From Holophagales bacterium (lineage in GTDB: Bacteria; Acidobacteriota; Thermoanaerobaculia; Multivoradales; Multivoraceae): a DNA stretch of 64,000 bases. Under the pieces are notes generated by a model. The model was not told the origin of the DNA, made no database searches, and saw only the letters and a list, made by a program, of their open reading frames with translations. Shown here piece after piece: positions 1 to 64,000 of this stretch. The stretch is from positions 14,065 to 78,064 of the forward strand of contig VXSP01000015.1 in assembly GCA_009837885.1 (NCBI GenBank), given 5' to 3'. How positions within the stretch are numbered: the stretch's first letter is position 1; each line of letters starts with the position of its first letter. The translations under genes and the position numbers were made by a program.

Positions 1-587
1 GCCAGGGAGTCGGCGCCTTCCGTCTCGACGGCGATCACCGGGACGTCGGACCAGCCGTGCCGCCTCATCCCCTCGACCAAGCCGCACAGCAGTCCGCCGC
101 CGCCGACGGAGACGACCAGGGCGCCGGGCTTGACACCTGCCCCCGCGACCTCGTCGACCAGGGTGGAGTGGCCCTGCCAGACGAGGGGGTCGTCGAACGG
201 ATGAACCAGGACATCCGACTGGCCGACCGTCGACTCGGCCAGTTCGTTCGCCTCCTGCCAGGAATCGCCGTGGACGAGGACTTCGGCGCCTTCCTGCCGG
301 ATCAGGGCCTTCGCCCTGTCGCTGGTGGTTTCCGGCACCACGATCAGGACGGGCACCGAGAGATGGCGCCCAGCATAGGCGACCGCGATCCCCGCGTTGC
401 CGCCGGAGGAGGAGATCAGGCGTTTGGCGCCTCGCCGAACGTACTCCTGGCAGGCGAAACCGATGCCGCGGATCTTGAAGGAGCCGGGCGGCTGCAGCGC
501 GTCGAGCTTCAACCAGACGCTCCGGCCGGCGTGGAGGGAGAGCGGACGCGACTCGAAAAGCGGTGTCTCGATGTGGAGGGGCTTCAT
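1..587 (-). CDS. PLP-dependent serine/threonine dehydratase family protein (PALP fold); its 3' end runs off the window start
   Basis: The minus-strand ATG is at 585-587. The translation reads MKPLHIETPLFESRPLSLHAGRSVWLKLDALQPPGSFKIRGIGFACQEYVRRGAKRLISSSGGNAGIAVAYAG..., with the PLP-lysine motif SFKIRG and the glycine loop SSGGNAG typical of threonine/serine dehydratases. The ORF is open to the window edge, so it is absent from the ORF track. Confidence 0.6.
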   Translation of the reverse strand, partial: MKPLHIETPLFESRPLSLHAGRSVWLKLDALQPPGSFKIRGIGFACQEYVRRGAKRLISSSGGNAGIAVAYAGRHLSVPVLIVVPETTSDRAKALIRQEGAEVLVHGDSWQEANELAESTVGQSDVLVHPFDDPLVWQGHSTLVDEVAGAGVKPGALVVSVGGGGLLCGLVEGMRRHGWSDVPVIAVETEGADSL

Positions 588-667
588 GACCGGTGCTGGT
601 CCCGGGAAAGGCCCGGTAGCCTCGCGACGTTAGCGGGTTCGGCCTGAACTACCGCGGGGGAAGACAG

Positions 668-1519
668 ATGGAAGGTGCTCTCAGCGTTGGTCTCCTGTTC
701 CGCAACTTCAGGGGACGCATTCTCGTTACCTGGTTCCTCGTCCTGCTCGAGAACCTCCTCTGGGCCCTCGTGCCGCTGTTCATCGGCCGCGCCATCGACG
801 CCCTTCTGGAGCGCCGCCCGAGCGCCCTGTGGGAGGTGGCCGCGATCCTGTCGGCGCTGATCGTGGTCGCCACTGTCCGGCGCTTCTATGACACGCGTTG
901 CTACGGAACGATCCGCGTCCGCTTCGGAGGAGAACTCGTTCGCCGGTCGCAGGACGCGCCCGTCTCGCGGCTCAACGCGCGCCTCGACATGAGTCGGGAG
1001 ATGGTGGACTTCCTGGAGGGGCACGTACCCGGGGTGCTCACTGGCGTGGTGCAACTACTAGTGAGCATCGCCGTTCTCTTCAGCTTCGACCGCCGCCTGG
1101 GGCTGGCCGCCCTCGGCGCGCTGGCCGCGATCGTTCTGGTCTACGCGCTATTCCACGGCCGCTTCTACCGACTGAACGGCGAACTGAACGCGCAGACCGA
1201 ACTCCAGGTCTCGATCCTGGAGCAGCGCCGCCTGGAGTCGCTCGTGGGGCACCTGAGGAAGCTGCGCCGAAGCGAAGTCCGTCTGTCGGACACGGAGGCC
1301 GTCCTCTACGGCGGGATCTTCGCCGCCATGTTCGCCTTCGTCCTCGGCAATGTGTGGATCTCCGCGACGATCCCGATGATCACGGCGGGCGCGATCTTCG
1401 CGATTCTCAGCTACTCCTGGGAGTTCGTGGAGTCGAGTGTCGCGCTGCCGATCGCGCTTCAGGAATGGTCACGGCTCGGCGAGATCCGCGACCGGCTGAA
1501 TCGCGCGACGGAGGGATAG
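668..1519 (+). CDS. ABC exporter-type transmembrane domain protein with no ATPase domain (orphan TMD)
   Basis: 283 aa with multiple hydrophobic helices. It shows the ABC_membrane-like pattern (IGRAIDALL; GELVRRSQDAPVSRLNARLDMSREMVDFLEG) but lacks Walker A/B and the ABC signature. It resembles the N-terminal halves of the fused exporters at 9687-14245. Confidence 0.5.
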   Translation: MEGALSVGLLFRNFRGRILVTWFLVLLENLLWALVPLFIGRAIDALLERRPSALWEVAAILSALIVVATVRRFYDTRCYGTIRVRFGGELVRRSQDAPVSRLNARLDMSREMVDFLEGHVPGVLTGVVQLLVSIAVLFSFDRRLGLAALGALAAIVLVYALFHGRFYRLNGELNAQTELQVSILEQRRLESLVGHLRKLRRSEVRLSDTEAVLYGGIFAAMFAFVLGNVWISATIPMITAGAIFAILSYSWEFVESSVALPIALQEWSRLGEIRDRLNRATEG

Positions 1520-1525
1520 CCTCGC

Positions 1526-1577
1526 CGCTTCGCGGCTTGGCCCGGATGCCGGCGGGGACGCCGGCGCACCCAGTGTG
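1526..1577 (+). repeat. REP-like hairpin repeat, copy 1 (left stem-loop degenerate)
   Basis: ...CCGGATGCCGGCGGGGACGCCGGCGCACCCAGTGTG. The stem TGCCGGCG and its complement CGCCGGCA flank the loop GGGA. It lies 6 bp downstream of the stop of the gene at 1584-3164. Confidence 0.8.
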
Positions 1578-1583
1578 ATTCGG

Positions 1584-3164
1584 CTAGGGGCCGGCGGATG
1601 ACGCCGTCCCGCCGCCGACCGGTTCGGCGAACAGCGGCATCTGCTGCGGCTGGTCGGTGTCCGCGCCGATCGTGACCGTTCCCTGGAGTTGACCCTTGTC
1701 GTTGAGGCGGCCCTCGATCACGGTCGTCGTGGCGCTCGCGTTGAGGGTGGGGAACTGCGTCGTGATCCGAAGGGCGTCGCCCTGCCACTCGAAGTCGTCG
1801 AGGACGATGGAGTAGATGCCGCCCATGTAGAGCCAGCCTTCGCCTTCATGCGGAACGTGGAAGCCCATGAAGGCTCCGGACACGTAGGAGTCCTTCGCCG
1901 GATGCAATGCCAGGAGGTCGAGGATCTGCTCCCTCTGGTTCTGCTGCTCGAAGAGGACGCCTTCCTTCCGGGTGACCTCGATGAACCCGTTGAACATCTC
2001 GCTGAACGTGTCGCCGCGGTAGATGATCTCCTGCGTCGGGTCCGGGTTGGCCGGGTTGTCCTCGGAGTTGTCCCAGACGGCGGTGACGTCGAGGCGGCTG
2101 CCGGCCGGAATGTCGATCGGCTGGGTCGGGTAGTACAGCCACTGCCAGTTGTAGTCGTAGTTCGGTACGTCCAGCAGCGTCTCGGTGGAGCCGTCCGGGT
2201 AGGTGACCTCGTAGCTCATCGCCTTGCCGCGGACATGCATGTGCGGGCTGAAGGCGAGAATCTGGACGTCCTTGTCGAACAGGTAGTGGGCGTTCTCGGC
2301 GTGGTGGCCGGCGCCCGGCGGAATGCGCAGGCCGGTGTTGGTCACCGGAATCGTGATGACCTCCTTCTCGAGATCGCCTTCGCCGAAGTGGAGCCCGATT
2401 CGCGAGGCGTCACGCGTCGCTTCGCCGATCGGATGGTAGTGCTGATCGACGATGATGCGGATCTTCGAGCCGAAGCGGCGGCCGACGCCGTCAGGGAAGA
2501 CGTAGGGCGGCATGCCGGCCGTCCAGATGCCGAGGACGCCGGAGGCGGCGGGGTCGCCCTCGTTCAGCTCGCTCACGTAGGTCGTCAGGAAGTGATGGGT
2601 GACGCGGGAGTCCTCGGGCAGGAACTCGATGGCACGGACCCAGCGCGGCTCGCCGAGGTCGACCTCGACGATCTGCTGCGGGAAGATGTCTTCGCCCTCG
2701 GCCGGCACCTCGATGCTGTCGAGGGTGACGACGAAGTCCGGCTCGCCGAGCTTCCAGCCCTTCGGGAAGGTCGGGGCTTCTGGCATATCGGCAAGATCGC
2801 CCTGCGGAGCGCCGGACTTCGCCCAGGTCACGATCGTCTCGATCTCGCTGTCGGTCAGCGAGAGGTCGTTCGACCAGACGTGGTTCTCGGACTCGCCGCT
2901 CCACGGCGGCATGTCGCGGTTCTCGACGGCGCGGGCGATCGAGCGGGCCCACGGCCGGGCCTCCCTGTACGTCATCAACGACATCGGAGCGACCTCGCCG
3001 GTCCGGTGGCACTGCACGCAGTTGCTGAAGAAGATCGGCGCGACGTCGCGCGTGTAGGTCGGTGCCTCGGCGGCGGCGGCGGGGGATGACGCGACGATGG
3101 CGAGCGCAAGCGCGGCTGCAAGGAAGAGGGTCGCGGTCGGGATGCGGAGTGCTCTTTGGTTCAT
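1584..3164 (-). CDS. Secreted c-type cytochrome (Planctomycete cytochrome C-like CxxCH domain) fused to a copper type II ascorbate-dependent monooxygenase-like domain
   Basis: The start is at M16 of the tracked ORF (MNQRALRIPTATLFLAAALALA is a signal peptide). It has a haem motif CVQCH followed by ...MPPW. PHM/DBH-like copper ligand pattern: HH (THHFL), H (HYHPIG), HxH...M (SPHMHVRGKAMSYE), and NYDYNWQ. It is a paralog of 44859-46220. Confidence 0.65.
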   Translation of the reverse strand: MNQRALRIPTATLFLAAALALAIVASSPAAAAEAPTYTRDVAPIFFSNCVQCHRTGEVAPMSLMTYREARPWARSIARAVENRDMPPWSGESENHVWSNDLSLTDSEIETIVTWAKSGAPQGDLADMPEAPTFPKGWKLGEPDFVVTLDSIEVPAEGEDIFPQQIVEVDLGEPRWVRAIEFLPEDSRVTHHFLTTYVSELNEGDPAASGVLGIWTAGMPPYVFPDGVGRRFGSKIRIIVDQHYHPIGEATRDASRIGLHFGEGDLEKEVITIPVTNTGLRIPPGAGHHAENAHYLFDKDVQILAFSPHMHVRGKAMSYEVTYPDGSTETLLDVPNYDYNWQWLYYPTQPIDIPAGSRLDVTAVWDNSEDNPANPDPTQEIIYRGDTFSEMFNGFIEVTRKEGVLFEQQNQREQILDLLALHPAKDSYVSGAFMGFHVPHEGEGWLYMGGIYSIVLDDFEWQGDALRITTQFPTLNASATTTVIEGRLNDKGQLQGTVTIGADTDQPQQMPLFAEPVGGGTASSAGP

Positions 3165-3232
3165 GGGCGGCTCGCCTTGGTTGTTTGGGGCTCTGGCGGC
3201 TGGGCTCACTGTATCGTGAGTGTTGACTCAGT

Positions 3233-5314
3233 TTATTCGACGGGGACGACCTCCACGCGATCGATGCCGAGTCGCCCCTCCTCGACGACCAAGCCGATGG
3301 CGCCGCAGTCGAGGGCGTCGTCGGTGGCTTCGACGAGCGTCGCGCCGTCAACCTTGCCGGCGAGGCGGTCGCCACGGGCCTCGAGGGTCAGTTCGTAGCT
3401 CTCGCCGAGTCGCCACTCGAGGTCCGCTTCGGCGAGCACCTCTTCGGTATGCAGCACCCGCACGAGCTGCACGCGGTTCCCGGGAGCCAGTAGCAGGCCG
3501 TAGAAACGGGTGAGGCCCTGGACCCTGGCTGCGACGCCGGCCCTCCGGACGAGGTGAGGCGTCACGGCGGCGGTCACGGAGTAGTCGCGCCACTCGCGGG
3601 TTCCCTGCATCAGCAGGCCCATGCCGGTGTTCTGGACCAGCCGGAACATCTCGATTCCCTTGGTCAGCAGGTCGACGCCGTTGACCCAGGCGCGGCGCCA
3701 CATCGTGCCGCGGTGGGTCGAACGCTCGAGTCGGAACTTCGGGGCGCCGGACCACTTCAGCGACTCGAGGAAGACGGGTCCGGCCGGGCCTTGAACGCGG
3801 ACGCCCGCGGAGAAGACGGGGCCGGGCAGGGCCGGACTCGTGAACGACACCCGGGCGCTCTCACCCGGCCCGAGTTCGATGGTGTCGTCGTCGAAGGTCG
3901 CCGTTTCGTCGTCCTCGCCGTAGTAGCCGAGATAGACGTTCGCCCGGGCGCCTTCCTCGCCGGCGCTGAGCGTCGCCTCGACGGTCTGGCCGGGGAAGAT
4001 CCGCGGCGAGGCCATCAACGGATAGACCCGGCCCTCGAACCACTTCGCGGTCTCCAGCGAGGGGATGAAGACGGGAGAACCGACCCGGGCTTCTTCCGAG
4101 GCGTCGATGCGCAGCGCGCGCTCGCCGGAATCCAGGGTGACGTTCCTGACCTCGGCCTCGCCGTCGGCGACCTGGAAACCCTGAACCGAGCCGGGGAAGG
4201 CGAAGTGGAACTGCGCGCCGTCCCTGGGCGCCAGCGCCTCCCTGCCGGCGAGTCGGCGCCCCATGTTGACGATCTGCAGCGCTTCATGGCCGCAGTCGCT
4301 GATCGCCCGGCCGCCATCGGCCGTCGGCAAGTAGATGCGGTCGGCCACCGGCCCGCGCCAGTCGAGGCCCTTCTCGAGTCCGGCCTCGATCCCGGCCAGA
4401 CCCCCCTTGATGCCCAGGAGGCAGCCGACGTTGCCCGAGTTGCAGTCGGTGTCCCAGCCGCAGGTGTTGACGATCTTCAGCGTCTCGGCGAAGTCGCTCT
4501 CGCCGTGCAGTAAGGCGAGGATGATCAGGCCGTGGTTGGGGACCATGTGGCAGTTGCCGCCGTACTTGTCGTAGCCGTAGCGCTCGGCCAGCCTTTCCCG
4601 GTTGGCGCGCCAGTCGCCGTTCGCGGCATGCCAGCGACGCAGGTCCCCGATCATCCGGGCGATCACCGAGTCCCGCGGGATGTAGCCGAGGGCGACGTCC
4701 AGGAGCGTGTCCGTGTCCTGATCGACGAACGCCATCGACTCCATCGCGGCCAGCACGCGCGCGCCGTAGACCGCTTCGCCGTCGTGGCTCACCCGCGCGG
4801 CGGCGGTGGCCAGGCGGACCGCCAGGTCCGGGTCGCCAGGAGCGACCATCGCCCAGCCGTCGATGAAGATCTGGGCGCCGATCTGCTCGGCCACCACCTT
4901 GCCGTTCAGCTCCATCGAGCCGCTCTCGGGCGCCTCGATCCCGCTCTTGAGACGCAGGTAGGCGGTGTGCTCGGTGGAGTTGCCGAGGCCGCCCCACCAC
5001 AGCACCGTGCGCTCCCGGATCAGGTAGTTGAGCCACGTCTCGCCGACTTCCCGCGAACTGAGATCGGCGCCGGAGCCGTGGTCCTCGAGCGCGCGCAGGA
5101 AGGTGAAGGTCCCCGTGATGTCGTCGTCGGTGACGATCAGGGGAACGTCGAGCCGGTCGTGGACGTAGTACTCGATGTCGCCCAGCCGTTTGCGGATCCA
5201 CTCGTAGGGCCAGCCCTCGAAGGGGCGGCCGAGGTAGACGCCGATGACCTTGCCGAGGACGCCGGCGTAGACGCGGTCCTTGTAGTCCTGGGGTAGTTGC
5301 ATGTCTTCGGCCAA
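3233..5314 (-). CDS. ADP-ribosylglycohydrolase family protein with a C-terminal DUF1080/LamG-like (3-keto-disaccharide hydrolase-like) domain
   Basis: 693 aa. The N-terminal ~330 aa match the ARH fold pattern (VLGKVIGVYLGRPFEG...; TDDDITGTF; GWDTDCNSGNVGCLLG). The C-terminal ~200 aa resemble a DUF1080 jelly-roll (TREWRDYSVTAAV...GRLGIDRVEVVPVE). Confidence 0.65.
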   Translation of the reverse strand: MAEDMQLPQDYKDRVYAGVLGKVIGVYLGRPFEGWPYEWIRKRLGDIEYYVHDRLDVPLIVTDDDITGTFTFLRALEDHGSGADLSSREVGETWLNYLIRERTVLWWGGLGNSTEHTAYLRLKSGIEAPESGSMELNGKVVAEQIGAQIFIDGWAMVAPGDPDLAVRLATAAARVSHDGEAVYGARVLAAMESMAFVDQDTDTLLDVALGYIPRDSVIARMIGDLRRWHAANGDWRANRERLAERYGYDKYGGNCHMVPNHGLIILALLHGESDFAETLKIVNTCGWDTDCNSGNVGCLLGIKGGLAGIEAGLEKGLDWRGPVADRIYLPTADGGRAISDCGHEALQIVNMGRRLAGREALAPRDGAQFHFAFPGSVQGFQVADGEAEVRNVTLDSGERALRIDASEEARVGSPVFIPSLETAKWFEGRVYPLMASPRIFPGQTVEATLSAGEEGARANVYLGYYGEDDETATFDDDTIELGPGESARVSFTSPALPGPVFSAGVRVQGPAGPVFLESLKWSGAPKFRLERSTHRGTMWRRAWVNGVDLLTKGIEMFRLVQNTGMGLLMQGTREWRDYSVTAAVTPHLVRRAGVAARVQGLTRFYGLLLAPGNRVQLVRVLHTEEVLAEADLEWRLGESYELTLEARGDRLAGKVDGATLVEATDDALDCGAIGLVVEEGRLGIDRVEVVPVE

Positions 5315-5489
5315 ATCTGAACCGCTACTTCAGCTCATCATGATGGATTGCGGTAGCAGTTCAGTTCATCAGGTTGGATCTGCGATGCTGGGCTACGACG
5401 TGAACCTTGAACGGTGTATCATGTTCAACGGATCAAGAGCTAGCTCGCCGGCACTCCGTCGCCGGCACCACAACGGAGGGAAAACCGCC
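5315..5489. promoter_or_regulatory. Divergent intergenic promoter region between the ARH-like gene (-) and the TonB receptor gene (+), with candidate operator palindromes
   Basis: A locally AT-richer 175-bp spacer. It contains the perfect palindrome CATCATGATG inside an imperfect inverted repeat (GAACCGCTAC...GTAGCAGTTC). The RBS GGAGGG lies 10 nt before the ATG at 5490. Confidence 0.3.
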
Positions 5490-8411
5490 ATGGAGAGCAG
5501 ACTTCGAGTCGTACCGAAGACCCTGAGAGTCTTCACCCTTTGGACCCTCGCCTTGTCGCTCCTGGCCTTGCCCGCGTTTGCCCAGGACGGCGCCGTTTCG
5601 GGGACCGTCTCCGACGCCGACGGCGACCCGCTTCCAGGCGTGACAGTCAGCGTCGAGGGCGGCGGGGACGCGATGACCGACGCGGACGGCGCCTTTTCGA
5701 TCTCGGGTGTCGCGGCCGGCAGCCACACCGTCACCGCCAGCCTTGAGGGCTTCCAGTCGTCGAGCCAATCCGTGCAGGTGACGGCCAGCGGCGCCACGGT
5801 GTCCTTCGAGATTCGCCCCGCCTACCACGCCACGGTCGTCGTCACGGCGGAGCGGGTCGAAGAGAACGTCATGGACGTGCCGATGACGATCTCGGCGTTC
5901 GACTCGAGCCTCCTCGAAGAGCTAGTGATCCAGGAGAGGACGGATCTGCAGAACCTGGTTCCTGGCCTTCAGTTCGGCGACGAGATCGAGCAGCAGGGCC
6001 AGGGAACGGTCATGCGGGGCATCGGCACCAGGAACGCCCAGTACGACCAGTCCGACTATGCCGTCGCGACCTACGTCGACGGCGCCTACACGCTGGGCGT
6101 TTACGGCACGACGCCCGGCGGCGGCTTCGATCTCGAACGGGTCGAGGTGGCCCGTGGCCCCCAGGGAACCCTGAACGGCCGCAACTCGATCGCGGGAGCG
6201 ATCAACGTGGTCACAAAGGGACCCACGGATCACTGGGATGCCGAGCTGATGGGGGAGGTCACCGACATCTCGCAGCAGCGCCTGAACGGGGCGCTCGGCG
6301 GCCCGCTCGGCGACGGTCCCTTCAGCTTCCGCCTGACAGCCGGCACCCACACGGGCGACGGCAGACAGGAGAACGTCGGGGCCGGCGGCGACCATGACGC
6401 GCCCGATCAGACCTTCTACTCGCCGCAGCTTCGCGCCGAGACCGATCGGTTCTCCGCGAGGGTGCGCGTGTCCAGCGTGGAGGATCGCGGGACGCCGCGG
6501 GGCTTCGTGCAGCTTTCGAACGTGGACCGGACGACTGGCGGCTACTCCCGGGACCGCTACTACCTCTGGGAGACGCCCAATCCGGCCCTCGATCCGAGCT
6601 GCGGCCTCAATCTCCCCGCCTGGAACTGCCCCGGGGAGATCCAGAACAGGGTGGCGTTCAACTACCCCGGAACCAACGAGAGCGAGAGCGATTTTGGCGT
6701 CCTCCGGGCCGACTGGCAGGTCTCGAGGGCTCTCGGCATCAGCTTCAACGCGAGCAGCGGCGAAACGGTGCAGCAGGCGCTCCGGGACGCCGACTACACG
6801 AATCGGGTGCCGATCGGCACGCCGCCGGGCGGTCACGGCCTGGGCGGCGACCCCAACTCGCTGGACCACACGCTGACGTCCTGCACGCCTGGGCGCTGGG
6901 ACGGCCTGTGTCCCGACGGAACGGTGCAGTTCTCGAACTCGTTCTACGACCTTCCGTTCGAGTACGAGGAAGACTCGCAGGAACTCCTGTTCAGGTCGAG
7001 CTACGCCGGTGACTTCAACTTCATCGGCGGGCTGTTCAGGTACAAGAACACGAGATCCGGGACGATTCACCGCCACGACCTGGATCCGGCCTTTCGCTTC
7101 GGGACGGCGGACGAGCAGGCCCGGAGGGCTTCGCCGATCTGGGGCTTTGTCGAGGTCGACAGTTGTCAGGACATCATGACCAAGATCGTCGAGGGATTCG
7201 GCTTCGGCACGACGGACCCGGCGGGCGACGAGGAGGGGCTCTACTGGTACTGCCCGGAGGGCGACGACCACGCCCATCTGCTCAGCTTCTTCAACGTCGG
7301 CAAGAACTGGACCGAGGCCGCGTTCTTCAGCGCCGACTACCGTTTCAACGACAAGTGGGCGCTCTCGGGCGGCATTCGCTACACGGAAGACGAGAAGGAG
7401 CAGAAGCCGGAGGACCAGGGTGGGTTCGCGGCTTTTGGGTTTGGAGGACCCGTGGTCGCGGTCGCTCTTGCCGGTGAGGGCAACCCGTTCCCTCAGACCT
7501 GGTCGCGGCCGATCGGCCACCTCGCTCTGGAGCGCACGACGGACGCCGGCCATCTGGTGTACGGCCGCATTTCCACGGGCTTCCGTTCCGGTGGCTTCAA
7601 CATCGGTCTGCCGGGCCAGGTGCCGCCGTACATCAAGGAAGAGACGCTGGTGAACTACGAACTCGGGGCGAAGGGCTTCTTCCTCGACTCGCGTCTCCAG
7701 CTTTCGGCCGGCCTCTGGTACAACCAGTTCGACAACTACCAACTCGCTGCCACGCAGGCGCCGCCGCCGGGCACGGACATTTCGATTTCGATCTACTCCC
7801 CGACGCCGCTCGTCGAGTACACGGCCAACATCCCCGACACGACGATTCAGGGCGTGGACGTCGAGTTCAGCTACCGGATCGGCTCCTTCGGGCTTCGGGG
7901 CTTCTATGCCTGGCAGGACTCGGAGATCGGTCCGCACGCCTCGGTGATCGACGGCCATCCCTATGGCCAGACGGCGATGTGGGACTACATTGACTTCGAG
8001 ACCGGCCAGCCGGCGACCAGCGAATACGATCTGCCGACGGATCAGTCCGGAAACCGGTTGCCGAAGCAGCCGGCCAACAAACTGGCGCTGACGGCGTCCT
8101 GGTTCAAGTCGCTCGCCTCCAACGGCCACCTCTCGTTCCAGTCGACCTACGCCCACACCGACCCTGCGTATCCCAGCATCGGCAACATCGACATCTGGGA
8201 GTTACCGGCATACGACCGGCTGGACGTGGGCGGTACGTGGAGCGCTCCAAGCGACCGCTGGTCGGTCTCGCTGTTCGTCAAGAACGTCATGGACGAGGTC
8301 GCGGTCCTCGAGTACCTGCCGATCTCCGGGAACGGGGCCGTCCCCGCGATCGGCTTCGTGACGCCTCCCCGCGAAGTCGGCGTGCAGCTTCGCTTCCGGC
8401 CGTTCAACTAG
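5490..8411 (+). CDS. TonB-dependent outer-membrane receptor (SusC/RagA-like, with an N-terminal CarboxypepD_reg domain)
   Basis: The start is at M64 of the tracked ORF, preceded by an RBS. It has a signal peptide (LALSLLALPAFAQ). The CarboxypepD_reg-like segment is GTVSDADGDPLPGVTVSVEG. Plug-region motifs are present (FDLERVEVARGPQGTLNGRNSIAGAINVV). The long beta-barrel ends in a terminal aromatic (QLRFRPFN). Confidence 0.85.
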   Translation: MESRLRVVPKTLRVFTLWTLALSLLALPAFAQDGAVSGTVSDADGDPLPGVTVSVEGGGDAMTDADGAFSISGVAAGSHTVTASLEGFQSSSQSVQVTASGATVSFEIRPAYHATVVVTAERVEENVMDVPMTISAFDSSLLEELVIQERTDLQNLVPGLQFGDEIEQQGQGTVMRGIGTRNAQYDQSDYAVATYVDGAYTLGVYGTTPGGGFDLERVEVARGPQGTLNGRNSIAGAINVVTKGPTDHWDAELMGEVTDISQQRLNGALGGPLGDGPFSFRLTAGTHTGDGRQENVGAGGDHDAPDQTFYSPQLRAETDRFSARVRVSSVEDRGTPRGFVQLSNVDRTTGGYSRDRYYLWETPNPALDPSCGLNLPAWNCPGEIQNRVAFNYPGTNESESDFGVLRADWQVSRALGISFNASSGETVQQALRDADYTNRVPIGTPPGGHGLGGDPNSLDHTLTSCTPGRWDGLCPDGTVQFSNSFYDLPFEYEEDSQELLFRSSYAGDFNFIGGLFRYKNTRSGTIHRHDLDPAFRFGTADEQARRASPIWGFVEVDSCQDIMTKIVEGFGFGTTDPAGDEEGLYWYCPEGDDHAHLLSFFNVGKNWTEAAFFSADYRFNDKWALSGGIRYTEDEKEQKPEDQGGFAAFGFGGPVVAVALAGEGNPFPQTWSRPIGHLALERTTDAGHLVYGRISTGFRSGGFNIGLPGQVPPYIKEETLVNYELGAKGFFLDSRLQLSAGLWYNQFDNYQLAATQAPPPGTDISISIYSPTPLVEYTANIPDTTIQGVDVEFSYRIGSFGLRGFYAWQDSEIGPHASVIDGHPYGQTAMWDYIDFETGQPATSEYDLPTDQSGNRLPKQPANKLALTASWFKSLASNGHLSFQSTYAHTDPAYPSIGNIDIWELPAYDRLDVGGTWSAPSDRWSVSLFVKNVMDEVAVLEYLPISGNGAVPAIGFVTPPREVGVQLRFRPFN

Positions 8412-8430
8412 CGTTACCGGCGCCGTAGTC

Positions 8431-9660
8431 ATGGGCAGGGGGATCGGGCGCCTTCCGATCCCCCTGTTGTTTCTCTTGATGGCGACCGGAGCCGGCGGCA
8501 CTGAGTACGCCCTCGGCCCCGACTCCCTGCCCCAGGAAGGCGTCCCAACGGGCACGGTGGAGAAGCGCACCTGGGACGCCAGCCGCATCTACCCGGGCAC
8601 GACGCACGAGTACTGGGTCTACGTGCCGGCCCAGTACACAAACGCCGAACCCGCGCCCGTCATGGTTTTCCAGGACGGTCAGTTCTACGTGGAACCCGAG
8701 GGCCCCGTCAGGGCGCCGACCGTCTTCGACAACCTGATCCACAGGAGAGAGATGCCGGTGACCATCGGCGTCTTCATCAACCCCGGGATGAAGGAAATCC
8801 CCTGGGACCAGCGGAGCAACCAGTACACGCCGCTCGACGACACCTACGCCCGCTTCCTCCTGGAGGAGATCCTCCCGGAAGTCGGCAAGGACTACAGCCT
8901 GACGGGCGAGGCGGCGGGCCGGGCGATCGCCGGCATGAGCGACGGCGGGCTGGCCTCCTTCACCGTCGCTTGGCACCGTCCCGACGCGTTCAGCAAGGTC
9001 GTCAGCCACGTCGGCAGCTACACGCGGCTCGAGGGCGGTTCCCGGTACCCGTACCTGATTCGGAAGACCCGCGGGAACCCGAAGCCGATCCGCGTCTTCC
9101 TCCAGGACGGGGAGAACGACATCAACCTCGCGGAGGGCAACTGGGCGCTGGCCAACCTCCAGATGGACTCCGCCCTGATGTTCGCCCGCTACGACTACCG
9201 CTTCGAGATGGGCACGGGCGGCCACGATCTGAGGCACGGAGGCGCCATCTTCCCGGACACGCTGCGCTGGCTCTGGCGCGACTATCCGGGTGTCAAGGGC
9301 GCCGGGGAGCCGGCGGATCCCTCCGCGGTGGTCGGGGAGTGGGACGTTCTGACGAAAGTCCTCGGCGAGTTCCGTCGCAGCGTGCTGACGGTGTCCGGGC
9401 AGGACGGCGCGCTTGCCGCGACGCTCCACGACGAGGTGGACGGCGAGATGGAGGTCACTGCGGTCCGGTTCGAAGACGGCATCCTGAGCTACGAGTACGT
9501 AGCGTCCGGATCCCAGGTGAACTGGGGCAAGGGATCGGTGGGCAGGCTGAGCGCCTGGCTGCAGGTGCGGGGCGACACTTTCCGCGGCGCCCTGAGCCTC
9601 AATGTGCCCCCCGCGGGCGACTACTCGGTCGAGGGCCGCAGGAGAACAGCGGATCCCTAG
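8431..9660 (+). CDS. Secreted esterase family protein (PF00756 / CE1-like alpha/beta hydrolase)
   Basis: Signal peptide; the GxSxG nucleophile motif is GMSDGG. The pattern VMVFQDG...DDTYARFLLEEILPEV is typical of the putative-esterase family (enterochelin esterase/CE1). It lies 19 bp after the TonB receptor. Confidence 0.7.
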   Translation: MGRGIGRLPIPLLFLLMATGAGGTEYALGPDSLPQEGVPTGTVEKRTWDASRIYPGTTHEYWVYVPAQYTNAEPAPVMVFQDGQFYVEPEGPVRAPTVFDNLIHRREMPVTIGVFINPGMKEIPWDQRSNQYTPLDDTYARFLLEEILPEVGKDYSLTGEAAGRAIAGMSDGGLASFTVAWHRPDAFSKVVSHVGSYTRLEGGSRYPYLIRKTRGNPKPIRVFLQDGENDINLAEGNWALANLQMDSALMFARYDYRFEMGTGGHDLRHGGAIFPDTLRWLWRDYPGVKGAGEPADPSAVVGEWDVLTKVLGEFRRSVLTVSGQDGALAATLHDEVDGEMEVTAVRFEDGILSYEYVASGSQVNWGKGSVGRLSAWLQVRGDTFRGALSLNVPPAGDYSVEGRRRTADP

Positions 9661-9686
9661 CGCTGCGGCGTAGGCTCCCGGCAGGT

Positions 9687-12149
9687 GTGGACGATCTGAA
9701 GCAGGCGCGGGCCCTCCCCTTCTGGGGCGAGGGGGACACCCCTCCGGAGCCCACGAGCAAGGCCCCGGAGGAGCAGGGCTTTGTCGCCGTCTTCCGCATC
9801 TTCGTTCGGACCTGGCCCTACCTTTGGCCCCAGATCGTCGGCCGCTGGCGGGAGCTGCCGCGCGGGAGGGCCGCCGGCGGCGCCGCCGCCGCGGAGGGCG
9901 CCTGGAGCTTCCGTCACGTTCCGCCCCTGGTCACTGTCCTGACGGCGCTCGGCCCGCTCCTGTGGCTGGCGTCCCCGGGCACCGACTGGCGCCACGACCT
10001 CCTGCTGGCCGGCGCGGTCCTGATGACCGTCCTCGTGTGGACGCTCCTCTTCGTCAGGGGCCGTGCCTACCTCTGGTCATCCTTCGCGCTCGTGCTCGTC
10101 GGCACTGCGGCGTTTCTGTTCGCGCTGTTCGGCGTGGAGGGCCTCGCCGACACCCTCTACGTCGGACTCGTCGCGGCGGGATGCGTCTGCATCTGGGTGC
10201 TGCAGTACCGGGTGGACGGCGGCAAGCTGCGCTTCCGCATCCGGCTCGCCAGCCACCTCGTCTACTACTTCGTCCTGGTGTGGGCCTCGACCCTGCTGAC
10301 GATGGTGATCGCTCTCTTCTCCGTGGACCTGATCAGCCAGTCCATCCTGCAGGCCGAGCCGCTGACGCCGTTCCTGGCCGACTTCATCGGCCGGTCGGAA
10401 CTGGCCGGCGAGGCGCAGCCCGACGCCGGAGCGGAGTCCGCGGAACCCGATGCCGACGCCGCAGAACCGAACATCGACCTGGCGCCGCTGACCGCCGAGC
10501 AGCGGCACAGCCTGAAGTGGATCTACGCGGTCTTCATGGTCTTCGGCTGGTTCGCGCAGCTCCCGGTGATGATGCTGTTGCCCTACTACTACATCTTCAT
10601 CATGCAGCGCGTGAACCAGGACCTGCGGATGGCGCTGGTCGAGCGCTGGCTCGGGCTGTCCCTCCGCTACCACAGCGACCACAGGGTGGGCGATTCGGTC
10701 TACCGCATCTACCAGGACAGCGCCCAGGTCACGGCCGTCATCGGCAACGTGACGCAGTCGATGCAGATGCTGAGCACCTACGCGATCGGCGTCGTCTTCC
10801 TGGCCGCGCTCGATCCGATCCTCGGCGGCATGGCGCTCAGCATCGTCCTGCTTGCCGTCCTGTGGGGACGCTGGTTCTCGCCGCGGATGCGCGAGCGATC
10901 CCTCGCTGCCCGTGAGGCCAACTCTGACTTCACGTCGCGCGTGCAGGAGACGTTCGCTGCGATCCGGGTGATCAAGGCGTACGGCGCCGCGGACAGGGAG
11001 CAGGAGCGGCTCGAGCGGGATTCCGTGAGGGCGTTCAACGCGTCCTTCCGCGTCCGGTCGCTGATGGCGGTCGTCGGCATCGTCACTTTCTCGATCGCCG
11101 CCGCCGCGCTTCTGAGCGCGCAGTTCCTGATGGCGGTCTGGGCCAACGGGGAACGGGAGACCTTCGCGACGGCGCTCGTCGCCCTCGTCGGGCTCAGTTT
11201 CGTGACGTGGAACCTGGCCGCGTACAACTGGGCCCAGGAGCAGATCGGCGCGTCGAGCGTCTCCGTGCGGAACGTCGTCACACTGTGGTCGCAGGCCCAG
11301 GACATGGCGATGGGGCTCGACCGGTCCTTCGACATTCTCGACATCGAGCCCGACGTGAAGAACGCTCCCGACGCCGCGCCGATGGGACCCTTCCGGCGCC
11401 AGATCCGCTTTGACAACGTCGACTTCGCCTACGAACCGGACCGTCCCGTTCTGCGCGATGTGAGTCTCGCTGTCGAACCCGGCAGCATCACGGCGATCGT
11501 CGGCCCGACGGGATCGGGCAAGAGCACGCTGGTCAGTCTGCTGCTTCGGCTGTTCGATCCCGACTCCGGAACGGTTTCGATCGACGGCGTCGACCTCCGC
11601 GGGCTGGACGTGGACAGCCTGCGCGGCAACGTGTCCGTCGCCCTGCAGGAGAACGTCCTGTTCGGCATGTCGGTCCGCGACAACATCCGCTACGTCGTTC
11701 CCGACGCGGACGACGAGCGGGTGCTGGAGGCGGCCCGCGTCGCCTGCGTGGACGAGTACGTCGCCGGGCTGCCGGAAGGCCTGGACACGGTCCTGAGCGA
11801 CCGCGGCGGCAAGCTGTCGACGGGGCAGCGCCAGCGCCTCTCGATCGCCCGGGCGATCGTCAAGGACGCTCCGATCCTGATTCTCGACGAGCCCACGGCC
11901 GCGCTCGACGCCTACACCGAACACCGGGTGCTGGAGCGCCTGTCGGCGTGGGGCGAAGGCCGCGCGATCTTCCTGATCACGCACCGGATCTCGACGATTC
12001 AGCGGGCGGACCGGATCCTCTATCTCGACGGCGGCCGGATCGTCGAGAACGGGTCCCATGACGAACTCATGGCGGTGGACGGAGGGCGCTACCGGTCCTT
12101 CGTGGAGACCGAGGCGAGACTGTCGAGACGCGCCGGCGAGGCCGGTTGA
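9687..12149 (+). CDS. Fused ABC exporter (TMD plus NBD) with an extended N-terminal membrane region; first half of a heterodimeric pair
   Basis: The start is inferred at a GTG (V240 of the tracked ORF, 26 bp after the esterase stop); the exact start is uncertain. The C-terminal NBD has Walker A GPTGSGKST, signature LSTGQRQR, Walker B ILILDEPT and an H-loop. Its stop overlaps the next ABC start by 4 bp (ATGA). Confidence 0.75.
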   Translation: MDDLKQARALPFWGEGDTPPEPTSKAPEEQGFVAVFRIFVRTWPYLWPQIVGRWRELPRGRAAGGAAAAEGAWSFRHVPPLVTVLTALGPLLWLASPGTDWRHDLLLAGAVLMTVLVWTLLFVRGRAYLWSSFALVLVGTAAFLFALFGVEGLADTLYVGLVAAGCVCIWVLQYRVDGGKLRFRIRLASHLVYYFVLVWASTLLTMVIALFSVDLISQSILQAEPLTPFLADFIGRSELAGEAQPDAGAESAEPDADAAEPNIDLAPLTAEQRHSLKWIYAVFMVFGWFAQLPVMMLLPYYYIFIMQRVNQDLRMALVERWLGLSLRYHSDHRVGDSVYRIYQDSAQVTAVIGNVTQSMQMLSTYAIGVVFLAALDPILGGMALSIVLLAVLWGRWFSPRMRERSLAAREANSDFTSRVQETFAAIRVIKAYGAADREQERLERDSVRAFNASFRVRSLMAVVGIVTFSIAAAALLSAQFLMAVWANGERETFATALVALVGLSFVTWNLAAYNWAQEQIGASSVSVRNVVTLWSQAQDMAMGLDRSFDILDIEPDVKNAPDAAPMGPFRRQIRFDNVDFAYEPDRPVLRDVSLAVEPGSITAIVGPTGSGKSTLVSLLLRLFDPDSGTVSIDGVDLRGLDVDSLRGNVSVALQENVLFGMSVRDNIRYVVPDADDERVLEAARVACVDEYVAGLPEGLDTVLSDRGGKLSTGQRQRLSIARAIVKDAPILILDEPTAALDAYTEHRVLERLSAWGEGRAIFLITHRISTIQRADRILYLDGGRIVENGSHDELMAVDGGRYRSFVETEARLSRRAGEAG

Positions 12150-14245
12150 TGGCCGAAGCAGCCCGAGCGTCGCGACCGTCGCTGCGGGAGCACGAAAAGC
12201 AACTCGACCGCGCGGCCAGCGTTCTCGACCTGGGCACGGATATCGGGTTCCGGGAGGTCCTGCGCATCTTCGCGCGGGTCGTCTCGACCTTCCGGCTGTT
12301 CAAGGCGCGGATCGCGACGAAGCTCGCCTTCATCACGGTGGAGCTCGTCTTTCGGCTGATGGTCGCGCCCTGGCCGGGCAAGGTCGTCGTCGACCACGTC
12401 ATCCTGGGCATGCCCATTAGCGACGCGTCGGGCTTTCCTGCCTTCCTGGCACCCGCCGTGCTGCTGCTGGACGGCATGGGGCCGGTGGAGATGATGCTCT
12501 GGGTGTTCCTGCTCGGGGTGTTCATGGTGACGGTCTTCGGGTTCACCACGAGCCGGGGCGCGGGCAGGTCTCCCAGCGGAGCGCCCACAGGGGCCTCGGC
12601 GGGCTCTTCCGGGGGCGCCACGGCCCTCACGCCGCAGGGCCTCGGCACCCTGGCCCAGGGCCACGACATCGCCACGCAGACGGAGAATCAGGCCAACCTC
12701 GGTTCGGGCCTGATGGCGGGCATCCTCGGGTTCATCGACTTCCGGGTGCATCTTCGCCTTTCGCAGTCGATGAACCACTTCCTCCGAACCCGGGTAGCCG
12801 GGAAGCTGCGGTCGCTGCCGATGACGACCCTGGACGACCTGCGGATCGGCGACAGCGTCTACCGCGTCCTGTACGACACCACCAGCGCCAACATGCTGCT
12901 GCACGGCATCGCGCTGGGGCTCTACTCCGGCCTGCTCGGCGTGGTGATCACCCTCTACATCATGTTCACGTACTTCGGCGCCGCACCGGAGGTCATCGTG
13001 CTGGGCATGCTCGCCCTTCCGATCGTGTTCCTGATCGAACTCCCCTTTGCCCGCATGGCGCGGCGTCGAGGCCAGGCCAGCCGCGCCTCCGGCTCGAGCA
13101 CGACGAGCAACATCGAAGAGGGGATGAGCAACGTTCTCGCCGTTCAGAGCCTCGGCGGTAACGAGCGGGAAGCGCGGCGATTCCGGCGGGCGAGTGCGGA
13201 GTCGTTCAAGCGTTTCCGCACGGAGTGGTTCCTGGTGCTCACGGTCCGGCAGGCCTTCAGTCTGGCGCTGATGCTCGGCCAGGTCCTGTTCTTCATCGTG
13301 ATGGCGGGCCGCGTGATCGACGGCACGTTCACCGCCGGCGACTACTTCGTCCTCACGTACTACTACTTCGTCCTCAGCGCGACGTTCGGCGCCTGGGGCT
13401 TTGTGTACACGGAGTGGCAGGGCTACATCGCCGGCATGCGCCGGGTGTTCTTCCTGATGGGCCTGCCGGAAGAGAAGACGCGGGACGGCGTCGAACTGGA
13501 CAGGATCAAGCGCGGCGTCGAGATGAGGGGCGTCGGCCTGACCTACCCGGACGGCCGCCGCGCGCTCCGCAACGTCGATCTGGAAGCCCGCATCGGCGAG
13601 ATCGTCGCGTTCGTCGGCCCGACCGGGGCCGGCAAGACCAGCCTCGCGTACATGGTGCCGGCCTTCGTTCAGGCGACCGAGGGGACGGTAGAAGTCGACG
13701 GCGTCGATCTGAAGGACGTGGCGGTGGAAAGCCTCAGGAAGCAGGTGTCGTACGTCTTCCAGGAAACGCAGCTCTTCTCCGATTCGATCCTCGAGAACAT
13801 CCGCTACGGCAACCAGGCCGCGACGGAGGCGCAGGTCGAGCGTGCCGCGCGCGTTGCCGGCGCCCACGACTTCATCGCCGCGCTGCCGGACGGCTACCGG
13901 ACCAACCTCGGCACCGTGACCAGCAAGCTGTCGGTCGGACAGAAGCAGCGCATCGCGATCGCCCGGGGGCTCCTCCGGGAAGCGCGCATCCTGATCCTGG
14001 ACGAACCGACCTCAGCGCTCGACCCGGAGACCGAGGCCTACCTGGTCGACGCGCTGCACGAAGCGGCGAAGGACCGGCTCGTCATCATCATCGCTCACCG
14101 TCTGTCGACGATCGCCAACGCCGATCGGATCTACTTCCTGGAGGACGGCGAGGTGCGTGAATCCGGCTCGCATGAGGAGTTGATGGCAACGCCGGACGGG
14201 CGGTACCGCGAGTATGTGTCGCTGCAGGCTGGTTCACAGGCTTGA
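12146..14245 (+). CDS. Fused ABC exporter (TMD plus NBD); second half of the heterodimeric pair
   Basis: 699 aa. Walker A GPTGAGKTS, signature LSVGQKQR, Walker B ILILDEPT. It is translationally coupled to the upstream exporter. It is ~80% identical in protein to the exporter at 17778-19730. Confidence 0.85.
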   Translation: MMAEAARASRPSLREHEKQLDRAASVLDLGTDIGFREVLRIFARVVSTFRLFKARIATKLAFITVELVFRLMVAPWPGKVVVDHVILGMPISDASGFPAFLAPAVLLLDGMGPVEMMLWVFLLGVFMVTVFGFTTSRGAGRSPSGAPTGASAGSSGGATALTPQGLGTLAQGHDIATQTENQANLGSGLMAGILGFIDFRVHLRLSQSMNHFLRTRVAGKLRSLPMTTLDDLRIGDSVYRVLYDTTSANMLLHGIALGLYSGLLGVVITLYIMFTYFGAAPEVIVLGMLALPIVFLIELPFARMARRRGQASRASGSSTTSNIEEGMSNVLAVQSLGGNEREARRFRRASAESFKRFRTEWFLVLTVRQAFSLALMLGQVLFFIVMAGRVIDGTFTAGDYFVLTYYYFVLSATFGAWGFVYTEWQGYIAGMRRVFFLMGLPEEKTRDGVELDRIKRGVEMRGVGLTYPDGRRALRNVDLEARIGEIVAFVGPTGAGKTSLAYMVPAFVQATEGTVEVDGVDLKDVAVESLRKQVSYVFQETQLFSDSILENIRYGNQAATEAQVERAARVAGAHDFIAALPDGYRTNLGTVTSKLSVGQKQRIAIARGLLREARILILDEPTSALDPETEAYLVDALHEAAKDRLVIIIAHRLSTIANADRIYFLEDGEVRESGSHEELMATPDGRYREYVSLQAGSQA

Positions 14246-15266
14246 GGGGCACACCGGGAGGGTCGAGGCCCTCACGGTGACGCCGGACGGCCGGCGCGTC
14301 GTCTCCGCGTCGGCGGACGCTACGCTGCGGGTTTGGGACCTCGAATCGGGGCGGGCCCTGCACACGCTCGAGGGTCACCGCGCCGGTGTTTGGTGTGTCG
14401 CCGTAACGCCGGACGGCAAGCGAGCCGTATCCGGTTCCTTCGACGCTACGTTGCGGGTCTGGGATCTTGACTCCGGCCGTACGCTCCATGTGCTCACGGG
14501 ACACGCGACGGAGGTCTACTCGGTTGCGGTGACGCCCGATGGCACGCGGGCCGTCTCCTCCTCCGCGGATGCCACCCTGCGGGTCTGGGACTTCGGGACG
14601 GGCCGGGAAGTGCACGTGTTGGAGGGGCACACGGACGACGTCAAGTCCTTCGCCCTGACTGCCGACGGCACTCGTGTCGTCTCCGTCTCCTGGGACAGGA
14701 CAGTCCGAGTGTGGGACTTGGAGGCCGGACTGGAGTTGCGCACCCTCGAAGGACACACCGGTGCGGTCCACGCCGTGGCCGTCGCTCCGGACGGCAGGCG
14801 AGCCATCTCCGCGTCCGGCGACCGGACGCTGCGCGTCTGGAATCTCGACTCGGGCCGCGCATTGCATGCGCTCGAAGGACACACGGCAGAGGTCTACGGC
14901 GTGGCAGTGGCACCGGACGGCGCAACAGCAGTCTCCGCGTCTGCCGACACAACACTCCGCGGCTGGAATCTCCAAACGGGCCGTGGCCGCCACGTACTTG
15001 AGGGACACACCGAACCGGCTTTCTCCGTGACTTTGACGCCGAACGGCCGGCGCGCCGTCTCCACCTCCCCGGACCGGACCTTGCGCTTATGGAACCTCGA
15101 ATCAGGGCAGCAGCTCGCCGCCTTCGAGTGCAACGACTGTGTACGCCCTTGCGCCGTCTCGCTCGACGGCCAGACCGTCGTCGCCGGTGACGCAAGCGGC
15201 ATCGTCTATGTCGTTAGCGCCGGCACAGTTCGTCGAGACGCTCGGTCAGCGTGCGGACGACTCTGA
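14214..15266 (+). CDS. WD40-repeat beta-propeller protein (8 highly regular repeats, no other domain)
   Basis: Eight tandem ~42-aa units of the form LEGHTxxVxxVAVTPDGxRAVSxSxDxTLRVWDLxSGRxLHx. Its start overlaps the ABC exporter stop by 32 bp. Confidence 0.8.
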   Translation: MCRCRLVHRLEGHTGRVEALTVTPDGRRVVSASADATLRVWDLESGRALHTLEGHRAGVWCVAVTPDGKRAVSGSFDATLRVWDLDSGRTLHVLTGHATEVYSVAVTPDGTRAVSSSADATLRVWDFGTGREVHVLEGHTDDVKSFALTADGTRVVSVSWDRTVRVWDLEAGLELRTLEGHTGAVHAVAVAPDGRRAISASGDRTLRVWNLDSGRALHALEGHTAEVYGVAVAPDGATAVSASADTTLRGWNLQTGRGRHVLEGHTEPAFSVTLTPNGRRAVSTSPDRTLRLWNLESGQQLAAFECNDCVRPCAVSLDGQTVVAGDASGIVYVVSAGTVRRDARSACGRL

Positions 15267-15398
15267 GGAGTTCCACGATCGCAGCCTCCGGAGACGTGAC
15301 TTGAGGCCCCGTTCCGGCTCCGAGCTTGTCCTCGATCCGGGCGAGCTGTTCGGTGATCATGCGGAGTTCGGGGTCGTGGAGCTTCATCACATACGTCC

Positions 15399-17195
15399 TT
15401 AGTAGGGATTCGAAGGCGTGATCTTCCAGGCCTTTAGGGAGTGCACGCGGGTGTCGCCGCCAGCGGAAAAGACCCTAACGCCGATGCTGTCCCGGCGAGA
15501 AGGATAGATGCGCCGCGCGATCGCCTGGCGGCGATTGGCGAAGACCTCGACGACCGACTTGTCGACGAAGACTCTGAGCTTCAGTCGCTCGCCGGGCTTC
15601 AGTTCGAACGGAGCTGCCTCGACGGCCTTCGGCGTGTCGTCAGGACCCGATCTGCGCGTGTCGATTTTGAGCAGCTTCTCTTCGGCGTCGTAGAAGATGG
15701 ACGTTTCCTCTTGGCCGTCGGGCGAGACGCACACCTTGACGCCGAAGTGCGATGCCTTCGTGCTTTGCAGCTCGACCTCTAGTTCCAGGCTGTTGCCGCT
15801 GACGCCTTCTACGAGCACTTCCTCGCCGGCCGGCACGACGAACGGCCCCATCCGCACCTCGCCGTAGCGCAGCGCCTCGATCTCCTCCGGCACGTCCATG
15901 CGGAGCAGCCCGTCATCTCCGAGCGACAGCACCCGCGGCAGGCTCAGCGTGCCGGACCAGCCGTGCTTCGTTCGCGCTCCGAAGAGAGGCTCGTCGAGGA
16001 TCCAGGCCCACATGATGCGGCGGCCCCGGTCGTCGACCAGGCTTTCCGGAGCGAAGAACGAGTTGTCGACCCAGCTCATCCGGGCGTGAGACCCGGGATG
16101 GAACTGTTCGTTCCTCCATTCCCCGACGTAGTAGCGGCAGCCGAGCCGATGGCTGATGCAGAGGAGCACGTGCTTGCCGCCGAGTTCGAAGAGATCCGGG
16201 CAGGACACGTCTTCGTCCAGCGACACGCCTTCGACACCGTGAGCGAAGAGGTCGCCGGCGTACTTCCATTCGCCGTCGAGTGCAGCCGACGTCGCAACCG
16301 CCGGGCGTTTGCCGCCGAAGATCGCGTAGTAGGTGTCGCCTTCGAGCCACCCGAAGGGGTCCCATGACCGGTACCTGCCGTGGTGTTCGTCGCCCTCCCG
16401 CGTCTCCGGCGTGATCGGGTTCGAGTCGAGCTTCCTCCAGTCGTTCAGGTCCTCGTCCAGGGCAACCGCCATCGCGTTGCCCAGGCCATGCTGGTGGTAG
16501 CAGATCGTCGGCAGACCTTCCTTGTTCAGGAAGCAGTTGCCGCTGTACATGCCGTCGAGCAGGCCGGTGGGGTGGTGGCGCCAGTGGAAGAGGTCCGCGC
16601 TCGACATGTGGCCCCAGTGGTCCGACCGCTCGCCCAGCCGCGCGTCCTGGAAGATGTAGAACAGGTGGTAGCGGCCCTTCCAGTGGATCGCCCCGTTCGG
16701 GTCGAACGGCATCGCCACGCCTTCCGGAATCACGAAGTGGTAGCCGGGCCGTGCCGGGTCGCTCAGGATTCGCTCGCGGAGTTGGCGCGCGTTCTCGGCG
16801 AGGCGGTTAGCCTTTCGGGAACCGACGACGGACACGCAGCGCCAGGCGCCGTCCGATTCCCTCGTCATCCTGAACTCGAAGAAGCCGCCCCCGGTCGGCG
16901 AACGAAGGACGACCGGATCGACGGCGGCAGTGTCTCCGTCGAACACCACTTCGGCGTCGTCGAGGACGAAGCGCTTCTCCCGATCGGTCGGTCGGTCGAC
17001 CTGCTTCCGCAGATACTCCCGGAGATCGGCCTTGGTCGTGCCCGAACTGCTTCGCCACGTTTCCGAGAAGAAGTCGACTTGCCCGTCGATGTCACCGACC
17101 CTGGTCGCCTTGTCGTAAGCACGCAGAGCGGCCAGGACGTCGTCGATTGCCTTGGTCGAGGACGTAGTCGCGCGTTTACTCATCGTCAGAGCCAC
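15399..17195 (-). CDS. Glycoside hydrolase family 32 (beta-fructofuranosidase/levanase-like) with an N-terminal NTF2/SnoaL-like extension
   Basis: GH32 catalytic motifs are present: HFVIPEGVAMPFDPNGAIHWKGRYHLFY (the NDPNG-type block), RSWDPFGW (RDP-type) and VSCPDLFEL (EC-type). The ~140-aa N-terminal extension is predicted as alpha+beta. Confidence 0.8.
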   Translation of the reverse strand: MALTMSKRATTSSTKAIDDVLAALRAYDKATRVGDIDGQVDFFSETWRSSSGTTKADLREYLRKQVDRPTDREKRFVLDDAEVVFDGDTAAVDPVVLRSPTGGGFFEFRMTRESDGAWRCVSVVGSRKANRLAENARQLRERILSDPARPGYHFVIPEGVAMPFDPNGAIHWKGRYHLFYIFQDARLGERSDHWGHMSSADLFHWRHHPTGLLDGMYSGNCFLNKEGLPTICYHQHGLGNAMAVALDEDLNDWRKLDSNPITPETREGDEHHGRYRSWDPFGWLEGDTYYAIFGGKRPAVATSAALDGEWKYAGDLFAHGVEGVSLDEDVSCPDLFELGGKHVLLCISHRLGCRYYVGEWRNEQFHPGSHARMSWVDNSFFAPESLVDDRGRRIMWAWILDEPLFGARTKHGWSGTLSLPRVLSLGDDGLLRMDVPEEIEALRYGEVRMGPFVVPAGEEVLVEGVSGNSLELEVELQSTKASHFGVKVCVSPDGQEETSIFYDAEEKLLKIDTRRSGPDDTPKAVEAAPFELKPGERLKLRVFVDKSVVEVFANRRQAIARRIYPSRRDSIGVRVFSAGGDTRVHSLKAWKITPSNPY

Positions 17196-17249
17196 TAGCG
17201 AGTCGTCCTAGGTTCCCCATGCACGTTGTCGCCGTGGTAGACGTGGGTC

Positions 17250-17501
17250 GTGGACGGGATGACGACAATCCTGGTGGGAGATCGCGGCAGAGTCGTGATT
17301 CCGGCGGCGGTTCGTCGTAGAGCCGGTCTGTCGGCAGGAACGGTGCTGTGTCTGCTCGAGACGCCGGGCGGGCTGGTCTTGATGAAGCGCGACCAACTCC
17401 GGGACCATGTCCGCGCCGAACTCGCCGGACTCGATCTCGTCTCTGAGCTGCTCGCGGAACGCCGCTTTGCAGCCGACGCCGAGGACGCCACCTCAGGCTA
17501 G
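17250..17501 (+). CDS. AbrB/MazE/SpoVT-family antitoxin-like DNA-binding protein (solitary)
   Basis: 83 aa. The looped-hinge helix motif is GRVVIPAAVRRRAGLSAGTVLCLLETPGGLVLMK. No toxin gene lies downstream; its 3' end overlaps the convergent brnA-like gene by 4 bp. Confidence 0.55.
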   Translation: MDGMTTILVGDRGRVVIPAAVRRRAGLSAGTVLCLLETPGGLVLMKRDQLRDHVRAELAGLDLVSELLAERRFAADAEDATSG

Positions 17502-17743
17502 CCGCCTGCAGGCGAGCCGAGTGACTCCAGGTGCCTCGCGATGAGCATCTTGATTAGAGACTGCCGAGGCACTCCCAGCCTCGAGGCCTCGCGATCGAGG
17601 GACTCGATCATCCAGATCGGAAAATCCACGTTGACGCGTCGTTGGTCGTGGCCGGGTCGACGCGCCTTCGTCAGTTCGAGGTACTTCATGATGCTCTCGC
17701 CGGCGTCGAACTTCCGGTCGAGTTCCTTCGCCTTAGCCTTCAT
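17498..17743 (-). CDS. brnA: BrnA-family (CopG/RHH-like) antitoxin with no BrnT partner
   Basis: 81 aa: KAKELDRKFDAGESIMKYLELTKARRPG...RVNVDFPIWMIESLDREASRLGVPRQSLIKMLIARHL matches the BrnA consensus. There is no room for a brnT gene between it and the ABC exporter stop at 17778. Confidence 0.65.
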   Translation of the reverse strand: MKAKAKELDRKFDAGESIMKYLELTKARRPGHDQRRVNVDFPIWMIESLDREASRLGVPRQSLIKMLIARHLESLGSPAGG

Positions 17744-17777
17744 AGAGTGCGACCTCCTCTCTCCGGAGCACGGAAGG

Positions 17778-19730
17778 CTAACCTGCCCCGGCCTGCAGTG
17801 TGGCGTACCTCCGGTATCGCCCGTCGGGTATCGCCATCAGCTCCTCGTGAGTTCCCCGTTCCTTGATCGCTCCTTCCTCGAGGAAGTAGATCCGGTCCGC
17901 GTTGGCGATCGTCGACAGGCGGTGGGCGATGATGATGACCAGCCTGTCCTTCGCCGCTTCGTGCAGGGCGTCGACCAGGTAGGCCTCGGTTTCCGGGTCG
18001 AGCGCGGAGGTCGGTTCGTCGAGGATCAGGATGCGCGCGTCGCGCAGGAGGCCCCGGGCGATCGCGATGCGCTGCTTCTGGCCGACGGACAGCTTGCTGG
18101 TCACGGTACCGAGGTTGGTCCGGTAGCCGTCGGGCAGGGCGGTGATGAAGTCGTGCGCGCCGGCGACGTGCGCGGCACGCTCGACTTGCGCCTCGGTCGC
18201 GTCCGTGTTCCCGTAGCGGATGTTCTCGAGGATCGAGTCGGAGAACAGTTGCGTCTCCTGGAAGACGTAGGAGACCTGATCGCGGAGGCTGTCGACCGAC
18301 ACGTCCTTCAGGTCGACGCCGTCGATCGTCACCGTACCTTCGGTGGGCTGCACGAAGGCCGGCACCATGTAGGCGAGGCTCGTCTTGCCCGCGCCGGTCG
18401 GGCCGACGAATGCGACGATCTCGCCCAGGCGGGCCTCGAGGTTGATGCCGCTCAGCGCCCGGCGTCCGTCGGGATACGTCAGCCCTACGTTCCTCATCTC
18501 GACGCCGCGGCTGATCCGGGGCAGCCCGACGCCTTCGCTCGTCTTCTCCGATGGCAGGTCCATCAGGAAGAACACCCGGCGCAGTCCGGCGATGTTGTCC
18601 TGCAGAACCGGGTAGATGAAGCCCATCCCGCTGAACGTCGCGCTCAGGACGAAGAAGTAGTAGTTGAGGACGAAGTAGTCGCCGGCCGTGAACGTGCCGT
18701 CGATCACGCGTCCGGCGATGACGACGAAGAACAGGACCTGGCTCAGCAGGAAGGCCAGGCTGCCGAATTGTTGGTAGGTCAGCTTGAGCAGCGACTCGAT
18801 GCGAAAGCGCCTGAAGGACTCCTCGCTGGCCTTCCTGAATCGCTGGCCTTCCCGCTCGTTTCCACCGAGGCTCTGCACGGCGAGCACGTTGCTCATGCCC
18901 TCTTCGATGTTCGCCGTCGTCGCGGCGCCCGAGGCGCGGCTGGCCTGGCTTCTGCGCCGTGCCATCCGCGCGAATGGACCGACGAAGATGAGCATGATCG
19001 GCAGCGACAGGGCGGCCAGCAGGATGACCTCTGGAGCGTCGCCGAAGTACGTGTACATCATCATTGCGCTGATCGTGATGCCGAGCGCGTGGGAGTAGAA
19101 CTCGAGGCCCACCTCGTAGAGAACGCGGCTGACACTCGTCGTGTCGTAGAGGACGCGGTAGATGCTGTCGCCGATCCGCTGGTCGTCCAGGGTCGTCATC
19201 GGCAGGCGCTTGATCCGCCCGGCGAGTTTCGTCCTGAGCAGGTGGTTCATCGACTGCGTCAGGCGCAGGTGCACCCGGAAGTCGAGGAGTCCGAGAATGC
19301 CGCCCATCAGGCCGGAGCCCCGGTTGGCCTCGTTCTCGGTCCGGGTGGCCGTGTCGTGCCCCTGGGCCAGGGTGCCGTGCCCCTGCTGGAGGAGGACGGT
19401 GGCGCCGCCCGACGAGGCCGCGGATGCTCCGGTGGGCATCCCGGTCGCGGACCTGACGGTGCCCCGGTTCGTCGTGAACCCGAACACGGTCACCATGAAG
19501 ACGCCGAGGACGAGTACCCACGCCATGATCTCCAGCGGGCTCCTGCCGGCCAGGAGCAGCACGAACGGGCTTAGGTATGAGGGGAACCCGGCCGCGTCCA
19601 CGATGGGCATGCCGAGGATGACGTGGTCGACGACGACCTTGCCCGGCCACGGCGCGACGAGCAGCCGGAACGCCATCTCCGCCGTCAGCAAACCGAACTT
19701 CGCGGCGACCCGCGCCTTGAAGAGGCGCAT
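17778..19730 (-). CDS. Fused ABC exporter (TMD plus NBD), inverted paralog of 12146-14245; the annotated ATG start truncates a conserved N-terminal region
   Basis: 650 aa from the ATG at 19728-19730. It has Walker A, signature and Walker B motifs. A further ~45 codons upstream (19731-19865) are conserved with the paralog N-terminus (LREGEKALDRSASALDTQTDIPFREVLRIFGRALAY versus LREHEKQLDRAASVLDLGTDIGFREVLRIFARVVSTF) but contain no ATG, GTG or TTG. Confidence 0.8.
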   Translation of the reverse strand: MRLFKARVAAKFGLLTAEMAFRLLVAPWPGKVVVDHVILGMPIVDAAGFPSYLSPFVLLLAGRSPLEIMAWVLVLGVFMVTVFGFTTNRGTVRSATGMPTGASAASSGGATVLLQQGHGTLAQGHDTATRTENEANRGSGLMGGILGLLDFRVHLRLTQSMNHLLRTKLAGRIKRLPMTTLDDQRIGDSIYRVLYDTTSVSRVLYEVGLEFYSHALGITISAMMMYTYFGDAPEVILLAALSLPIMLIFVGPFARMARRRSQASRASGAATTANIEEGMSNVLAVQSLGGNEREGQRFRKASEESFRRFRIESLLKLTYQQFGSLAFLLSQVLFFVVIAGRVIDGTFTAGDYFVLNYYFFVLSATFSGMGFIYPVLQDNIAGLRRVFFLMDLPSEKTSEGVGLPRISRGVEMRNVGLTYPDGRRALSGINLEARLGEIVAFVGPTGAGKTSLAYMVPAFVQPTEGTVTIDGVDLKDVSVDSLRDQVSYVFQETQLFSDSILENIRYGNTDATEAQVERAAHVAGAHDFITALPDGYRTNLGTVTSKLSVGQKQRIAIARGLLRDARILILDEPTSALDPETEAYLVDALHEAAKDRLVIIIAHRLSTIANADRIYFLEEGAIKERGTHEELMAIPDGRYRRYATLQAGAG

Positions 19731-19992
19731 GTAGGCGAGGGCACGCCCGAAGATGCGCAGGACTTCCCGGAACGGGATGTCGGTCTGTGTGTCGAGCGCG
19801 CTCGCCGAACGATCGAGCGCCTTCTCTCCCTCTCGGAGCCTTGCCCGCCAGGACTGCGGGCGGCGCGGGAGTCGCGGGGCGGCTGCCGGCTGCGTCAGAT
19901 CGACTCCGAGAGCAGTGCGCCGAGCAACAGGAGTGCGGTTTGCTGTCTCATGGTGTGCGTCCCGTGAGTCATTAGAGTTGCACGATTCCAGG

Positions 19993-21630
19993 ATGTCTAT
20001 TGTTCCGCTGCAGTCGCCGTCGAGATTGAGCGTATCCGCGCCGTCGCTTCTGCTTGCGGGGCTACTGACCTTCGTCGTTGCCTGCGCGCCCGAGAGTCGC
20101 GCCGATCGGCTGGAGTCCGCCGGCCTGAAGGCGCGCCCGCCCGCGGTCGGCGGTCCGCGCTACGGCGGCCACTTGCGGGTGGGCCACTCTCTGGAGCCCA
20201 CGTCGCTCGACGCGATTCTGGGCCGGTCGGGCGCCGACGCCTACTTCTGGCGGCAGATCTTCGATCAACTGGTCGACGCGGACCCGCAGCTCAATCCGCG
20301 GCCGGAGACCTCGCTCGCGACGTCCTGGGAGATCGCGACGGATCCCGACTCGATCACCTTCCACCTGCGGGAGGGCGTCGTCTTCCATGACGGCACTCCC
20401 TTCAATGCCCATGCGGTCAAGGCCAACATCGAGCGGATTCTGGACCCCGCGACCGTCGCGACGCCGCGCGCATCGCTGGCGGTGATCGAGGGGGTCGAGG
20501 TGATCGACGAGTACACGGTGCGCTTCGACCTGGCCGGGCCTTGGGGCGCGGGTTTCGGCATGCTGGCCGACCGTGGCGGTGTGATGAGCTCGCCGGCCGC
20601 GATCGAGGCGCTCGGCGCCGACTACGGCTGGAGCCCATCGGGAACCGGGCCGTTCCGGGTGAAGGAAGTGATCACCGGCACCCTCGTGCATTTCGTGCGG
20701 AACGAGGACTACTGGGGCCGCGACGAGCACGGCAACCAGCTTCCGTATCTCGACGAGGTCACGGTCCGGGTGATCCGCGACGAGACCGTCCGCGCCGCGG
20801 CCCTGCGCACGGGCGAGATCGACGTCACCTACCTGCCCTACAAGGACGTTTCGACCTTCGAGCGGGACGAGCGGGTCCGGATCGAGACGATGCCGGGAGG
20901 AGGCATTGCGCTGACGCTGGTCTTCAATGTCGACAAGCCGCCGCTCGACGACGTGAACGTCCGGCTGGCGATCGCCCACGCGGTCGACCCGACCGTGATC
21001 AACAGGGCGATCTTCTTCGACCGCGCGATCGAGGCCGACGCGGGCATGTGGCCGGTGGGTTCCTGGGTCCACGAGCCGGACGGCGAACGGCCCACCTACG
21101 ACGTCGACAAGGCCCGGCAGTACCTCGCGAAGGCGGGGCGGGAGAGCGGCCTGGAGTTCACGGCGGTCACCCACCACAACCCGCTGCTCGTTTCGAGCGC
21201 CGAGGTGGTGAGGGCGATGCTGAAGAAGATCGGCATCCACATGGACATCGACGTGCTGTCCAGCGGCCCGGCGACCGAGAGGTTCAACCACGGCCAGGAA
21301 TACCCGATGTTCATCACCTCCTGGAGCCGCTATCCCGAGCCGGACTGGATGGCGTCGCTGGCCTACAAGAGCGACGGGTACTACAACCCGGGCAACGTGC
21401 TGCGGCCGGACGTCGACGAGCTGGTGGAGCTGGGCGCCTCGCTCTACGACAACGAGGCCCGCAAGCAGGTCTACATCGAGCTCAACCGGACCGTGCTAGG
21501 CGAGGCCTGGTTCACGCCGCTGCTCTACGGCGTGACGTTCGCGGCGGCACCCGGGAGGGTGCGCAACCTCGACCAGTTGATGGGCTGGGACGGCAAGATG
21601 AACTTCGCGACGATCTGGCTGGAGGAGTAG
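19993..21630 (+). CDS. ABC transporter substrate-binding lipoprotein, family 5 (peptide/nickel/oligosaccharide, DppA/OppA-like)
   Basis: The start is at M81 of the tracked ORF (MSIVPLQSPSRLSVSAPSLLLAGLLTFVVAC, lipoprotein signal). It shows typical SBP_bac_5 length and composition and is followed by two permease genes. Confidence 0.8.
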   Translation: MSIVPLQSPSRLSVSAPSLLLAGLLTFVVACAPESRADRLESAGLKARPPAVGGPRYGGHLRVGHSLEPTSLDAILGRSGADAYFWRQIFDQLVDADPQLNPRPETSLATSWEIATDPDSITFHLREGVVFHDGTPFNAHAVKANIERILDPATVATPRASLAVIEGVEVIDEYTVRFDLAGPWGAGFGMLADRGGVMSSPAAIEALGADYGWSPSGTGPFRVKEVITGTLVHFVRNEDYWGRDEHGNQLPYLDEVTVRVIRDETVRAAALRTGEIDVTYLPYKDVSTFERDERVRIETMPGGGIALTLVFNVDKPPLDDVNVRLAIAHAVDPTVINRAIFFDRAIEADAGMWPVGSWVHEPDGERPTYDVDKARQYLAKAGRESGLEFTAVTHHNPLLVSSAEVVRAMLKKIGIHMDIDVLSSGPATERFNHGQEYPMFITSWSRYPEPDWMASLAYKSDGYYNPGNVLRPDVDELVELGASLYDNEARKQVYIELNRTVLGEAWFTPLLYGVTFAAAPGRVRNLDQLMGWDGKMNFATIWLEE

Positions 21631-21640
21631 CACCCGCCAT

Positions 21641-22594
21641 ATGCGCAGCTTCCTCGCGCGCCGCCTGTTGCAGGCGGTGCCCGTTCTCCTCCTGGTCACG
21701 TTCCTGGTGTTCGCGCTGATGCTCGCGATTCCGGGCGACCCGGCGCGGGCGTTCATCGGGCCCGGCGAGGCGCTCGACGAAGAGCAGTTGCAGCTCATCC
21801 GCGAACGTCACCACCTGGACGAACCGGTGATCGTCCAGTACCTGATCTGGCTCGGCAACGTCCTCCAGGGCGACTTCGGCCGTTCGACCCAGAACATGCG
21901 CCCGGTGGCGGAGGAACTCGGCGGCCGGGCTCTGGTGACCCTGCAGTTCGGCCTCGCGGCCTGGATTCTCGCGGTGCTGGTCGGCGTGCCGGCCGGCATT
22001 GCATCGGCGGTCTATCGCGGCAAACCGATCGACTACGCGGCGACGGTGGTCTCGATCGGCGGGGTCGCCATCCCGAACTTCTGGCTCGGCATCATGGCGA
22101 TCCTGCTCTTCGGCGTGGGGCTCGGCTGGCTGCCGAGCCAGGGCTACGTGAGCCTCTTCGACGACCCGCTGCAGAGCCTGCGCCACATGGTCCTGCCGGC
22201 GTTCGCCCTCGGTGTCACGAGCTGCGCGCTGATCATGCGGCAGAGCCGCTCGGCCATGCTCGAGGTGCTTGCCCAGGACTACCTGCGTACCTCTCGTGCC
22301 CGGGGGTCGAGGGAGCGCACCGTGATCTGGTCGCATGCCCTGCGCAACGCGCTGCTGCCGGTCATCACGATTCTCGGCCTGCAGACGGGCCGCATCTTCG
22401 CCGGGGCGATCGTCATCGAGACGCTCTTCGGCATCCCCGGCACCGGCCAGTACATCGTGCAGGCGATCTTCGCCCGCGACTTCCTGGTCGTGCAGGCGGC
22501 GGTGCTGCTGATGGCGGTCGCCGTGCTCGCCGCGAATCTCGTCACCGACCTCGCCTGCGCCTGGCTCGACCCGAGGATCAAGTTCGGTGACTAG
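21641..22594 (+). CDS. ABC transporter permease (DppB/OppB-like)
   Basis: 317 aa, 6 TM. The N-terminus MRSFLARRLLQAVPVLLLVTFLVFALMLAIPGDP is typical, and the EAA-like loop is present (DYLRTSRARGSRERTVIW). Confidence 0.85.
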   Translation: MRSFLARRLLQAVPVLLLVTFLVFALMLAIPGDPARAFIGPGEALDEEQLQLIRERHHLDEPVIVQYLIWLGNVLQGDFGRSTQNMRPVAEELGGRALVTLQFGLAAWILAVLVGVPAGIASAVYRGKPIDYAATVVSIGGVAIPNFWLGIMAILLFGVGLGWLPSQGYVSLFDDPLQSLRHMVLPAFALGVTSCALIMRQSRSAMLEVLAQDYLRTSRARGSRERTVIWSHALRNALLPVITILGLQTGRIFAGAIVIETLFGIPGTGQYIVQAIFARDFLVVQAAVLLMAVAVLAANLVTDLACAWLDPRIKFGD

Positions 22595-23567
22595 GAATGT
22601 GCGCCGCAAGACCGGGTACGCCGCCGCCCCGGCCAACCGGGTGCTGTCGATTGGGTGCGCCGGCGTCCCCGCCGGCATCCGGCGCGAAGCGCCGGCCTCT
22701 GGAGGCGCTGCTCCGCCCAGCCACCCGACCCTCGAGCTGCTGCGCAAGCTCGCCTCTGTGCCCCAGGCGCTGGCCGGCCTCGTCGTGCTGGCGCTGATCG
22801 CCGCGGCGGCGGTGCTGGCGCCCTGGATCGTCCCCGTCGACGCCGAGGAGATGGACTTCGACAACCTGCTCTCGGGCCCGAGCGCCGCGCACTGGCTCGG
22901 CTCGGACCAGATGGGCCGCGACACGCTGGCCCGGCTGATCGTCGGCGCGCGGATCGCGCTGTCCGTCAGCCTTGGCGCCGTCGGCCTCGGCGTGTTGCTG
23001 GGAGTGCCTCTCGGCCTGCTGTCGGTCTACTTCCGCGGCCGCGTCGACGACGTGCTGATGCGGCTCATGGACGCGCTGGTCACGTTCCCCAGCCTGCTGA
23101 TCGCGGTCGGTCTGGCCGCCGCCCTCGGCGGCTCGCTCCGCACCGTGATCATCGCCATCGGCATCGCGAACGTGCCGTGGATGGCCAGGATCGTTCGCAG
23201 CCAGGGGCTCTCCATCCGCGAGCGGGACTTCGTCAAGGCCGCGGAGTCGCTCGGCCTCAGCCACCCGCGCATCATCCTGCGCCACATCCTGCCCAACTGC
23301 ATCGCCCCGGTCATCGTCCAGAGCACCCTCAGCATGGGCTACGCGGTGCTGACCGAAGCCGCCCTCGGCTTCGTCGGCGTCGGCATCCAGCCGCCCACGC
23401 CGACCTGGGGCAACATGCTCCAGCAGGCCTTCCCGATGCTCGAGCAGCAGCCGCTGCTTTCGATCGTCCCGGGCGTGGCGATCTTCCTGCTGGTGCTGTC
23501 GTTCAACTGCGTGGGGGACGCGCTGCGGGATCTGCTGGATCCGCGGCTGCGGGGGGTGATTCACTAA
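22587..23567 (+). CDS. ABC transporter permease (DppC/OppC-like); its 5' region contains a REP copy, so the true start may be the GTG near 22758
   Basis: 326 aa. A GTG start overlaps the dppB-like stop. The conserved core begins at ~LELLRKLASVPQALAGLVVLALIAAAAVLAPWIVPVD, and the EAA loop is FVKAAESLGLSHPRIILRHILPN. Residues 20-40 (GCAGVPAGIRREAPASGG) are encoded by a reverse-oriented REP. Confidence 0.8.
   Translation: MTRNVRRKTGYAAAPANRVLSIGCAGVPAGIRREAPASGGAAPPSHPTLELLRKLASVPQALAGLVVLALIAAAAVLAPWIVPVDAEEMDFDNLLSGPSAAHWLGSDQMGRDTLARLIVGARIALSVSLGAVGLGVLLGVPLGLLSVYFRGRVDDVLMRLMDALVTFPSLLIAVGLAAALGGSLRTVIIAIGIANVPWMARIVRSQGLSIRERDFVKAAESLGLSHPRIILRHILPNCIAPVIVQSTLSMGYAVLTEAALGFVGVGIQPPTPTWGNMLQQAFPMLEQQPLLSIVPGVAIFLLVLSFNCVGDALRDLLDPRLRGVIH
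22653..22706 (-). repeat. REP-like double-hairpin repeat (full-length copy, reverse orientation) inside the tracked dppC-like ORF
   Basis: The reverse complement reads GGCCGGCGCTTCGCGCCGGATGCCGGCGGGGACGCCGGCGCACCCAAT, with both stem-loops (CCGGCGC-TTC-GCGCCGG and TGCCGGCG-GGGA-CGCCGGCA). Confidence 0.8.
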
Positions 23568-23569
23568 CC

Positions 23570-23917
23570 ATGACCGAGACCGTGACGATTCCGAAGGCCG
23601 AGTATCAACGATTGTCTGCCGTCGAGGAAGATCACGCCGACATCCGGGCCGTGCTCGCCGTGCAGGCGAGAGTGGACGCCGGGACCGAGGAGCTCGTGCC
23701 CGCCGCGATGGTCAGCCGTCTGATCGATGGCGAGTCGCCGTTACGGGTCTGGCGCGAGTACCGTGGCCTCTCGCAGGCCGCTCTGGCCCGCACAGCTGAT
23801 ACGAGTCGTGTCCAGATCGTTGACATCGAAGCCGGTCGCCGAACTGGCTCCGTGCGCACGCTTCGCCGGCTCGCTGACGCCCTCGGTGTCGGCTTGGACG
23901 ACGTCGTTCCAGGCTAG
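23570..23917 (+). CDS. HTH-XRE family antitoxin-like protein (C-terminal helix-turn-helix), copy 1
   Basis: 115 aa. ESPLRVWREYRGLSQAALARTADTSRVQIVDIEAGRR is an XRE-type HTH. The start is 2 bp after the dppC-like stop. It is ~70% identical to 24934-25245. No toxin partner is recognisable. Confidence 0.65.
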   Translation: MTETVTIPKAEYQRLSAVEEDHADIRAVLAVQARVDAGTEELVPAAMVSRLIDGESPLRVWREYRGLSQAALARTADTSRVQIVDIEAGRRTGSVRTLRRLADALGVGLDDVVPG

Positions 23918-23981
23918 CTTCGGCGGCTCGCCGGTTCGTAGCGGTTTGTCGCCGTGTATTCTGAGCGAAGGAGGTAGTGGA

Positions 23982-24251
23982 GTGAGGGCCGAGAAGGTTG
24001 AACTTGGAATGCAGTACTTGGAGGAGGCTGTGATGGAGGTGCTTCTGGAGGCGGCGCAAGGCGACGAGTGCCTGGGTCCGGCTGAGGTCACTCTTCGCGC
24101 CGGCCTCTATCGGGGCACCTTTCTGAAGAACGCTATCGCTGCCGGCACGCTCAACAAGCTCCTGGAGGAAGGCCGTGTCGTCCGCTGCCTACAGGCAAAC
24201 GGAAGGGGGGGCTGGAAGGCAGCAGCGGTTGACCCGGACAGTCTCTCGTGA
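23982..24251 (+). CDS. Small hypothetical protein (about 89 aa)
   Basis: A GTG start sits 8 nt after a strong RBS (GAAGGAGG). Codon usage is coding-like. Sequence: ...MQYLEEAVMEVLLEAAQGDECLGPAEVTLRAGLYRGTFLKNAIAAGTLNKLLEEGRVVRCLQ... with no recognised domain. Confidence 0.35.
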   Translation: MRAEKVELGMQYLEEAVMEVLLEAAQGDECLGPAEVTLRAGLYRGTFLKNAIAAGTLNKLLEEGRVVRCLQANGRGGWKAAAVDPDSLS

Positions 24252-24365
24252 GTGCTTGATTCGAACCAAGCGACCACGCGAGCAGATGACACGGATAGGC
24301 GGCCGGAGAGCTCGACGGCGTGAACGCCTTGGCTGAGTGCTCCGGCGCACGCCTCGCCGCCTTCT

Positions 24366-24602
24366 TCAACCCCCGTACACAAAATCCGTTCCTAGCTCAC
24401 CGGCTATCCCTGCGGCGTGGAGTTCGACGAAGAAACGGACGGCGGAGCAGTGTCGGAGGGTTCGGGCGGCGGCTTCCGCGACTTCGCGGTCGCACGCGTA
24501 GTGCAGCTCGCCTTCGGCGGAAGTTTGGGCCTCCTCGAGGACGTGTTCGAGAGCGTGGAGCAGTTGGGGCGTGATGGAGGGACTGGCGATTGGTTTGCTC
24601 AT
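24366..24602 (-). CDS. Small hypothetical protein (78 aa), divergent from the RHH gene
   Basis: The minus-strand ORF shows GC3-rich codon usage. No recognisable motif. Weak call. Confidence 0.25.
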   Translation of the reverse strand: MSKPIASPSITPQLLHALEHVLEEAQTSAEGELHYACDREVAEAAARTLRHCSAVRFFVELHAAGIAGELGTDFVYGG

Positions 24603-24658
24603 TGGTGATCCTTCTGTTCGTGGTGGAGGCGGGAGGTGACGCTCATTAGGAGGTCGAA

Positions 24659-24868
24659 GTGGCGATTGTGATCAACGCGAAGCTGGACGAAGCCGTCTGG
24701 AACGAGCTTCGCGGCTTGGCGAGAGCGACGGGACGGGACGTTTCGGTAGTGCTCTCCGAAGCGGTTGAGGAGTACCTGGCGCGGCGCCGCGCGCGGCCCG
24801 ATGTGCGTCAGCATCTGGAGGGCTCTTTATCCGAGAACGAGGGATTGGGGAAGCTCCTCGCACGGTAG
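24659..24868 (+). CDS. Ribbon-helix-helix (CopG/ParD-like) small DNA-binding protein
   Basis: 69 aa. A GTG start sits 5 nt after the RBS AGGAGG. The N-terminal beta-strand IVINAKLDEAVWNEL followed by helices (GRDVSVVLSEAVEEYLARR) is RHH-like. Confidence 0.5.
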   Translation: MAIVINAKLDEAVWNELRGLARATGRDVSVVLSEAVEEYLARRRARPDVRQHLEGSLSENEGLGKLLAR

Positions 24869-24933
24869 CCCTGTCTGCGGCGCCCGTCGCGGGCCGCGAG
24901 TAGCCTGGACGGGGCAGCGACCCGCGTCTTCTG

Positions 24934-25245
24934 GTGAAGGCGCTCCGCAACGTGGCGGAGTTCGAGGAGGATCAGGCCGCGCTCGCCGTTCAGGCGCGAA
25001 TCGACGGCGGAATCGAGGAGTTCGTGCCCGGGACGGTCGTCAGCCGGCTAGTCGACGGCGAGTCTCCGCTGCGCGTCTGGCGCGAGTACCGTGGTCTCTC
25101 GCAGGCCGCCCTGGCTCGCGCCGCGAGCACGAGCCGTGCCCAGATCGTTGACATTGAGGCGGGGCGTCGAACCGTCAGCGCCCACACGCTCCGCCGGCTT
25201 GCTGGTGCTCTGGGTATAGAGCCGGACGACATCGTTTCGGGCTGA
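24934..25245 (+). CDS. HTH-XRE family antitoxin-like protein, copy 2 (paralog of 23570-23917)
   Basis: 103 aa. ESPLRVWREYRGLSQAALARAASTSRAQIVDIEAGRR is nearly identical in its HTH core to copy 1. Confidence 0.65.
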   Translation: MKALRNVAEFEEDQAALAVQARIDGGIEEFVPGTVVSRLVDGESPLRVWREYRGLSQAALARAASTSRAQIVDIEAGRRTVSAHTLRRLAGALGIEPDDIVSG

Positions 25246-25298
25246 CCGGGGCGAAGCGAACGACCGATGAAGCCGTTTCTCGAAACGAGAACGGAGAA

Positions 25299-26084
25299 AT
25301 GAGAATCGCGACCTGGTGCATTGGCGGGGTTCTCGGTCGTCTGGAGTTCCTCTGCCATTGGCTCGAACGGCGGCTGCCCGATGTCGTGGCTCTGCAGAAG
25401 ATCCGCGTTTCCGAGGAGAAGTTCCCGGCCGAAGCGCTGGCGGGTGTGGGCTACCGTTCCGAACCGCTTCGCAGGGAGTCGTGGTATGGCGTTGCGTTGC
25501 TGGCTCGGAACGATGGGCCGAAGCCCAAGATTCTGGACAGGGGGCTTCCGCCTGGCGACAGTCCAGACGACGATGGGTTCCTGACCGCTCGAATCGGTGA
25601 TCTCGTCGTTTCCTCCGTGTACGCGCCTTTCGGCGATCCCAAGAGGCGTGGAAGAGCAGGTGCTCTGGCGTACAAGGTCGCTTGGCTGGGTCGCCTGATC
25701 GCACACCTCAAAGAGCAACGGACTGGCCGGGATCGTTTGGTGCTGTGCGGCGACTTCAACGTGCTGCCCGATGTTCCGGCCAAGCGCGGCGTTCTGAACT
25801 GCACTTCGGACGAGAAGAAGCAGCTACAGGAGATCCTCGATACCGGGTTCGTTGACCTCTACAAGCCCGTCGGCCCACTTTCGGGCGCGGGTCTCAACTA
25901 TGGCTTCAACCCCAAGCTGGCACCGACGGCGAGGCTGCAGCTGGTGCTTGGCAGCAAGAGCATGGCGGATTCCGTGGCTTCCGCGTGGGTCGATCTGGAG
26001 TACCGGAGGCCGGTCGATGGGCTGCCGGGCCGGAAGTGGCCGGCCAGCGCTCCCTTGATCGTGGACTTGGCTGATCCGGCCTAG
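25299..26084 (+). CDS. Exonuclease III / EEP-family homolog with a degenerate active site (probable pseudo-nuclease)
   Basis: 261 aa, alignable to E. coli ExoIII: MRIATW..., WYGVALL and LCGDFNVLPD (the GDxN block) are conserved. The catalytic positions are substituted: N7 to C (TWCIGG), E34 to K (LQKIRV), D229 to Q (RLQLVL) and D258/H259 to A/S (WPASAPL). Confidence 0.75.
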   Translation: MRIATWCIGGVLGRLEFLCHWLERRLPDVVALQKIRVSEEKFPAEALAGVGYRSEPLRRESWYGVALLARNDGPKPKILDRGLPPGDSPDDDGFLTARIGDLVVSSVYAPFGDPKRRGRAGALAYKVAWLGRLIAHLKEQRTGRDRLVLCGDFNVLPDVPAKRGVLNCTSDEKKQLQEILDTGFVDLYKPVGPLSGAGLNYGFNPKLAPTARLQLVLGSKSMADSVASAWVDLEYRRPVDGLPGRKWPASAPLIVDLADPA

Positions 26085-26129
26085 CGGTGGTCAGCCGGCG
26101 TAGACCAGGGCGGGGGATGGAGGAACTCA

Positions 26130-26357
26130 CTACCTTTCATGAGCTTCCTCACGCGTCCAGGAACGCTCGGAACCGTAGCTTTCCTCGGCCCAGAGCGCGT
26201 CCAGCCGTGCGACCACGGCTTCGGAGTCGTCCGTGCGGGTGAGATCGTGGAGGTAGTCCCGCACGAGCTGGTTCAGGCTGGTTCCCCGCAGGGCGGCGAT
26301 CCGTCGGGCCTCGGCGACTATCCGGTCGTCGAGGGACAGTGTGACGTCCATGAGCAC
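26130..26357 (-). CDS. VapB/FitA-like ribbon-helix-helix antitoxin (solitary)
   Basis: 75 aa: MDVTLSLDDRIVAEARRIAALRGTSLNQLVRDYL is the classic RHH antitoxin N-terminus. Downstream on its strand is the convergent EEP-like gene, so it has no toxin. Confidence 0.5.
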   Translation of the reverse strand: MLMDVTLSLDDRIVAEARRIAALRGTSLNQLVRDYLHDLTRTDDSEAVVARLDALWAEESYGSERSWTREEAHER

Positions 26358-26396
26358 AGGCTAGGTATGGACGGGGTCCGCGTCAACTGAAAGAGC

Positions 26397-26430
26397 CAGA
26401 GCCGGCGGGGACGCCGGCGCACCCAGTCTG
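26397..26430 (+). repeat. REP-like repeat, partial copy (right stem-loop only)
   Basis: AGCCGGCGGGGACGCCGGCGCACCCAGTCTG, lying between the sulfatase stop and the RHH gene start. Confidence 0.75.
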
Positions 26431-26458
26431 GACAGTCGAGGTTCTCCGGCGGAGATTC

Positions 26459-27832
26459 CTAGCTGTCACGCCCCGAAGGCAGCACCCGGCCCTCTGGGTA
26501 GTCGGCGCCGGTGACGCTCTTGTCGACGGACCGGTTCCAGGCATCCAGCTCCGCCCGCATGCGGGCGGCGAGTTCGGGCTGCTGCTCGATCAGGTTGTCC
26601 TCTTCCCCGGGATCGTCGATCACGTTGTAGAGCTCGAAGGGATCGGTCGGGTCGGAGAAGTAGTTCCGCACCAGTTTGACCTGGTTGTCCAGCCAGGCGA
26701 GACCGCCGCTGGCGCGGAAGCCGATGGGCTGCTCCCGGCGGGCGGGCTCGGACTCGAACACGCGGACAATGGAGATGCCGTCGTGGACCTCGTTGATCGA
26801 CGACGGGTCGAGCCCGGCGACCTCGATCAGGGTCGGGAAGATGTCCATCGTGCTGGCGGGGAAACTCGTGATCCTCGGGGCGATGCCGCCTGGCCATTCG
26901 ATGATCGTCGGCACGCGCAGGCCGCCCTCGTAGAAGTCCTTCTTGAAGCCGCGCAGGTGGCCGGTGGTGTCGGGGCGGACGCCGGGATGCTCGGGGCCGT
27001 AGGAGATGTCGGGCAGGCCGCCGTTGTCGCTGGTGAACCAGACCAGGGTGTTGTCGGCGATTCCGAGTTCACGCAGGCCCTCGCGGAGAGCGCCGATGGA
27101 GCGGTCCATCGCGACGATCTCGGCGTGGTGCGTCCTGGAGGCATCGTCCAGCGCCGTGAAGGGCTGCTCGTCTTCCGGCAGGGCGGCGAACGGCCGGTGC
27201 GGTGAGGCGTACCAGATCACCGCGAACACCGGCTTCCCGCTCTCCCGCTGCTCCGAGATGTAGCGCAGCGCTTCGGCGACCAGGATCTCCGACGAATCGC
27301 CCTCGAACTGCTTCGGCACTCCGTTCTGACTGAAGACGGGGTCCAGGTTGAACTGGTTCGTGTGGCTCAGCCAGTAGCCGAAGCCGAGTTCGCCGGGATT
27401 GTGGGGGTCGTCCGCGGGCATCGGATTGTCGCCGCTTGGATGGACCTGGTTCAGGTGCCACTTGCCGAAGTGGGCCGTGGCGTATCCAGCCTGCCGGAAT
27501 GCCGTGGCGAGCGACTTCTCCTGTTTGTTGATCGAGTCGCCGACGCGGAAGGCCCCTGTGCGATCGTTAGTGCGCCCGGTCAACACCGTCGCCCGGGTCG
27601 GGGTGCAGCTCGGCGCGCCGGCGTAGAACCGGTCCATGCGGAGGCCAGCGCCGGCCATCGCGTCGAGGTGGGGCGTCTGGAGCAGTGGATGGCCGTAGTA
27701 GCCGGTCTGCGCCCAGCCCATGTCGTCGGCCATGAGGAGGACGACGTTGGGCGGATCGTTCTCGGCTGCGGGCTGGCAGGCGAGAACCGCGAAGAGCGGC
27801 AGGGGGAGGAATCGGGGAAGAGACTTCAGCAT
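26459..27832 (-). CDS. Sulfatase (formylglycine-dependent arylsulfatase family), secreted
   Basis: 457 aa. Signal peptide. The sulfatase signature is SCTPTRATVLTGR (C-x-P-x-R), with NVVLLMADDMGW as the metal-binding start and GKWHL. Confidence 0.9.
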   Translation of the reverse strand: MLKSLPRFLPLPLFAVLACQPAAENDPPNVVLLMADDMGWAQTGYYGHPLLQTPHLDAMAGAGLRMDRFYAGAPSCTPTRATVLTGRTNDRTGAFRVGDSINKQEKSLATAFRQAGYATAHFGKWHLNQVHPSGDNPMPADDPHNPGELGFGYWLSHTNQFNLDPVFSQNGVPKQFEGDSSEILVAEALRYISEQRESGKPVFAVIWYASPHRPFAALPEDEQPFTALDDASRTHHAEIVAMDRSIGALREGLRELGIADNTLVWFTSDNGGLPDISYGPEHPGVRPDTTGHLRGFKKDFYEGGLRVPTIIEWPGGIAPRITSFPASTMDIFPTLIEVAGLDPSSINEVHDGISIVRVFESEPARREQPIGFRASGGLAWLDNQVKLVRNYFSDPTDPFELYNVIDDPGEEDNLIEQQPELAARMRAELDAWNRSVDKSVTGADYPEGRVLPSGRDS

Positions 27833-27850
27833 GGGGTGGTTCCTGGACTT

Positions 27851-27901
27851 CCGGAATTCCGCTGTCCGGATGCCGGCGGGGGCGCCGGCGCACCCAGTGT
27901 G
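27851..27901 (+). repeat. REP-like repeat (variant left arm)
   Basis: CCGGAATTCCGCTGTCCGGATGCCGGCGGGGGCGCCGGCGCACCCAGTGTG, in the divergent spacer between the sulfatase and the DUF2911-like gene. Confidence 0.8.
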
Positions 27902-27978
27902 AGCTTCTACACGGACTACGGGTTTCCGTCTATCCTACGGTCGCGAGCGAACAGAACACTCTCTAGCTGGAGGACGAC

Positions 27979-28512
27979 ATGCACAAGTACCGAGCAACGA
28001 TTCCCCTGATCTTCGCGGCCCTCCTGGTCACGGCGCTCCCGGCCACGGCGCAGCGCGCTGACGATGCCGACCGGGCGAGCAAGAACGGCAAGGTCGAGGG
28101 AATGATCGACGGCGTCACCGTCACTCTCGAGTACGGACGCCCCAAGGTGAAGGGCCGGACGATCTGGGGCGGACTGGTTCCCTACGGCCAGGTCTGGCGC
28201 ACGGGCGCCGACGAGGCGACCACGATCACCTTCAGCGCTGACGTCGAGATCGGCGGTCAGAAGCTGGCCGCGGGCACCTATGCCCTCTTCACCGAGCCGG
28301 GCGAGAACGAATGGACCGTCATCTTCAACAAGGTCGCGCAGCAGTGGGGTTCCTTCCGGCACGACGCCGGCCAGGACGCGCTGCGAGTGACCGCCACCCC
28401 GAAGTCCATCGGACAGCACGTGGAGGAGATGGAGTTCGTGATCGTCGATTCGTGGGTCGCTCTCCAGTGGGAGCGGCTCGCGGTGCCGTTCGAGGTGAAG
28501 AAGGCGGGTTAG
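27979..28512 (+). CDS. Secreted DUF2911-like protein
   Basis: 177 aa with a signal peptide. The pattern GRPKVKGRTIWGGLVPYGQVWRTGADEATTITFS...GTYALFTEPGENEWTVIFNK is reminiscent of the DUF2911 family. The family assignment is from memory. Confidence 0.5.
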   Translation: MHKYRATIPLIFAALLVTALPATAQRADDADRASKNGKVEGMIDGVTVTLEYGRPKVKGRTIWGGLVPYGQVWRTGADEATTITFSADVEIGGQKLAAGTYALFTEPGENEWTVIFNKVAQQWGSFRHDAGQDALRVTATPKSIGQHVEEMEFVIVDSWVALQWERLAVPFEVKKAG

Positions 28513-28608
28513 CGCGGGAGAAGTCCAGAACTCGGCGCTACGCGCCCGCGAAGAACCCAGTTCCTGCCGCGCAGGCTCCCAGGGCGACCAACAGTCGAGG
28601 CAGTGCCT

Positions 28609-28986
28609 TCAGAAGGCGATCCGCCGGACACCGTCGACGGCGTCGAAGTGGGTGTCGTTGCTCAGCACCGGCAGGGCGTGCTGGCGGCAGAGAGCGGCGA
28701 TCCATGCGTCGTTCGATGGGATGGGCGTGCCGGTCCGTTTCAGCTTCAGTCTGATCTCGGCGTAGACCTCGGCCGTTCCTGAGGTTACGGTGGCTACTTC
28801 GGCGAGGGGCAGGTGACGGCGGAGCCAGCCTTCGTAGCGCCGTCGGTGCCGCGACTGACGGATGCCGAAGTAGTACTCGCCGAGGACGATACTCGGTACG
28901 ACCAGCCGCCGCGCCGAACGGAGAGGTGCTTCCACCGGCGCGAACCCCTCCGCCCACGCCGACAGCGCGTTCGTGTCGAGAATCAC
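28609..28986 (-). CDS. vapC: VapC PIN-domain toxin
   Basis: A GTG start overlaps the vapB stop by 4 bp (GTGA). ILDTNALSAW...SNDTHF carries the PIN acidic residues. Confidence 0.75.
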   Translation of the reverse strand: MILDTNALSAWAEGFAPVEAPLRSARRLVVPSIVLGEYYFGIRQSRHRRRYEGWLRRHLPLAEVATVTSGTAEVYAEIRLKLKRTGTPIPSNDAWIAALCRQHALPVLSNDTHFDAVDGVRRIAF

Positions 28987-29276
28987 GGAGCGTCGCCGGG
29001 GTCGAGCTTCTCGAACTCCTCCTCGATCGCCTGGAGGACGTTCCGGTGCTCGTCGCGGAGGTCGGCAAGTTCTCCGAATCCCTCCATCCAGGGAGGCTCC
29101 GGCGGTACGGGTGCGATCCCGTGGGGGTCGGCATTGGCTCGCGTACCGGCAGCATGTCGGCCGAGGTGCAGTTCGACGGCGTCCGTGAAGAACCGCTTCA
29201 GCGTCATTCCGCGGCCAGCGGCAAGGGCCTTCGCGCGGCGGAACGTGGTATCGGGCAGTTCGATGGTAGTCTTCAT
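28983..29276 (-). CDS. vapB: VapB antitoxin
   Basis: 97 aa: MKTTIELPDTTFRRAKALAAGRGMTLKRFFTDAVELHL. It sits immediately upstream of vapC and overlaps it. Confidence 0.75.
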   Translation of the reverse strand: MKTTIELPDTTFRRAKALAAGRGMTLKRFFTDAVELHLGRHAAGTRANADPHGIAPVPPEPPWMEGFGELADLRDEHRNVLQAIEEEFEKLDPGDAP

Positions 29277-29336
29277 GTCCCCATATTGCCATATTTACGG
29301 TACGAGTGGGCAAAGATCGAGCCAGGAGAAAGACGC

Positions 29337-30551
29337 ATGAAGCTCAGACAGAACGAGGCGCTCAAGGCGCGGGGCGAGCGGGTGCTCCCGGGCGGTATGT
29401 ACGGACACATGTCCACGTACCGCCTCCTGCCGCCCCGGTACCCGCAGTACTTCGAGCGCGCCGAGGGCTGCCGGCTATGGGACGCCGACGGCAACGAGTA
29501 CATCGACTTCATGTGCTCGTTCGGTCCGATGATCGCCGGCTACGGCAATCCGCGCATTCGGGCCGCCGCGGACGCGCAGCGCGACCGGCTCGACATCGCG
29601 AACGGTCCCCCGGCGCTCATCGTCGACCTGGCCGAGCGATTCGTGCGTCAGGTCAGCCACGCCGAGTGGGCCATCTTCGCGAAGAACGGCAACGACGCGA
29701 CGACCGTCTGCAACATGGTGGCTCGCGCGCGGGGCGAGAAGCGCAAGATCCTCGTGGCCGAGGGCGCGTACCACGGCGCGGCGCCGTGGGCCAACCGGAT
29801 GTCGAGGGGCACGCCCGCGGAGGATCATGTCCACTTCCCGACGTACCGCTACAACGACACAGGCAGCCTCGACGCGGCGGCCCAGGCGGCGACCGGCGAC
29901 CTCGCGGGCATCGTCGTCTCCGCCTTCAGGCACGACGCCGGCCACGACCAGGAGCTGCCCGATGTCGCCTTCGCCCGCCGCGTCCGCGAGATCTGCGACG
30001 CCGAGGGCGCGGCCCTCATCCTGGACGACGTGCGGGCCGGGCTGCGCCTGTCGCTCGACGCGAGCTGGTCCGAGTTCGGCGTCCAGCCGGATCTGTCGGC
30101 CTGGGGCAAGGCGATCGGCAACGGCGAACCCGTAGCCGCCATTCTCGGCAGCGAGGCGTACCGGGAGGCCGCGACGCGCGTCTTCGTCACGGGCTCGTTC
30201 TGGTACCAGGCCGCGCCCTTCGCCGCGGCGATCGAGACCCTCGACCTGCTGGCCGAAGTCGACGCGCCGGCCGTCGTGGAGCGGCTGGGGCAGCAGTTCC
30301 GGGACGGCCTGGAGGAGCAGGCGCGTCGCTACGGTCACCCGATCCGCCAGACCGGACCGCCGCAGATGCCGGCGGTCCTGTTCGAAGACGACGACAGGAG
30401 AGAGAAGGGGTTCGCCTTCTGCAGCGCGGCCCTCGACCACGGCGTCTACCTGCACCCCTGGCACAACATGTTCCTGTCGGTCGCCCACACGGAGGCCGAC
30501 ATCGAGCAGGCGCTCGCCGGGACGGAGAAGGCGTTCCAGGCGCTCGGCTGA
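29337..30551 (+). CDS. Class III aminotransferase (glutamate-1-semialdehyde 2,1-aminomutase-like)
   Basis: The start is at M138 of the tracked ORF, with an RBS AGGAGA. PLP-fold motifs include GNEYIDFMCSFGPMIAGYGNP, ILDDVRAG and SAWGKAIGNGEPVAAILG (the PLP-lysine region). Confidence 0.8.
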   Translation: MKLRQNEALKARGERVLPGGMYGHMSTYRLLPPRYPQYFERAEGCRLWDADGNEYIDFMCSFGPMIAGYGNPRIRAAADAQRDRLDIANGPPALIVDLAERFVRQVSHAEWAIFAKNGNDATTVCNMVARARGEKRKILVAEGAYHGAAPWANRMSRGTPAEDHVHFPTYRYNDTGSLDAAAQAATGDLAGIVVSAFRHDAGHDQELPDVAFARRVREICDAEGAALILDDVRAGLRLSLDASWSEFGVQPDLSAWGKAIGNGEPVAAILGSEAYREAATRVFVTGSFWYQAAPFAAAIETLDLLAEVDAPAVVERLGQQFRDGLEEQARRYGHPIRQTGPPQMPAVLFEDDDRREKGFAFCSAALDHGVYLHPWHNMFLSVAHTEADIEQALAGTEKAFQALG

Positions 30552-30566
30552 GCGCGCTCGGTCAGT

Positions 30567-31970
30567 TCACGCCTGCCCGGTGGCGATGATGTAAAGGCGG
30601 TCCGAGATGTCGCGGACCGTCGCCTCCATCTCCGGGTAGAACTCGCCGCGGGTGGTCATCAGACCCTGGTGCTGAGCCTGCTCCTTGCCGGGCATGGTCT
30701 TTGCGGTGTCGATCATCCCGCACATGTGCCAGCCGACGAAGTCGGGACGGGCGGTGGCGTTCTCCATGAACTCCCGCGTCCAGAGCGCTCGCTCCGCCAT
30801 GTCGCGCGCGTGCTGCCCATGCGGATTGGGCATGGTCTCGGTGGGCAAGGTGTAGGCGGCGTCGCCGTTGAGGAAGGGTTGCCCCACAGCGTCCGTCAGC
30901 CGATCCATCGTCTCGCGCTGACCCTCCCAGCGGGCATAGTGCTGCGTGTTGACAAGGTCGGTGTAGCGGCTGGTCACTGCGGCGATGGAGTGGAGCCCGT
31001 CCGTGTCGCCGTTGATCTTGTCGCCGAGGAAGAGGTGGTTCGGGTCGGCGCGGCGGAGAGCGGCCCTGGCGACGGAGTAGTAGCGCTCGACGCAGAGCAG
31101 CAGGAACGCCGCGTTGTCGCTGCGCTCCGCCTCGTTCGCGGGGGCTTGATCGGGTCGCCAGTTTCTCGCCTTGAGGAGATCCGGCCACGCGGTGAAGCTG
31201 GTGCCGTATGTGGCGTTGAAACCGGACACGTCGCCGTAGCGCTCGCGCATGCAGTCGACGTAGGCCTGCTTGCCGGGCGCGTCGGCGGCGAAGTTGCGTA
31301 GCCGGCGGGGCCACGTCGTGCTGCCGTTCCATACCGCTTCGTTGTCGGTCAGGGGTGGACAGTCGGCCATGCAGTAGCCCAGCACCATGGGATCGTCGCG
31401 GTAGGGCGCGGCGACTTGCCGGGCCGTGCGCTCGCACTGCGCCTCGAACGCCGGGGCGAAGACGTCCGCGTAGGCATCGGGCTGGGGCTTGAGATAGTGG
31501 GACAACACAAGCGGCTCGTAGGGCGCGACGAAGGGAAACCGGGCCTGGCCCGGCGGGTGGGTGAGCATCGTGGCGTTCGTGTGAATGCCCAGGGTGTTCA
31601 GGCCCAGCCTCCGCAGGTCGGCCAGGGCGGCCTCGCGGAAGCCCCTGTTCCAGGCCCGGTCGTACACATCCTCCGCGCGGAATCGCCGCAGCCAGAGATC
31701 GCGGTTGTAGTCCTGCGCCCACCAGTTCGCGTGGTAGTGGTTGACGCCCCAACTGATGAACGCGTGGCCTTCGGGAGTGACCAGCCACCATCGTCGTCCG
31801 TCGTGCTCGGTGCGAAAGAAGCCGGTGGCGTCGAACTTCAGTCCGGTCCAGCCACCGAAGCGATCGCGACCGCCGGCTATTCGCGCGGCCCAGGTCGGCC
31901 CTCCAAGGTAGGCGCCGAACCCGATCAGAGCCGACTTGAGCAAGTCGCGTCGGGCAATGGAGAGAGGCAC
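30567..31970 (-). CDS. TAT-secreted hydrolase-like protein (probable glycoside hydrolase; family not identified)
   Basis: 467 aa from a GTG start 14 bp after the symporter stop, preceded by an AAGGA RBS. A twin-arginine signal is present (SIARRDLLKSALIGFGA). The composition is TIM-barrel-like (FISWGVNHYHANWW...). It is hidden inside a 1592-aa artefactual ORF in the track. Confidence 0.5.
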   Translation of the reverse strand: MPLSIARRDLLKSALIGFGAYLGGPTWAARIAGGRDRFGGWTGLKFDATGFFRTEHDGRRWWLVTPEGHAFISWGVNHYHANWWAQDYNRDLWLRRFRAEDVYDRAWNRGFREAALADLRRLGLNTLGIHTNATMLTHPPGQARFPFVAPYEPLVLSHYLKPQPDAYADVFAPAFEAQCERTARQVAAPYRDDPMVLGYCMADCPPLTDNEAVWNGSTTWPRRLRNFAADAPGKQAYVDCMRERYGDVSGFNATYGTSFTAWPDLLKARNWRPDQAPANEAERSDNAAFLLLCVERYYSVARAALRRADPNHLFLGDKINGDTDGLHSIAAVTSRYTDLVNTQHYARWEGQRETMDRLTDAVGQPFLNGDAAYTLPTETMPNPHGQHARDMAERALWTREFMENATARPDFVGWHMCGMIDTAKTMPGKEQAQHQGLMTTRGEFYPEMEATVRDISDRLYIIATGQA

Positions 31971-31984
31971 GGCGTCCTTTGGCC

Positions 31985-33625
31985 CTACCGGACGAGCACG
32001 TACATCACCACCAGCGCCACGGCCAGCAACCCCGCCAGCAGCCGCGGGTCGCGGACTCCCGTGATCTCCGACCGGGCCAGGAACGCGTACGGCTTGTCCC
32101 AGGTCAGGCCGTCGATCTGCTCGGGCTTCGGCGGCGGGGTCGCCAGGCTGACTCCCACGTAGATGAGACTCAGGATGCAGAAGTACCACCACGCTTGCAG
32201 CAGGAACGGGATCCCCAGGCCGTTCACCGGGTCGGAGACGTACTGGACGCCGCCGAGGAATCCGAAACCCATGTCGAACAGGAAGATGATGAAGCCGGCG
32301 ACGAAGCCGAAGAGCAGGGTGAACGTGCCGGCTTGACGTGTTCCGCGCCGCCAGAAGACGCCCCAGAGGAGCACCGTCGCGATGGGAGGGGCGATGAACT
32401 GCGCCGGCAGCTTGTTGATCGCCTCGAAGATGGAGCCGAACCGCTCGCCCTGGGTGGACCAGGCGATGGCGACGCTCATGACGACGACCGAACTGATGCG
32501 TCCGATGCGCACCTGCGACGTCTCGGACAGGTCGGGCCGGAAGTGCTTGGCGATGTCGACGGCGACCAGGGTTCCGGTGCTGTTCACCGCGGCCGCGATC
32601 GTGCTCATCAGCGCCGCGAGCAGCGCCGCCGCCATGATGCCGATGAGCCCGGTCGGCAGCAGCTCGGTGATCAGCGTCGGCAGGGCGTCCGTCGGCTCGG
32701 TGATGATGTCCTTGAACAGCACGTAGGCGAACACGCCCGGCAGGACCATGAAGAGCGGCGGCAGGAACTTGAGCAGGGAGGCGAAGAGCGCGCCGTGCTG
32801 CGCGTCGCGCAGGGTCCCCGCGCCCAGCACCCGCTGAACGATCGTCTGGTCGGTGCACCAGTACCAGATGCCGAGGATGGGGAAGCCCAGCAGGAAGCCG
32901 TACCAGATCGAGCCGGGATCGAAGCCCTCTTCCCCGGGAAGATGAATCATGCTGAGCTGGTTCGGCTTCGTCGCCTCGAGGAGATCGCCATAGGAGTCGA
33001 TCCCCACGCCAGGCAGCCTGGTCATCGCGATGATCGTGATCAGGATGGCGCCGCCGAGCAGGATGACGGTCTGGATCGTCTCGGTGACGACGACCGCCCG
33101 GAGGCCCCCGACCACGGTGTAGATCACCGTGATGATCGAGATCATCGCGATCGACGCAAAGGACGGGATGCCGAAGAACCGCTCGAACACGGCGGCGCCG
33201 GCGTAGAGGCTGATGCCGATGTGGATCAGCATCGCCGACATGATGAACATGAAGGAGAGCGTCGTCCGGGCGGTCGGGCTGTAGCGCCGCTCCATGAACT
33301 CGGGCAGCGTCGTGATCCGGCTCTTGAAGTAGATCGGCACGAAGACGAGGCTGAGCAGGATGATCGTGAAGGACGCCATCCACTCGTAGTTGCCGACGAC
33401 CATGCCGACGCCGAAGCCGCTCTCGGCGAGCCCGACCAGGTGAATCGTCGAGATGTTCGAGGCGAACAGCGCGGCCCCCACCACGGGCCACTTCAGGTTG
33501 CGGCTCGCCAGGAAGTACGACTCGCTGGTCTGCCGCTTGATCTTGCGCACCGACCACAGGCCGACGAACAGGATGCCCAGCAGGTAGACGACGATGATGA
33601 AGAGATCGACGAGCGCGATGGTCAT
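31985..33625 (-). CDS. Sodium:solute symporter family (SSF) transporter
   Basis: 546 aa, ~13 TM. SSF hallmarks include GRISSVVVMSVAIAW and the N-terminal YFLASRNLKWPVVGAALFASNIS. Confidence 0.9.
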   Translation of the reverse strand: MTIALVDLFIIVVYLLGILFVGLWSVRKIKRQTSESYFLASRNLKWPVVGAALFASNISTIHLVGLAESGFGVGMVVGNYEWMASFTIILLSLVFVPIYFKSRITTLPEFMERRYSPTARTTLSFMFIMSAMLIHIGISLYAGAAVFERFFGIPSFASIAMISIITVIYTVVGGLRAVVVTETIQTVILLGGAILITIIAMTRLPGVGIDSYGDLLEATKPNQLSMIHLPGEEGFDPGSIWYGFLLGFPILGIWYWCTDQTIVQRVLGAGTLRDAQHGALFASLLKFLPPLFMVLPGVFAYVLFKDIITEPTDALPTLITELLPTGLIGIMAAALLAALMSTIAAAVNSTGTLVAVDIAKHFRPDLSETSQVRIGRISSVVVMSVAIAWSTQGERFGSIFEAINKLPAQFIAPPIATVLLWGVFWRRGTRQAGTFTLLFGFVAGFIIFLFDMGFGFLGGVQYVSDPVNGLGIPFLLQAWWYFCILSLIYVGVSLATPPPKPEQIDGLTWDKPYAFLARSEITGVRDPRLLAGLLAVALVVMYVLVR

Positions 33626-33667
33626 GGGAACAGGTTAGGAGACTCGACGATCGCGGTAGAACGTCCG

Positions 33668-33719
33668 GAAGCCGGCGCTTCGCGCCGGATGCCGGCGGGG
33701 ACGCCGGCGCACCCAGTGT
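33668..33719 (+). repeat. REP-like double-hairpin repeat (full copy) abutting the DUF1501 stop codon
   Basis: GAAGCCGGCGCTTCGCGCCGGATGCCGGCGGGGACGCCGGCGCACCCAGTGTC. Its 3' end provides the complement of the TGA stop of the DUF1501 gene. Confidence 0.85.
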
Positions 33720-35146
33720 CAGACGATGATGTCGTCTACGACGATCCCCTCGACGTCGGTCAACCGGAAGTCGCGCCCCTGCGAGCGGTACGTCAACTGC
33801 TCGTGGTCGAGACCGAGCAGATGCAGGATCGTGGCGTGCAGGTCGTGGATGTGGACCTTGTCCTCGATCGCGTAGTAGCCGTAGTCGTCCGTCCGGCCGT
33901 GGCTGTGGCCGGGCTTCACGCCGCCGCCGGCCATGAACATCGTGTAGCCGTGGGGGTTGTGGTCGCGGCCGTTGCGGGCGCCGGCTTCGGCGCCGGGGGT
34001 CCGTCCGAACTCGCCGCCCCAGAGGACCAGGGTCTCGTCCAGCAGTCCCCGTGACTTCAGGTCCTTGATCAGGCCGGCCACCGGGCGGTCGACCTCGGCG
34101 CAACTCTGCGGCAGGCCGGTGATCAGGCCCGAGTGGTGGTCCCACTTCGTGTCCGGGCCGTGGGTCGCCTGCACGAAGCGCACGCCGGACTCCGAGAAGC
34201 GGCGGGCCAGCAGACAGCGGAGGCCGAAGTTGCGGGCCACCGGGTCGTCGAGTCCGTAGAGCCGCCTGGTCGCGTCGGACTCGCCCTCGATGCTCATCAG
34301 TTCGGGCGCCTCGGTCTGCATGCGGAAAGCGAGCTCGAACGACTCGATGCGGCCCTCGAGCGCCTGGTCGGGCCCGGTCTGCTCGAGCTGGCGGCGCTGC
34401 CAGCGCTGCAGCAGGTCGAGTTCGCTTCGCTGGACCTCCGGCGACACCGATTCGTTGTCGAGGAAGTCGATCGTCGCGTCCTCCGTCTTCATCCGGGTCG
34501 TGCCGATCGCCGTGCCGTTGTAGGCGGCGGGCAGGAAGGCGGACGAGTAGTTCTGGACGCCGCCGTGCTGGTACGAGGGGCAGATCGTGATGAAGCCGGG
34601 CAGGTTCTCGTTCTCGGTGCCCAATCCGTAGGCGATCCACGAGCCCATCGACGGTCGCACGAAGCGGTCGCTGCCCGTGTTCATCGCCAGGATGGCGCCG
34701 CCGTGGGCGGCGTTCGTGCCCCACATCGAGCGGATGAAGCAGAGATCGTCGACCACGGAGGCGATGTTGGGCAGAAGCTCGCTCACCCAGGCGCCCGACT
34801 GGCCGTGCTGCCTGAACTCCCAGGGGCTCTTGAACAGGTTGCCGGTCTCGTTGAACTGGACTCGCGGCTTGGCGAAGGGCAGCGGCTTGTTGTCGTCGCG
34901 AATGAGGAGCGGCTTGTACTCGAACAGGTCGTGCTGCGACGGCCCGCCGTGCATGTGCAGGAAGATGATCCGCTTGGCCTTCGGCGCGAAGTGCGGCGCC
35001 CTGGGCGCGAGCGGGTTCGTGGATGTCGCGGCCAGGAGGTCGCGCTGCAGCAGGGACGAGAGCGCCAGGCCGCCGAAGCCGCAGCCGCAGGTCTTCAGCA
35101 TCTGCCGGCGGGTCAGGGGTGGCGGCTGGTAGTGGGGGTAGCGCAT
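33719..35146 (-). CDS. DUF1501 family protein (sulfatase-like fold; partner of PSD1 proteins)
   Basis: 475 aa. A TAT-like signal is present (LTRRQMLKTCGCGFGGLALSSLL). The body is conserved DUF1501 (HMHGGPSQHDLFEYKP...WGGEFGRTP...DHNPHGYTMFMAGGG). It starts 23 bp after the PSD1 gene. Confidence 0.85.
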   Translation of the reverse strand: MRYPHYQPPPLTRRQMLKTCGCGFGGLALSSLLQRDLLAATSTNPLAPRAPHFAPKAKRIIFLHMHGGPSQHDLFEYKPLLIRDDNKPLPFAKPRVQFNETGNLFKSPWEFRQHGQSGAWVSELLPNIASVVDDLCFIRSMWGTNAAHGGAILAMNTGSDRFVRPSMGSWIAYGLGTENENLPGFITICPSYQHGGVQNYSSAFLPAAYNGTAIGTTRMKTEDATIDFLDNESVSPEVQRSELDLLQRWQRRQLEQTGPDQALEGRIESFELAFRMQTEAPELMSIEGESDATRRLYGLDDPVARNFGLRCLLARRFSESGVRFVQATHGPDTKWDHHSGLITGLPQSCAEVDRPVAGLIKDLKSRGLLDETLVLWGGEFGRTPGAEAGARNGRDHNPHGYTMFMAGGGVKPGHSHGRTDDYGYYAIEDKVHIHDLHATILHLLGLDHEQLTYRSQGRDFRLTDVEGIVVDDIIV

Positions 35147-35169
35147 CGTTCGTGAGCTGACGTTGGAAC

Positions 35170-38100
35170 CTAGTTGATGTAGATGAACTCGCTGGCCGCG
35201 AGGATGACGTGGGAGAGCCGGGTCCAGGCGTAGAGTTCGGCGTCCGCGGAGGCATGGTCGCCGCTTCGCGGCGCGTTCCCCTCGGAAGCCGGCGAGGACG
35301 CCGGCGCACCCAGTGTGCGGCCACCCAGTGTGCGGCCGCTTCCACGGGCGCACCCGGTGTCCGACGCGCAGCTCCGCATCTCGTCGAGGAAGGCGAGGCT
35401 GTCGGCGATCTCGATGTCGTCGGCCGGGCGCCCGTAGGCGCGGACGAAGGCGGTATCGATGCGATCCGCGGCGTCGGCGTCCTCGATCTCCAGAAGTTGC
35501 TTTGCGAAGCCGAGCGCCGCCTCCTGGACGAACGGGCTGTTCATCATCAGAAGCGCCTGCCGCGGCACGACCGTCTCGGATCGATCGCCGACCGAGTCGC
35601 TGGCGTCGCCGAAGTCGAAGCCGCCGAAGATCGGATAGACAGCGGTACGCACGATCGGCATGTAGATCGAACGCCGCGGCGCGTCGTAGATGTCGACCCG
35701 GTCGAGTGGGCCGTACTCGCCGAAGACGTATCCCCGGGCGTTGTACTCTTCCACCCGTCCACCGATCGTCAGGTCGAGCCGGCCGGCGAGCTGCAGCAGG
35801 GCGTCGCGAATCGGCTCGACCTCGAGGCGTCTCCGGTTGTTGCGCCAGAGGAGGCGGTTCTCCTCGTCGACGGCCGCGTTCGCCGCGTCGTAGTCGCTCG
35901 ACAACCGGTACGTGCTGGACAGCATGATGTCGCGGTGGAGCTTCTTGAGCGACCAGCCGCCCTCGACGAAGCGGCGTGTGAGCCAGTCGAGAAGCTCGGG
36001 ATGCGTGGGTTTGCTGCCGATCACGCCGAAGTTGCTCGGCGTGTCGACGATGCCGCGGCCGAAGTGCCAGTGCCAGACGCGGTTGACGATGACGCGCGCG
36101 GTGAGCGGGTGCTCGGGGTGGGTGATCCAGCGGGCGAGCTCGAGCCGTCCGCTCGTGTCGCCGGCGACTGGCGGCGGCGGCACCAGGTGGTCCGTGACCT
36201 TCAGGAAGCCGCGCGGCTCCGGTTCGTCGGCCAGGTTCAGGTGGCTGCCCCGGATGTGTACCGGCAGGTCGACGGCCGCGGTCTCGTCCACTGCCATGGC
36301 GTGGGGCGGCGCGGGGGGTGAGGCTTCCTCCAGGCGTTCGACTTCGGCGCGCAGCTCCGTGAGCTGCTCCAGGGCCTCCTGCGGGTAGAGCTTCTCCTCC
36401 TCTTCCTGGTCGAGGCAGAGGATGCAGAAGTAGCCGTCGTAGACCAGCCATCGCAGCTCCTCCTGCTCGCGCGGCAGCCTGAAGTCCGAGGGTGAGAGTT
36501 CGTCCTCGTCCTTGAGCCCGAGTCGCATGAGGTGCTCTTCCCAGGCGATCTCGATGGTCGCGAACAGGCTCGCGTACCGCCAGGCGACTTCCTCGAGCGT
36601 CTTCGGCGCCGGCCCGCGGACTAGGCTCCGGGTCAGAGGCGCCGTCAGCACCTTCTCCGAGGCGATGATCGCCCGCAGCTCCTCGGTCACCTGTTCGTAG
36701 CGATCAGGAGAGGCGGCGGCGTAGGCGTTCCAGATCACGAAGACGGTGCTCGGGCTCGGGGCGTCCCCTTCGACCGGCGGGCCCTCCCGGTACCGGTAGA
36801 AGGCCCTGACCCAGCGTTCAAGAACGGCCGGCTCCAGCCCCCTGTTCCCGGCGACGCGGGCGATGGCGAGCGAGCCCGCCGAAGGGGGCTTGGCTGCCCC
36901 AGCGTCCCCATGGGGAGACGAGCCCTCGGATGCGCGTGCTCGTACCGCCTCGTCGTTGCTCCAGCTCGGGTAGGCCTCCTCCGCGGCGAGCAGGTACTCG
37001 GCGAGGGCCGCGCGGCGGGGGCCACGCAGGACGTCGTTCTGCTCGCGGACCACCCCGTCGACCTTCTCCTGCGCCTCGGCGACCAGCCTCTGCGCCGCCT
37101 CGTACGCGGCGATCTCGTCTTCCGGGGCCAGTGGCCGCTCCAACCAGCGCATGCCGGCGGCGTCGCTCATCGTCTCGGTCGAGCGCAGGATGCCGGCCAT
37201 CGCGTAGTAGTCGGCGGTGGGGATCGGATCGAACTTGTGGTCGTGGCAGCGGGCGCAGCCGACCGGCAGGGCGAGAAAGGCGCGGCCCAGGGTGTTGACC
37301 TGCTCGTCGACGATGTCGATCAGCATCTTGTCGACGTCCTGCTCGGCGAGCACCTTGGGGCCCAGCATCAGAAAGCCGGTGGCGGTGATCTGCTCGAAGC
37401 GCTGCGCGTCGGTCTCCGCCGGCATCAGATCGCCGGCGATCTGCTCGCGGACGAAGCGGTTGAAGGGCTTGTCGCGGTTCAGGGAATCGACGACGTAGTC
37501 GCGGTAGCGGAAGGCGTTGGGGAACGCGATGTTCTCGTCCAGGCCGTTCGAGTCGGCGTAGCGGGCGACGTCGAGCCAGTGGCGGCCCCAGCGTTCGCCG
37601 TAGTGGGGCGATGCGAGCAGCCGATCGACGACCTTCGCGAAGGCATCCGGGCTCTCGTCGGCGAGGAAGTCCTCGATCTCCGCTTCCGACGGGGCCAGGC
37701 CGATCAGATCGAAGGTCGCGCGTCTCAGCAGCGTGCGCTTGTCGGCTGGCGCCACCGGCGCGAGGCCGCGTTCCTCGAGGCGCGAGAGGATGAAGCGATC
37801 GAGGTCACGGCTGACCCAGGCCTCGTTCTCGACTTCGGGCAGCGCGGGGTCTTCGACCCGCCGGAAGGCCCAGTGCTCGCGGCCCGGGCCGTAGTCGAAC
37901 GCCTCGGCGGCTCTCGTGGCGACCACCGTCTGCTCCCCGCCGGTACGCGGGTCGGGCGCGCCGCGGCGGATCCACTGCTCGAAGTCGGCGATGACGTGCG
38001 CCGCCAGCTTGCCGTCCGGCGGCATCTGGGTGAGGCCTTCGTAGTGGAGCGCCTCGATCATCAGGCTGTCCTCGGGCGACCCCGGGACGATCACGGCGCC

Positions 38101-38319
38101 GCTGTCGCCGCCGGCGCGCACGCCTTCCGCGTCGAGCAGGATCAGCCCGCCGCGGATCTTCGCGGGATCGCCGCCGTGACACTGGTAACAGCGCTCAGCC
38201 AGGACCGGCCGGATCTTCGACTCGAAGAACTCGAGGTCGGCGGGATCGATCTCCGACGCGCCGGCGACCGTTCCGACCGCCGCCAGCCAGGCTAGTAGGA
38301 AGGGCGCAGCGCGGATCAT
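35170..38319 (-). CDS. PSD1-type protein: Planctomycete cytochrome C (PSCyt1) plus DUF1549 and DUF1553 domains
   Basis: 1049 aa with a signal peptide. The haem site is CYQCHGG...GGLILLD...PGSPEDSLM (PSCyt1), and the DUF1553-type C-terminus ends ...AASEFIYIN. The C-terminal region contains an in-frame REP-derived insert (GRTLGGRTLGAPASSPASEG). Confidence 0.85.
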   Translation of the reverse strand: MIRAAPFLLAWLAAVGTVAGASEIDPADLEFFESKIRPVLAERCYQCHGGDPAKIRGGLILLDAEGVRAGGDSGAVIVPGSPEDSLMIEALHYEGLTQMPPDGKLAAHVIADFEQWIRRGAPDPRTGGEQTVVATRAAEAFDYGPGREHWAFRRVEDPALPEVENEAWVSRDLDRFILSRLEERGLAPVAPADKRTLLRRATFDLIGLAPSEAEIEDFLADESPDAFAKVVDRLLASPHYGERWGRHWLDVARYADSNGLDENIAFPNAFRYRDYVVDSLNRDKPFNRFVREQIAGDLMPAETDAQRFEQITATGFLMLGPKVLAEQDVDKMLIDIVDEQVNTLGRAFLALPVGCARCHDHKFDPIPTADYYAMAGILRSTETMSDAAGMRWLERPLAPEDEIAAYEAAQRLVAEAQEKVDGVVREQNDVLRGPRRAALAEYLLAAEEAYPSWSNDEAVRARASEGSSPHGDAGAAKPPSAGSLAIARVAGNRGLEPAVLERWVRAFYRYREGPPVEGDAPSPSTVFVIWNAYAAASPDRYEQVTEELRAIIASEKVLTAPLTRSLVRGPAPKTLEEVAWRYASLFATIEIAWEEHLMRLGLKDEDELSPSDFRLPREQEELRWLVYDGYFCILCLDQEEEEKLYPQEALEQLTELRAEVERLEEASPPAPPHAMAVDETAAVDLPVHIRGSHLNLADEPEPRGFLKVTDHLVPPPPVAGDTSGRLELARWITHPEHPLTARVIVNRVWHWHFGRGIVDTPSNFGVIGSKPTHPELLDWLTRRFVEGGWSLKKLHRDIMLSSTYRLSSDYDAANAAVDEENRLLWRNNRRRLEVEPIRDALLQLAGRLDLTIGGRVEEYNARGYVFGEYGPLDRVDIYDAPRRSIYMPIVRTAVYPIFGGFDFGDASDSVGDRSETVVPRQALLMMNSPFVQEAALGFAKQLLEIEDADAADRIDTAFVRAYGRPADDIEIADSLAFLDEMRSCASDTGCARGSGRTLGGRTLGAPASSPASEGNAPRSGDHASADAELYAWTRLSHVILAASEFIYIN
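35285..35340 (+). repeat. REP-like repeat with tandem duplication of its 3' arm, located in frame inside the PSD1 coding sequence
   Basis: GAAGCCGGCGAGGACGCCGGCGCACCCAGTGTGCGGCCACCCAGTGTGCGGCC. Translated on the minus strand within the PSD1 ORF it gives ...GRTLGGRTLGAPASSPAS... about 60 codons before the natural stop. Confidence 0.75.
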
Positions 38320-38370
38320 TGAGGACTCAGGATTGAACGGCGCAGTCTACCAAGCAGCCGGTCCCTGCTG

Positions 38371-38440
38371 GGTGCCGCTGCGGGATCTCGAGGCTCCACA
38401 CTGGGTGCGCCGGCGTCCCCGCCGGCTGCCGCCGGAGGCG
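38371..38440 (-). repeat. REP-like repeat (reverse orientation, with a partial second copy)
   Basis: CACACTGGGTGCGCCGGCGTCCCCGCCGGCTGCCGCCGG is the reverse complement of the core, and it is preceded by the degenerate half-copy CTGGGTGCCGCTG. It lies between the sulfatase stop (38488) and the PSD1 start (38319). Confidence 0.75.
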
Positions 38441-38487
38441 GCTTTGAAACGCGCCGGCCGTCAGGCCGGCTCCGCTTCGCGCCGCCC

Positions 38488-40311
38488 CTACTTTCTCCGC
38501 ACGTACACGTAGTAGGCGCTCGCGATGACTTCCCGCCCTTCTTCGAACCAGGTGTGCAGGGCCATGGGACCCTCGGGCAGTGTCACCGTGAAGGTGGCCT
38601 CCCTGTCGTCGCTGTCCACTCGCGTCGTCAGCCCCTCGAAGCCGTAGGGCCTCTTGTCGCCGATGTCGAGGTGATGGTGGTCGCTGATGAACAGGCGTGC
38701 CGAGGAAATCGGCAACGCCGTGCTGCCCTCGGGCGCCGATGCGAGCGGTACGTCGATTTCCCTGGGCCAGCGCCGCAGTGCGAACTCGTACTCGCCCGCT
38801 TCGGCCACGTCGAGCAGCCAGTACCCGGTCTTCCGGGTGCCGCGCCGAACCTGCGCCTGCTGATCGACGAAGACGTCGAGCCACTCGCAGCCGGTCAGCA
38901 TCATGGGGTTCTCGATGTCGTCGCCGATGACGATCCGCTGGGGCTCGTTGGCGGTCGCGGCCACTTCGTCCCACCACTCGTAGAGGTGGTCCCGCATCCT
39001 GGCGACCACTTCAGGGTGCCGGTCGATCACGTTCGTGGTCTGCAACGGATCGGATGCCAGGTCGTAGAGCTCGCGGTCTTCGAGCAGGCGCCAGTGCTTC
39101 CACAGGACCCCCGCGTGACTCCGGGTGAGGATCGACTGGGTGTAGGGCGAGGGGTAATTGAAGCCGGACGGCATCCGGCTGTAGTTGATGATCAGCATGC
39201 GGTCCTCGGGAACGCCGGCGTCGCCGCGCAGCACGGGCGCCAGACTCATGCCGTTGAAGTTCGCGGCTGCCGGCGTTTCGATGCCGGAGAGGTCCAGAAG
39301 CGTCGGCAGGACATCCTGAACCTGTGTCAGGCCCGTCACGTCCTGCGGGTCGGCCAGGTCGCCGTTCGGCCAACTGATGAAGAACGGCACGCGATGGCCG
39401 CCCTCCCACAACTCGGTCTTCATGCCGCGCATGCCGGCGTTGAAGTAGAGCGGGCCGTGGGTGCTGCCGTTGTCGGTCATGAAGATCACGATCGTGTTCT
39501 CCCGGAGCCCTTCCTCCTCGAGGAACTCGGCGAGCTTGCCCATGTTTGTGTCGATGTTGCGGACCATCCCCAGGTACCTGCTCAGCCTGGTCTTCAGCGC
39601 CGTGCTCATGTCGGCGAACTCGGGCCGGGCCAGCGCGGCCGCCAGCGCAGCTTCGTCCTCCTCCTTGGCGATCAGCGGACCGTGCGGCGTGTTCGGAGCG
39701 ATGTAGGTCAGGAAGGGCGTTCCGGACGCCACGGAACGCTTCATGAACTCGATTGCTTCGTCGAAGAAGACGTCGGTGCAGTACCCCTTGAACGCCTCCC
39801 GTTTGCCATTGCGAATGTAGGTGTCGTCGAAGTAGTCGTTGCCCCAGAAGTCGGGTACCGAGCCGATGTGGGAGGAGGGGAACCACACCGTTTCGTGGAA
39901 GCCGCGGTCCTCCGGCCGGAAGGGGTAGTTGTCGCCGAGGTGCCACTTGCCGAACACCCCGGTTCGGTAGCCGGCCTCCGCGAAGATGTCGGCCATCGTC
40001 GGGATCTCGGGCCGCAGCAGGGCGCGACCGCTGCTGACGTTGATCGCGCCATTCCGCGCGGCGTCCATGCCGGTCAGCAGTTGTCCGCGGGTTGGCGTGC
40101 ACATCGGCGCCACGTGAAAGTCGTCCAGGCGCACGCTCTCGCTTCGCAGGCGGTCGAGATGCGGTGTCTCGAGCACAGGGTTGCCGTGGGCGGACAGTTC
40201 GCCGTATCCCTGATCGTCCGTCATCACGAGGACGACGTTCGGCGGCTGGGCGAACGCGGCCGCGGTGAGCGCGAACAGCAGAACACCGGCAAGAGACGTT
40301 GCTAGCCTCAC
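38488..40311 (-). CDS. Sulfatase (N-acetylgalactosamine-6-sulfatase/arylsulfatase-like), secreted
   Basis: 607 aa with a signal peptide. The signature is PMCTPTRGQLLTGMDAARNG (C-x-P-x-R), with NVVLVMTDDQGYGEL. Confidence 0.9.
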   Translation of the reverse strand: MRLATSLAGVLLFALTAAAFAQPPNVVLVMTDDQGYGELSAHGNPVLETPHLDRLRSESVRLDDFHVAPMCTPTRGQLLTGMDAARNGAINVSSGRALLRPEIPTMADIFAEAGYRTGVFGKWHLGDNYPFRPEDRGFHETVWFPSSHIGSVPDFWGNDYFDDTYIRNGKREAFKGYCTDVFFDEAIEFMKRSVASGTPFLTYIAPNTPHGPLIAKEEDEAALAAALARPEFADMSTALKTRLSRYLGMVRNIDTNMGKLAEFLEEEGLRENTIVIFMTDNGSTHGPLYFNAGMRGMKTELWEGGHRVPFFISWPNGDLADPQDVTGLTQVQDVLPTLLDLSGIETPAAANFNGMSLAPVLRGDAGVPEDRMLIINYSRMPSGFNYPSPYTQSILTRSHAGVLWKHWRLLEDRELYDLASDPLQTTNVIDRHPEVVARMRDHLYEWWDEVAATANEPQRIVIGDDIENPMMLTGCEWLDVFVDQQAQVRRGTRKTGYWLLDVAEAGEYEFALRRWPREIDVPLASAPEGSTALPISSARLFISDHHHLDIGDKRPYGFEGLTTRVDSDDREATFTVTLPEGPMALHTWFEEGREVIASAYYVYVRRK

Positions 40312-40394
40312 GATCGAGTCTCCATGGTGGGTGCTTCAAATGGCGAGTGTCGGCACCGCAGCGTAGCGGAGACGTTCGCGGACGCGGTGGCGGC

Positions 40395-41177
40395 GTGACC
40401 TCGTTCCGCGACCGGTACGGGGGCTGGGCACTGGTCGCCGGCGCCTCTGAGGGTCTGGGCGCCTCGTTCGCGGAGTGCCTCGCCGAGCGCGGCGTCGACC
40501 TCGTGCTGATCGCCCGGCGTGAGTCGTTGCTCGAGGATCTGGCGGACAGGCTTCGCGAGCGGTACGGCGTCGAGGTGCGGCCGCTGGCGATGGACCTTGC
40601 CAGCCCGGGCCTCGCCGACGCTCTCGCTGCTGCCACTGAGGACCTCGACTTGGGTGTGCTCGTCTACAACGCCGCCTTCGTGCCGGTTGGGCGCTTCGTC
40701 GAGGCCGACGTCGACGCGCTAGAGCGCGCGGTCGACGTCAACGTCCGCGCGCCGGTCGTCATGCTGCACACGCTCCTGCCGGGTCTCGAGCGGCGCGGCC
40801 GTGGCGCGGTGATCCTGATGTCCTCACTGGTGGGCCTGCAGGGGACGCCGCGAGTTGCGGCCTACGCCGCCACCAAGGCCTTCAACACCGTCCTCGGCGA
40901 GGGCCTGTGGCAGGAGCTCCGCGAGAGCGGCATCGATGTGGTTGCCTGCTGCGCCGGCGCGATTCCCACGCCGGGCTACGAGCGCTCGGGCAAGGGCCGG
41001 GTGCCGGGCATGCTCGACCCCGACGCGGTGGCGCGGCGAACGCTCGACGCGCTGGGCAAGGGTCCGCGGTTTGTGCCTGGACTCGTCAACCGGTTGGTCG
41101 CCGTGCTGCTTACGCGTCTCCTCCCGCGCAAGGCGGCGATCCGGCTGATGGCGGGCAACACCGGCGATATCGGCTGA
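40395..41177 (+). CDS. Short-chain dehydrogenase/reductase (SDR) family oxidoreductase
   Basis: The start is inferred at the GTG at codon 33 of the tracked ORF, which avoids overlap with the divergent sulfatase. The Rossmann motif is ALVAGASEGLGAS, with the NAA block and catalytic YAATKAF (YxxxK). Confidence 0.75.
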   Translation: MTSFRDRYGGWALVAGASEGLGASFAECLAERGVDLVLIARRESLLEDLADRLRERYGVEVRPLAMDLASPGLADALAAATEDLDLGVLVYNAAFVPVGRFVEADVDALERAVDVNVRAPVVMLHTLLPGLERRGRGAVILMSSLVGLQGTPRVAAYAATKAFNTVLGEGLWQELRESGIDVVACCAGAIPTPGYERSGKGRVPGMLDPDAVARRTLDALGKGPRFVPGLVNRLVAVLLTRLLPRKAAIRLMAGNTGDIG

Positions 41178-41186
41178 AGAGCGGCT

Positions 41187-41588
41187 CTAAGCGAGGATCG
41201 CCACGCCTTCGGCGGCGGCCGCTTCGGTCAAGCGGCGGTCCAGACTCGCCAGAGCGCAGCCTTCGCGAATCGCCAAGGCCAGGTAGCTGGCGTCGTAGGC
41301 GGTCAGGCGGTGTTCGCGCGCCAGCGTCATGACGTGTCGATCGTCCGTTTCAGCGGCGCAGCGGATACGGAGCCTGCGCAGCCGCGACATGGAGGCGTCG
41401 GCGTGGCGGCCGTCGATGCGGCCTCGACGTTCGGCCGACAGCAGGAGATTCCGCAGTTCGTGCCAGAACACGTCCGGGACGGTCGCGTCCTCGACGCCCA
41501 GCCGATCCAGGGCGAGGTCTGCGAGCGCTGCGTCTTCGTCCGGCAGCACCCACGTGGCCGCGACCGAGGCGTCAGGCACGAACGCCAT
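41187..41588 (-). CDS. vapC: VapC-like PIN-domain toxin
   Basis: 133 aa from the ATG at M222 of the tracked ORF; the start overlaps the phd-like stop (ATGA). The PIN pattern is FVPDASV...D...TAYDASYLALA. Confidence 0.7.
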   Translation of the reverse strand: MAFVPDASVAATWVLPDEDAALADLALDRLGVEDATVPDVFWHELRNLLLSAERRGRIDGRHADASMSRLRRLRIRCAAETDDRHVMTLAREHRLTAYDASYLALAIREGCALASLDRRLTEAAAAEGVAILA

Positions 41589-41830
41589 CAGCGTTCGTGC
41601 CCCTCGTGCCGCCAGGACAGGATTTCCGAGGTCGTCACGCTCTGCTGCTTGGCACGTTCCCGCCGCATCGTCGCGCACAGCGCGGCGTGTTCCTCGCCGT
41701 CGACGTGGGGGGTCACACGGGCGATCGGCTTCGACCCGCGGCAGATGACCACGTCCTCGCCCGCCTCCACCTTCACCAGCAGTGCCGAAAGGTGTGTCTT
41801 GGCCTCGCCGATCTTCACGTAGCGTGTCAT
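41588..41830 (-). CDS. Phd/YefM-family antitoxin
   Basis: 80 aa from M29 of the tracked ORF, with an RBS AGGAGA. MTRYVKIGEAKTHLSALLVKVEAGEDVVICRGSKPIARV is the Phd/YefM fold signature. Confidence 0.75.
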   Translation of the reverse strand: MTRYVKIGEAKTHLSALLVKVEAGEDVVICRGSKPIARVTPHVDGEEHAALCATMRRERAKQQSVTTSEILSWRHEGHER

Positions 41831-42021
41831 CGTCTCCTGGCTCCCTGGGCGATCCCGGTTCCCGATCAGGTTCGACGCGCTTGAACTGTAGGCTCGGAGA
41901 CCCGACTTGGTCAAGTGCTTGGTTCGGTCTGGGTCCCGACGGTCGGGAGAACGAGGGGGCGGAGTCAGTTCTGCCCGGAGGCCCAGCGCTTCCTTCGCTG
42001 GGGGCGATACGATGACGCTCC

Positions 42022-44064
42022 ATGATGCACAACCTGACGCGGCTCTTCTTCCTGGCTGCCGCGCTGCTCGCCGCTGCCGGGAATGCCTCCGACAAGCGGC
42101 CGATCACGATCGTCGAGCTGATCGACGTGCCCGGCATTGGCAGTCCGCGCATCTCCCCGGACGGCGCCCAGCTCCTGTACACCCGCAGCGACACGGACTG
42201 GAAGAAGAACGGCCGCACGACCCACATCCACCGGATCGGGATGGATGGCACGGGCGACGTCCGCTTGACGTACGGCGAGAAGGGGGAGTCGAGCCCGCGC
42301 TGGTCTCCGGACGGGACCTACGTGGCCTTTCTCGCGACCCGCGGCGAAGACGAGTTCTCCCAGATCTACTTGCTGCCGAACGGGGGCGGGGAAGCCTCGC
42401 CGCTGACCAGCCACGAGAGTTCGGTTCAGAGCTATGAGTTCTCGCCGGACGGCGAGCACATCTTCTTCGTTGCGGCCGATCCGAAGACTCCCGAGGAGAA
42501 GAAGAAGGACGAACTGAAGGACGACGTCTTCGCCTTCGACGAGGACTACAAGCAGCGTCACCTCTTCCGGGTCGCCTGGACCGGGGACGACCGGGGCAGC
42601 GTCGAGCGGATCACCGACGGCGACTTCTCGGTCGTCGGCTTTCGGATCTCTGCGGACGGGGCGCGCATCGCCCATCACCGGGCGCCCACGCCGCTCTTCG
42701 ACAACCGGGACGAGGGCGAGGTCTGGATCATGGACGCGGACGGCGGGAACGCCTTGCAGCTCACGGACAACACGGTGAGCGAGTCGGGAGCCGAGCTGTC
42801 CCCCGATGGGCGGCACGTCATGTTCCTGACCAACTCCAGCGCCGACCTGGAGACCTACTTCAACACGAACGTCTTCGTCGTCCCCGCCAGCGGCGGCCCG
42901 CATCGTCTGCTCTACGAGGAGATGCCCCACGAGGTCAACGGCGCCCGCTGGGCCGAGGACGGCACCATCTACTTCACCGCGAACACGGGGGTGCGAAGCC
43001 AGCTCTTCCATGCCGCTCTGGACGATTCGGCGCCGAGGGCGCTGACCGACGGGGACCACGCGCTGGGCTCCTGGAGTTTCTCGCGGGGTGCGGGCCTGCA
43101 TGCCTTCGGCATCAACCGCCGCGAGAACGCCGGCGACATCCACGTGATGCCTGCCGAGGGCGGGACTCCGACCAAGGTGACGTCGGTCTACGACTACCTC
43201 GACGAGACCTTCCTGCTACCTCGCCAGCAGACGATCCGCTGGCCGGGGGAGGACGGCGTCGAGGTGGAGGGTCTCCTCTACTACCCGCTCGACTACGAGG
43301 AGGGAAACCGGTACCCCCTGGTCGTCCAGACGCACGGCGGACCCGCGGCCTCGGACAAGTTCGGGTTCGGCCGCTGGTCCAACTATGTCCAGGTACTGGC
43401 CGCCCGGGGCTACTTCGTCTTCAAGCCGAACTACCGGGGGAGCACCGGCTACGGGGACCCGTTTCTGCGCGACATGGTCGGCCACTACTTCCACCAGGCG
43501 CACCTGGACGTGATGACCGGGGTCGACCACCTGATCGAGCTCGGACTCGTCGACGGCGACCGCATGGCCAAGATGGGCTGGAGCGGCGGCGGTCACATGA
43601 CGAACAAGATCATCACCCACACCGACCGCTTCAAGGCGGCGTCGTCGGGCGCCGGCGCGGTGAACTGGATCTCGATGTACGGCCAGAGCGACGTACGGAC
43701 CTATCGCACTCCCTGGTTCGGGGGCACGCCGTGGCAGGAGGACGCTCCGATCGGGGTGTACTGGGAGAACTCGCCGCTCAAGGACGTCTACAAGGTGACC
43801 ACGCCGACGCTCGTCCTGGTCGGTGAGAACGACGTGCGCGTGCCGCCGCCCCAGTCGGTGGAGCTGTATCGGGCGCTGAAGACGAACGGAGTGGAGACCC
43901 ACCTCTACATCGCTCCGCGTGAGCCCCACGGCTGGCGGGAGCTCCGCCACGAGCTGTTCAAGGTGAACGTGGAGATCGACTGGTTCGAGCGCCACGTTCG
44001 GGGGATCGAGTACGAATGGGAGACGGCTCCCGGGTCGAAAGGCGACGAAGACCCGGAAGCATGA
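42022..44064 (+). CDS. S9-family serine peptidase (prolyl oligopeptidase/acylaminoacyl-peptidase-like) with an N-terminal beta-propeller
   Basis: 680 aa with a signal peptide. The TolB-like propeller repeats are SPRISPDG...SPRWSPDG...SPDG. The catalytic serine sits in GWSGGGHM, with later Asp and His (PHGW). Confidence 0.85.
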   Translation: MMHNLTRLFFLAAALLAAAGNASDKRPITIVELIDVPGIGSPRISPDGAQLLYTRSDTDWKKNGRTTHIHRIGMDGTGDVRLTYGEKGESSPRWSPDGTYVAFLATRGEDEFSQIYLLPNGGGEASPLTSHESSVQSYEFSPDGEHIFFVAADPKTPEEKKKDELKDDVFAFDEDYKQRHLFRVAWTGDDRGSVERITDGDFSVVGFRISADGARIAHHRAPTPLFDNRDEGEVWIMDADGGNALQLTDNTVSESGAELSPDGRHVMFLTNSSADLETYFNTNVFVVPASGGPHRLLYEEMPHEVNGARWAEDGTIYFTANTGVRSQLFHAALDDSAPRALTDGDHALGSWSFSRGAGLHAFGINRRENAGDIHVMPAEGGTPTKVTSVYDYLDETFLLPRQQTIRWPGEDGVEVEGLLYYPLDYEEGNRYPLVVQTHGGPAASDKFGFGRWSNYVQVLAARGYFVFKPNYRGSTGYGDPFLRDMVGHYFHQAHLDVMTGVDHLIELGLVDGDRMAKMGWSGGGHMTNKIITHTDRFKAASSGAGAVNWISMYGQSDVRTYRTPWFGGTPWQEDAPIGVYWENSPLKDVYKVTTPTLVLVGENDVRVPPPQSVELYRALKTNGVETHLYIAPREPHGWRELRHELFKVNVEIDWFERHVRGIEYEWETAPGSKGDEDPEA

Positions 44065-44747
44065 AGGGTCCGAAGATCCCGGTCGCGGCCTTCGTCGTCA
44101 TCGTCGTCGCTCTCCAGACAGCGGCCTGGAACGTGGCGAGCCACCGGCTGCACGGCGGCGTCGATCCGACCTACTTCGTGCTCAGCCTGTTCCTGTCGAT
44201 CAACCTGTTGATCTGCTACTGGGAGGCCTGCCTGTACCTGCGGCGCGACTACATCGCGCAGCGGGCGGAGTACTGGCGCGAACGCGGCGCGGAGACCGGC
44301 CGGCCGCCAGCCATCCTGTTCCTGTTCTCGGGGATCCCGCTCACGGGCATCCTTTCGCCGACGGCATGGGCGGACGTCTGGGCGGCCTACTCCGTGTACG
44401 ACGACGCCTATACGGACCGGCGGACCTTCGGCTTCAACTGCGACGTCGGCAACGGCTTCGCCACGCCGATCCCGTCGATGGTCCTGCTGCTGTCGATGAC
44501 CACGGGTTTCCTGCCGGCCGTGGTCGCGGGGATCCTCGGCGTCGCGCTGTTCTGGCAGTGGGTCTACGTCAGCTCGCTCTACATGGTGAGCTTCTACGTC
44601 TCGGGCGGGCACCGGGCAATCGGCCGGCTCGACCGGCTCGTGTGGGTGTGGGCGCCCAACACGATCTGGGTCGTCGTCCCGATGTTCGGGCTGTACGTGG
44701 CGGTGCGGCTGGTGCTGGACGGGACGTACGCCGTGTTGGGGCACTGA
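44061..44747 (+). CDS. Polytopic membrane protein of unknown function, translationally coupled to the S9 peptidase
   Basis: 228 aa from M16 of the tracked ORF. The ATG overlaps the peptidase stop (ATGA). There are 5-6 predicted TM helices and no recognised family. Confidence 0.5.
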   Translation: MKGPKIPVAAFVVIVVALQTAAWNVASHRLHGGVDPTYFVLSLFLSINLLICYWEACLYLRRDYIAQRAEYWRERGAETGRPPAILFLFSGIPLTGILSPTAWADVWAAYSVYDDAYTDRRTFGFNCDVGNGFATPIPSMVLLLSMTTGFLPAVVAGILGVALFWQWVYVSSLYMVSFYVSGGHRAIGRLDRLVWVWAPNTIWVVVPMFGLYVAVRLVLDGTYAVLGH

Positions 44748-44778
44748 GACCGGGCCGGGCGGACCAGGCAGAGGTCCA

Positions 44779-44843
44779 GAAGCCGGTGCTTCGCGCCGGA
44801 TGCCGGCGGGGACGCCGGCGCACCCAGTGTGGGATGCCGGCGG
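44779..44843 (+). repeat. REP-like double-hairpin repeat (full copy plus partial tandem reiteration)
   Basis: AGAAGCCGGTGCTTCGCGCCGGATGCCGGCGGGGACGCCGGCGCACCCAGTGTG followed by GGATGCCGGCGG. It lies between two convergent genes. Confidence 0.85.
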
Positions 44844-44858
44844 ACCTAGTGGCCGGAC

Positions 44859-46220
44859 TCAGCCGCTGGTTTCGGCAGCGGCCGCCTTGGCCGCTTCCCG
44901 CTGCTGGCGCCGGAACTCGCGAACCCGCTGCATCTGCTCCCTCAACTGCTCGGGCACGATGAAGGTGGGCATGTTCGTCTGCTGCGTCTTGTCGCTGAAC
45001 GTGTAGTGGATGAAGCCGACCATCATCTCGTCGGTCGTTGCCTCGCCCCAGGTCACGTTGGACGTCGGATCGGGGTTCGCCAGGTTGTCGGTTGAGTTGT
45101 CGAACTTCGCGTCGACGCGGATCGTCGTGCCGGCCGGGATCACTCTGGGCGCCGTCGGCGTGTAGGTGAGCTGCCAGTTGAAGTCGTAGTTCGGCACGTC
45201 GAGCAGGACTTCCTTGCGGCCGTCCGGGTACTCGGCCGTGAACGTCATCGACTTGCCCCGCAGGTGCATGTGGGGCGTGAAGTCGAAGAGCACCGCCTCG
45301 TGTTCGGTGGTGTACGACGACCAGGAGTGGTAGTCGCTCTCGCCCGCCGGGATGTTGAGCGTCGGATCGACCAGCCACAGCGTCTCCACCACGTTCTCGG
45401 GCTTCTCGTCGTGGAAGTAGAGGCCCATCGTCGTCTGGTCGGTGCCGCCGGTGCCCGGGCCCGGGGTCTTGTGGTAGTGCATCTGGAAGAACAGCGTGCT
45501 GTTCGGCGGCATGCGCATTCCGTGCCCTTCCGCGAACTGGAGCGGCGCGACGCCCGGACCCCAACCGCCGACGAAGGTGAGGTCCAGGGTTCCGGTCGTG
45601 CTCCGCACGCCCGCGATGGTGGCGTCGGGCGGCGCCAGGTAGGTCAACTGGTGATGTACCGCTTCGACGAATCCTGGGTGGATCTCGATCGCCCGGATCC
45701 AGCGCTCTTCGTCGACCGGGTTGTCCACCTGGAGCCACTCGTAGTGATCCTCGATGTCGTCTGAGACGTGGAACTCCGGCGCGGTGTAGATGACGTCCGG
45801 CTCACCCAGCTTCCAGTGGGAATCGAACGTGGGCGGCTCCGGCGCCTGCGAGAGGTCGCCGGCCGGTGCGCCTGCGGCGACCCAGTTGTTCAGCGTCTCG
45901 ATCTCGGCGTCGGTGAGGCTCGGGTCCTCCACGAACTCGCCGTGCTCCGGATTGGCGAACCACGGCGGCATGGTGCGGTCGCTCACCGCCCGGCGGATCG
46001 ACCTCGCCCAGGGGCGCGTCTCGTCGTAGGTCAGGAGCGACATCGGCGCGGTCTGTCCCGGCCGATGACAACTCGCGCAGTTCTCGTGGAGGATGGGCGC
46101 GATGTGATCCGCCCAGGTCACCTCGGCGGGATCGGCTGCGTTGTTGGCTGGCGGCGCCGCGACGGCGGCACCGGCGAGGAGCGCGAGACCGAGGACGAGG
46201 AAGGGAAGGCGGGACTTCAT
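44859..46220 (-). CDS. Secreted c-type cytochrome fused to a copper monooxygenase-like domain (paralog of 1584-3164)
   Basis: 453 aa from M59 of the tracked ORF, with an RBS AGGAGA. Signal peptide MKSRLPFLVLGLALLAGAAVA. CASCH haem motif, then ...MPPW; copper ligands HH (VHHQL), HMHLRGKSMT and NYDFNWQ. Confidence 0.65.
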   Translation of the reverse strand: MKSRLPFLVLGLALLAGAAVAAPPANNAADPAEVTWADHIAPILHENCASCHRPGQTAPMSLLTYDETRPWARSIRRAVSDRTMPPWFANPEHGEFVEDPSLTDAEIETLNNWVAAGAPAGDLSQAPEPPTFDSHWKLGEPDVIYTAPEFHVSDDIEDHYEWLQVDNPVDEERWIRAIEIHPGFVEAVHHQLTYLAPPDATIAGVRSTTGTLDLTFVGGWGPGVAPLQFAEGHGMRMPPNSTLFFQMHYHKTPGPGTGGTDQTTMGLYFHDEKPENVVETLWLVDPTLNIPAGESDYHSWSSYTTEHEAVLFDFTPHMHLRGKSMTFTAEYPDGRKEVLLDVPNYDFNWQLTYTPTAPRVIPAGTTIRVDAKFDNSTDNLANPDPTSNVTWGEATTDEMMVGFIHYTFSDKTQQTNMPTFIVPEQLREQMQRVREFRRQQREAAKAAAAETSG

Positions 46221-46280
46221 GGGGTTCTCCTTGGGCGGGTAGGACGCCTTGGTTGGGGCGAGTCTAGCGGCAGAGCGACC

Positions 46281-46400
46281 GGAGCCGGCGCTGCGCGCCG
46301 GATGCCGGCGGGAACCCGTGTGGCGCGGGCCCGCGCCACACGCGTCACAGTCCGTGCGCCCGTCATCGGGCGCACGGATGACACGCCGGCGCACCCAGTC
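46281..46400 (+). repeat. Composite REP-like element: a REP copy whose loop carries a ~70-bp insert with two further perfect palindromes
   Basis: GGAGCCGGCGCTGCGCGCCGGATGCCGGCGGG, then the insert AACCCGTGTGGCGCGGGCCCGCGCCACACGCGTCACAGTCCGTGCGCCCGTCATCGGGCGCACGGATGACA, then CGCCGGCGCACCCAGTCTG. The insert contains the palindromes GTGTGGCGCGGGCCCGCGCCACAC and TCCGTGCGCCC-GTCAT-CGGGCGCACGGA. Confidence 0.8.
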
Positions 46401-46415
46401 TGAGCGCGTGCCTCT

Positions 46416-47342
46416 TCAGTCGAAGGCGGTCAGAATCTCCTCGTCGATCTGCTGCCAGGCCTCCGGCCGGTTGCCGATGCCGCAGAGGACGATCTCCTCG
46501 GCGCCGGCCTCGACGTACTGGTGCAGCAGGTCCTGGACGTAGGAGGCGGTGCCCCAGCAGTACCAGGGCTGCCCCGGCGATCTGGCGGCTTCCTGGTCGC
46601 TCGCGAAGAGCCGGAAGGGCAGGCCGACCGTTCTCTTGATCTCCGCCGGGTCGCGGCCGGCGTCCTCGCAGTGGCGGTCGAGGACCTTCTGCTTGTGCCT
46701 GAAGACGTCGACCCCGGCCGGGTGCCAGAAGTCCAGGTTGCTGATGTCGCCGTAGCGGGCGCAGGTGCGGAGCGTTCGCTTCTCGCCGTTGCCGCCGATC
46801 AGGATCGGGATGTGGGCCGTCCGGGTTGCACGCGGCCGGGTCGAACCCGGCACGAGGGGCGCCTCGTCCAGCCTGTAGTGGTTCCCCTCGAAGCTGACCT
46901 TCTCGCCCTCTTCCGCGGTGAACAGGAGGCGGATGAGCTGAGCCGCTTCCTCCAGGCGGTCGGAGCGTTCGCGCAGGGTGGGGAAGTCCCAGCCGTAGGC
47001 CTGGTGCTCGCGCTCGAACCAGGCGGCGCCGATCCCCAGCTCCATGCGTCCGCCGCTGATGTGGTCGACGCTGGCGCAGATCTTCGCGAGCAGGGCCGGA
47101 TTGCGGTAGGTGACGCCGCAGGCGAGGGTGCCGAGGCGGACGCGTTTGGTCACGACCGCCGCGGCGGTGATCAGCGTCCACACCTCGAGGGCCGACAGGT
47201 GTTCGTCGTTGGGAGCGGCCGGGGGCAGAAAGTGGTCCGAGAACCAGAGGCTGCTCCAGGTGCCGTTCTCGATCGCCTGAACCGTGGCTTCGGTTTCCGA
47301 CCACGGCACGCGGTAACTGCTGAGCTGGGCGCCGAACTCCAT
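46416..47342 (-). CDS. LLM-class (luciferase-like) flavin/F420-dependent oxidoreductase
   Basis: 308 aa. Bacterial luciferase-like TIM-barrel motifs are present (LWFSDHF...; GRMELGIGAAWFEREH; IGGNGEKRTL). Confidence 0.85.
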   Translation of the reverse strand: MEFGAQLSSYRVPWSETEATVQAIENGTWSSLWFSDHFLPPAAPNDEHLSALEVWTLITAAAVVTKRVRLGTLACGVTYRNPALLAKICASVDHISGGRMELGIGAAWFEREHQAYGWDFPTLRERSDRLEEAAQLIRLLFTAEEGEKVSFEGNHYRLDEAPLVPGSTRPRATRTAHIPILIGGNGEKRTLRTCARYGDISNLDFWHPAGVDVFRHKQKVLDRHCEDAGRDPAEIKRTVGLPFRLFASDQEAARSPGQPWYCWGTASYVQDLLHQYVEAGAEEIVLCGIGNRPEAWQQIDEEILTAFD

Positions 47343-47390
47343 GGGGCCGTAAGTTACTCCAAGTGGTACGCTGTTCCAAGTTTGTGACGC

Positions 47391-48896
47391 GTGCCGATGA
47401 CAGCCGACACCCAGCCTCAGACGGCCGCCGACTCACCCGGCCGCGGGCGTTCCGATCGCCGGCGAAAGGTGCCGCTGCGCACCAAGCTCGCGTTCTCCTC
47501 AGGCGGCTTCCAGCAGGGGATGGTGGTCGCCGGCCGCGTCACCACGCTGATCTTCTACAACCAGGTGCTCGGCGTCTCGGCGGCTCTTTGCGGCGTCGCC
47601 TACCTGGTCGCGAGCATCGTCGACGCGGTTTCCGATCCGATGGTCGGGGCGATTTCCGATCGCTTCCGGAGCCGGTGGGGGCGTCGCCACCCGCTGATGC
47701 TGATGTCGGCGCTGCCGATCGCGATCTCGTTCTACTTCCTGTATCAGCCCATCTCGGGCCTGAGCGTGGGCGCCCTCTTCGCTTGGCAGGTGTGCTTCCT
47801 GGTCCTGCTCCGCATCTCGACTTCCTTCCACAACATCCCGCGCGACGCGCTCGGCGCGGAGCTGACCGACGACTACCACGAAAGGACCTCGGTCTTCGGT
47901 TGGTACAACGTCGTGGCCACGGGCGCCGCGGTCGGGTTGAGCCTGCTGGTCCTGAACGCCGTCTTTCCGTCCACGCCGGAGTTCAGCAACGGGCTCCTCG
48001 ACCCAAGCCGGTACGTGATCCTGGCCGGCTTCGGCGCTTTCGTGGTGCTGGCGGCCGTTCTCGTGTGTACCTTCGGCACGGCCGACCAGATTCCCCATCT
48101 GCACACGAACACGCGTCGGCGTTTCGACGGCCGCGACCTCTACGGAGAGCTGCGGCAACTGCTCGCGAACCGGTCCTTCGTGTCGGTGACCGCCTCCTGG
48201 TTGACCATTGCCGCGGCCCAGGGCGTGCTGGACATGGTCAGCATCTACACCTGGATCTGGGTCTACGGTCTGTCGACGGAACAGTTCTCGGTCCTGGCCT
48301 TCGCGAAGATTCCCGGGATCTTCGTGGCCCTGCCGCTCGCCACTTGGATGACGCGCCGCTTCGACAAGAAACCGACGGTCATCTTCACCAGCGCGGTGTC
48401 GGCCGTCCTGGTGGCCTTTCCGCATGTCCTGCGCCTGACGGGTCTGTTTCCGGGGAACGACTCGGCGCTGCTGCTGCCGCTGCTGTTCGGACCGTTGTTC
48501 GTCGGCTACGCCCTGGTGACGGTAATGGCCATCGTGGTCGACTCCCAGTTGGTCGACATCGCGGACGACCACGAACTCCGGACCGGAAGCCGCGCCGAGG
48601 GCACGATCTTCTCGGTTCGGGAGTTCGCGATGAAGGCGACGGAGGGCTTCGGCGGGTTGATCGGGGGCTTCGGGCTGGAACTGATCCGGTTCCCGCAGAA
48701 CGCCGAGGCGGAAGGGGTGTCGGCGGGGACGCTCACCGGCCTGCTGGTGATGAGCGGACCGCTCTGCCTCGTGATCTACGGCGTCGGCATCCTGTTCATG
48801 ATGTTGTACCGCCTGAACGCTGGCAGGCATGAGGAGATCCTGACCGTGCTCGAGGCGAGGCGCGCGGCGCGCGCGACGGGAGCCGGCGGCGGATGA
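47391..48896 (+). CDS. MFS transporter of the glycoside-pentoside-hexuronide (GPH):cation symporter family
   Basis: 501 aa, 12 TM. The GPH signature is DAVSDPMVGAISDRFRSRWGRRHP. Confidence 0.85.
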   Translation: MPMTADTQPQTAADSPGRGRSDRRRKVPLRTKLAFSSGGFQQGMVVAGRVTTLIFYNQVLGVSAALCGVAYLVASIVDAVSDPMVGAISDRFRSRWGRRHPLMLMSALPIAISFYFLYQPISGLSVGALFAWQVCFLVLLRISTSFHNIPRDALGAELTDDYHERTSVFGWYNVVATGAAVGLSLLVLNAVFPSTPEFSNGLLDPSRYVILAGFGAFVVLAAVLVCTFGTADQIPHLHTNTRRRFDGRDLYGELRQLLANRSFVSVTASWLTIAAAQGVLDMVSIYTWIWVYGLSTEQFSVLAFAKIPGIFVALPLATWMTRRFDKKPTVIFTSAVSAVLVAFPHVLRLTGLFPGNDSALLLPLLFGPLFVGYALVTVMAIVVDSQLVDIADDHELRTGSRAEGTIFSVREFAMKATEGFGGLIGGFGLELIRFPQNAEAEGVSAGTLTGLLVMSGPLCLVIYGVGILFMMLYRLNAGRHEEILTVLEARRAARATGAGGG

Positions 48897-49537
48897 GCCT
48901 GGAGCAGCTCAAACGGGACTTCGACCGGGACGGCTACGTCGTCCTGCGCGGTTTTCTTTCGCCCGGGGAGCTCGAAGAGCTGCGCGCGCGCGCCGAAGGA
49001 TGTCTTGGCGAGGCCGAGAAAGGCGAGGCGTACCCCGGCGTCGTCAAGAACCTGAACAGGGTGGATCCGTGGTTCGAGGACCAGCTCCAGCGCGGCAGGC
49101 AGAGGGAGCTGATCTCCGCGCTGCTGGAGGACGACCTCGAACCCGCGACGGCCGCCTGGTTCGCCCGGCTTCCTGGAGAGACATCGGGGATCAGGCCGCA
49201 TCTCGATGCGGTCGGGCACCGCCAGAAGGGCGCGACGATCTGGATCGCCCTCGATCGGGCGGACCGGGAGAACGGTTGCCTCTACTACGCGAGGGGCACC
49301 CACCGGCAGGAGCTGCCGAGTGTTGTCGGCCTGGAGGGCTTCAGCGCCGAGTCCGAGGAGGCGGTGGCGGTCGAGGTCGAGCCGGGCGACGCCACGATTC
49401 ACAGCTCGCTCACGGTGCACTGGTCGGAAGCGAACCGCAGCCAGCGGCCGAGGGAGGCCATCTCGTACTTCTACTGGGCGGCTTCGGACGAAGGCGAGAC
49501 GGCGGACCCAGAGACTCTTGAGAGGGGGGAGCGATGA
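48893..49537 (+). CDS. Phytanoyl-CoA dioxygenase (PhyH) family Fe(II)/2-oxoglutarate-dependent oxygenase
   Basis: 214 aa. The start overlaps the GPH stop by 4 bp. The HxD...H facial triad candidates are PHLDAVGH and TIHSSLTVHW, and the N-terminus DGYVVLRGFLSPGELEEL is typical of PhyH. Confidence 0.7.
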   Translation: MSLEQLKRDFDRDGYVVLRGFLSPGELEELRARAEGCLGEAEKGEAYPGVVKNLNRVDPWFEDQLQRGRQRELISALLEDDLEPATAAWFARLPGETSGIRPHLDAVGHRQKGATIWIALDRADRENGCLYYARGTHRQELPSVVGLEGFSAESEEAVAVEVEPGDATIHSSLTVHWSEANRSQRPREAISYFYWAASDEGETADPETLERGER

Positions 49538-49588
49538 GCGAACTGAGGAAGTGCCACGCTGGCGGACTCCGGACGAGGTCTTACTCCC

Positions 49589-49640
49589 GCAGGCCGGCGC
49601 TTTGCGCCGGATGCCGGCGGATGACACGCCGGCGCACCCG
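49589..49640 (+). repeat. REP-like repeat variant (loop ATGACA) overlapping the start of the downstream serine hydrolase gene
   Basis: GCAGGCCGGCGCTTTGCGCCGGATGCCGGCGGATGACACGCCGGCGCACCCGGTGG. The ATG in the loop is the inferred start codon of the 49621-50880 gene. Confidence 0.75.
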
Positions 49641-50880
49641 GTGGCTTGCGGCTTGCGTGGTGGCAGTGGCCGCGACGCCGCTTCCTGCTCAGGAGATTCC
49701 AGTGGCGGCCCCGGAAGACGTCGGCATGTCGAGCGAGCGTCTGCTGGAGATCGACGCCGTCATCAAACGGCACATCGACGCGGGCGAGATCCAGGGGGCG
49801 GTCACGGCCGTGGCGCGGCGCGGGAAGGTCGTCCACTTCGAGGCGTACGGCCTGTTGGACGTCGAGCGGGCCCGGCCGATGGAGAAGGATGCCATCTTCC
49901 GCATGGCCTCCTCGTCGAAGCCGGTGCTCGGGGTCGCAGCGATGATGATGATCGAGGAGGGTCTCTTCGATCCGGCCGACGAGGTCGCGAAGTACCTGCC
50001 TGAGTTCAGCGACATGCAGGTCGCCGTGCTCAAGGAGCCGGCGGACAGGGACGTCATTCCCGCGTTCGTGGCGCCGGGCGAGACGCCGGCGCACCGCCTG
50101 GTGCCGGCGGAGCGCCCGATCACGATTCACGACCTGCTGACCCACACCGCTGGCTTGGGCAGCTACGGACTGGGCACGGCGGTCGCGAAGCTCCCGAACG
50201 TCGGCCCGGACGACACCCTTGCGAGCCGCGTGCCGCTGTACGCCCGCATGCCGCTCGACTTTCAACCGGGCTCGCGGTGGGGCTACAGCCCGCGCATCGG
50301 ACACGACGTGGTAGCCCGCATCATCGAGATCGTCTCGGGCGTGTCCTACGACGACTTCCTTCGCCGGCGGATCTTCAGGCCGCTCGGCATGACCGATACC
50401 CACTTCTTCCTGCCGCCGGAGAAGGAGTCCAGACGGGTCGTGATCCAGGGTCTCGATGCCAAGTCGAAGGGGTGGGACAAGCCGAGCCGCTATGCCTCGG
50501 CTTCCGGCGGACTCTCCAGCACCGCTGAGGACTTTCTTCGTTTCGAGCAGATGCTGGCCGGCGGCGGCGCCCTGTTCGGGAACCGTCTGCTGAGCCCGGA
50601 GTCGGTCGCCCTGATGTCGAGCAACCAGGTTGGTGGGCTCTACGGACAGGGAGGCAAGCAGCCCGGCTCAGGATTCGGCTACGCCGTCTCCGTCGTGCTC
50701 GACCCGGTGGCCGCGAGGAGCGCGCGCGGCAAGGGCGCCTTTGGTTGGGGCGGTGCGTTCGGAACCGTGTCCTGGACCGACCCGGCGAACGAGATCACGG
50801 CCGTCCTGATGGTTCAGCAGGGCAGCAAGGGCGTGTCAGCCGGTTTCGAGAACGCCATCAAGGCCGCGATCGTCGACTGA
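49621..50880 (+). CDS. Beta-lactamase-family serine hydrolase (class C / penicillin-binding protein-like)
   Basis: The start is at M30 of the tracked ORF. Signal peptide MTRRRTRWLAACVVAVAATPLPAQ. The SxxK nucleophile motif is MASSSKPV, followed by the YSPR (YxN-like) block and a later GWGG. Confidence 0.8.
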   Translation: MTRRRTRWLAACVVAVAATPLPAQEIPVAAPEDVGMSSERLLEIDAVIKRHIDAGEIQGAVTAVARRGKVVHFEAYGLLDVERARPMEKDAIFRMASSSKPVLGVAAMMMIEEGLFDPADEVAKYLPEFSDMQVAVLKEPADRDVIPAFVAPGETPAHRLVPAERPITIHDLLTHTAGLGSYGLGTAVAKLPNVGPDDTLASRVPLYARMPLDFQPGSRWGYSPRIGHDVVARIIEIVSGVSYDDFLRRRIFRPLGMTDTHFFLPPEKESRRVVIQGLDAKSKGWDKPSRYASASGGLSSTAEDFLRFEQMLAGGGALFGNRLLSPESVALMSSNQVGGLYGQGGKQPGSGFGYAVSVVLDPVAARSARGKGAFGWGGAFGTVSWTDPANEITAVLMVQQGSKGVSAGFENAIKAAIVD

Positions 50881-51012
50881 GGAAGCCGCTGCGTCGTCGC
50901 GCGGGCAACCGTGCCGCATAGTGGGTGCGCCGTGGCCTGTTCCGTACAGGCGATCGAGCGCCTGCTCCGCGGGACTTTTCAATGCCTCCGGATCCTTGTA
51001 TACAGCGGTTAG

Positions 51013-53256
<2,244 letters not shown>

Positions 53257-53293
53257 CATCATTGACATCAGAATAGACTCCGCGTATGGTGCG

Positions 53294-53575
53294 TTGATGC
53301 GCACCACGCTGACCATAGAAGATGACATTGCCGCGAGGATCGAGGAGATTCGGAAGCGAGACGGGCAGTCGCTCAAGCAGGTGGTCAATCTGCTGTTGCG
53401 CGACGGGCTCCACCGGGAGGGCCGGCCTCGGGCGAAGCCGTACCGTACGCGTCCCAGCGAACTCGGTCTGCGCCCGGGCTTCGACGCCGTGCGGTTGAAC
53501 CAGCTCGCCGACGAGCTTGAGGTAGACGGCCGTCTGGAGAGCGAGGCGCGTCTACGACCAGGGCCGGGGCGCTGA
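53294..53575 (+). CDS. vapB: VapB-like RHH antitoxin
   Basis: 93 aa: MRTTLTIEDDIAARIEEIRKRDGQSLKQVVNLLLRDGL. It sits directly upstream of a PIN gene. Confidence 0.65.
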   Translation: MMRTTLTIEDDIAARIEEIRKRDGQSLKQVVNLLLRDGLHREGRPRAKPYRTRPSELGLRPGFDAVRLNQLADELEVDGRLESEARLRPGPGR

Positions 53576-53598
53576 TCGTTCCGGACGTCAATCTCCTC

Positions 53599-54018
53599 GT
53601 GTACGCGGTGGACTCGGGGAGTCCGTTCCATGCCCGGTCGCGCGGTTGGTGGGACGGCGTGCTCTCGTCGGGGTCGGACGTGGGGCTCTGTTACCCCAGC
53701 GTCCTTGGTTTCCTGAGGATGACAACGAATCGTCGCGTGTTCGTGTCGCCCCTGGCGGTAGCGGACGCGCTGGATCGAGTGCAGAGCTGGTTGGATCAAC
53801 CCAACGCGACACTGCTGGCGCCCACGGGCCGTCACTGGCCGATCCTGTCCGACCTGCTGAGGACGGCGAACGTCGGCGCCAACCTGACGACGGATGCGCA
53901 CATTGCCGCGTACGCCATCGAACACGCCGGAACCGTGTACTCGAACGACGGCGACTTCGGGCGCTTCGATGGCCTGCGTTGGAGGAACCCTCTGGCCACG
54001 ACCGCGAGACGGTCCTGA
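53599..54018 (+). CDS. vapC: VapC PIN-domain toxin whose annotated GTG start removes the first catalytic Asp; the true start is probably a non-canonical CTG near 53572
   Basis: The tracked ORF starts VYAVDSGSPFHARSRGW... The in-frame upstream codons read ALIVPDVNLLVYA, supplying the conserved PIN N-terminal D. There is no ATG/GTG/TTG there; a CTG overlaps the vapB stop (CTGA). The later acidic residues are LTTDAHIAAYA and NDGDF. Confidence 0.65.
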   Translation: MYAVDSGSPFHARSRGWWDGVLSSGSDVGLCYPSVLGFLRMTTNRRVFVSPLAVADALDRVQSWLDQPNATLLAPTGRHWPILSDLLRTANVGANLTTDAHIAAYAIEHAGTVYSNDGDFGRFDGLRWRNPLATTARRS

Positions 54019-54057
54019 CGTGCGGATGCCTCAGCGCCGCGGGCATTGCGGCAGCAG

Positions 54058-54894
54058 CTAGCCAGCCGGCGGCAGCAGCATCTGCTCCATTGCGGCGACG
54101 AACGCCTGGCGTGACGGCAGGCTGTCGATCAGACCGCTGAGCCGCTCCGCGTCGGCGCCGACGGGGTTGTGCACCGGGATGTCGTTCCGGGTCACGCACT
54201 CGTAGATCTTGTCCGCCACCTCCTGCGGGTCCTGCGGTTCGCCGCCTGAGACGATCGCGGCGAAGTGGTCGCGGAGCATCCGCGAGTGCTCGACGAGTTG
54301 CGGGTCGCCGGTCTCGACGTAGTTGTCCGTGTTGGTGCCGAACGCGGTCGTCAGATAGGCCCCGGGCGCAACGGAAACGACGCGGATGCCGAGCGGTTTG
54401 TACTCGAGCGCGAGGGCCTCGGTGAGTCCCTCGACCGCGAACTTCGACGACGAGTAGACCGAGTTGCCGAGCAGGCCCATCAGGCCTCCCATCGACGTCA
54501 CGTTGACGATGCAGCCGGAGCCCCGTTTCCGCATGTCGGGCAGGGCGCGGCGCATCACGTTCATCAGGCCGAAGACGTTCGTCTCATAGATGTCGCGTAC
54601 GGAGGCATCGGGCGACTGCTCGAAGAGCGCGCTGCTGCCGTAACCGGCGTTATTGACGACTGCGTCGATCGAACCGAACGCGGCGGTGCCCTGCTCGAAG
54701 GCGGCGTCGATGCTCCGCGGATCCTTGACGTCGAGCCTCGTAACCAGGACGCCTTCGAGGCCCGTGAGCTCCGCTTCCTTCTCCGGCGATCGCATCGTGG
54801 CCACGACGTTCCAGCTGTTGGCTCGGAAGGTGTGGACTGCCAGCTTGCCGAAGCCGCTCGAGCAGCCGGTGATGAGTACGGTGCGGTCTGTCAT
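54058..54894 (-). CDS. SDR-family oxidoreductase
   Basis: 278 aa from MTDRTVLITGCSSGFGKLAV (TGxxxGxG), with NNAG and catalytic YSSSKFAVEG (YxxxK). An RBS AAGGGAGA is present. It sits inside a 611-aa artefactual ORF in the track. Confidence 0.85.
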   Translation of the reverse strand: MTDRTVLITGCSSGFGKLAVHTFRANSWNVVATMRSPEKEAELTGLEGVLVTRLDVKDPRSIDAAFEQGTAAFGSIDAVVNNAGYGSSALFEQSPDASVRDIYETNVFGLMNVMRRALPDMRKRGSGCIVNVTSMGGLMGLLGNSVYSSSKFAVEGLTEALALEYKPLGIRVVSVAPGAYLTTAFGTNTDNYVETGDPQLVEHSRMLRDHFAAIVSGGEPQDPQEVADKIYECVTRNDIPVHNPVGADAERLSGLIDSLPSRQAFVAAMEQMLLPPAG

Positions 54895-54987
54895 CGATCT
54901 GGGATCTCCCTTAGGGTTTCTGGTTGGCGACTCAGTAAAGCGGCAGAATGGTAGACCACGAACGCCAGAACGAGGAGTACACGAACA

Positions 54988-55788
54988 ATGCAGCGACCCA
55001 CGATCGGTTTCATAGGACTCGGCGCCATGGGGGAGCCGATGGCGGCCCGCCTGCTCGATGCCGGCTTTCGGGTCGTCAGCTCGATCAACCGCAGCCGCGA
55101 CGCGATCGAGCGGCTTGCGGCGAAGGGGATGGAAGAGCTGGGGACGCCGCGGGAAGTCGGCGAGCGTGCCGACACCCTGATGACGATTGTCTGGGACGAA
55201 GAGCAGACCGATCACGTGCTCCGCGGTGACGGCGGCGCGTTGAGTGCTCTGCGCGAGGGCGCGATCGTCGTGGTGATGAGTACCGTGTCGCCGGTCTACT
55301 GCCAGGAGCTGGCCAGAGAGGCGGCATCGAAAGGCGTGGAGGTGATCGACTGCCCGGTCAGCGGGCTGGTGGCCGGCGCCCGGGAGGGCACGCTCACCCT
55401 GATGGCCGGAGGTGAAGCCACGACGATCGACCGGTGCCGGGAGGCCTTCGACGTGCTGGGCACGACGATGCACTGCGGCGACATCGGCGCCGGTCAGGCG
55501 ACGAAAATCGGCAACAACGCGATCGCGCTCGGCACCTGGGCGCTCGTCCAGGAGGTGCGCGAGGTTGTCGGCGCCTACGGCATGGAACTGGACCGGTTTA
55601 TGGAGATCCTGAACGTGTCGACGGGCCGGAGCTTCGTCTCGAAGAACTTCCCGATGCCCCGGCGGCGCGTGACCTGGCCGGCAATGCCGGTCAAGGATCT
55701 GTCTTTGTGCCTGGACGTCGCCAGGGAGTTCGATGTCGAGGCGCCGCTGGTGAAGGCGAGTCTGGACTCCGGTCAGCCGGAGGCCTGA
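54988..55788 (+). CDS. NAD(P)-dependent 3-hydroxyisobutyrate / 2-hydroxy-3-oxopropionate reductase family dehydrogenase
   Basis: 266 aa. IGFIGLGAMGEPMAARL is the Rossmann motif, and the 6-PGDH-like C-terminal domain contains GAGQATKIGNN. Confidence 0.85.
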   Translation: MQRPTIGFIGLGAMGEPMAARLLDAGFRVVSSINRSRDAIERLAAKGMEELGTPREVGERADTLMTIVWDEEQTDHVLRGDGGALSALREGAIVVVMSTVSPVYCQELAREAASKGVEVIDCPVSGLVAGAREGTLTLMAGGEATTIDRCREAFDVLGTTMHCGDIGAGQATKIGNNAIALGTWALVQEVREVVGAYGMELDRFMEILNVSTGRSFVSKNFPMPRRRVTWPAMPVKDLSLCLDVAREFDVEAPLVKASLDSGQPEA

Positions 55789-55831
55789 AGATACGGCCTT
55801 CGACTCTGAGGGCCGTTTGGAGGAACCTGGG

Positions 55832-56800
55832 ATGAAGTACACGAAGTTGGGCAGTTCCGGTCTTGAGGTATCCCGGATCTGTCTCGGATGCATGAGCTTC
55901 GGCGAAGAGTCGCCGGGGGCTCACGACTGGAGTCTCGATGAAGCTGCCAGCCGCCCGATCATCGAGAAGGCGCTCGATCTGGGCATCAACTTCTTCGACA
56001 CGGCGAACGCCTACTCGATCGGCTCGAGCGAGGAGATCACGGGCAGGGCGTTGCGGGACATGGCGAATCGCGACGAGGTCGTCATCGCGACCAAGGTCTA
56101 CTTCCCCGTCCGGCGGGGGCGCAACGCCCGGGGGCTCTCGCGCAAGGCGATCATGACCGAGCTCGATGCGTCGTTGCGCCGTCTGGGAACCGACTACATC
56201 GACCTCTACCAGATCCACCGCTGGGACGACCGTACGTCCATCGACGAGACGCTCGGCGCGCTGCACGACGCGGTGACGGCCGGCAAGGTCCGCTACATCG
56301 GCGCCTCGTCGATGTGGGCGTGGCAGTTCAGCAAGGCGCTCTACACCAGTGAACTCCGCGGCTTCACGAAGTTCGTCAGCATGCAGAACCAGTACAGCCT
56401 CCTCCAGCGCGAAGAGGAACGCGAGATGCACCCTCTCTGCGCCGATCAGGGCATCGGGACGATCCCGTGGAGCCCGCTGGGCCGGGGGTTGCTGACCCGC
56501 GACTGGGACGAGACGACGCGCCGGTCGCAGAGCGACCCGATGATGGCGAGGCGTTTCGACGAGGCGAAGGACCGGCCGATCGTTGATCGGCTGGGCGAGG
56601 TGGCGCGGGACAAGGGCGTTTCGCGGGCCGAGGTCGCGCTTGCCTGGGTCCTGGCCAATCCGGTCGTCGCGTCGCCGATCGTCGGCGTCACGAAGATGAG
56701 CCACCTCGAAGAGGCGGTGTCCGCGCTCGACGTCGAGCTGACCGCTGAGGGGACGGAGCGGCTCGAAGAGGTGTACACGCCGCGGGCGAACCTGTTCTGA
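55832..56800 (+). CDS. Aldo/keto reductase
   Basis: The start is at M6 of the tracked ORF, after an RBS AGGAGG. MKYTKLGSSGLEVSRICLGCMSFG, DTANAYS, and the IGASSMWAWQ region are typical AKR blocks. Confidence 0.9.
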   Translation: MKYTKLGSSGLEVSRICLGCMSFGEESPGAHDWSLDEAASRPIIEKALDLGINFFDTANAYSIGSSEEITGRALRDMANRDEVVIATKVYFPVRRGRNARGLSRKAIMTELDASLRRLGTDYIDLYQIHRWDDRTSIDETLGALHDAVTAGKVRYIGASSMWAWQFSKALYTSELRGFTKFVSMQNQYSLLQREEEREMHPLCADQGIGTIPWSPLGRGLLTRDWDETTRRSQSDPMMARRFDEAKDRPIVDRLGEVARDKGVSRAEVALAWVLANPVVASPIVGVTKMSHLEEAVSALDVELTAEGTERLEEVYTPRANLF

Positions 56801-56809
56801 GCCGGCGGT

Positions 56810-57949
56810 TCAGCCGCTCGTCCTGAACGCCCGGTACGGCACGACGACGAAGAGCGGCAGCACGATCAGGGCGATGAAGCCCCAGGCGAGCGTGCCGTAG
56901 CCTCTGGCGACGAGGTCGATGATGCCGATCGTGGAGAGGCCGGCGGCGGCCGCGAGGACGAGTACCGCCGTCAGCGCCTTCTGTCTCGGCGTGAGCGCGC
57001 CGGAAGCGGGCCTCCAGCGACGTGGCAGGTCGCCCAGGTTGCGTTCGACGCGATGGAGGAGCGCGTGGATCGAGCCGACCGCGGTCTCGATCAACGTCCA
57101 GCCGGCGACGAGTCCGAAGATGGCGATCCAGAGGGCCGCCCCGCCGGCACGTCCGTCGGCGGCGGTCCCGATCAGTCGCAGCCAGGGCACCTCCGCCTCC
57201 ATCACGGAGGCGTGGGGGAACCGGAGGAGGCAGGCCAGGGTCAGGGCGAACGGAATCGTCATCGCGAGGCCGGAGAGGATCCCGGACGCGAAGGTCTCGC
57301 TGCGCCGGGTCTGCCGGTGGAGGCAAAAGAGGACGGCCGGCACGACGGCGACGTTGTAGGCGACGTACAGGACGGCCGCGATGACGACCTCTCCCGCTCC
57401 GGCCTCGGAGCCGGGCGGTGGCGACGCGGCAGTGTCGCCGACGGGCGCCGTCAGCACGAGGACCGAGAAGGCGCAGTACCCGAGGTACAGGGCCGCGCTG
57501 CCCCAGGTCTTCGCCCGCTCGATGAAGCCGGACCCGCGCCAGGTGAGGAAGCCCACGCAGGCCAGGGCCAGGACCAGGCTGAGCGGCTTCGGGAAGGCCA
57601 GCGTCTGCTGGAGGACTTCGCCGATGGCCGCGGTCATGACGGCGATGACCAGCAGCATCATGCTCAGGAAGAGGAGGTCGACGAGCCACCAGAACGGCCC
57701 GACCAGGTTCCGGCTCCAGGCCTTGTAGTCGTACGCGCCGGCCAGCCGCGCCAGTTCGAAGGCCAGCGCCATGACGAGCGAGAAGCAGACGGCGATGATC
57801 GCGACCGACAACCAGCCCCAGTTGCCGAAGCGGCCGGCGTACTGGACGACTTCCCGCCCTGTGGCGTAGCCGCCGCCGATGATCATCGATTGCGCGATGA
57901 TCGCCGGCAGAAGCAGGGTGTGGAAGCGGGTTGGCGCCCTGCCCGGCAT
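56810..57949 (-). CDS. YkvI-like / amino-acid-permease-like membrane protein
   Basis: 379 aa from M60 of the tracked ORF, ~11 TM. The N-terminal motif IIGGGYATGREVVQYAG resembles the YkvI family (GAGFASGQE). The family call is from memory. Confidence 0.5.
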   Translation of the reverse strand: MPGRAPTRFHTLLLPAIIAQSMIIGGGYATGREVVQYAGRFGNWGWLSVAIIAVCFSLVMALAFELARLAGAYDYKAWSRNLVGPFWWLVDLLFLSMMLLVIAVMTAAIGEVLQQTLAFPKPLSLVLALACVGFLTWRGSGFIERAKTWGSAALYLGYCAFSVLVLTAPVGDTAASPPPGSEAGAGEVVIAAVLYVAYNVAVVPAVLFCLHRQTRRSETFASGILSGLAMTIPFALTLACLLRFPHASVMEAEVPWLRLIGTAADGRAGGAALWIAIFGLVAGWTLIETAVGSIHALLHRVERNLGDLPRRWRPASGALTPRQKALTAVLVLAAAAGLSTIGIIDLVARGYGTLAWGFIALIVLPLFVVVPYRAFRTSG

Positions 57950-57966
57950 TGCCGTCGCCGTCCGCG

Positions 57967-59607
57967 TCAGTCGCCGGCGCGCTGGAAGCGGACGGGCGAG
58001 ACGGACGGCTCGAGCGGAACGGCCACGACGTTGATCTTCCCGTCGTTGCCGTAGTCGAAGCGGACCTTGGCGCCGCCGCGTCCGGCCGCGGGCGCACTGG
58101 CCGGCAGGTCGTACGGGACCATCCACACGTCGTAGTGGTAGTGCCGGAGGGGGAACTCGATGCCCGCGACCTTAAGGACCAGGCCGTCCCCGTCCGTCCT
58201 CACGGTTGCCTTGCCGTAGCCCTCGTGCTCGTACTCGCCGGCGTGGTCGGCGAGCGGGTGGGAGGGACTCGTGTCCGCCACCGCGGCCGCGAGGTCCTTC
58301 TTCTTGGCCTCCTCGGCCTTCTCCTCCGCTTCCGCGATCTGCTTGCGGGCCCGCTCAGCCCAGTCGATCGGCTCGAGACCGAGCATGCGGTCGAACGCAT
58401 TGCGAACGACGAGCGCCGGCACCGTTCCGGAGTGCGACGTGTTGGACAGCGCGACGACGCCGATCTTCTCGTCGGGCAGCCACTCCATCGCCGAGATGAA
58501 GCCGTCGATGCCGCCGCCGTGGCTGATGTGCTTGTGCCCTCGGTACGTGCTCACCATGAGGCCCAGCCCGTAGGTGGGGTCGCCGATCTCCGGGCCGTTC
58601 TGCAGGCGCGCCTGGAGCGGGCCGGTCAGCACCATCTGGGGTAGCTGCATGAGCCTGGCCGAGGCTTCCTTCAGGATCTGCTCGTCGCCGACCTTGCCGT
58701 AGGCGAGATGGAACCGGACGTAGGCGGCGAGGTCGCGGGCCGACATGTTGATCGATCCTGCCGGTCCGATCGCGTCGATGTTGCGGAACGGCACCCGCTC
58801 GATCTCCTCGTCCGCGCCGTAGCCGTAGGAGAAGTCCTCGTCCTCCTGCATCTGGATCACCGAGAAGGTGGCCCGCTCGATGCCGAGCGGAGTGAGGACG
58901 CGCTCCTGGACGAGTTCCTCCCACGACTTGCCGCCGATCCGCTCGGAGACGATGCCGGCGGTCATGAACATCAGGTTCTGGTACTGGTACCTGCTTCTGA
59001 AGGAGGCGGAGGGCTCCAGGTGGTGAAGCCCCGCCAGCAGCTCTGAGCGGTTCCTGCCCGTGGCGTACCAGTACAGGTCGTGACGGGGCAGGCCCGAGCG
59101 GTGGCTCAGCAGGTCGACGGCGGTCATCTCGTCCGTCGCCGCCGGATCGTGGAGCCGGAACTCGGGCAGCACCGTCCGGATCGGATCGTCCCAGGCGAGG
59201 GCGCCGTCGTCCACCTGCATCGCCAGCAGGGTGGCGGTGAACGACTTCGTGTTCGAGCCGATGGCGAAGAGCGTGTCGGGAGTCACGGGCAGCTCTTCTT
59301 CGACGTTGCGCCAGCCGTAGCCCTTGGCGAACACGGTCTTGCCGTCCTCGACGATCGCCACGCCCAGGCCCGGCACCTTCCACTCCTGCATGATCGACTC
59401 GACCCACGGGTCGAAGCCGTCGAGCCGCTCGTCGACGGTTTGGGCGGAGAGGGATGCGGCTGCGAGGGCGAGGGCGGCGAAGAGCAGCGCTTGCGTAGCA
59501 AGGAGCCGCCGGCCTGTGGCCGGCGCGTTTCTTTGGCCGCCTGCGGCGGCGGCCGGCGGGGACGCCGGCGCACCCAGCGTGGGACGGATGTGCTGTAGGT
59601 GCCTCAT
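57967..59607 (-). CDS. Beta-lactamase-family serine hydrolase (D-Ala-D-Ala carboxypeptidase/esterase-like) with a C-terminal DUF3471 lipocalin-like domain
   Basis: 546 aa. The SxxK nucleophile motif is GSNTKSF, with YQYQN (YxN) and HGGG (KTG-equivalent). The C-terminal ~120 aa form a beta-rich domain. N-terminal residues 9-20 (PTLGAPASPPAA) are encoded by a REP. Confidence 0.85.
   Translation of the reverse strand: MRHLQHIRPTLGAPASPPAAAAGGQRNAPATGRRLLATQALLFAALALAAASLSAQTVDERLDGFDPWVESIMQEWKVPGLGVAIVEDGKTVFAKGYGWRNVEEELPVTPDTLFAIGSNTKSFTATLLAMQVDDGALAWDDPIRTVLPEFRLHDPAATDEMTAVDLLSHRSGLPRHDLYWYATGRNRSELLAGLHHLEPSASFRSRYQYQNLMFMTAGIVSERIGGKSWEELVQERVLTPLGIERATFSVIQMQEDEDFSYGYGADEEIERVPFRNIDAIGPAGSINMSARDLAAYVRFHLAYGKVGDEQILKEASARLMQLPQMVLTGPLQARLQNGPEIGDPTYGLGLMVSTYRGHKHISHGGGIDGFISAMEWLPDEKIGVVALSNTSHSGTVPALVVRNAFDRMLGLEPIDWAERARKQIAEAEEKAEEAKKKDLAAAVADTSPSHPLADHAGEYEHEGYGKATVRTDGDGLVLKVAGIEFPLRHYHYDVWMVPYDLPASAPAAGRGGAKVRFDYGNDGKINVVAVPLEPSVSPVRFQRAGD
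59560..59601 (+). repeat. REP-like repeat (partial left arm) inside the 5' coding end of the 57967-59607 gene
   Basis: GGCGGCGGCCGGCGGGGACGCCGGCGCACCCAGCGTG, located 6-40 nt downstream of the inferred ATG (minus strand). Confidence 0.75.
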
Positions 59608-60806
59608 CCCCAGATCTCCTCCAGAACCCGGCGGAAGTTGCCGCCGAGGATGCCCCGAATGTCGGGGTCCGTGTAGCCCCGCCGGATCAGGCCCTCGGTG
59701 AGGTCGAAGACCCGTTGGGGGTGGGCCACTTCCGGGATGTCGATCTGGTCCCGGAAACGGTACTTGCCCTGCTGGTAGGCGGCCTTGAGCCGCTCGTAGT
59801 CCGCCTTCGGCATGTCGTCGTAGCCGTAGAGGTCGATGTCGCTGCCGATGCCCACGTGTTCCGCGCCGATCCGCTTCGTCAGGTAGTCGAAGTGGTCGAG
59901 ATAGTGCTCGACGGTCGTCGGCTCGTCGGCCTTGACGAACATCCGGATGTTCGTCACGCCGAAGACGCTGCCGGCCTTCCTGACCGCGTCGATGACCTCG
60001 TCCGGCTTGCAGCGGACGTGGCCGTCGGCGAGCGCCCGGACGTTCGAGTGGGTGACCAGGACGGGTTTCTTCGAGGCTTCGAAGGCGTCGAGCGACGTGC
60101 GATCGCCGCAGTGGGACACGTCGACGGCCATTCCGACGTCGTTCATCCGCTCGATGATCGCGACGCCCCAGTTCGACAGGCCGCCGTCGATCCGGTCGGT
60201 CGCTCCGGTGCCGATCAGGTTGCGCGCGTTGTAGGTCAACTGCGACACGCGCTGGCCGAGCCCGTAGAAGTAGTCGACGTCCTCCAGCGAGTGGAAGTGA
60301 TCGGCGTTCTGCACGCCGAAGATCATGCCGACGCGTCCGCTTCGCGCCGCCTCGTCGAGGTCCGCGGCTCGAGAGACGCGCAGCATCCGGTGCCCGTTGT
60401 GCGCGACGACGCCGTTGACTCCCGCCACCCGCTCCAGGACGGACTCCCTGGCGCCGAAGGGGCCGGTTCCCACCGCGTCGAGAACGGCGTCGATCCCGGA
60501 CCGGTCGAGATCGTCCCAGAAGGACTCGGGGATGTTCTCCGGGTTGCCGTACCAGGCCCGCATGGTCGACGACGCCAGCGTGAGCGGACTCAGCATGTCG
60601 ATGACCAGCGAATCGCCCATCAGGTCGACCGTACGCGTCGAGTACCGCTCCTCGCTCTGGGCGAACAGCCTGTGCCTGCCGAAGGCGAGGTACGGCGCCC
60701 CGACCGTCGACGCGGCGAGGAGAGCGCCCGCCCCGGCGCCTTGCCCGAGCAGCGATCGGCGTGACAGGCGGGTACGGGCGGGGGTCTTCGACGGCATGGC
60801 TACCAC
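59604..60806 (-). CDS. Membrane dipeptidase (peptidase family M19), TAT-secreted
   Basis: 400 aa. The twin-arginine signal is SRRSLLGQGAGAGALLAAS. M19 motifs include HNGHRML and DVSHCGDRT. Its stop overlaps the downstream serine hydrolase start (ATGA). Confidence 0.85.
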   Translation of the reverse strand: MVAMPSKTPARTRLSRRSLLGQGAGAGALLAASTVGAPYLAFGRHRLFAQSEERYSTRTVDLMGDSLVIDMLSPLTLASSTMRAWYGNPENIPESFWDDLDRSGIDAVLDAVGTGPFGARESVLERVAGVNGVVAHNGHRMLRVSRAADLDEAARSGRVGMIFGVQNADHFHSLEDVDYFYGLGQRVSQLTYNARNLIGTGATDRIDGGLSNWGVAIIERMNDVGMAVDVSHCGDRTSLDAFEASKKPVLVTHSNVRALADGHVRCKPDEVIDAVRKAGSVFGVTNIRMFVKADEPTTVEHYLDHFDYLTKRIGAEHVGIGSDIDLYGYDDMPKADYERLKAAYQQGKYRFRDQIDIPEVAHPQRVFDLTEGLIRRGYTDPDIRGILGGNFRRVLEEIWG

Positions 60807-60873
60807 TCCGTGGTCGAGAGAGTCGGGGTGTAACGGCTACGGGTGCAGAGGGGTGTATACCATCGGCCGGATC

Positions 60874-62404
60874 ATGAGCCACTCATCGTTTGCCAGAACG
60901 GTCCCCCTTCTCGCGACGCTCCTCCTCGCCTGCAACCCCGCCACGGACGGGAGCGGCGAAGCCGACCCGCAGGAGTTCGACGTCGTCTTCCAGGGCGCCC
61001 GCGTCATCGACCCCGAGAGGAGGCTCGACGAGGTCAGGAACGTCGGCATCCGCGGCGACGTCATAGCAGCCCTGACTGAGGAGCCCCTCGCGGACTCGCT
61101 CGCCGATGGCGGCATCCTGATCGACGCCGCCGGCCTGGTGCTGGCGCCGGGATTCGTCGACCTCCACGCCCACGGCCAGGGTCCGCGGGGCCCACGAGTA
61201 CCAGGCTCGGGACGGCGTGACCACGGCGCTGGAGCTCGAATGGGGCGTGCCGGACGTCGGATCGTTCCTGGACTCGAGACGCGGCAGATCGCTCGTTAAC
61301 TACGGCGCCACGGTCAACCACGGCGCGCTGAGGGGCCTGGAGATCGTCCCGGAGGAGGAACGGGCGGATCTCGCGGCGGACTTCGCGGCTGCCGGCGCCG
61401 AAGACGAACCGCTCGACTCCATGCGCGATGCCGCGCAAAGGACGTACTACTCGGAACTGCCGCCCGAGCGCTTCCCGGCCATGCTCGAGCATCTGCAGGG
61501 CGGGCTCGAGCAGGGCGGCCTGGGTATCGGGATGGCGACCCAGTACTACCCCGGCGCCAGCCGCAGGGAGCTCTTCGAGGTCTTTCGGTTCGCAGGCGAG
61601 AAGCGGGCCACCATCCACACGCACGTGCGCTCGATGAGCATCGACGCGATGCAGGAAGTCCTGGCCAACGCGGTCGGGACCGGGGCGCCGCTGCACATCG
61701 TCCACGTGAACAGCATGGCGCTGGGAGAGATCGACACGGTCCTCGACATGATCGACGGCGCTGCCCGCCTGGGGCTGGACGTGACGACGGAGGCGTACCC
61801 CTACACCGCCGGCTCGACCAGCCTCGAGTCCTCCATCTTCGACGAGGGCTGGCAGGACCGCCTGCAGATCGACTACGACGACCTGCAGTGGGAGGAGACG
61901 GGGGAGAGGCTGACGAAGGAGACCTTCGAGCGGTATCGCCGCGACGGGGGAACCGTGATTCTCCACTTCATGAAGGAGGAGTGGATCGAGACGGCCCTCG
62001 CCAACGACTGGGTGATCGTGGCCTCCGACGGCATGCCCTACGCCCCGGGTGCGCACCCGCGGACTGCCGGCACCTACTCCCGGATTCTCGGGCGCTACGT
62101 GCGCGAGCGGGGCACGCTCGACCTGATGACGGCCCTGTTGAAGATGAGCCTGCTCCCGGCGGACCGGGTGGCGACGATGTCCGAGCAGATGAGGCGGAAG
62201 GGACGGATCCAGGTCGGCGCCGACGCGGACATCGTCGTGTTCGACCCGGAGACGGTGATCGACACCGCCACCTTCGAGGGCGGGCTGTCGTTCTCGGAGG
62301 GCATCGTCCACACGATGGTGAACGGTGTGTTCGTCGTGCGCGACGGTGAGACCGTGGAGGGAGTCAGCCCCGGTCGCCCGATCGTCGGTCGCTTCGCGCG
62401 TTGA
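60874..62404 (+). pseudogene. D-aminoacylase (N-acyl-D-amino-acid deacylase, amidohydrolase superfamily) disrupted by a +1 frameshift near 61185-61195
   Basis: The N-terminal part (lipoprotein signal MSHSSFARTVPLLATLLLAC, then ...GFVDLHAHG metal site) is in frame A. The rest (…HEYQARDGVTTALELEWG ... GADADIVVFDPETV...) is in the +1 frame. The junction lies in the run CCGCGGGGCCC. Confidence 0.7.
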
Positions 62405-63774
62405 CCGTCGACACCAGGACCGCGGGCGAAGCCGGGTCGGCGGAGCAGGCCGCCGCCTACCCGTCGCTCGGCGCCGCCAACTACGGCGTCGTCCTCCTGT
62501 TCCTTGCCTACGTGCTGTCGTTTCTCGACCGCAACATCCTCTCCCTCCTGGTCGGCCCGATCCGGGAGCAGTTCGGGATCACCGACTTCCAGTACAGCCT
62601 GCTCGCCGGCGCCGCGTTCGCGCTCGTGTACAGCTTCGCCAGCTTTCCCCTGGGCCGGCTCGCCGACCACTACTCGCGCAGGGTCATCGTCGCCGCCAGC
62701 GTCGCCTTCTGGAGCCTGGCGACGGCGGCGGGCGGTCTGGCCAACAGCGTGTCGCAACTCTTCGCTTCGCGCATGGCCGTCGGCGCCGGCGAGGCCGGGC
62801 TCGCGCCGCCCGCCTACTCGATCATCACCGACAGCTTCCGCCCGGCCCACTTCGGCTACGCGATGTCCTTCTACAAGACGGGCGTGCGGGTCGGCGGCGG
62901 CTTCGCGCTGGTGATCGGCGGCCTGCTCATCGACTACTACACACGCATCGGCCCGATCGACCTGCCGGTCATCGGGACGCTGCAACCCTGGCAGGCGACC
63001 CTGGTGACGGTCGGCCTGCCGGGGGTTCTGCTGGCGCTCCTGCTGCTGACGATGGTCGAGCCGCAGCGAAAGGAGCTGGCGGTGTCACGGAGCGGAAGAG
63101 ACCATCTGCCGGTTTCCGAGTTCGTCAGGTTCATCTGGGAGCGCAAGCGCGTCTACCTGCCGCTGTTCATCGGCTCGTCCATGCTGGCGATGGCCGGCTA
63201 CGGCTCCTCCGCGTGGTACCCGGAGTTCCTCGTCCGCAACTACGGACTGAGCCGCGGCGACGCCGGAACGAGCTACGGGACGATCTCCATCATCACCGGT
63301 GTGGTCGGGATCATGGTCGCGCCCTGGATCGCCAACCGCCTCGCGGCGCGCGGCTACAGGGACGCCTACGTGCGCACCCTGCTGGCGACGACCCTGATCG
63401 CTACGCCGCCCTCGGTCGCGGCCCCGCTCGTGGGCAGCGCGACGCTCACCCTGCTGGTGCTGATTCCGGGCATGGTCTTCTCGGGCGCCTACCTCGGCGT
63501 GATGGCGGCCGCGTTCCAGCCGATCACGCCCAACCAGATGCGCGGCCAGGCCACGGCCTTCTACATCTTCCTGACCAGCTTCATCGGCATGGCCTTCGGC
63601 ACCAGCACACTGGCCGCGTTCACCGATTTCCTCTTCCAGGACGACGGCAAGGTCCACTACTCGCTCGCCACGATGCAGGCGATCTTCAAGCCGGCGGGCG
63701 CGTTGCTGTTCTGGTACTGCCTGTCGGCGTACCGGAAGGCGATGGAGGAGGCGGGGAAGTGGGAGGTGGATTGA
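62401..63774 (+). CDS. MFS transporter (12 TM)
   Basis: 457 aa. MFS motifs include LDRNILSLLVGPI, the GRLADHYSRR (G-x-x-x-D-R/K-x-G-R) loop, and a second half with an analogous loop. A TTG start overlaps the upstream stop. Confidence 0.8.
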   Translation: MTVDTRTAGEAGSAEQAAAYPSLGAANYGVVLLFLAYVLSFLDRNILSLLVGPIREQFGITDFQYSLLAGAAFALVYSFASFPLGRLADHYSRRVIVAASVAFWSLATAAGGLANSVSQLFASRMAVGAGEAGLAPPAYSIITDSFRPAHFGYAMSFYKTGVRVGGGFALVIGGLLIDYYTRIGPIDLPVIGTLQPWQATLVTVGLPGVLLALLLLTMVEPQRKELAVSRSGRDHLPVSEFVRFIWERKRVYLPLFIGSSMLAMAGYGSSAWYPEFLVRNYGLSRGDAGTSYGTISIITGVVGIMVAPWIANRLAARGYRDAYVRTLLATTLIATPPSVAAPLVGSATLTLLVLIPGMVFSGAYLGVMAAAFQPITPNQMRGQATAFYIFLTSFIGMAFGTSTLAAFTDFLFQDDGKVHYSLATMQAIFKPAGALLFWYCLSAYRKAMEEAGKWEVD

Positions 63775-64000
63775 AGGGAGCGCAGCGTTGGGTCGTTACC
63801 CGTGCAGCGGTTCAGCACTCTGCGGCTATGATCGCCGACAAGTTGCACGTGGCCTGTAGGACAGGGAGCGAGTCCTACTTGGCTGACAAAACGTGTTTTC
63901 CGGGGTCCGAATCCGCCGTGCGCGGCAGTTGGTCCGATAGAGTCGAGGATTCGCCATGTTCCCGCTGGCGAGCCCCAACGATCCAGTAACTTCCATCACA

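Follow-up and report, generated by a model that had tools for sequence, protein, structure and literature searches.

In a sponge-associated Holophagales bacterium (GCA_009837885.1), the segment from 23568 to 26400, which separates a conserved dppC-like gene from a REP-like element followed by a sulfatase gene, is a hotspot of variation. The reading preferred here, to which a probability of roughly 55 % may be attached, is that this hotspot carries a solitary accessory gene derived from exonuclease III (ExoIII), designated F, together with maintained orphan genes of antitoxin type, and that its seven genes do not constitute one system. The window analysed comprises 64,000 nt of contig VXSP01000015.1 (positions 14,065–78,064 of the forward strand). 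All seven ORFs that the initial annotation had placed between the dppC-like stop codon and the REP element with the sulfatase gene were recovered (Table 1).

Table 1. Genes and elements of the variable island and its flanks, in window coordinates
Feature	Description	Position	Strand	Evidence
dppC-like	dppC/oppC-like ABC permease, core gene, left flank	22587..23567	+	OppC_N and BPD_transp_1
A	XRE-type HTH protein, 115 aa	23570..23917	+	HTH_31 45.5 bits, HTH_3 42.4 bits, E ~1e-11
B	Lineage-restricted small protein, 89 aa	23982..24251	+	ORF; family match non-significant
C	Near-orphan small protein, 78 aa	24366..24602	-	ORF; no family
D	Ribbon-helix-helix (RHH) protein, RelB/CopG-like, 69 aa	24659..24868	+	RHH_1 20.8 bits
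E	XRE-type HTH protein, 103 aa	24934..25245	+	HTH_31 47.5 bits, HTH_3; E ~1e-12
F	ExoIII/EEP-fold protein, 261 aa	25299..26084	+	Exo_endo_phos 41.4 bits; TIGR00633 xth
G	DUF6364/RHH (VapB-like) protein, 75 aa	26130..26357	-	DUF6364 32 bits; weak RHH/VapB matches
REP-like	25-nt GC-rich palindromic element, right island edge	26401..26425		Repeat count
Sulfatase	Exported sulfatase, core gene, right flank	26459..27832	-	Sulfatase Pfam

The variable island and its small genes

The island is bounded by sharp breakpoints (23565/23568 and 26387/26401). Its left edge is the stop codon of the permease gene, 2 nt 5' of gene A, and the permease flank shows 90–95 % nucleotide identity to its relatives up to position 23565, beyond which similarity is lost. 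On the right, five of 11 related loci (L005, L012, L013, L014 and L020) lose similarity to the island at 26386/26387; in four of these it resumes at 26401 with higher identity, and in the other cases the flank aligns again from 26421–26469. The window contains nine copies of the REP-like element found at this edge (allowing one mismatch), as against none in 100 shuffles. GC3 is 0.70–0.80 in the island versus 0.89–0.94 in the flanks (permease, 0.94; sulfatase, 0.90), and identity between genomes is 84–95 % in the flanks versus 73–87 % for the island pieces, which are moreover shuffled. The equivalent gap between dppC and the sulfatase gene, whose product is 88–92 % identical among relatives, contains differing sets of small genes in L004, L005, L007, L012–L014 and L016–L020; around the same EEP gene, close relatives carry Dcm with Vsr, HigB/HigA-like pairs, HicB-like genes and IS elements.

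The two XRE proteins had been described as paralogous, and A and E are indeed 69 % identical and joined by a 269-nt direct repeat (78 % identity). Protein A consists of an N-terminal extension of ~55 aa followed by a C-terminal HTH, and matches a Y4mF/HipB-type NCBIfam model below the family cut-off. Its orthologs (80–87 % amino acid identity) occur in L012, L013, L016, L018, L019 and L026, in the first two of which they lie immediately 5' of the EEP gene. By sequence, A is antitoxin- or regulator-like, and it has no toxin partner in the island. Gene E, which is annotated by NCBI and was missed by the ENA gene caller, is situated 53 nt upstream of F. The reading frame 5' of its start runs ...TAG-PGRGS-DPRLL-VKALRNVAE, while its ortholog in L004 is 162 aa long and 80 % identical to an HI1420-type protein over residues 1–45; to judge from these comparisons, E is a 5'-truncated chimera of the N-terminus of an HI1420/HigA-type antidote and an A-type XRE domain.

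The assignment of D and G as ribbon-helix-helix proteins was borne out by their family matches, to which a RelB-like NCBIfam match of D may be added (25 bits, below the cut-off). Copies of D at 63–72 % amino acid identity are found at different positions in 10 related loci; in relatives the gene follows a HicB-like or HigA-like gene on the downstream side of the EEP gene, and in the window it is an orphan. Gene G is convergent with F and has no adjoining PIN partner; its orthologs in L004, L012 and L020 are 81–87 % identical, and the L005 copy is frameshifted. B and C, initially described as orphans, are near-orphans without a significant family. Relatives of B form three clusters among 5.8 billion proteins (98, 80 and 65 % identity) and those of C only two (100 and 91 %), and neither gene has a copy in the related loci compared. 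The GTG start of B is preceded, at 7 nt, by AAGGAGG; its sole Pfam match, to AbiEi_4, is non-significant (E=0.058), the protein could possibly be a winged helix, and one of its homologs stands solitary in an unrelated gene context. No match to C was obtained in Pfam, NCBIfam, PADLOC or PHROG.

In size, fold and family matches, A, D, E and G resemble the antitoxins of type II toxin–antitoxin (TA) systems (XRE/HipB-Y4mF-like, HigA/HI1420, RelB/CopG RHH, VapB/DUF6364 and HicB). Complete pairs are present at the equivalent site in relatives (Gp49/HigB with HI1420 in L005, L006 and L012; BrnT with BrnA in L022), whereas the antitoxin-type genes of the window have no adjoining toxin; consistent with the earlier view of them, searches of Pfam, NCBIfam, PADLOC and PHROG yielded no recognised toxin gene within 23570–26360. 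The dN/dS values of A (0.10–0.16), D (0.23–0.35), E (0.24–0.35) and G (0.17–0.28) nevertheless point to purifying selection, which argues that these genes are maintained rather than rotting. The idea of an addiction-module graveyard is thus correct in part: recombination among the small genes and the truncated, chimeric E agree with it, but selection does not.

Protein F and its subfamily

As the initial annotation had claimed, protein F keeps the ExoIII fold; it shares the four-layer EEP architecture and the length of the ExoIII/Xth family (XthA, NExo, NApe, A. fulgidus Exo, Mth212 and APE1). It passes Pfam PF03372 and barely reaches the cut-off of TIGR00633 (99.5 versus 99.05 bits). Its AF2 model is confident (pLDDT 89.2, pTM 0.90), and the top Foldseek matches are NExo, A. 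fulgidus Exo, Mth212, ExoIII and APE1 (TM 0.77–0.84), the best being PDB 2jc4/6fk4 (E ~1e-19, 27 % identity, TM 0.82–0.84). Alignment to Neisseria NExo 2jc4 by HMMER, and to E. coli XthA and 12 canonical Xth proteins by MAFFT, excluded mis-registration of the catalytic positions and reproduced exactly the five proposed replacements, namely N7 to C7, E34 to K34, D229 to Q214, D258 to A249 and H259 to S250. Retained are Y108 (ExoIII Y109, motif iii), the G-D152-F-N154 block (motif iv) and, ahead of motif v, Arg-Leu. Across the family, motifs i, ii, v and vi have changed (N to C/S/P/A/M, E to K, D to Q/H, and DH to x-S/A/G), while the two motifs that start hydrolysis in EEP enzymes (PMC12988330), iii (Tyr) and iv (DxN), are kept.

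The AP-site and DNA-groove contacts (N174, the pocket aromatic and the inserting Arg/Met) are also replaced, with N174 becoming Y/F/W, F266/W becoming N, M270/R becoming N/D, and P and A standing at R177 and R181, respectively, in the alignment to XthA/APE1. N174 is reported to be essential in APE1 (PMC12557600). In addition, two DNA-facing loops are shorter in F, and the protein is basic (pI ~9 versus ~6), the family median being 8.9 as compared with 5.9 for canonical Xth. Judged by its residue identities, F has probably lost nuclease activity, and the suggestion that F acts as an AP-site decoy is weakened because its AP-site contacts are replaced.

The remodelled site is not peculiar to the window. 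In all 101 of 101 full-length homologs (44–100 % identity), K34, Tyr, Asp and Asn are present and E34, D229 and H259 are absent; the pattern extends to every relative down to ~40 % identity (more than 100 clusters at 90 % identity) and to roughly 35–40 of the best 150 representatives clustered at 50 % identity. Position 7 is variable (C/S/P/A/M) and K34 invariant. Genome loci at 40 % identity or above read xK-Y-D-N-(Q/H)-x-(S/A/G), whereas those at 35 % or below are almost all NEYDNDDH, with the exceptions of L065 and L067, which have K34. F is, on this comparative evidence, a member of a conserved, previously undescribed Xth-derived subfamily. Its hosts are mostly sponge-associated and include Acidobacteriota (several orders), Gammaproteobacteria, Gemmatimonadota and 'Spongiisocius' MAGs.

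That F is simply a pseudogenised xthA in a functionless graveyard is hardly credible. Truncated or interrupted family copies do occur (L018, L023, L026, L038 and L049), and the chimeric E and the frameshifted G of L005 would accord with decay. However, substitutions carried by every relative down to ~40 % identity are not the product of decay, dozens of lineages retain an unbroken ORF of ~260 aa, and the model is well folded. Homologs spanning 40–87 % identity are not assembly duplicates of one sequence. As initially supposed, F is under constraint: its dN/dS of 0.19–0.44 (versus 0.16–0.22 for the flanking sulfatase) indicates purifying selection, as do the values of A, D, E and G.

One possible explanation of this conservation, although a rather doubtful one, is that the subfamily comprises active, metal-independent phosphoesterases in which Lys34 takes the place of Mg2+ and chemistry is performed by D152, N154 and Y108, aided in most clades by His229. 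The rebuilt pocket would accept a new substrate, for example a nucleotide, the modified end of a nucleic acid or a phosphoester outside nucleic acids. An altered but real catalytic site is conceivable because DxN and Tyr are intact and position 229 is His in many subclades. The invariance of motifs iii and iv and of K34, the purifying selection, the conserved rather than random residues at substrate-contact positions (Y/F/W, N, P and A), and the HIT-family (nucleotide hydrolase/transferase) gene that abuts F in L008, L022 and L023 would all suit such an enzyme. On the other hand, position 229 is Gln throughout the Holophagales clade, including the window, positions 258 and 259 are occupied by small, variable residues, a conserved metabolic neighbourhood is absent, and no precedent for Lys replacing Mg2+ in an ExoIII enzyme was found in the literature searched.

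Gene neighbourhoods of F

The proposal that the seven genes form one TA or defence module finds no support in the neighbourhoods of F, since small-gene sets differ between relatives and more distant family members have unrelated neighbours. Among ~36 loci, no partner gene is conserved beyond the Holophagales clade, nor is there a conserved metabolic neighbourhood. The Pfam tally of 127 neighbours in these loci (HTH_3, 14; HI1420, 5; DUF6364, 4; BrnA, 3; RHH_1, 3; PIN, 2; Vsr, 2; HIT, 2) derives mostly from sponge MAGs and a few lineages, with crude gene calls (GC3-filtered ORFs). Other family contexts include Fic and PIN/Phd neighbours. The pairing of BrnA after the EEP gene in L008 proved to be a deletion artefact, BrnT having been lost there and retained in L022.

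Within the Holophagales clade, an XRE gene adjoins F in seven of ~13 loci, and in the window and in L004, L007, L012, L013 and L014 it is directly 5' of F on the same strand, with a 4-nt overlap in three. In L007, L013, L014 and L015, F is followed co-directionally by a HicB-like and an RHH gene; the first gap measures 9 nt, and the ends that come next abut or overlap. Both arrangements would also fit a toxin-like role.

F could accordingly be pictured as a toxin-like or defence effector that is checked by the upstream XRE protein (E), by the downstream HicB-like and RHH proteins, or by both; its low GC3 (0.75 versus 0.89–0.94 in the flanks), the TA- and restriction–modification (RM)-rich surroundings of the family and alleles that diverge more than their flanks are in keeping with this picture. 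It is nonetheless unlikely. The 4-nt overlaps arise where the XRE reading frame continues past its stop into a spacer that is not conserved, the regions upstream of F are of at least three unrelated types, and beyond a single clade the XRE gene is absent and partners differ or are missing. F has no match among PADLOC, toxin Pfam or NCBIfam models, it lacks the canonical nuclease residues that might confer toxicity, and the BrnA adjacency is artefactual. Moreover, F is disrupted or truncated in L018, L026 and L049 while the neighbouring regulators persist, which addiction would not predict.

A resemblance to RM cassettes with controller proteins and Vsr is seen in the matches of A and E to PADLOC 'Control_protein' models (34–37 bits) and in L004, L007 and L014, where an E-type XRE gene separates F from a Dcm-type methylase/Vsr pair, but the island of the window contains neither methylase nor Vsr. 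F is no conventional restriction enzyme, since no methylase accompanies it in the window or in L005, L012, L013 and L020.

It is very unlikely that F is cargo of conjugative or integrative elements, a DNA binder devoid of nuclease activity that counters defences or protects DNA, for instance by shielding incoming ends or lesions. The basic pI and a cross-phylum distribution in one habitat would be expected of such a protein. In L092, moreover, the family gene is flanked on either side by an ArdC-type (ArdcN+MPTase) gene, in a region of conjugation- and plasmid-type genes that also encodes a RepB primase and a T2SSE-type ATPase. A eukaryotic precedent is provided by EEPD1, a metazoan EEP-fold pseudo-nuclease that binds DNA without cutting it (PMC12988330) and, like F, has a conserved EEP domain with an incomplete catalytic set, an example of how this fold can be retained for binding. 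Its loss is, however, the opposite one, as EEPD1 keeps the metal motifs and lacks the Asn of DxN, whereas F keeps DxN and lacks the metal and His motifs; F also has no (HhH)2 domains and no sign of a dimer, and is of bacterial, Xth-derived rather than metazoan lineage. Against the cargo role, the ArdC-flanked context was seen only once, the gene is chromosomal and syntenic in the Holophagales clade, and the family was found neither on 72,556 sequenced plasmids, which carry only canonical xth (at most 33 % identity), nor in IMG/VR viral contigs.

A proposed solitary accessory gene in a hotspot

According to the preferred reading, in which F and its neighbours are not one system, the interval would be a hotspot of recombination and integration between the dpp operon and the REP element with the sulfatase gene. 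In F, the residues for Mg2+ binding and transition-state stabilization (N7, E34, D229, D258 and H259) and the AP-DNA contacts are exchanged, and Tyr and Asp-x-Asn are kept. Lys34 presumably occupies the former metal site beside D152, N154 and Y108, so that the pocket may still hold a phosphate group, with Mg2+-dependent DNA cleavage abolished. F is probably a non-nuclease binder of phosphate or nucleic acid, or an enzyme with altered chemistry; as a basic protein it would bind a nucleic-acid or other phosphorylated ligand, or act at most as a slow metal-independent esterase.

In contrast to the housekeeping repair gene of the ExoIII/Xth family, F resides in accessory, variable regions, and would be a solitary accessory gene that moves between lineages and lands in variable, TA- and RM-rich regions. 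In the roughly half of examined Holophagales-clade loci in which an XRE gene precedes F (E in the window), the XRE protein probably controls its transcription. B and C are lineage-restricted small genes, while A, D, E and G may be orphans that stayed behind as TA modules were repeatedly gained, recombined and lost here. Since these four are under purifying selection, they probably serve as stand-alone repressors or anti-addiction factors.

Gene content of the island and its flanks

All seven small open reading frames described for the island in the initial annotation, here A to G, are present. The two XRE-type proteins, A and E, are 69% identical, and E was omitted by one gene caller. The product of F lacks a signal peptide and is 100% identical to the NCBI entry 'hypothetical protein F4210_04275' (Holophagales bacterium MAG GCA_009842435.1, contig VYFK01000071). 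A scan for promoters and terminators across the island found nothing. The REP-like, GC-rich 25-mer GCCGGCGGGGACGCCGGCGCACCCA at the right border occurs in nine copies in the 64-kb window with at most one mismatch, versus none in 100 shuffles. One copy (22652-22676) falls within the 5' end of the longest dppC reading frame (start 22587), and the real start of dppC is therefore probably located further downstream; one gene caller predicts a 290-aa product. An apparently complete PIN (VapC-like, 125 aa) gene, overlapped by its upstream partner (97 aa) and called as 227 aa in the NCBI copy of the region (L003), lies about 2.3 kb beyond the right border of the island.

Features of the island, the same gap in related loci and neighbours of more distant F-family genes (L numbers denote genome loci of relatives)
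Feature	Coordinates	Strand	Assignment or content
Left neighbour			OppC/DppC-type permease
A	23570-23917	+	XRE-type HTH (profile search)
B	23982-24251	+	no significant family match
C	24366-24602	-	no significant family match
D	24659-24868	+	weak RHH/RelB-like
E	24934-25245	+	XRE-type HTH
F	25299-26084	+	Exo_endo_phos; TIGR00633 'xth' cut-off barely reached
G	26130-26357	-	DUF6364/RHH
Right neighbours			REP-like 25-mer, then sulfatase
REP-like copies (25 nt each)	1548, 22652, 26401, 27872, 33691, 35288, 38402, 44802, 59552		GCCGGCGGGGACGCCGGCGCACCCA
PIN gene with upstream partner	about 28609-29276 (from L001 9311-9978)	-	VapC-like PIN; 97-aa partner
Same gap, L004			Dcm-type methylase, Vsr, chimeric XRE, F, G
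Same gap, L005 and L006			229-aa protein without assigned family, F, frameshifted G, Gp49/HigB-like, HI1420/HigA-like, D-type RHH
Same gap, L007			methylase, Vsr, XRE, F, HicB-like, RHH, IS110
Same gap, L013			A-type XRE, F, HicB-like, RHH
Distant F-family neighbours, L008			HIT protein, BrnA
Distant F-family neighbours, L009			UPF0175, T5orf172
Distant F-family neighbours, L010			Uma2
Distant F-family neighbours, L091			PIN/Phd
Distant F-family neighbours, L093			Fic
EEP tandem, L025	5219-6004 and 6001-6774	+ and +	

Fold, active site and distribution of the F subfamily

The F protein belongs to the EEP superfamily, scoring 41.4 bits against Pfam PF03372 (cut-off 24.5). Its AF2 model, built with 61 homologs as input (pLDDT 89.2, pTM 0.90), adopts the EEP alpha/beta-sandwich and matches 50 EEP nucleases in Foldseek with TM scores of 0.77-0.84, the best PDB matches being NExo, A. 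fulgidus Exo, Mth212, ExoIII and APE1. The score against TIGR00633 just exceeds the cut-off (99.5 versus 99.05), and those against TIGR00195 (88.3, cut-off 182.55) and PRK11756 (61.8, cut-off 280) remain below.

The HMMER alignment to Neisseria NExo and the MAFFT alignment to E. coli XthA, human APE1 and canonical Xth proteins all agree on the register, in which XthA N7 corresponds to C7 in F, E34 to K34, Y109 to Y108, D151/N153 to D152/N154, D229 to Q214, D258 to A249 and H259 to S250. The catalytic columns of the XthA and APE1 reference sequences are corroborated by 11 canonical Xth proteins from the fetched loci (all N-E-Y-D-N-D-D-H). Of the six Xth motifs, solely iii and iv are kept; F has C, K, Y, D-x-N, Q and A-S where the canonical controls have N, E, Y, D-x-N, D and D-H. 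The initial description of F as an ExoIII homolog with the fold preserved and catalytic residues replaced was thus right in every detail, the model and structure search confirming the fold and the alignments the missing residues. The loss extends to AP-site and DNA contacts, with N174 replaced by F, the pocket aromatic and the inserting residue by N, and R156 by G. Across the family N174 is Y, F or W, the pocket aromatic is Asn, the inserting Arg/Met is Asn or Asp, and two loops are shortened compared with APE1/ExoIII. APE1 reportedly cannot dispense with N174 in catalysis (PMC12557600). Members of the F family are also basic, with a median pI of 8.9 versus 5.9 in canonical Xth. Covalent AP-site chemistry through Cys7, as in HMCES/YedK, was considered and rejected, since position 7 is variously C, S, P, A, M, D or T across the family.

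A pseudo-nuclease of the EEPD1 type would be differently built. EEPD1 retains the EEP fold for DNA binding without cleavage, having lost the motif iv Asn and kept the metal-binding motifs, and carries N-terminal (HhH)2 domains (PMC12988330); in contrast, F is a single-domain protein of 261 aa that has lost the opposite set, with motif iv intact and the metal motifs gone. Lys34 would occupy the former Mg2+ site beside D152, N154 and Y108, so that the pocket may bind a phosphate. Mg2+-dependent AP-endonuclease or exonuclease chemistry would have been lost, and F would presumably be a binder (a pseudo-nuclease), or no more than an esterase that needs no metal and acts on a new substrate. An active neo-enzyme, which would have the retained Tyr and D-x-N to work with but not motifs i, ii, v and vi, is considered rather unlikely.

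The remodelled site is a property of a subfamily. A search of 5.8 billion proteins gave at least 120 homologs, and each of the 101 full-length ones among those listed (44-100% identity) carries K34, the Tyr, Asp-x-Asn, Gln or His at position 229 and a small residue at 259. Within 80 genome loci, the K34 pattern is found in every locus with at least 40% identity to F, and almost all of those at 35% or below have the full canonical set, the exceptions with K34 being L065 and L067. An exhaustive HMMER search of 1.84 billion representatives of 50%-identity clusters placed K34, Tyr and D-x-N without E34 or the Asp-His pair in roughly 35-40 of the best 150 clusters, which have C, S, P, A or M at position 7 and, for the most part, His at 229. 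At 90% identity the subfamily comprises more than 100 clusters.

The dN/dS of F is 0.19-0.44 (pairwise Nei-Gojobori, eight orthologs), similar to or somewhat higher than that of the flanking sulfatase (0.16-0.22). The earlier remark on an unusual, degenerate EEP protein under constraint is hereby borne out and widened to the whole subfamily. Truncated or interrupted copies exist in L018, L023, L026, L038 and L049, showing that the gene is dispensable in some genomes; one copy is split by an insertion of ~1.8 kb (L026:6001-8626) and another is truncated after ~128 codons (L018:6001-6384). Plain decay is nevertheless hardly credible as the explanation of F, the substitutions being conserved across the subfamily and not unique to one copy. 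Compared with L005, L012, L013 and L014, F alleles show a dS of 0.68-0.87 and 73-77% amino acid identity, versus 0.23-0.35 and 88-92% for the adjacent sulfatase; this far greater divergence suggests allele exchange or faster evolution of F within the hotspot.

Carriers of the F family are Acidobacteriota MAGs (Holophagales/'Candidatus Multivorans'/Thermoanaerobaculia, Bryobacterales and Vicinamibacteria) and MAGs of Gammaproteobacteria, Gemmatimonadota and 'Candidatus Spongiisocius', many of which, judging by isolate names, appear to be sponge-microbiome bins. Database labels read 'hypothetical' or 'EEP family protein', and a literature search did not find a description of the subfamily. One member (L092:2579-10807) lies among two ArdC-like genes (ArdcN+MPTase-PolyVal), a RepB primase, a T2SSE-type ATPase and an ankyrin-repeat protein, a gene content that suggests a conjugative or integrative element. 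The family is absent from the 72,556 sequenced plasmids of PLSDB, where only canonical xth at up to 33% identity occurs, and was not found in IMG/VR viral contigs; that F serves as anti-defence cargo of mobile elements is regarded as very improbable.

The island in related loci

The mosaic structure of the island was mapped by blastn of the window against related loci. The sequence is 90-95% identical through dppC up to 23565 and 84-95% identical on the sulfatase side, at the earliest from 26401. Between these flanks identity drops to 73-87%, in separate pieces that correspond to A (23568-23938), D (24670-24868), E with F (24912-26084) and G (26096-26387). For 23940-24660, holding B and C, no counterpart was found in the related loci. 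The GC3 of the island genes, including F, is 0.70-0.80 versus 0.89-0.94 in the flanks. The same gap holds different genes in relatives, and the neighbours of more distant F-family genes differ again (see table). Pfam families counted in 127 genes that flank F-family members, drawn from about 36 non-redundant loci, were HTH_3 (14), HI1420 (5), DUF6364 (4), BrnA (3), RHH_1 (3) and PIN, Vsr, HIT and a second EEP (2 each), with no universal family. These comparisons show a hotspot and lend no support to a module.

Several adjacencies of F-family genes were noted. BrnA follows F directly on the 3' side in L008, and L022 keeps BrnT and BrnA at the same place; the adjacency can accordingly reflect loss of BrnT and not partnership, and F was rejected as the toxin of BrnA; as the toxin of the HicB-like genes downstream of it, F is at most a candidate. 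Three MAG loci with the label Gammaproteobacteria or 'Candidatus Rariloculaceae' (L008, L022:5484-5996 and L023:37-423) have a HIT-family gene (HIT/CwfJ_C_1/DcpS_C) whose end lies 5-15 nt upstream of the F-family gene, which hints at a nucleotide- or DNA-end-related role for the family. A conserved protein of 149-174 aa without a Pfam match abuts or overlaps the 3' end of the family gene in two members that share only about 41-43% identity with F (L044:1074-1523 and L047:6686-7210). In 'Candidatus Multivorans' L025, which has two family copies, an upstream 261-aa EEP gene overlaps one of them by 4 nt. By eye, the upstream protein has the apparently canonical Asn/Glu/DxN/Asp-His set, Pfam confirming the EEP family only, and the pair would be a tandem of an active and a remodelled EEP protein. 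L092 likewise has a second EEP gene, at a distance of 1.6 kb from its family member. In Bryobacterales, a sulfatase adjoins the F-family gene upstream on the same strand, at about 200-270 nt (L027, L034, L035, L036, L039 and L048), and in L040 it does so downstream. A functional link between F and the sulfatase was considered. Sulfatases stand beside the family in three independent contexts, a number too small for a judgement, and these differ in orientation and spacing; moreover, the sulfatase is exported and F lacks a signal peptide. The adjacency could be due to chance.

An XRE gene of the A or E type immediately precedes F in 7 of approximately 13 Holophagales-clade loci, and the 4-nt overlaps between the two (L004, L012 and L013) arise where the XRE stop is read through into the spacer. 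Sequences upstream of F are of at least three unrelated types, in contrast to the constant F start, ATGAGGxTCGC; hence, the conserved unit is F itself. XRE control of F in the Holophagales lineage is plausible. The E-F spacer was considered as the site of a conserved operator or hairpin; this was discarded, as the 6+2+6 palindrome CGTTTC-TC-GAAACG occurs only in the window and the upstream types are unrelated.

The L004 ortholog of E (162 aa) is fused, its residues 1-45 being 80% identical to the N-terminus of an HI1420-type antidote and followed by an A-type XRE domain; of that N-terminus, E in the window has only '...DPRLL-VKALRNVAE' left, behind an in-frame TAG, and E is the remnant of a recombinant gene. 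Other proteins carry the C-terminal tail of D as a fusion (dn_L020). Among 5.8 billion proteins, B has three clusters and C two, which makes both near-orphans; homolog searches returned near-identical sequences only, and the context of one B homolog was uninformative. The dN/dS values of A (0.10-0.16), D (0.23-0.35), E (0.24-0.35) and G (0.17-0.28) indicate purifying selection on each, so these genes are maintained orphan regulators and not dead genes. Chromosomal orphan antitoxins may have roles as stand-alone repressors or anti-addiction factors, and by analogy A, D, E and G may act in this way.

Toxin–antitoxin and defence readings, and the meaning of the F subfamily

The initial annotation proposed a single toxin–antitoxin or defence-like module, a reading that the differing gap contents and the lack of a universal neighbour (for XRE-RHH-EEP or any other partner, in about 36 loci) do not uphold. 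Its observation that the antitoxin-like genes lack a recognizable toxin partner stands: Pfam, NCBIfam, PADLOC and PHROGs contain no toxin family match for B, C or F, and no toxin-like features were evident by eye in six-frame translations of the island gaps. Inheritance as a type II unit is not seen either: the positions and neighbours of A, D and G vary among relatives, an XRE gene next to F is limited to part of one clade, and B and C are absent elsewhere. In PADLOC-DB v2 at E<=0.1, F, B, C, D and G have no match, and A and E match generic HTH models only, including Control_protein at 34-37 bits. Dcm and Vsr lie nearby in L004, L007 and L014, and the window island contains no restriction–modification genes; F was rejected as the restriction enzyme of such a cassette because it occurs without a methylase in the window, L005, L012, L013 and L020. 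No evidence for a new system exists here, and a toxin–antitoxin or defence effector role for F, in spite of its antitoxin-type neighbours, is quite improbable.

The favoured reading, to which we assign a probability of roughly 55%, is a hotspot containing a solitary, remodelled ExoIII paralog, a putative non-nuclease that behaves as an accessory gene under purifying selection. A bolder reading, which we regard as unlikely, is that the ExoIII scaffold, with an invariant Lys in place of a Mg2+ ligand and a rebuilt pocket, has been repurposed as a new nucleic acid-directed effector. It would either process ends or lesions as a metal-independent enzyme or act as a sensor of them, and would have spread horizontally among sponge symbionts as part of the defence/anti-defence repertoire, with XRE-type proteins as the switch.

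ExoIII/APE1 is among the best-studied DNA repair folds, and its family is taken to be defined by six catalytic motifs. The analysis delimits a coherent bacterial subfamily, nearly confined to uncultured bacteria from several phyla, most of them associated with sponges, in which the metal ligand Glu has become an invariant Lys and the Asp-His pair and AP-site contacts are gone, with the fold, Tyr and DxN kept. Because TIGR00633 is just passed, automated annotation can name its members exodeoxyribonuclease III, and an annotation warning is merited. To learn whether the members are binders or cutters, and of what target, would probe the limits of rewiring in the EEP site and would prevent mis-annotated repair capacity in symbiont genomes. 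The locus itself illustrates clearly how antitoxin-type genes at a chromosomal hotspot outlast their toxins under purifying selection.

Follow-up and report, generated by a model that had tools for sequence, protein, structure and literature searches.

Few protein modules of unknown function are as abundant in Planctomycetota and Verrucomicrobiota as the pairing of PSD1 with DUF1501, and a firm contextual clue to their role would be valuable. One such clue seemed to be on offer in contig VXSP01000015.1 of a Holophagales bacterium, in a 64,000-nucleotide stretch referred to here as the window, where a first-pass annotation had described a pair of this kind embedded between a sulfatase and a symporter and had taken the embedding as circumstantial evidence for a part in the processing of sulfated or amino sugars. 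The question that the locus raises is whether this adjacency says anything about the pair. It turns out to be evolutionarily shallow and to offer no such clue; in the reading that we favour with moderate confidence, the region is a recent, lineage-specific mosaic of at least three independent units punctuated by REP-like repeats, and PSD1–DUF1501 is a self-contained unit that happens to sit here.

The string consists of five minus-strand genes separated by gaps of 168, 23, 93 and 14 bp, and all five are real. Pfam confirms a sulfatase (sulfatase A, 38488–40311, 607 aa; PF00884, 1e-53, plus SGSH_C), a PSCyt1–PSCyt2–PSD1 protein, shortened below to PSD1 (35170–38319, 1049 aa; PF07635, PF07583 and PF07587), a DUF1501 protein that starts 23 bp downstream of PSD1 (33719–35146, 475 aa; 2.5e-143) and an SSF sodium:solute symporter of the YidK/SGLT-like branch (31985–33625, 546 aa; PF00474, 2.5e-67). 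The fifth gene starts 14 bp downstream of the symporter (30567–31970, 467 aa) and encodes a protein with the twin-arginine motif ARRDLLK, which sequence and fold searches place as a TAT-signal (β/α)8 protein of a candidate GH50 sister family, hence GH50-like below. GC3 values of 0.84–0.95 in the string genes support the reading frames in this genome of 67% GC. The second sulfatase (sulfatase B, 26459–27832, minus strand, 457 aa; PF00884, 1.6e-53) and the class-III, GSA-aminomutase-like aminotransferase (29337–30551; PF00202, 2.6e-40) that had been reported nearby are both genuine, but the aminotransferase is on the plus strand and convergent with the GH50-like gene, which had gone unmentioned.

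Both sulfatases are of the S1 formylglycine-dependent type, with the PF00884 domain, a C/S-x-P-x-R maturation motif and an export signal. Sulfatase A has a Sec-type signal peptide and the Cys-type motif C71-T-P-T-R, and its best PDB relatives are 7stt, a GalNAc-6-sulfatase (2e-46), and the S1_19 carrageenan sulfatases (1e-43 to 1e-38). About 150 aa at its C-terminus form an extension that contains no recognised domain and has no match among solved structures in the PDB, and its orthologues (68–76% identity) are spread over Verrucomicrobiota and Planctomycetota. In sulfatase B the signal is of the lipoprotein type (…AVLAC) and the motif reads C76-T-P-T-R.

The REP-like repeats claimed for the two larger gaps were recovered by a repeat search. 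Their core is GCCGGCGGGGACGCCGGCGCACCCAGTGT, with at least ten copies within the window. The 168-bp spacer between sulfatase A and PSD1 (38320–38487) houses a palindromic element at 38396–38442, assigned on the basis of repeat families I6–I12, and the 93-bp spacer (33626–33718) is filled by an element whose start coincides with the DUF1501 stop codon. A third copy in the string, found by repeat search and comparison with relatives, lies in frame at the 3' end of the PSD1 gene (35260–35318, minus strand) and adds about 36 aa to the protein ahead of a conserved C-terminal motif. This insert is missing from locus L009 and from orthologues at 64–67% identity; L004 has a shorter version of it, and L010, L089 and L090 have longer ones. 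The REP-containing spacer at 38320–38487 is likewise shrunk to about 30 bp in L009. The GC-rich hairpins were considered as terminators and rejected, because they lack a U-tract and their folding is no more stable than that of shuffled sequence (z about −1.4). A promoter and terminator scan, which is uninformative at 67% GC, gave no terminator-like site between the string genes, and as all five lie on one strand read-through co-transcription could therefore occur.

The single strand, the short gaps and the lack of terminator-like sites are also what recommends a competing reading, in which all five genes are co-regulated as a single locus for the use of sulfated or amino sugars and PSD1–DUF1501 performs a redox-assisted step on the sulfated substrate between desulfation and uptake. 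The arrangement is kept in L008 and L009, PSD1/DUF1501 genes adjoin sulfatase clusters in L135, L139, L170 and L171, and PSCyt genes near sulfatases have been reported earlier (PMC5615132). The full string, however, is confined to relatives with 97–99% DUF1501 identity and is disrupted inside that clade: an opposite-strand gene of 1233 aa splits DUF1501 from the symporter in L004, extra genes or a 1.7-kb gap interrupt the path from the symporter to the GH50-like gene in L006 and L089, and L010 is without both the GH50-like gene and the aminotransferase. Conservation as a unit across related genomes, as expected of a PUL or an operon, thus extends only to relatives at ≥97%, with insertions and losses, and the string contains no SusC/D pair or regulator.

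The pair itself behaves differently from the string. It is intact in all DUF1501 orthologues at 86–99% identity, and at 86–90% it alone is retained, with no sulfatase, SSF or GH50-like neighbours. At 58–65% identity (69 loci) it is intact in 50 of the 62 loci that could be evaluated, no SSF or GH50-like gene is found nearby, and an adjacent sulfatase occurs in none of 125 flanks. Sulfatases number 0.03 per 10 kb at these loci and 0.61 per 10 kb of flank at GH50-like loci, a contrast of about 20-fold that is indicative only, because the control loci come from genomes and the GH50-like loci from metagenomes. In L012 the neighbours of the pair are instead a PSCyt3/DUF1552 pair, a metallo-beta-lactamase and a PQQ dehydrogenase. 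Elsewhere PSD1/DUF1501 genes again have sulfatases close by: they lie within 7 kb of two of the six sulfatase-A orthologues (L170 and L171) and beside GH50-like and sulfatase genes in L135, L139, L143 and L144, so that a genuine looser association may exist; yet chance co-occurrence is to be expected where both gene families abound, and PSD1/DUF1501 is present at 5/54 GH50-like loci. DUF1501, moreover, lacks a formylglycine motif and comes nearest to the phosphodiesterases, and we consider a single locus of five cooperating genes unlikely. The embedding, then, fails as a clue to the function of the pair: since the string is kept only in close relatives and the pair alone elsewhere, the locus gives no real evidence on this point, and the proximity to sulfatases that it does display was already in the literature.

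Under the mosaic reading, the pair is most likely an autonomous periplasmic haem-protein/esterase module that is incidental at this site. PSD1 starts with a Sec signal peptide and carries a CxxCH haem-c motif at residue 44 and another at residue 355, with Pfam E-values of 4e-14 for PSCyt1, 9e-80 for PSCyt2 and 7e-87 for PSD1, and a PDB sequence search returned no relative. It is followed on the same strand, after the 23-bp gap, by DUF1501 with its TAT signal (TRRQMLK), in which R13-R14 are invariant. This is the PSCyt/PSD1–DUF1501 module known from Planctomycetes, Verrucomicrobia and Lentisphaerae, with an occurrence in Acidobacteria also noted before (Kamneva et al. 2012, PMC3542564; He et al. 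2017, PMC5615132). Gene order, the signal peptide of the first protein, the twin-arginine signal of the second and the CxxCH motifs are the same as in the published module; the strain-variable in-frame REP insert near the PSD1 C-terminus and an orthogroup that has no sulfatase linkage beyond the immediate clade are not, and nothing essential differs. Literature searches found no functional characterisation of DUF1501, DUF1553, PSCyt or their Pfam accessions.

A lead on the second protein of the pair comes from its predicted structure. A PDB sequence search with DUF1501 gave only LtaS, at E 0.82, and the model (pLDDT 67.8, moderate confidence) has the α/β core fold of alkaline phosphatases. The possibility that DUF1501 is a cryptic sulfatase was rejected, as CxPxR is absent from the nucleophile position and NPP ranks above sulfatases. 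DUF1501 most resembles the metallo-esterases (phosphodiesterases) of the NPP/PafA type: a Ser/Thr stands where the nucleophile is expected, and the metal ligands are His/Asp. Unlike NPP/ENPP and PafA-type enzymes, to which its identity is 12–14%, it reads H-G-G-P-S at the first metal-ligand position, where they have D, and it is paired with a haem protein.

The second lead is the protein at 30567–31970, which had been called a TAT-secreted hydrolase-like protein. In Pfam it has only a sub-threshold GH42 match (E 0.004) and in NCBIfam none, but a phmmer comparison with Aga50D of GH50, the β-agarase family, reaches 3e-23 and includes a conserved N-terminal FGGW…ATGFFRTE…PEG block, and the AF2 model (pLDDT 90.3) has GH50 proteins as all of its top 17 Foldseek matches (E about 1e-27, TM 0.75). 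The clan GH-A (β/α)8 fold and significant similarity to GH50 are thus both present, and the fold is of a CAZyme type. The hydrolase label, whether for agarase, β-galactosidase, β-1,3-glucanase or glucuronidase activity, is putative, because both canonical catalytic glutamates are missing. In Aga50D the catalytic residues are E534 and E695 (PMC11079163). The acid/base E534, in an N-E motif at the end of β4, aligns with C204, and across 97 family members this position is C in 80, V in 7, I in 4, L in 3 and G in 2, and never E; the preceding N533 becomes D203 in 97/97. At the end of β7 the nucleophile E695 aligns with D370, again Asp in all 97, where canonical GH50 representatives from the same search have G/T-E-F.

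Among representatives of clusters at 50% identity, sequences of the DxP/GD/WHxC class are set clearly apart from those of the canonical DNE/GEF/HWF class of GH50. Compared with the GH50 structures of Aga50D (4BQ2), PfGH50B (6XJ9), AgWH50C (5Z6P) and BpGH50 (5T3B), the GH50-like family shares the fold, the N-terminal β-hairpin block, W on β8 (W414) and Y after β6 (Y345), the last two as in clan GH-A, and it keeps carboxylates at D203 on β4 and D370 on β7. It differs in having Q rather than N on β6, K rather than R on β5 and WHxC rather than HWF on β8, in an extra invariant N-H on β1 and H on β2, and in the lack of an N-terminal CBM-like domain, at an overall identity of 18–20%. Its new invariant residues H78, H130, H312, Q343, H415 and C417 lie at the C-terminal ends of the barrel strands. 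The protein appears, on this evidence, to belong to a large uncharacterised sister family of GH50 in which both catalytic glutamates are replaced; the family profile collects about 2,900 clusters (50% identity) at E ≤ 1e-10, a count that includes canonical GH50.

The neighbourhoods of this family are rich in sulfatases. An S1 sulfatase is the commonest neighbour, at 18/54 metagenome loci, and sulfatase is the top recurrent neighbour at 23 of 80 distant loci; it is immediately adjacent in 9/92 flanks, on the same strand in seven of these. Tandem paralogues also lie beside GH50-like genes, in a pattern like that of CAZyme clusters. The neighbours of the closer homologues are heterogeneous and include PQQ dehydrogenases, glyoxalases and GFO/IDH/MocA oxidoreductases.

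We tentatively suggest that the GH50-like family might be a new class of enzymes for sulfated glycans, in which an Asp/Asp pair replaces Glu/Glu and which works beside S1 sulfatases. Its hosts would be Planctomycetota, Verrucomicrobiota, Lentisphaerota and marine Acidobacteriota, and TAT export together with further invariant residues (His, Gln and Cys) would set it apart. It is doubtful, in our judgement, that the protein is no glycoside hydrolase but a metal- or cofactor-dependent enzyme of other chemistry, or a binding protein, in which case the glycan reading would fail even for the symporter and GH50-like pair. The loss of the acid/base Glu, the change of the nucleophile to Asp, the His/Asp/Cys-rich active site, a TAT signal kept throughout a family that no Pfam or NCBIfam model covers and the mixed surroundings of the closer homologues all speak for such a function, but the carboxylates at both catalytic strand ends, the retained W414 and Y345 and the strong tendency to lie near sulfatases and tandem paralogues are more like a CAZyme, and GH50 proper is itself already polyspecific (PMC11079163; bioRxiv 10.64898/2026.05.19.726164).

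In the mosaic reading, all the units encode envelope-directed proteins in this Thermoanaerobaculia-like acidobacterium: a Sec-exported, Cys-type S1 sulfatase as the first, the Sec-exported PSD1 with its two c-type haem motifs and the TAT-exported DUF1501 of the alkaline phosphatase superfamily as the second, and a YidK-like Na+ symporter followed by the TAT-exported GH50-related TIM-barrel protein as the third. Periplasmic sulfatases would strip sulfate esters, the GH50-related enzyme might then cut the glycosidic bond with the help of D203 and of D370, which occupies the place of the nucleophile, and uptake of the product would fall to the symporter. Of the sulfated-glycan role first proposed for the whole string, what survives is a plausible joint action of the sulfatase, the GH50-like enzyme and the symporter on sulfated sugars, to which the GH50 fold and the sulfatase-rich neighbourhoods point; PSD1–DUF1501 drops out of it.

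E. coli-type yidJ–yidK, a sulfatase plus an SSF symporter, and the sulfated-glycan PULs of Bacteroidota resemble the string in that a sugar-type transporter, an S1 sulfatase and a glycosidase-like enzyme lie together and are directed to the periplasm. The string differs from these in having no SusC/SusD pair, regulator or conserved operon, and from yidJ–yidK in that the unrelated PSD1–DUF1501 pair keeps sulfatase and symporter apart. Its symporter also scores below the YidK equivalog cut-off (NCBIfam PRK10484, 304 bits against 401), with 298 bits for the SSF superfamily model TIGR00813 (cut-off 184). The aminotransferase was rejected as a link to amino sugars, being convergent, confined to the close clade and below the cut-off in all its NCBIfam matches; within that clade it is present or absent together with the GH50-like gene. 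As for the GH50-like family, which is widespread, linked to sulfatases and seemingly re-tooled in its active site, HMM-based CAZyme annotation may call its members β-agarases.

The five-gene minus-strand string proposed in the first-pass annotation is borne out by Pfam for four of its members, namely sulfatase A (38488-40311; PF00884, 1e-53), a di-haem PSCyt1+PSCyt2+PSD1 protein (35170-38319; hereafter PSD1), a DUF1501 protein (33719-35146; 2.5e-143) and an SSF symporter (31985-33625; 2.5e-67), and the fifth ORF (30567-31970; hereafter GH50-like) carries the twin-arginine motif ARRDLLK and a Pfam match to GH42 that is sub-threshold only. The second sulfatase reported nearby (sulfatase B, 26459-27832, minus strand) and the class-III aminotransferase (29337-30551), which lies on the plus strand convergent with the fifth gene, are both real genes. 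As the G+C content of the window is 67%, long spurious ORFs are common, and genuine reading frames are discriminated by third-position GC. The string genes are separated by 168, 23, 93 and 14 bp, with no terminator-like sites between them in our scan, and a REP-like repeat occupies the 168-bp and 93-bp gaps, as had been noted. Relatives of the DUF1501 protein at 97-99% identity are encoded in three Thermoanaerobaculia MAG records and others at 86-90% in Vicinamibacterales-labelled MAGs, all Acidobacteriota.

The string is not a conserved unit. Its complete order (sulfatase A, PSD1, DUF1501, SSF, GH50-like, aminotransferase, DUF2911, sulfatase B) is found only in two of the compared loci, L008 and L009, whose DUF1501 proteins are 99% and 98% identical to that of the window. 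In L004 a 1233-aa opposite-strand gene (3keto-disac_hyd/DUF7133/HEAT/cytochrome c) separates DUF1501 from SSF and a 134-aa ORF precedes the GH50-like gene; L006 has four extra genes ahead of the GH50-like gene, L089 has a 1.7-kb gap, and in L010 the GH50-like gene and the aminotransferase are both missing. At 86-90% identity, seven orthologous loci retain PSD1-DUF1501 alone, so the embedding of this pair between a sulfatase and a symporter, previously taken as a clue to its function, is not supported as one. The neighbours of the pair in L012 are a PSCyt3/PSD2-5 and DUF1552 pair, a metallo-beta-lactamase and a PQQ dehydrogenase, and GH50-like homologues at 59-79% identity lie in unrelated contexts.

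Among DUF1501 homologues of 58-65% identity from many phyla, a PSD1-type gene ends no more than 500 nt upstream of DUF1501 in 50 of 62 evaluable loci; 995 kb of flank contain three sulfatase genes (0.03 per 10 kb), in none of the 125 flanks is a sulfatase adjacent, and SSF and GH50-like genes are absent from them altogether. PSD1, with a Sec-type signal, carries two CxxCH motifs (residues 44 and 355); no PDB relatives were found for it. DUF1501, extraordinarily well conserved across phyla (>60% identity), lacks a CxPxR motif; its nucleophile position is S/T144-N145-x-x-H148 and its invariant residues are D336-x-H338, D395-H396 and H434/H437, a motif order reminiscent of NPP bimetal sites. The literature searched assigns no function to either protein. 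PSD1-DUF1501 is most likely a self-contained haem-protein/esterase module, the substrate of which is not revealed by this locus.

The loci of the GH50-like family, counted outside the window's clade, contrast with this, their 554 kb containing 34 sulfatase genes (0.61 per 10 kb). The two sets compared were drawn from different collections, and the number expected by chance is raised by marine PVC genomes rich in sulfatases. At least one sulfatase gene is present in 18 of 54 loci, and one is immediately adjacent in 9 of 92 flanks (on the same strand in seven). De novo clustering of all flanking ORFs places sulfatase well ahead of every other neighbour (23 of 80 loci); DUF1501, PSD1 and a TAT-signal GFO/IDH/MocA oxidoreductase come next (five each). 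This linkage to sulfatases at family level is, like the domain identities, a direct observation. The oxidoreductase repeatedly adjoins GH50-like genes in five independent metagenome loci (L099, L128, L133, L134 at 4479-5831, and L140). GH50-like genes also often stand in tandem with distant paralogues (19-52% identity; L097, L107, L112, L114, L132, L141, L146, L149, L163 and L164), all with the x-D-x-P and G/A-D signature and often followed by a sulfatase.

The fifth protein, described earlier as hydrolase-like, proves to be related to GH50: phmmer against the PDB retrieved the beta-agarases Aga50D (3e-23), PfGH50B and AgWH50C as well as BpGH50, with matches taking in a strongly conserved N-terminal block. 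An AF2 model from a 30-sequence alignment (pLDDT 90.3) matches GH50 structures first in Foldseek (E ~1e-27, TM 0.75) and then GH42 (1e-10), and the predicted fold is therefore of CAZyme type. The catalytic glutamates of Aga50D, E534 and E695 (PMC11079163), align to C204 and D370, with a conserved Gly and Pro as anchors. Across 97 family sequences, distant tandem paralogues included, D203 and D370 are always present and position 204 is C, V, I, L or G and never Glu; unlike canonical GH50, the family thus has an Asp/Asp pair and no Glu at 204 or 370. H78, H312, Q343 and C417 are invariant in these sequences and H130 and H415 nearly so, and the conserved H/Q/C/D residues sit at, or close to, the C-terminal ends of the barrel strands. 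When 1.84 billion representatives were searched with the family profile, 4,612 clusters matched at E <= 1e-3 (2,891 at E <= 1e-10), and the best 150 matches, when aligned, split into the window's class (beta1 N-H, beta4 x-D-x-P, D-K, beta6 Q, beta7 G/A-D, beta8 W-H-x-C) and canonical GH50 (D-N-E, C/S-R, N, G/T-E-F, H-W-F). The former has no Pfam or NCBIfam model, and its members are all named "hypothetical protein" in their source records. This sulfatase-associated Asp/Asp family is the sole lead here with some novelty.

The orthogroup of sulfatase A (~600 aa) is tightly conserved, with 68-76% identity in Verrucomicrobiota and Planctomycetota, and six of its contexts were examined. Two show the arrangement Rhomboid, sulfatase, FGE. 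Another three are clusters of several sulfatases; a 1255-aa DUF6807/DUF7133/HEAT/cytochrome c protein occurs in two of them, one of which (L170) has a DUF1501 gene as well. In the sixth (L171) PSD1 and DUF1501 genes lie upstream of the sulfatase. Since DUF1501 is thus within 7 kb in two of six contexts, and L135 and L139 have PSD1-DUF1501 together with sulfatases and a GH50-like gene, a loose association, already published (PMC5615132), between sulfatase clusters and PVC-type haem proteins is possible; gene abundance could account for it, and it is not specific to the window's DUF1501 orthogroup. The metagenome contigs L168 and L172 (6000-10900) share the order Rhomboid, sulfatase, FGE-sulfatase, epimerase, their sulfatase A orthologues (70-72% identity) being paired with the enzyme that matures them; in the window, the genes scanned included no FGE gene. 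Proteins of ~1250 aa with DUF7133, HEAT, cytochrome c and either 3keto-disac_hyd or DUF6807 recurrently adjoin sulfatase clusters (L004 3973-7674, L170 3234-7001, L173 1-2322), in L004, a 90% relative of the window, as the insertion between DUF1501 and SSF, and are thus another class of PVC-type haem protein, besides the first, that goes with sulfatases.

The region most likely comprises three units side by side. Both sulfatases are Cys-type, A being Sec-exported and B a lipoprotein. In the periplasm they probably act with the TAT-exported GH50-related enzyme to trim sulfated oligosaccharides, and the YidK-like symporter would take up the product, the chemistry and substrate being inferred. 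The original observation of a gene string is confirmed, and its reading as a sulfated-glycan locus partly supported.

The window contains ten or more copies of the REP-like palindromic repeat, whose GC-rich hairpins lack U-tracts. These elements are most likely mobile passengers. The sulfatase A-PSD1 spacer is only ~30 bp in L009, and a copy inserted in frame within the PSD1 coding sequence (35260-35318, minus strand) varies in length between strains. This copy adds ~36 aa (…GRTLGGRTLGAPASSPAS…) directly ahead of the conserved C-terminal motif; L009 and the 64-67% orthologues lack it, L004 has a shorter version and L010, L089 and L090 one of ~50 aa, which marks it as an insertion in coding sequence that is tolerated and varies between strains. 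In L008 (6159-9995; the 99% relative OY762911.1) the PSD1 orthologue has no single continuous frame at its 3' end, owing either to frameshift or pseudogene formation or to misassembly of a REP-containing stretch. REP copies also lie inside the annotated 5' end of ORF 44859-46415 (minus strand), so its true start is probably further downstream.

The product of this ORF and that of 1584-3227 (minus strand) are two more secreted proteins with weak cytochrome c (cbb3-type) matches, one of them with a copper monooxygenase C-terminal domain and adjoining a luciferase-like monooxygenase. Two ABC transporter genes with fused permease and ATPase (12062-14245, plus; 17778-20159, minus) form a 2-kb inverted duplication of 79% identity that encloses a GH32 (fructan hydrolase-type) gene (15399-17207, minus) and 126-nt tandem repeats in a WD40-like array (14269-15108).

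Follow-up and report, generated by a model that had tools for sequence, protein, structure and literature searches.

In-frame copies of a GC-rich palindromic repeat within four protein-coding genes of a Thermoanaerobaculia genome

A palindromic repeat family and its genomic placement

The window analysed is a 64-kb stretch of DNA (64,000 nucleotides) belonging to a MAG of the Thermoanaerobaculia ('Holophagales' / Candidatus Multivorans-like). Four of its genes, those of a dppC/oppC-like ABC permease, a PSCyt1/PSCyt2/PSD1 protein (here called PSD1), a secreted serine hydrolase and a beta-lactamase/DUF3471 serine hydrolase, carry copies of a short palindromic repeat in their coding sequences, and further copies lie between genes (Table 1). 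The 25-nt core of the repeat, GCCGGCGGGGACGCCGGCGCACCCA, was matched nine times in the window at no more than one mismatch (zero matches were expected from shuffles), and inclusion of variant copies gave 11 elements. A consensus of 210 copies has the conserved block CGGAW-GCCGGCG-GGGA-CGCCGGC-GCACCCAGTG, a hairpin composed of a 7-bp stem and a 4-nt loop together with a conserved flank. Direct reading of this block found stop codons in none of the six frames, two of which are arginine-rich (WVRRRPRR and SRRGRRRTQW). The hairpin is predicted to be very stable, about -34 kcal/mol for 59 nt. No Rfam family matched any part of the window at the gathering threshold. The exact core was found only in Acidobacteriota (Thermoanaerobaculia) MAGs, and complete chromosomes with the repeat include OZ244786, OY762911 and OZ220688. 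Several of the repeat-bearing MAGs are apparently from sponge metagenomes, judging by their names.

Table 1 Repeat copies and host genes in the window
Feature	Position	Strand	Basis or context
Intergenic repeat copy	1520..1578	+	Occupies the spacer of two convergent genes
dppC/oppC-like ABC permease gene (host)	22587..23567	+	Pfam, start-codon map
dppC insert, 108 nt (36 codons)	22595..22702	-	Compared with L002, where the syntenic junction lacks the repeat
Intergenic repeat copy	26401..26431	+	27 nt past the stop codon of a minus-strand gene
Intergenic repeat copy	27844..27902	+	About 10 nt 5' of the ATG (~27833) of a minus-strand gene
Intergenic repeat copy	33663..33721	+	Tail GTGTCA overlaps the TGA stop of a DUF1501 gene
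PSCyt1/PSCyt2/PSD1 (DUF1549/DUF1553) gene (host)	35170..38319	-	Pfam
PSD1 repeat-derived insert, 111 nt (37 codons), C-terminal part	35250..35360	+	Alignment with empty site
Intergenic repeat copy	38392..38442	-	Flanked by the stop of the sulfatase gene and the start of PSD1
Intergenic repeat copy	44774..44832	+	Between convergent genes
Composite intergenic copy	46276..46403	+	Core-hairpin loop expanded by ~75 nt with two further palindromes
Secreted beta-lactamase-family serine hydrolase gene (host)	49534..50880	+	Pfam
Repeat copy, loop GATGACA, N-terminal coding region of the serine hydrolase	49585..49641	+	Ortholog alignments
Beta-lactamase/DUF3471 serine hydrolase gene (host)	57967..59607	-	Pfam, alignments
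Beta-lactamase/DUF3471 insert, ~84-93 nt, after codon 6-7	59497..59589	+	Alignment with repeat-free loci; boundaries approximate

Related loci totalling about 1 Mb contain more than 200 copies, some 90% of them outside coding sequence, and the family has the character of REPs in the broad sense: a GC-rich imperfect palindrome of 20-40 bp, dispersed in many mostly extragenic copies. Its placement is also REP-like, the window copies showing a preference for the neighbourhood of 3' ends and for junctions of convergent or unidirectional genes. By hand tabulation of the window copies, 10 of the 11 are within 50 nt past a stop codon or, for the PSD1 copy, about 90 nt before one, and only one lies between divergent genes. 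These counts suggest a preference for stop-codon-proximal sites. Intergenic copies also have empty counterparts: the copy upstream of PSD1 is within a block of ~140 nt missing from L002, and the copy at 44774 is within a block of ~115 nt missing from both L001 and L002. The composite copy carries a GATGACA loop variant at its right end.

In related genomes a core of ~33 nt also recurs at both ends of composite elements, roughly 165-185 bp long, as their terminal inverted repeat, and the family can accordingly be described as selfish DNA of a REP/REPIN- or MITE-like type. The termini are inverted sequences of about 30 bp, CACACTGGGTGCGCCGGCGTCCCCGCCGGC. These elements are formed by 16 minus/plus inverted pairs spaced by 81-127 nt, the spacers being mostly 105-127 nt and bearing hairpin modules of their own; other paired copies comprise seven plus/minus pairs (17-53 nt spacing) and 24 direct pairs. 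Inverted doublets able to fold as one long hairpin, a feature of REPINs, are thus present. A search of all six-frame ORFs in the ~1 Mb of repeat-containing loci for the RAYT motif HxH ... YxxNP[VLIA][RK] found no RAYT-like gene, and ORFs within the repeat clusters of L012 and L067 proved to be ordinary genes, so that no autonomous partner element emerged from these loci.

Filled and empty sites in four genes

The original prediction was that four REP copies overlap ORFs without breaking them and add short peptides in the manner of Rickettsia palindromic elements (RPEs), the inserts being either tolerated or a sign of mis-called starts. Syntenic orthologs of about 90-96% DNA identity have empty sites at all four positions, and hence each copy is a true in-frame insertion; the comparison of filled and empty sites was clean in every gene, which supports the RPE-like reading. 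All of the REP-derived peptides quoted in the prediction were found at the places given. The inserted DNA is 90-100% identical to intergenic copies over 31-52 nt, the hairpins are unbroken in all four coding copies, and the net addition per host protein is 25-37 residues.

The PSD1 insert was defined by a DNA alignment of three empty and three filled alleles together with a protein alignment of 33 orthologs. It is missing from L001, L123 and L125, is present as a 66-nt version in L002 and is doubled in L124. The insert combines two hairpins, one subterminal (GCCGC-TTCG-GCGGC) and one that is the core hairpin (GCCGGCG-AGGA-CGCCGGC), with the tail GCACCCAGTGTG and another tail-like piece. The tandem DNA duplication that had been proposed was confirmed in the tail as a 15-nt unit, ACCCAGTGTGCGGCC, present twice (35307-35336) in the window and once in L002. 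In the protein, the insert spans approximately residues 986-1024, past the Pfam PSD1 match (724-977) and ahead of a conserved C-terminal helix, ...YAWTRLSHVILAASEFIYIN; GRTLGAPASSPASEGNAPR is a peptide that spans repeat-encoded sequence, and GRTLGGRTLGAPASSPAS constitutes residues 995-1012. The AlphaFold2 model predicts a disordered loop between two helices near the C-terminus: residues 991-1018, with pLDDT values below 50, make up a coil that links helices 968-986 and 1019-1041, and the insert itself has pLDDT values of 27-37 and lacks secondary structure. Filled and empty alleles are intermixed on a neighbor-joining tree; precise excision as the origin of the empty alleles was considered unlikely, as these retain an outgroup-like ...A-P-A/D... 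junction, though the interleaving leaves it some room. The 41-residue insert peptide, used as a query against 1.84 billion representative proteins, had no match at E ≤ 0.001, being too short and low in complexity.

The PSD1 insert may be bordered by a direct repeat of 9 bp (CGGACACCG / CGGACGCCG), of which one related copy is present in the empty allele of L125. A consistent target-site duplication was absent at the other sites examined, where 5-10% divergence of the closest empty sites and the mosaic make-up of the inserted blocks leave the junctions ambiguous. Intergenic filled sites are likewise mosaics of 115-150 nt rather than a single sharply bounded unit, and the boundaries of the inserts are fuzzy.

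In the dppC-like gene the insert directly follows the overlap of the dppB stop with the dppC start, GTGACTAG, with boundaries uncertain by a few nt. The recognizable repeat (22652-22703, minus orientation) encodes residues 23-39 of the tail ahead of the first transmembrane helix, GCAGVPAGIRREAPAS being residues 23-38; Pfam places OppC_N at residues 52-98 and BPD_transp_1 at residues 137-322. An apparent internal repeat copy in L052 was a false positive of the automatic classification, namely an antisense frame of the orthologous dppC insert.

The repeat in the beta-lactamase/DUF3471 gene (59524-59582, plus orientation) is read from the minus strand, with PTLGAPASPPAAAAGG as residues 9-24, and its peptide lies within the n-region of the signal peptide. 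In an N-terminal protein alignment the insert is missing from orthologs such as MRHLRIQLATVALAL..., and the repeat-free loci used for comparison were L004, L006 and the syntenic L005. The ATG of the gene (59607-59605) overlaps the stop codon of a dipeptidase gene (ATGA); L005 and L004 have this overlap too, with the same start codon.

The serine hydrolase gene has a net insert of ~75 nt relative to orthologs that start with MSE, and all orthologs retain the signal peptide ...ALPA|QEIP. Its ancestral ATG at 49534 overlaps the stop codon of an upstream PhyH-like gene (ATGA). The site is empty in L119, and within the first ~10 codons L120, L121 and L122 have the repeat in other orientations or frames. 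No fewer than three insertions, in as many configurations or more, have occurred independently at this N-terminus. The original prediction took the ATG of the repeat loop as the start codon of this gene. The loop variant GATGACA does provide an in-frame ATG (49621-49623, codon 30 of the ORF 49534-50880) and this is a possible start, but the ancestral ATG lies upstream. As the latter is also in frame, the repeat would be translated under either start.

Start codons and the probable translation and tolerance of the inserts

The reading we favor, with a probability of about 0.8, is that the four coding copies are frame-preserving survivors of repeat insertion close to stop codons, translated as low-complexity segments and tolerated because of their location. 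Repeats would pile up within a few tens of nt 3' of stop codons. In this compact genome many neighboring genes overlap (ATGA, GTGA...TAG), and given such overlap a site just past the upstream stop is already within the first codons of the next gene. Since the conserved block is free of stops in six frames, the host ORF stays open after any insertion whose length is divisible by three, whereas frame-breaking insertions were presumably purged by selection. The four window copies would be the survivors of this process, read as low-complexity segments of 25-37 residues. Their positions, a predicted disordered loop in PSD1, the n-regions of two signal peptides and the permease tail before the first transmembrane helix, would explain why they are tolerated, and the two n-region inserts are presumably cleaved off on export. 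Values of dN/dS were 0.12-0.18 for PSD1, 0.10 for dppC, 0.22 for the serine hydrolase and 0.20 for the beta-lactamase/DUF3471 gene, and hence purifying selection persists in all four hosts. Very stable hairpins near start codons might impair expression, and thus neutral tolerance of the inserts is an assumption on our part.

The same arrangement recurs in related genomes. Among 214 copies in ~1 Mb, five are internal in-frame inserts, and the internal sites include a GT2 domain, a linker between the membrane and ATPase domains of an ABC exporter and an interdomain region of a PKS (Pfam assignments). At least eight further N-terminal cases lie just past an upstream stop with an in-frame start nearby, and in most of these the repeat leads directly into the hydrophobic core of a secretion signal, either a signal peptide or a lipoprotein signal.

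A rival explanation is that the starts are mis-called: the N-terminal repeats would be 5' untranslated or intergenic sequence, the true starts would lie 3' of them and the open frames would be an accident of a GC-rich, stop-free element. ORFs do extend easily through an element that is open in six frames, and the window contains such a case in the copy at 27844-27902, which is untranslated despite an ORF open through it and is empty in L002. Moreover, 38 of the 49 copies in related loci classed as 5-prime-open have a plausible start just 3' of the repeat, and Di Nocera et al. 2013 (PMC3733652) judged most N-terminal REPs of Pseudomonas and other species to be annotation artefacts. Two observations on the serine hydrolase point the same way, the ATG inside the repeat and, in L120, an ATG 3' of the repeat that could begin a normal signal peptide. 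The start-codon maps argue otherwise. In the beta-lactamase/DUF3471 gene the first codon is the only canonical start before codon 73, and a start there would lose the signal peptide common to all orthologs. In dppC no canonical start occurs between codons 19 and 58, and codon 58, the first canonical start past the repeat, is inside OppC_N (which matches from residue 52) and past a segment that behaves as coding sequence, five of six substitutions just 3' of the repeat being synonymous third-position changes. Canonical starts are thus absent from these two genes between the repeat and conserved coding sequence, and the proposal that their true starts lie downstream fails, although non-canonical starts (CTG, ATT, ATC) do occur 3' of the repeat and count against the favored reading. 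Repeat-free orthologs begin at the very start codon that lies upstream here and overlaps the stop of the preceding gene, and all three N-terminal inserts keep the frame of the ancestral start; in contrast to the cases of Di Nocera et al., empty sites here place that start upstream of the repeat. With an ancestral start upstream and no usable canonical start 3' of the repeat, translation through the repeat is very probable in all three N-terminal cases, the probable start codons being those read from the gene sequences. Mis-called starts are thus an unlikely explanation, with perhaps one chance in ten.

Somewhat less probable still is recruitment of the segments, or of the hairpins in their RNA, for a function: as positively charged n-regions, as new starts, or in regulating translational coupling or mRNA stability at operon junctions. 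The repeated, independent insertions at the serine hydrolase N-terminus would fit such recruitment, as would the many copies elsewhere directly before the hydrophobic core of signal peptides or lipoprotein signals, the two arginine-rich frames, the persistence of inserts across species with 8-16% protein divergence and the unbroken hairpins. However, all six frames, with very different peptides, occur fused to proteins, near relatives thrive without the inserts and disorder is predicted for the PSD1 insert. The enrichment at signal peptides is equally expected if a cleaved segment is passively tolerated, and the ATG-bearing loop is a variant of a repeat subfamily that occurs also in intergenic copies.

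That the peptides are ancestral low-complexity sequence with a secondary resemblance to the repeat, or that the hosts are decaying pseudogenes, is highly improbable, for although Ala/Pro/Gly-rich linkers are frequent in GC-rich genomes and one partial repeat match inside the serine hydrolase gene (50060-50095) is indeed conserved ancestral coding sequence rather than repeat, the inserted DNA is repeat DNA, the segments are missing in the outgroup and in many ingroup orthologs as the filled and empty alignments demonstrate, and dN/dS values of 0.10-0.22 speak against pseudogenes.

Relation to known repeats and significance

Intragenic REPs and MITEs are already documented, and the present repeat is a further case in a new lineage. 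RPEs, as summarized from Ogata et al. 2000/2002 in PMC10969869 and PMC3733652, are palindromic selfish repeats found in frame in unrelated genes; RPE-1 is AT-rich and ~100-150 bp long, and its single conserved peptide is read in a preferred frame. As far as those summaries go, the resemblance is in the addition of peptide segments where the fold permits and in the host-associated bacteria. In-frame insertion into functional genes, a trait of RPEs, was found in the four window genes and in at least four more in related loci. Unlike RPEs, with which it shares no sequence similarity, the Acidobacteriota repeat has a ~33-nt, extremely GC-rich core, is used in all six frames and is found within coding sequence mostly at gene termini, chiefly in the first codons past an overlapping stop/start junction.

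The GTAG/CGTC-tagged REPs of Di Nocera et al. 2013 (PMC3733652), whose intragenic copies are most abundant in Opitutus terrae and R. conorii, lie mainly between unidirectional or convergent genes and often abut or supply stop codons, a minority being wholly within ORFs (at the N- or C-terminus or in linkers). The repeat studied here is likewise a short stem-loop with the same gene-junction placement and a minority of copies inside ORFs, but the 210-copy consensus has neither tag, its unpaired flank being GCACCCAGTG (reverse CACTGGGTGC) and the opposite flank CGGAW. Intragenic ERIC and other enterobacterial small mobile sequences (Delihas 2007, via PMC10969869) are described there as non-autonomous, with open frames that sometimes extend proteins; they differ in sequence, size and taxon, and for the present repeat the filled and empty sites provide the stronger comparative evidence. 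The REPIN literature, to the extent represented by Bertels & Rainey and the context given in PMC8049555, offers a parallel in inverted doublets that with their spacer form larger hairpins, single copies having the look of remnants. Among the differences, the ~1 Mb surveyed yielded no RAYT-like gene, the spacers have hairpin modules and direct tandems are as common as inverted ones. Mycobacterial interspersed repetitive units (MIRUs; Supply et al. 1997) are reportedly short repeats at intra-operon gene junctions with frames that connect to the flanking stop and start codons; they are said to encode separate mini-ORFs between genes, whereas the present repeat is fused into the downstream protein.

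In-frame protein-coding palindromes are thus not peculiar to Rickettsia and occur also in Thermoanaerobaculia (Acidobacteriota) MAGs. The combination of overlapping genes with a stop-free element provides a simple structural reason for N-terminal inserts. For the annotation of these MAGs, this means that long repeat-bearing N-terminal extensions should be neither trimmed nor trusted automatically. The natural pairs of alleles with and without inserts are a resource on how signal peptides and loops absorb extra sequence. We put forward only tentatively, as a doubtful extension, that the repeat recurrently remodels N-termini, landing by preference at overlapping stop/start junctions of operons and joining the downstream protein, often as the n-region of its signal or lipoprotein peptide, and that this is possibly selected; the arginine-rich frames and the ATG-carrying subfamily loop would fit such a role. 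If true, N-terminal remodelling would be a recurrent route by which selfish DNA becomes new coding sequence, with tuned export or translational coupling.

A palindromic repeat family of Acidobacteriota

The window (67% GC) comes from an acidobacterial MAG; its PSD1 protein has a 100% identical counterpart in a 'Holophagales bacterium' MAG. At least 112 stretches in GTDB genomes carry the exact repeat core, every one from Acidobacteriota (labels Thermoanaerobaculia, Holophagales and Candidatus Multivorans), and the bin names of several core-bearing MAGs suggest sponge metagenomes. The 25-nt core GCCGGCGGGGACGCCGGCGCACCCA has nine window matches at no more than one mismatch (zero expected), and 11 elements are present once variants are counted. 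Taken together, 210 copies (window plus related loci) yield a consensus with the conserved block CGGAW-GCCGGCG-GGGA-CGCCGGC-GCACCCAGTG(TG), to the left of which lies a second, variable GC-rich hairpin. The repeat block has a very stable predicted fold (about -34 kcal/mol for 59 nt), all six frames of the conserved block are free of stop codons, and no Rfam family matched the repeat. A stop codon precedes the repeat by 50 nt or less in 10 of the 11 window copies, counting the PSD1 copy as about 90 nt ahead of a stop.

Several intergenic copies have features of their own. The TGA of the DUF1501 gene (33719-33721) is the TCA of a repeat tail, GTGTCA, which supplies or abuts the stop, and copy 1520-1578 occupies nearly the entire 64-nt spacer separating two convergent stop codons (region 1520-1586). 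Copy 46276-46403, the site of which is empty (repeat-free) in related loci L001 and L002, has a core-hairpin loop enlarged by about 75 nt that holds two extra palindromes, GTGTGGCGCGGGCCCGCGCCACAC and CCGTGCGCCCGTCATCGGGCGCACGG, which are perfect or nearly so; this suggests that other palindromic modules have become nested in the loop by insertion.

Composite palindromes of about 165-185 bp are formed in related loci by 16 inverted repeat pairs, mostly 105-127 nt apart. The repeat core (CACACTGGGTGCGCCGGCGTCCCCGCCGGC...) makes up each end over about 30 bp, and the interior, found in either orientation, contains further conserved hairpins (GAGGCCGAAGGCCTC, GCGAGGCCTGCGGCCTCGC and GTCGCCACCGCTCCGCGGCGTCGCC). 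Because inverted pairs build composite elements with core termini, the family behaves like REP/REPIN or MITE DNA. The described GTAG and CGTC REP superfamilies carry those tags (PMC3733652), whereas the acidobacterial repeat has neither. About 1 Mb of loci yielded no RAYT-like gene, and the repeat insertions showed no consistent target duplication. The PSD1 insert matches the right half of a composite element.

Other repeats of the window are of different kinds. The WD40-repeat protein gene (14214-15266) is ordinary and accounts for repeat family D1: its tandem units, seven to eight in number, are each 126 nt (42 residues) long and share 63-75% identity. The left arm of a 2-kb inverted duplication (12181-14232 and 17788-19839, 79% identity) codes for an ABC exporter (ORF 12146-14245), and the two arms, which flank about 3.5 kb, therefore resemble a pair of oppositely oriented paralogous transporter genes.

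Genes with in-frame repeats and composite elements of related loci
Feature	Coordinates	Strand	Remarks
dppC-like permease gene	22587-23567		
PSD1 gene	35170-38319	minus	PSCyt1, PSCyt2 and PSD1 domains by Pfam; PSD1 match ends at residue 977
Serine hydrolase gene	49534-50880		ancestral ATG kept, overlapping upstream stop (ATGA)
Beta-lactamase/DUF3471 gene	57967-59607	minus	ATG overlaps dipeptidase stop (ATGA)
Composite palindromic elements (roughly 165-185 bp)	L013 5660-5838 (example)		core at both ends; L012, L013, L061, L067, L091, L100, L105, L112

Filled and empty alleles of four genes

The original prediction placed repeats in frame inside these four genes, and alignment of filled (repeat-bearing) with empty orthologs bore this out: empty orthologs were found for all four, with inserts of 111, 108 and about 75 nt in PSD1, dppC and the serine hydrolase. 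Past the repeat peptide, 33 PSD1 orthologs keep the C-terminal helix ...YAWTRLxHVILAASEFIYIN. The 993-aa orthologs join ...DEMRSLA directly to PADEAEIY with no insert, those of 1015 aa have a 22-residue insert and the window protein has 37 residues; two TLGAPAPPP units are present in two of the orthologs. The 111 nt are missing from L001, L123 and L125. The L002 insert is 66 nt and lacks both a 30-nt subterminal hairpin and the 15-nt tandem duplication. In the AlphaFold2 model (mean pLDDT 78.7) the insert is a coil of pLDDT 27-37 between confident helices 968-986 and 1019-1041. PSD1 dN/dS is 0.12-0.18 versus filled and empty orthologs alike. Filled and empty alleles are interleaved in the neighbour-joining tree of orthologs P0001-P0027 (empty P0013 adjoins filled P0002, and empty P0015 adjoins double-filled P0010), and hence several gains, losses or recombination events occurred at one site. 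An imperfect 9-bp direct repeat (35238-35246 and 35354-35362; CGGACGCCG / CGGACACCG in gene sense) flanks the insert and may be a target-site duplication; empty allele L125 has one related copy (GACACCG) and L002 has CAGAC in both copies.

If starts had been mis-called, the N-terminal repeats would be untranslated and the real starts would lie downstream, as the original prediction allowed. The dppC and beta-lactamase/DUF3471 sequences appear to contradict this. In syntenic L002 the dppB stop overlaps the GTG with which dppC starts (GTGACTAG), and the dppC protein opens with VTSLAASPSHPTVELLRKLAS; the window has the same junction, then the 108-nt insert, then ...PPSHPTLELLRKLAS. Just 3' of the repeat five of the six differences from L002 are synonymous third-position changes, and thus this stretch is coding. 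As the first canonical start past the repeat is codon 58, within the Pfam OppC_N match (residues 52-98), the repeat would be read as part of the tail ahead of the first transmembrane helix. Just 3' of the gene is a 269-nt direct repeat (23647-23915 and 24975-25243, 78% identity), possibly a small gene for a regulator or antitoxin that has been duplicated; one ORF that overlaps the first copy has an HTH-like end.

The beta-lactamase/DUF3471 junction with the dipeptidase gene is also found in repeat-free L005 (syntenic, about 94-96% DNA identity) and L004. Repeat-free orthologs begin MRHLRIQLATVALAL..., MNHSRT... and similar, and the window N-terminus is MRHLQHI-[PTLGAPASPPAAAAGGQRNAPATG]-RRLLATQALLFAALALAAASLSAQ. 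The start-codon map gave no canonical start between ATG1 and codon 73, and the insert lies within the n-region of a signal peptide that is presumably cleaved off.

For the serine hydrolase a mis-called start makes no difference. All orthologs have the signal peptide M(SE)MKRSLGNALLALFAT...ALPA|QEIP, and in the window about 75 nt including the repeat are placed after roughly six codons. The repeat loop, predicted to supply the start codon, does give an in-frame ATG (loop variant GATGACA; MTRRRTRW...), but the ancestral ATG is retained upstream. The same variant sits in the intergenic copy at 46376, and hence was not shaped for this gene. Among relatives the site is empty in L119, the L122 repeat is oriented as in the window, L121 has the opposite orientation (translated WVRRRPRRHPARSAG) and L120 the opposite orientation in a different frame (translated PPTLGAPASPPAS) with a new ATG downstream. 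Given these differing orientations and frames, at least three independent insertions occurred in the first ten or so codons. Close orthologs P0266, P0272 and P0276 (392 aa) have the annotated start MAAPEDVGMSSERL, with no signal peptide in the annotated protein; their N-termini may have been disrupted by repeat insertion or another change. Repeat-like segment 50060-50095 (GACGCCGGCGCACC) was rejected as a chance likeness, since every ortholog conserves it as coding sequence (PGETPxHRLVPA).

Frequency and interpretation of in-frame copies

A codon log-likelihood classifier trained on window genes (50-codon windows; sensitivity 97%, false positives 3%) was run on 214 repeat copies. Genuine internal in-frame inserts numbered five; they include PSD1, a GT2 domain, a PKS interdomain region and an ABC exporter, where the insert is in the linker that joins the membrane and ATPase domains. 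Pfam matches flank both sides or span the insert. Another 49 copies open towards a downstream gene. A plausible start lies just downstream in 38 of these, which are therefore ordinary 5' regions, and the other 11 lack a start over at least 18 codons, with coding-like sequence past the repeat. At least eight of the 11 have a same-strand upstream stop 16-114 nt ahead of the core with an in-frame start adjoining it, and in most of them the repeat peptide is followed directly by the hydrophobic core of a signal peptide or of a lipoprotein signal. In the window, N-terminal fusion (three cases) coincides exactly with overlap of the ancestral genes; where a spacer was present, as in the sulfatase/PSD1 gene pair, it holds the repeat.

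Functional recruitment of the repeats is possible, but none of the results requires it. The most economical reading is passive. A selfish repeat would land beside gene ends, its conserved block, free of stops in all six frames, would leave reading frames open, and selection would retain only frame-preserving insertions at tolerant sites: a loop of predicted disorder, the n-region of a signal peptide (presumably cleaved off), or the permease tail before the first transmembrane helix.

In-frame small palindromic repeats are documented for Rickettsia RPEs, for GTAG/CGTC REPs of many species, notably Opitutus terrae, and for ERIC-like elements (PMC10969869; PMC3733652). Di Nocera et al. judged most N-terminal REP cases to be misannotation (PMC3733652), whereas our comparison points to real N-terminal fusions, apparently tied to overlapping stop/start junctions. 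In-frame palindromic insertion is thus already known but, as far as the literature searched shows, neither its occurrence in this phylum nor this element family has been described previously.
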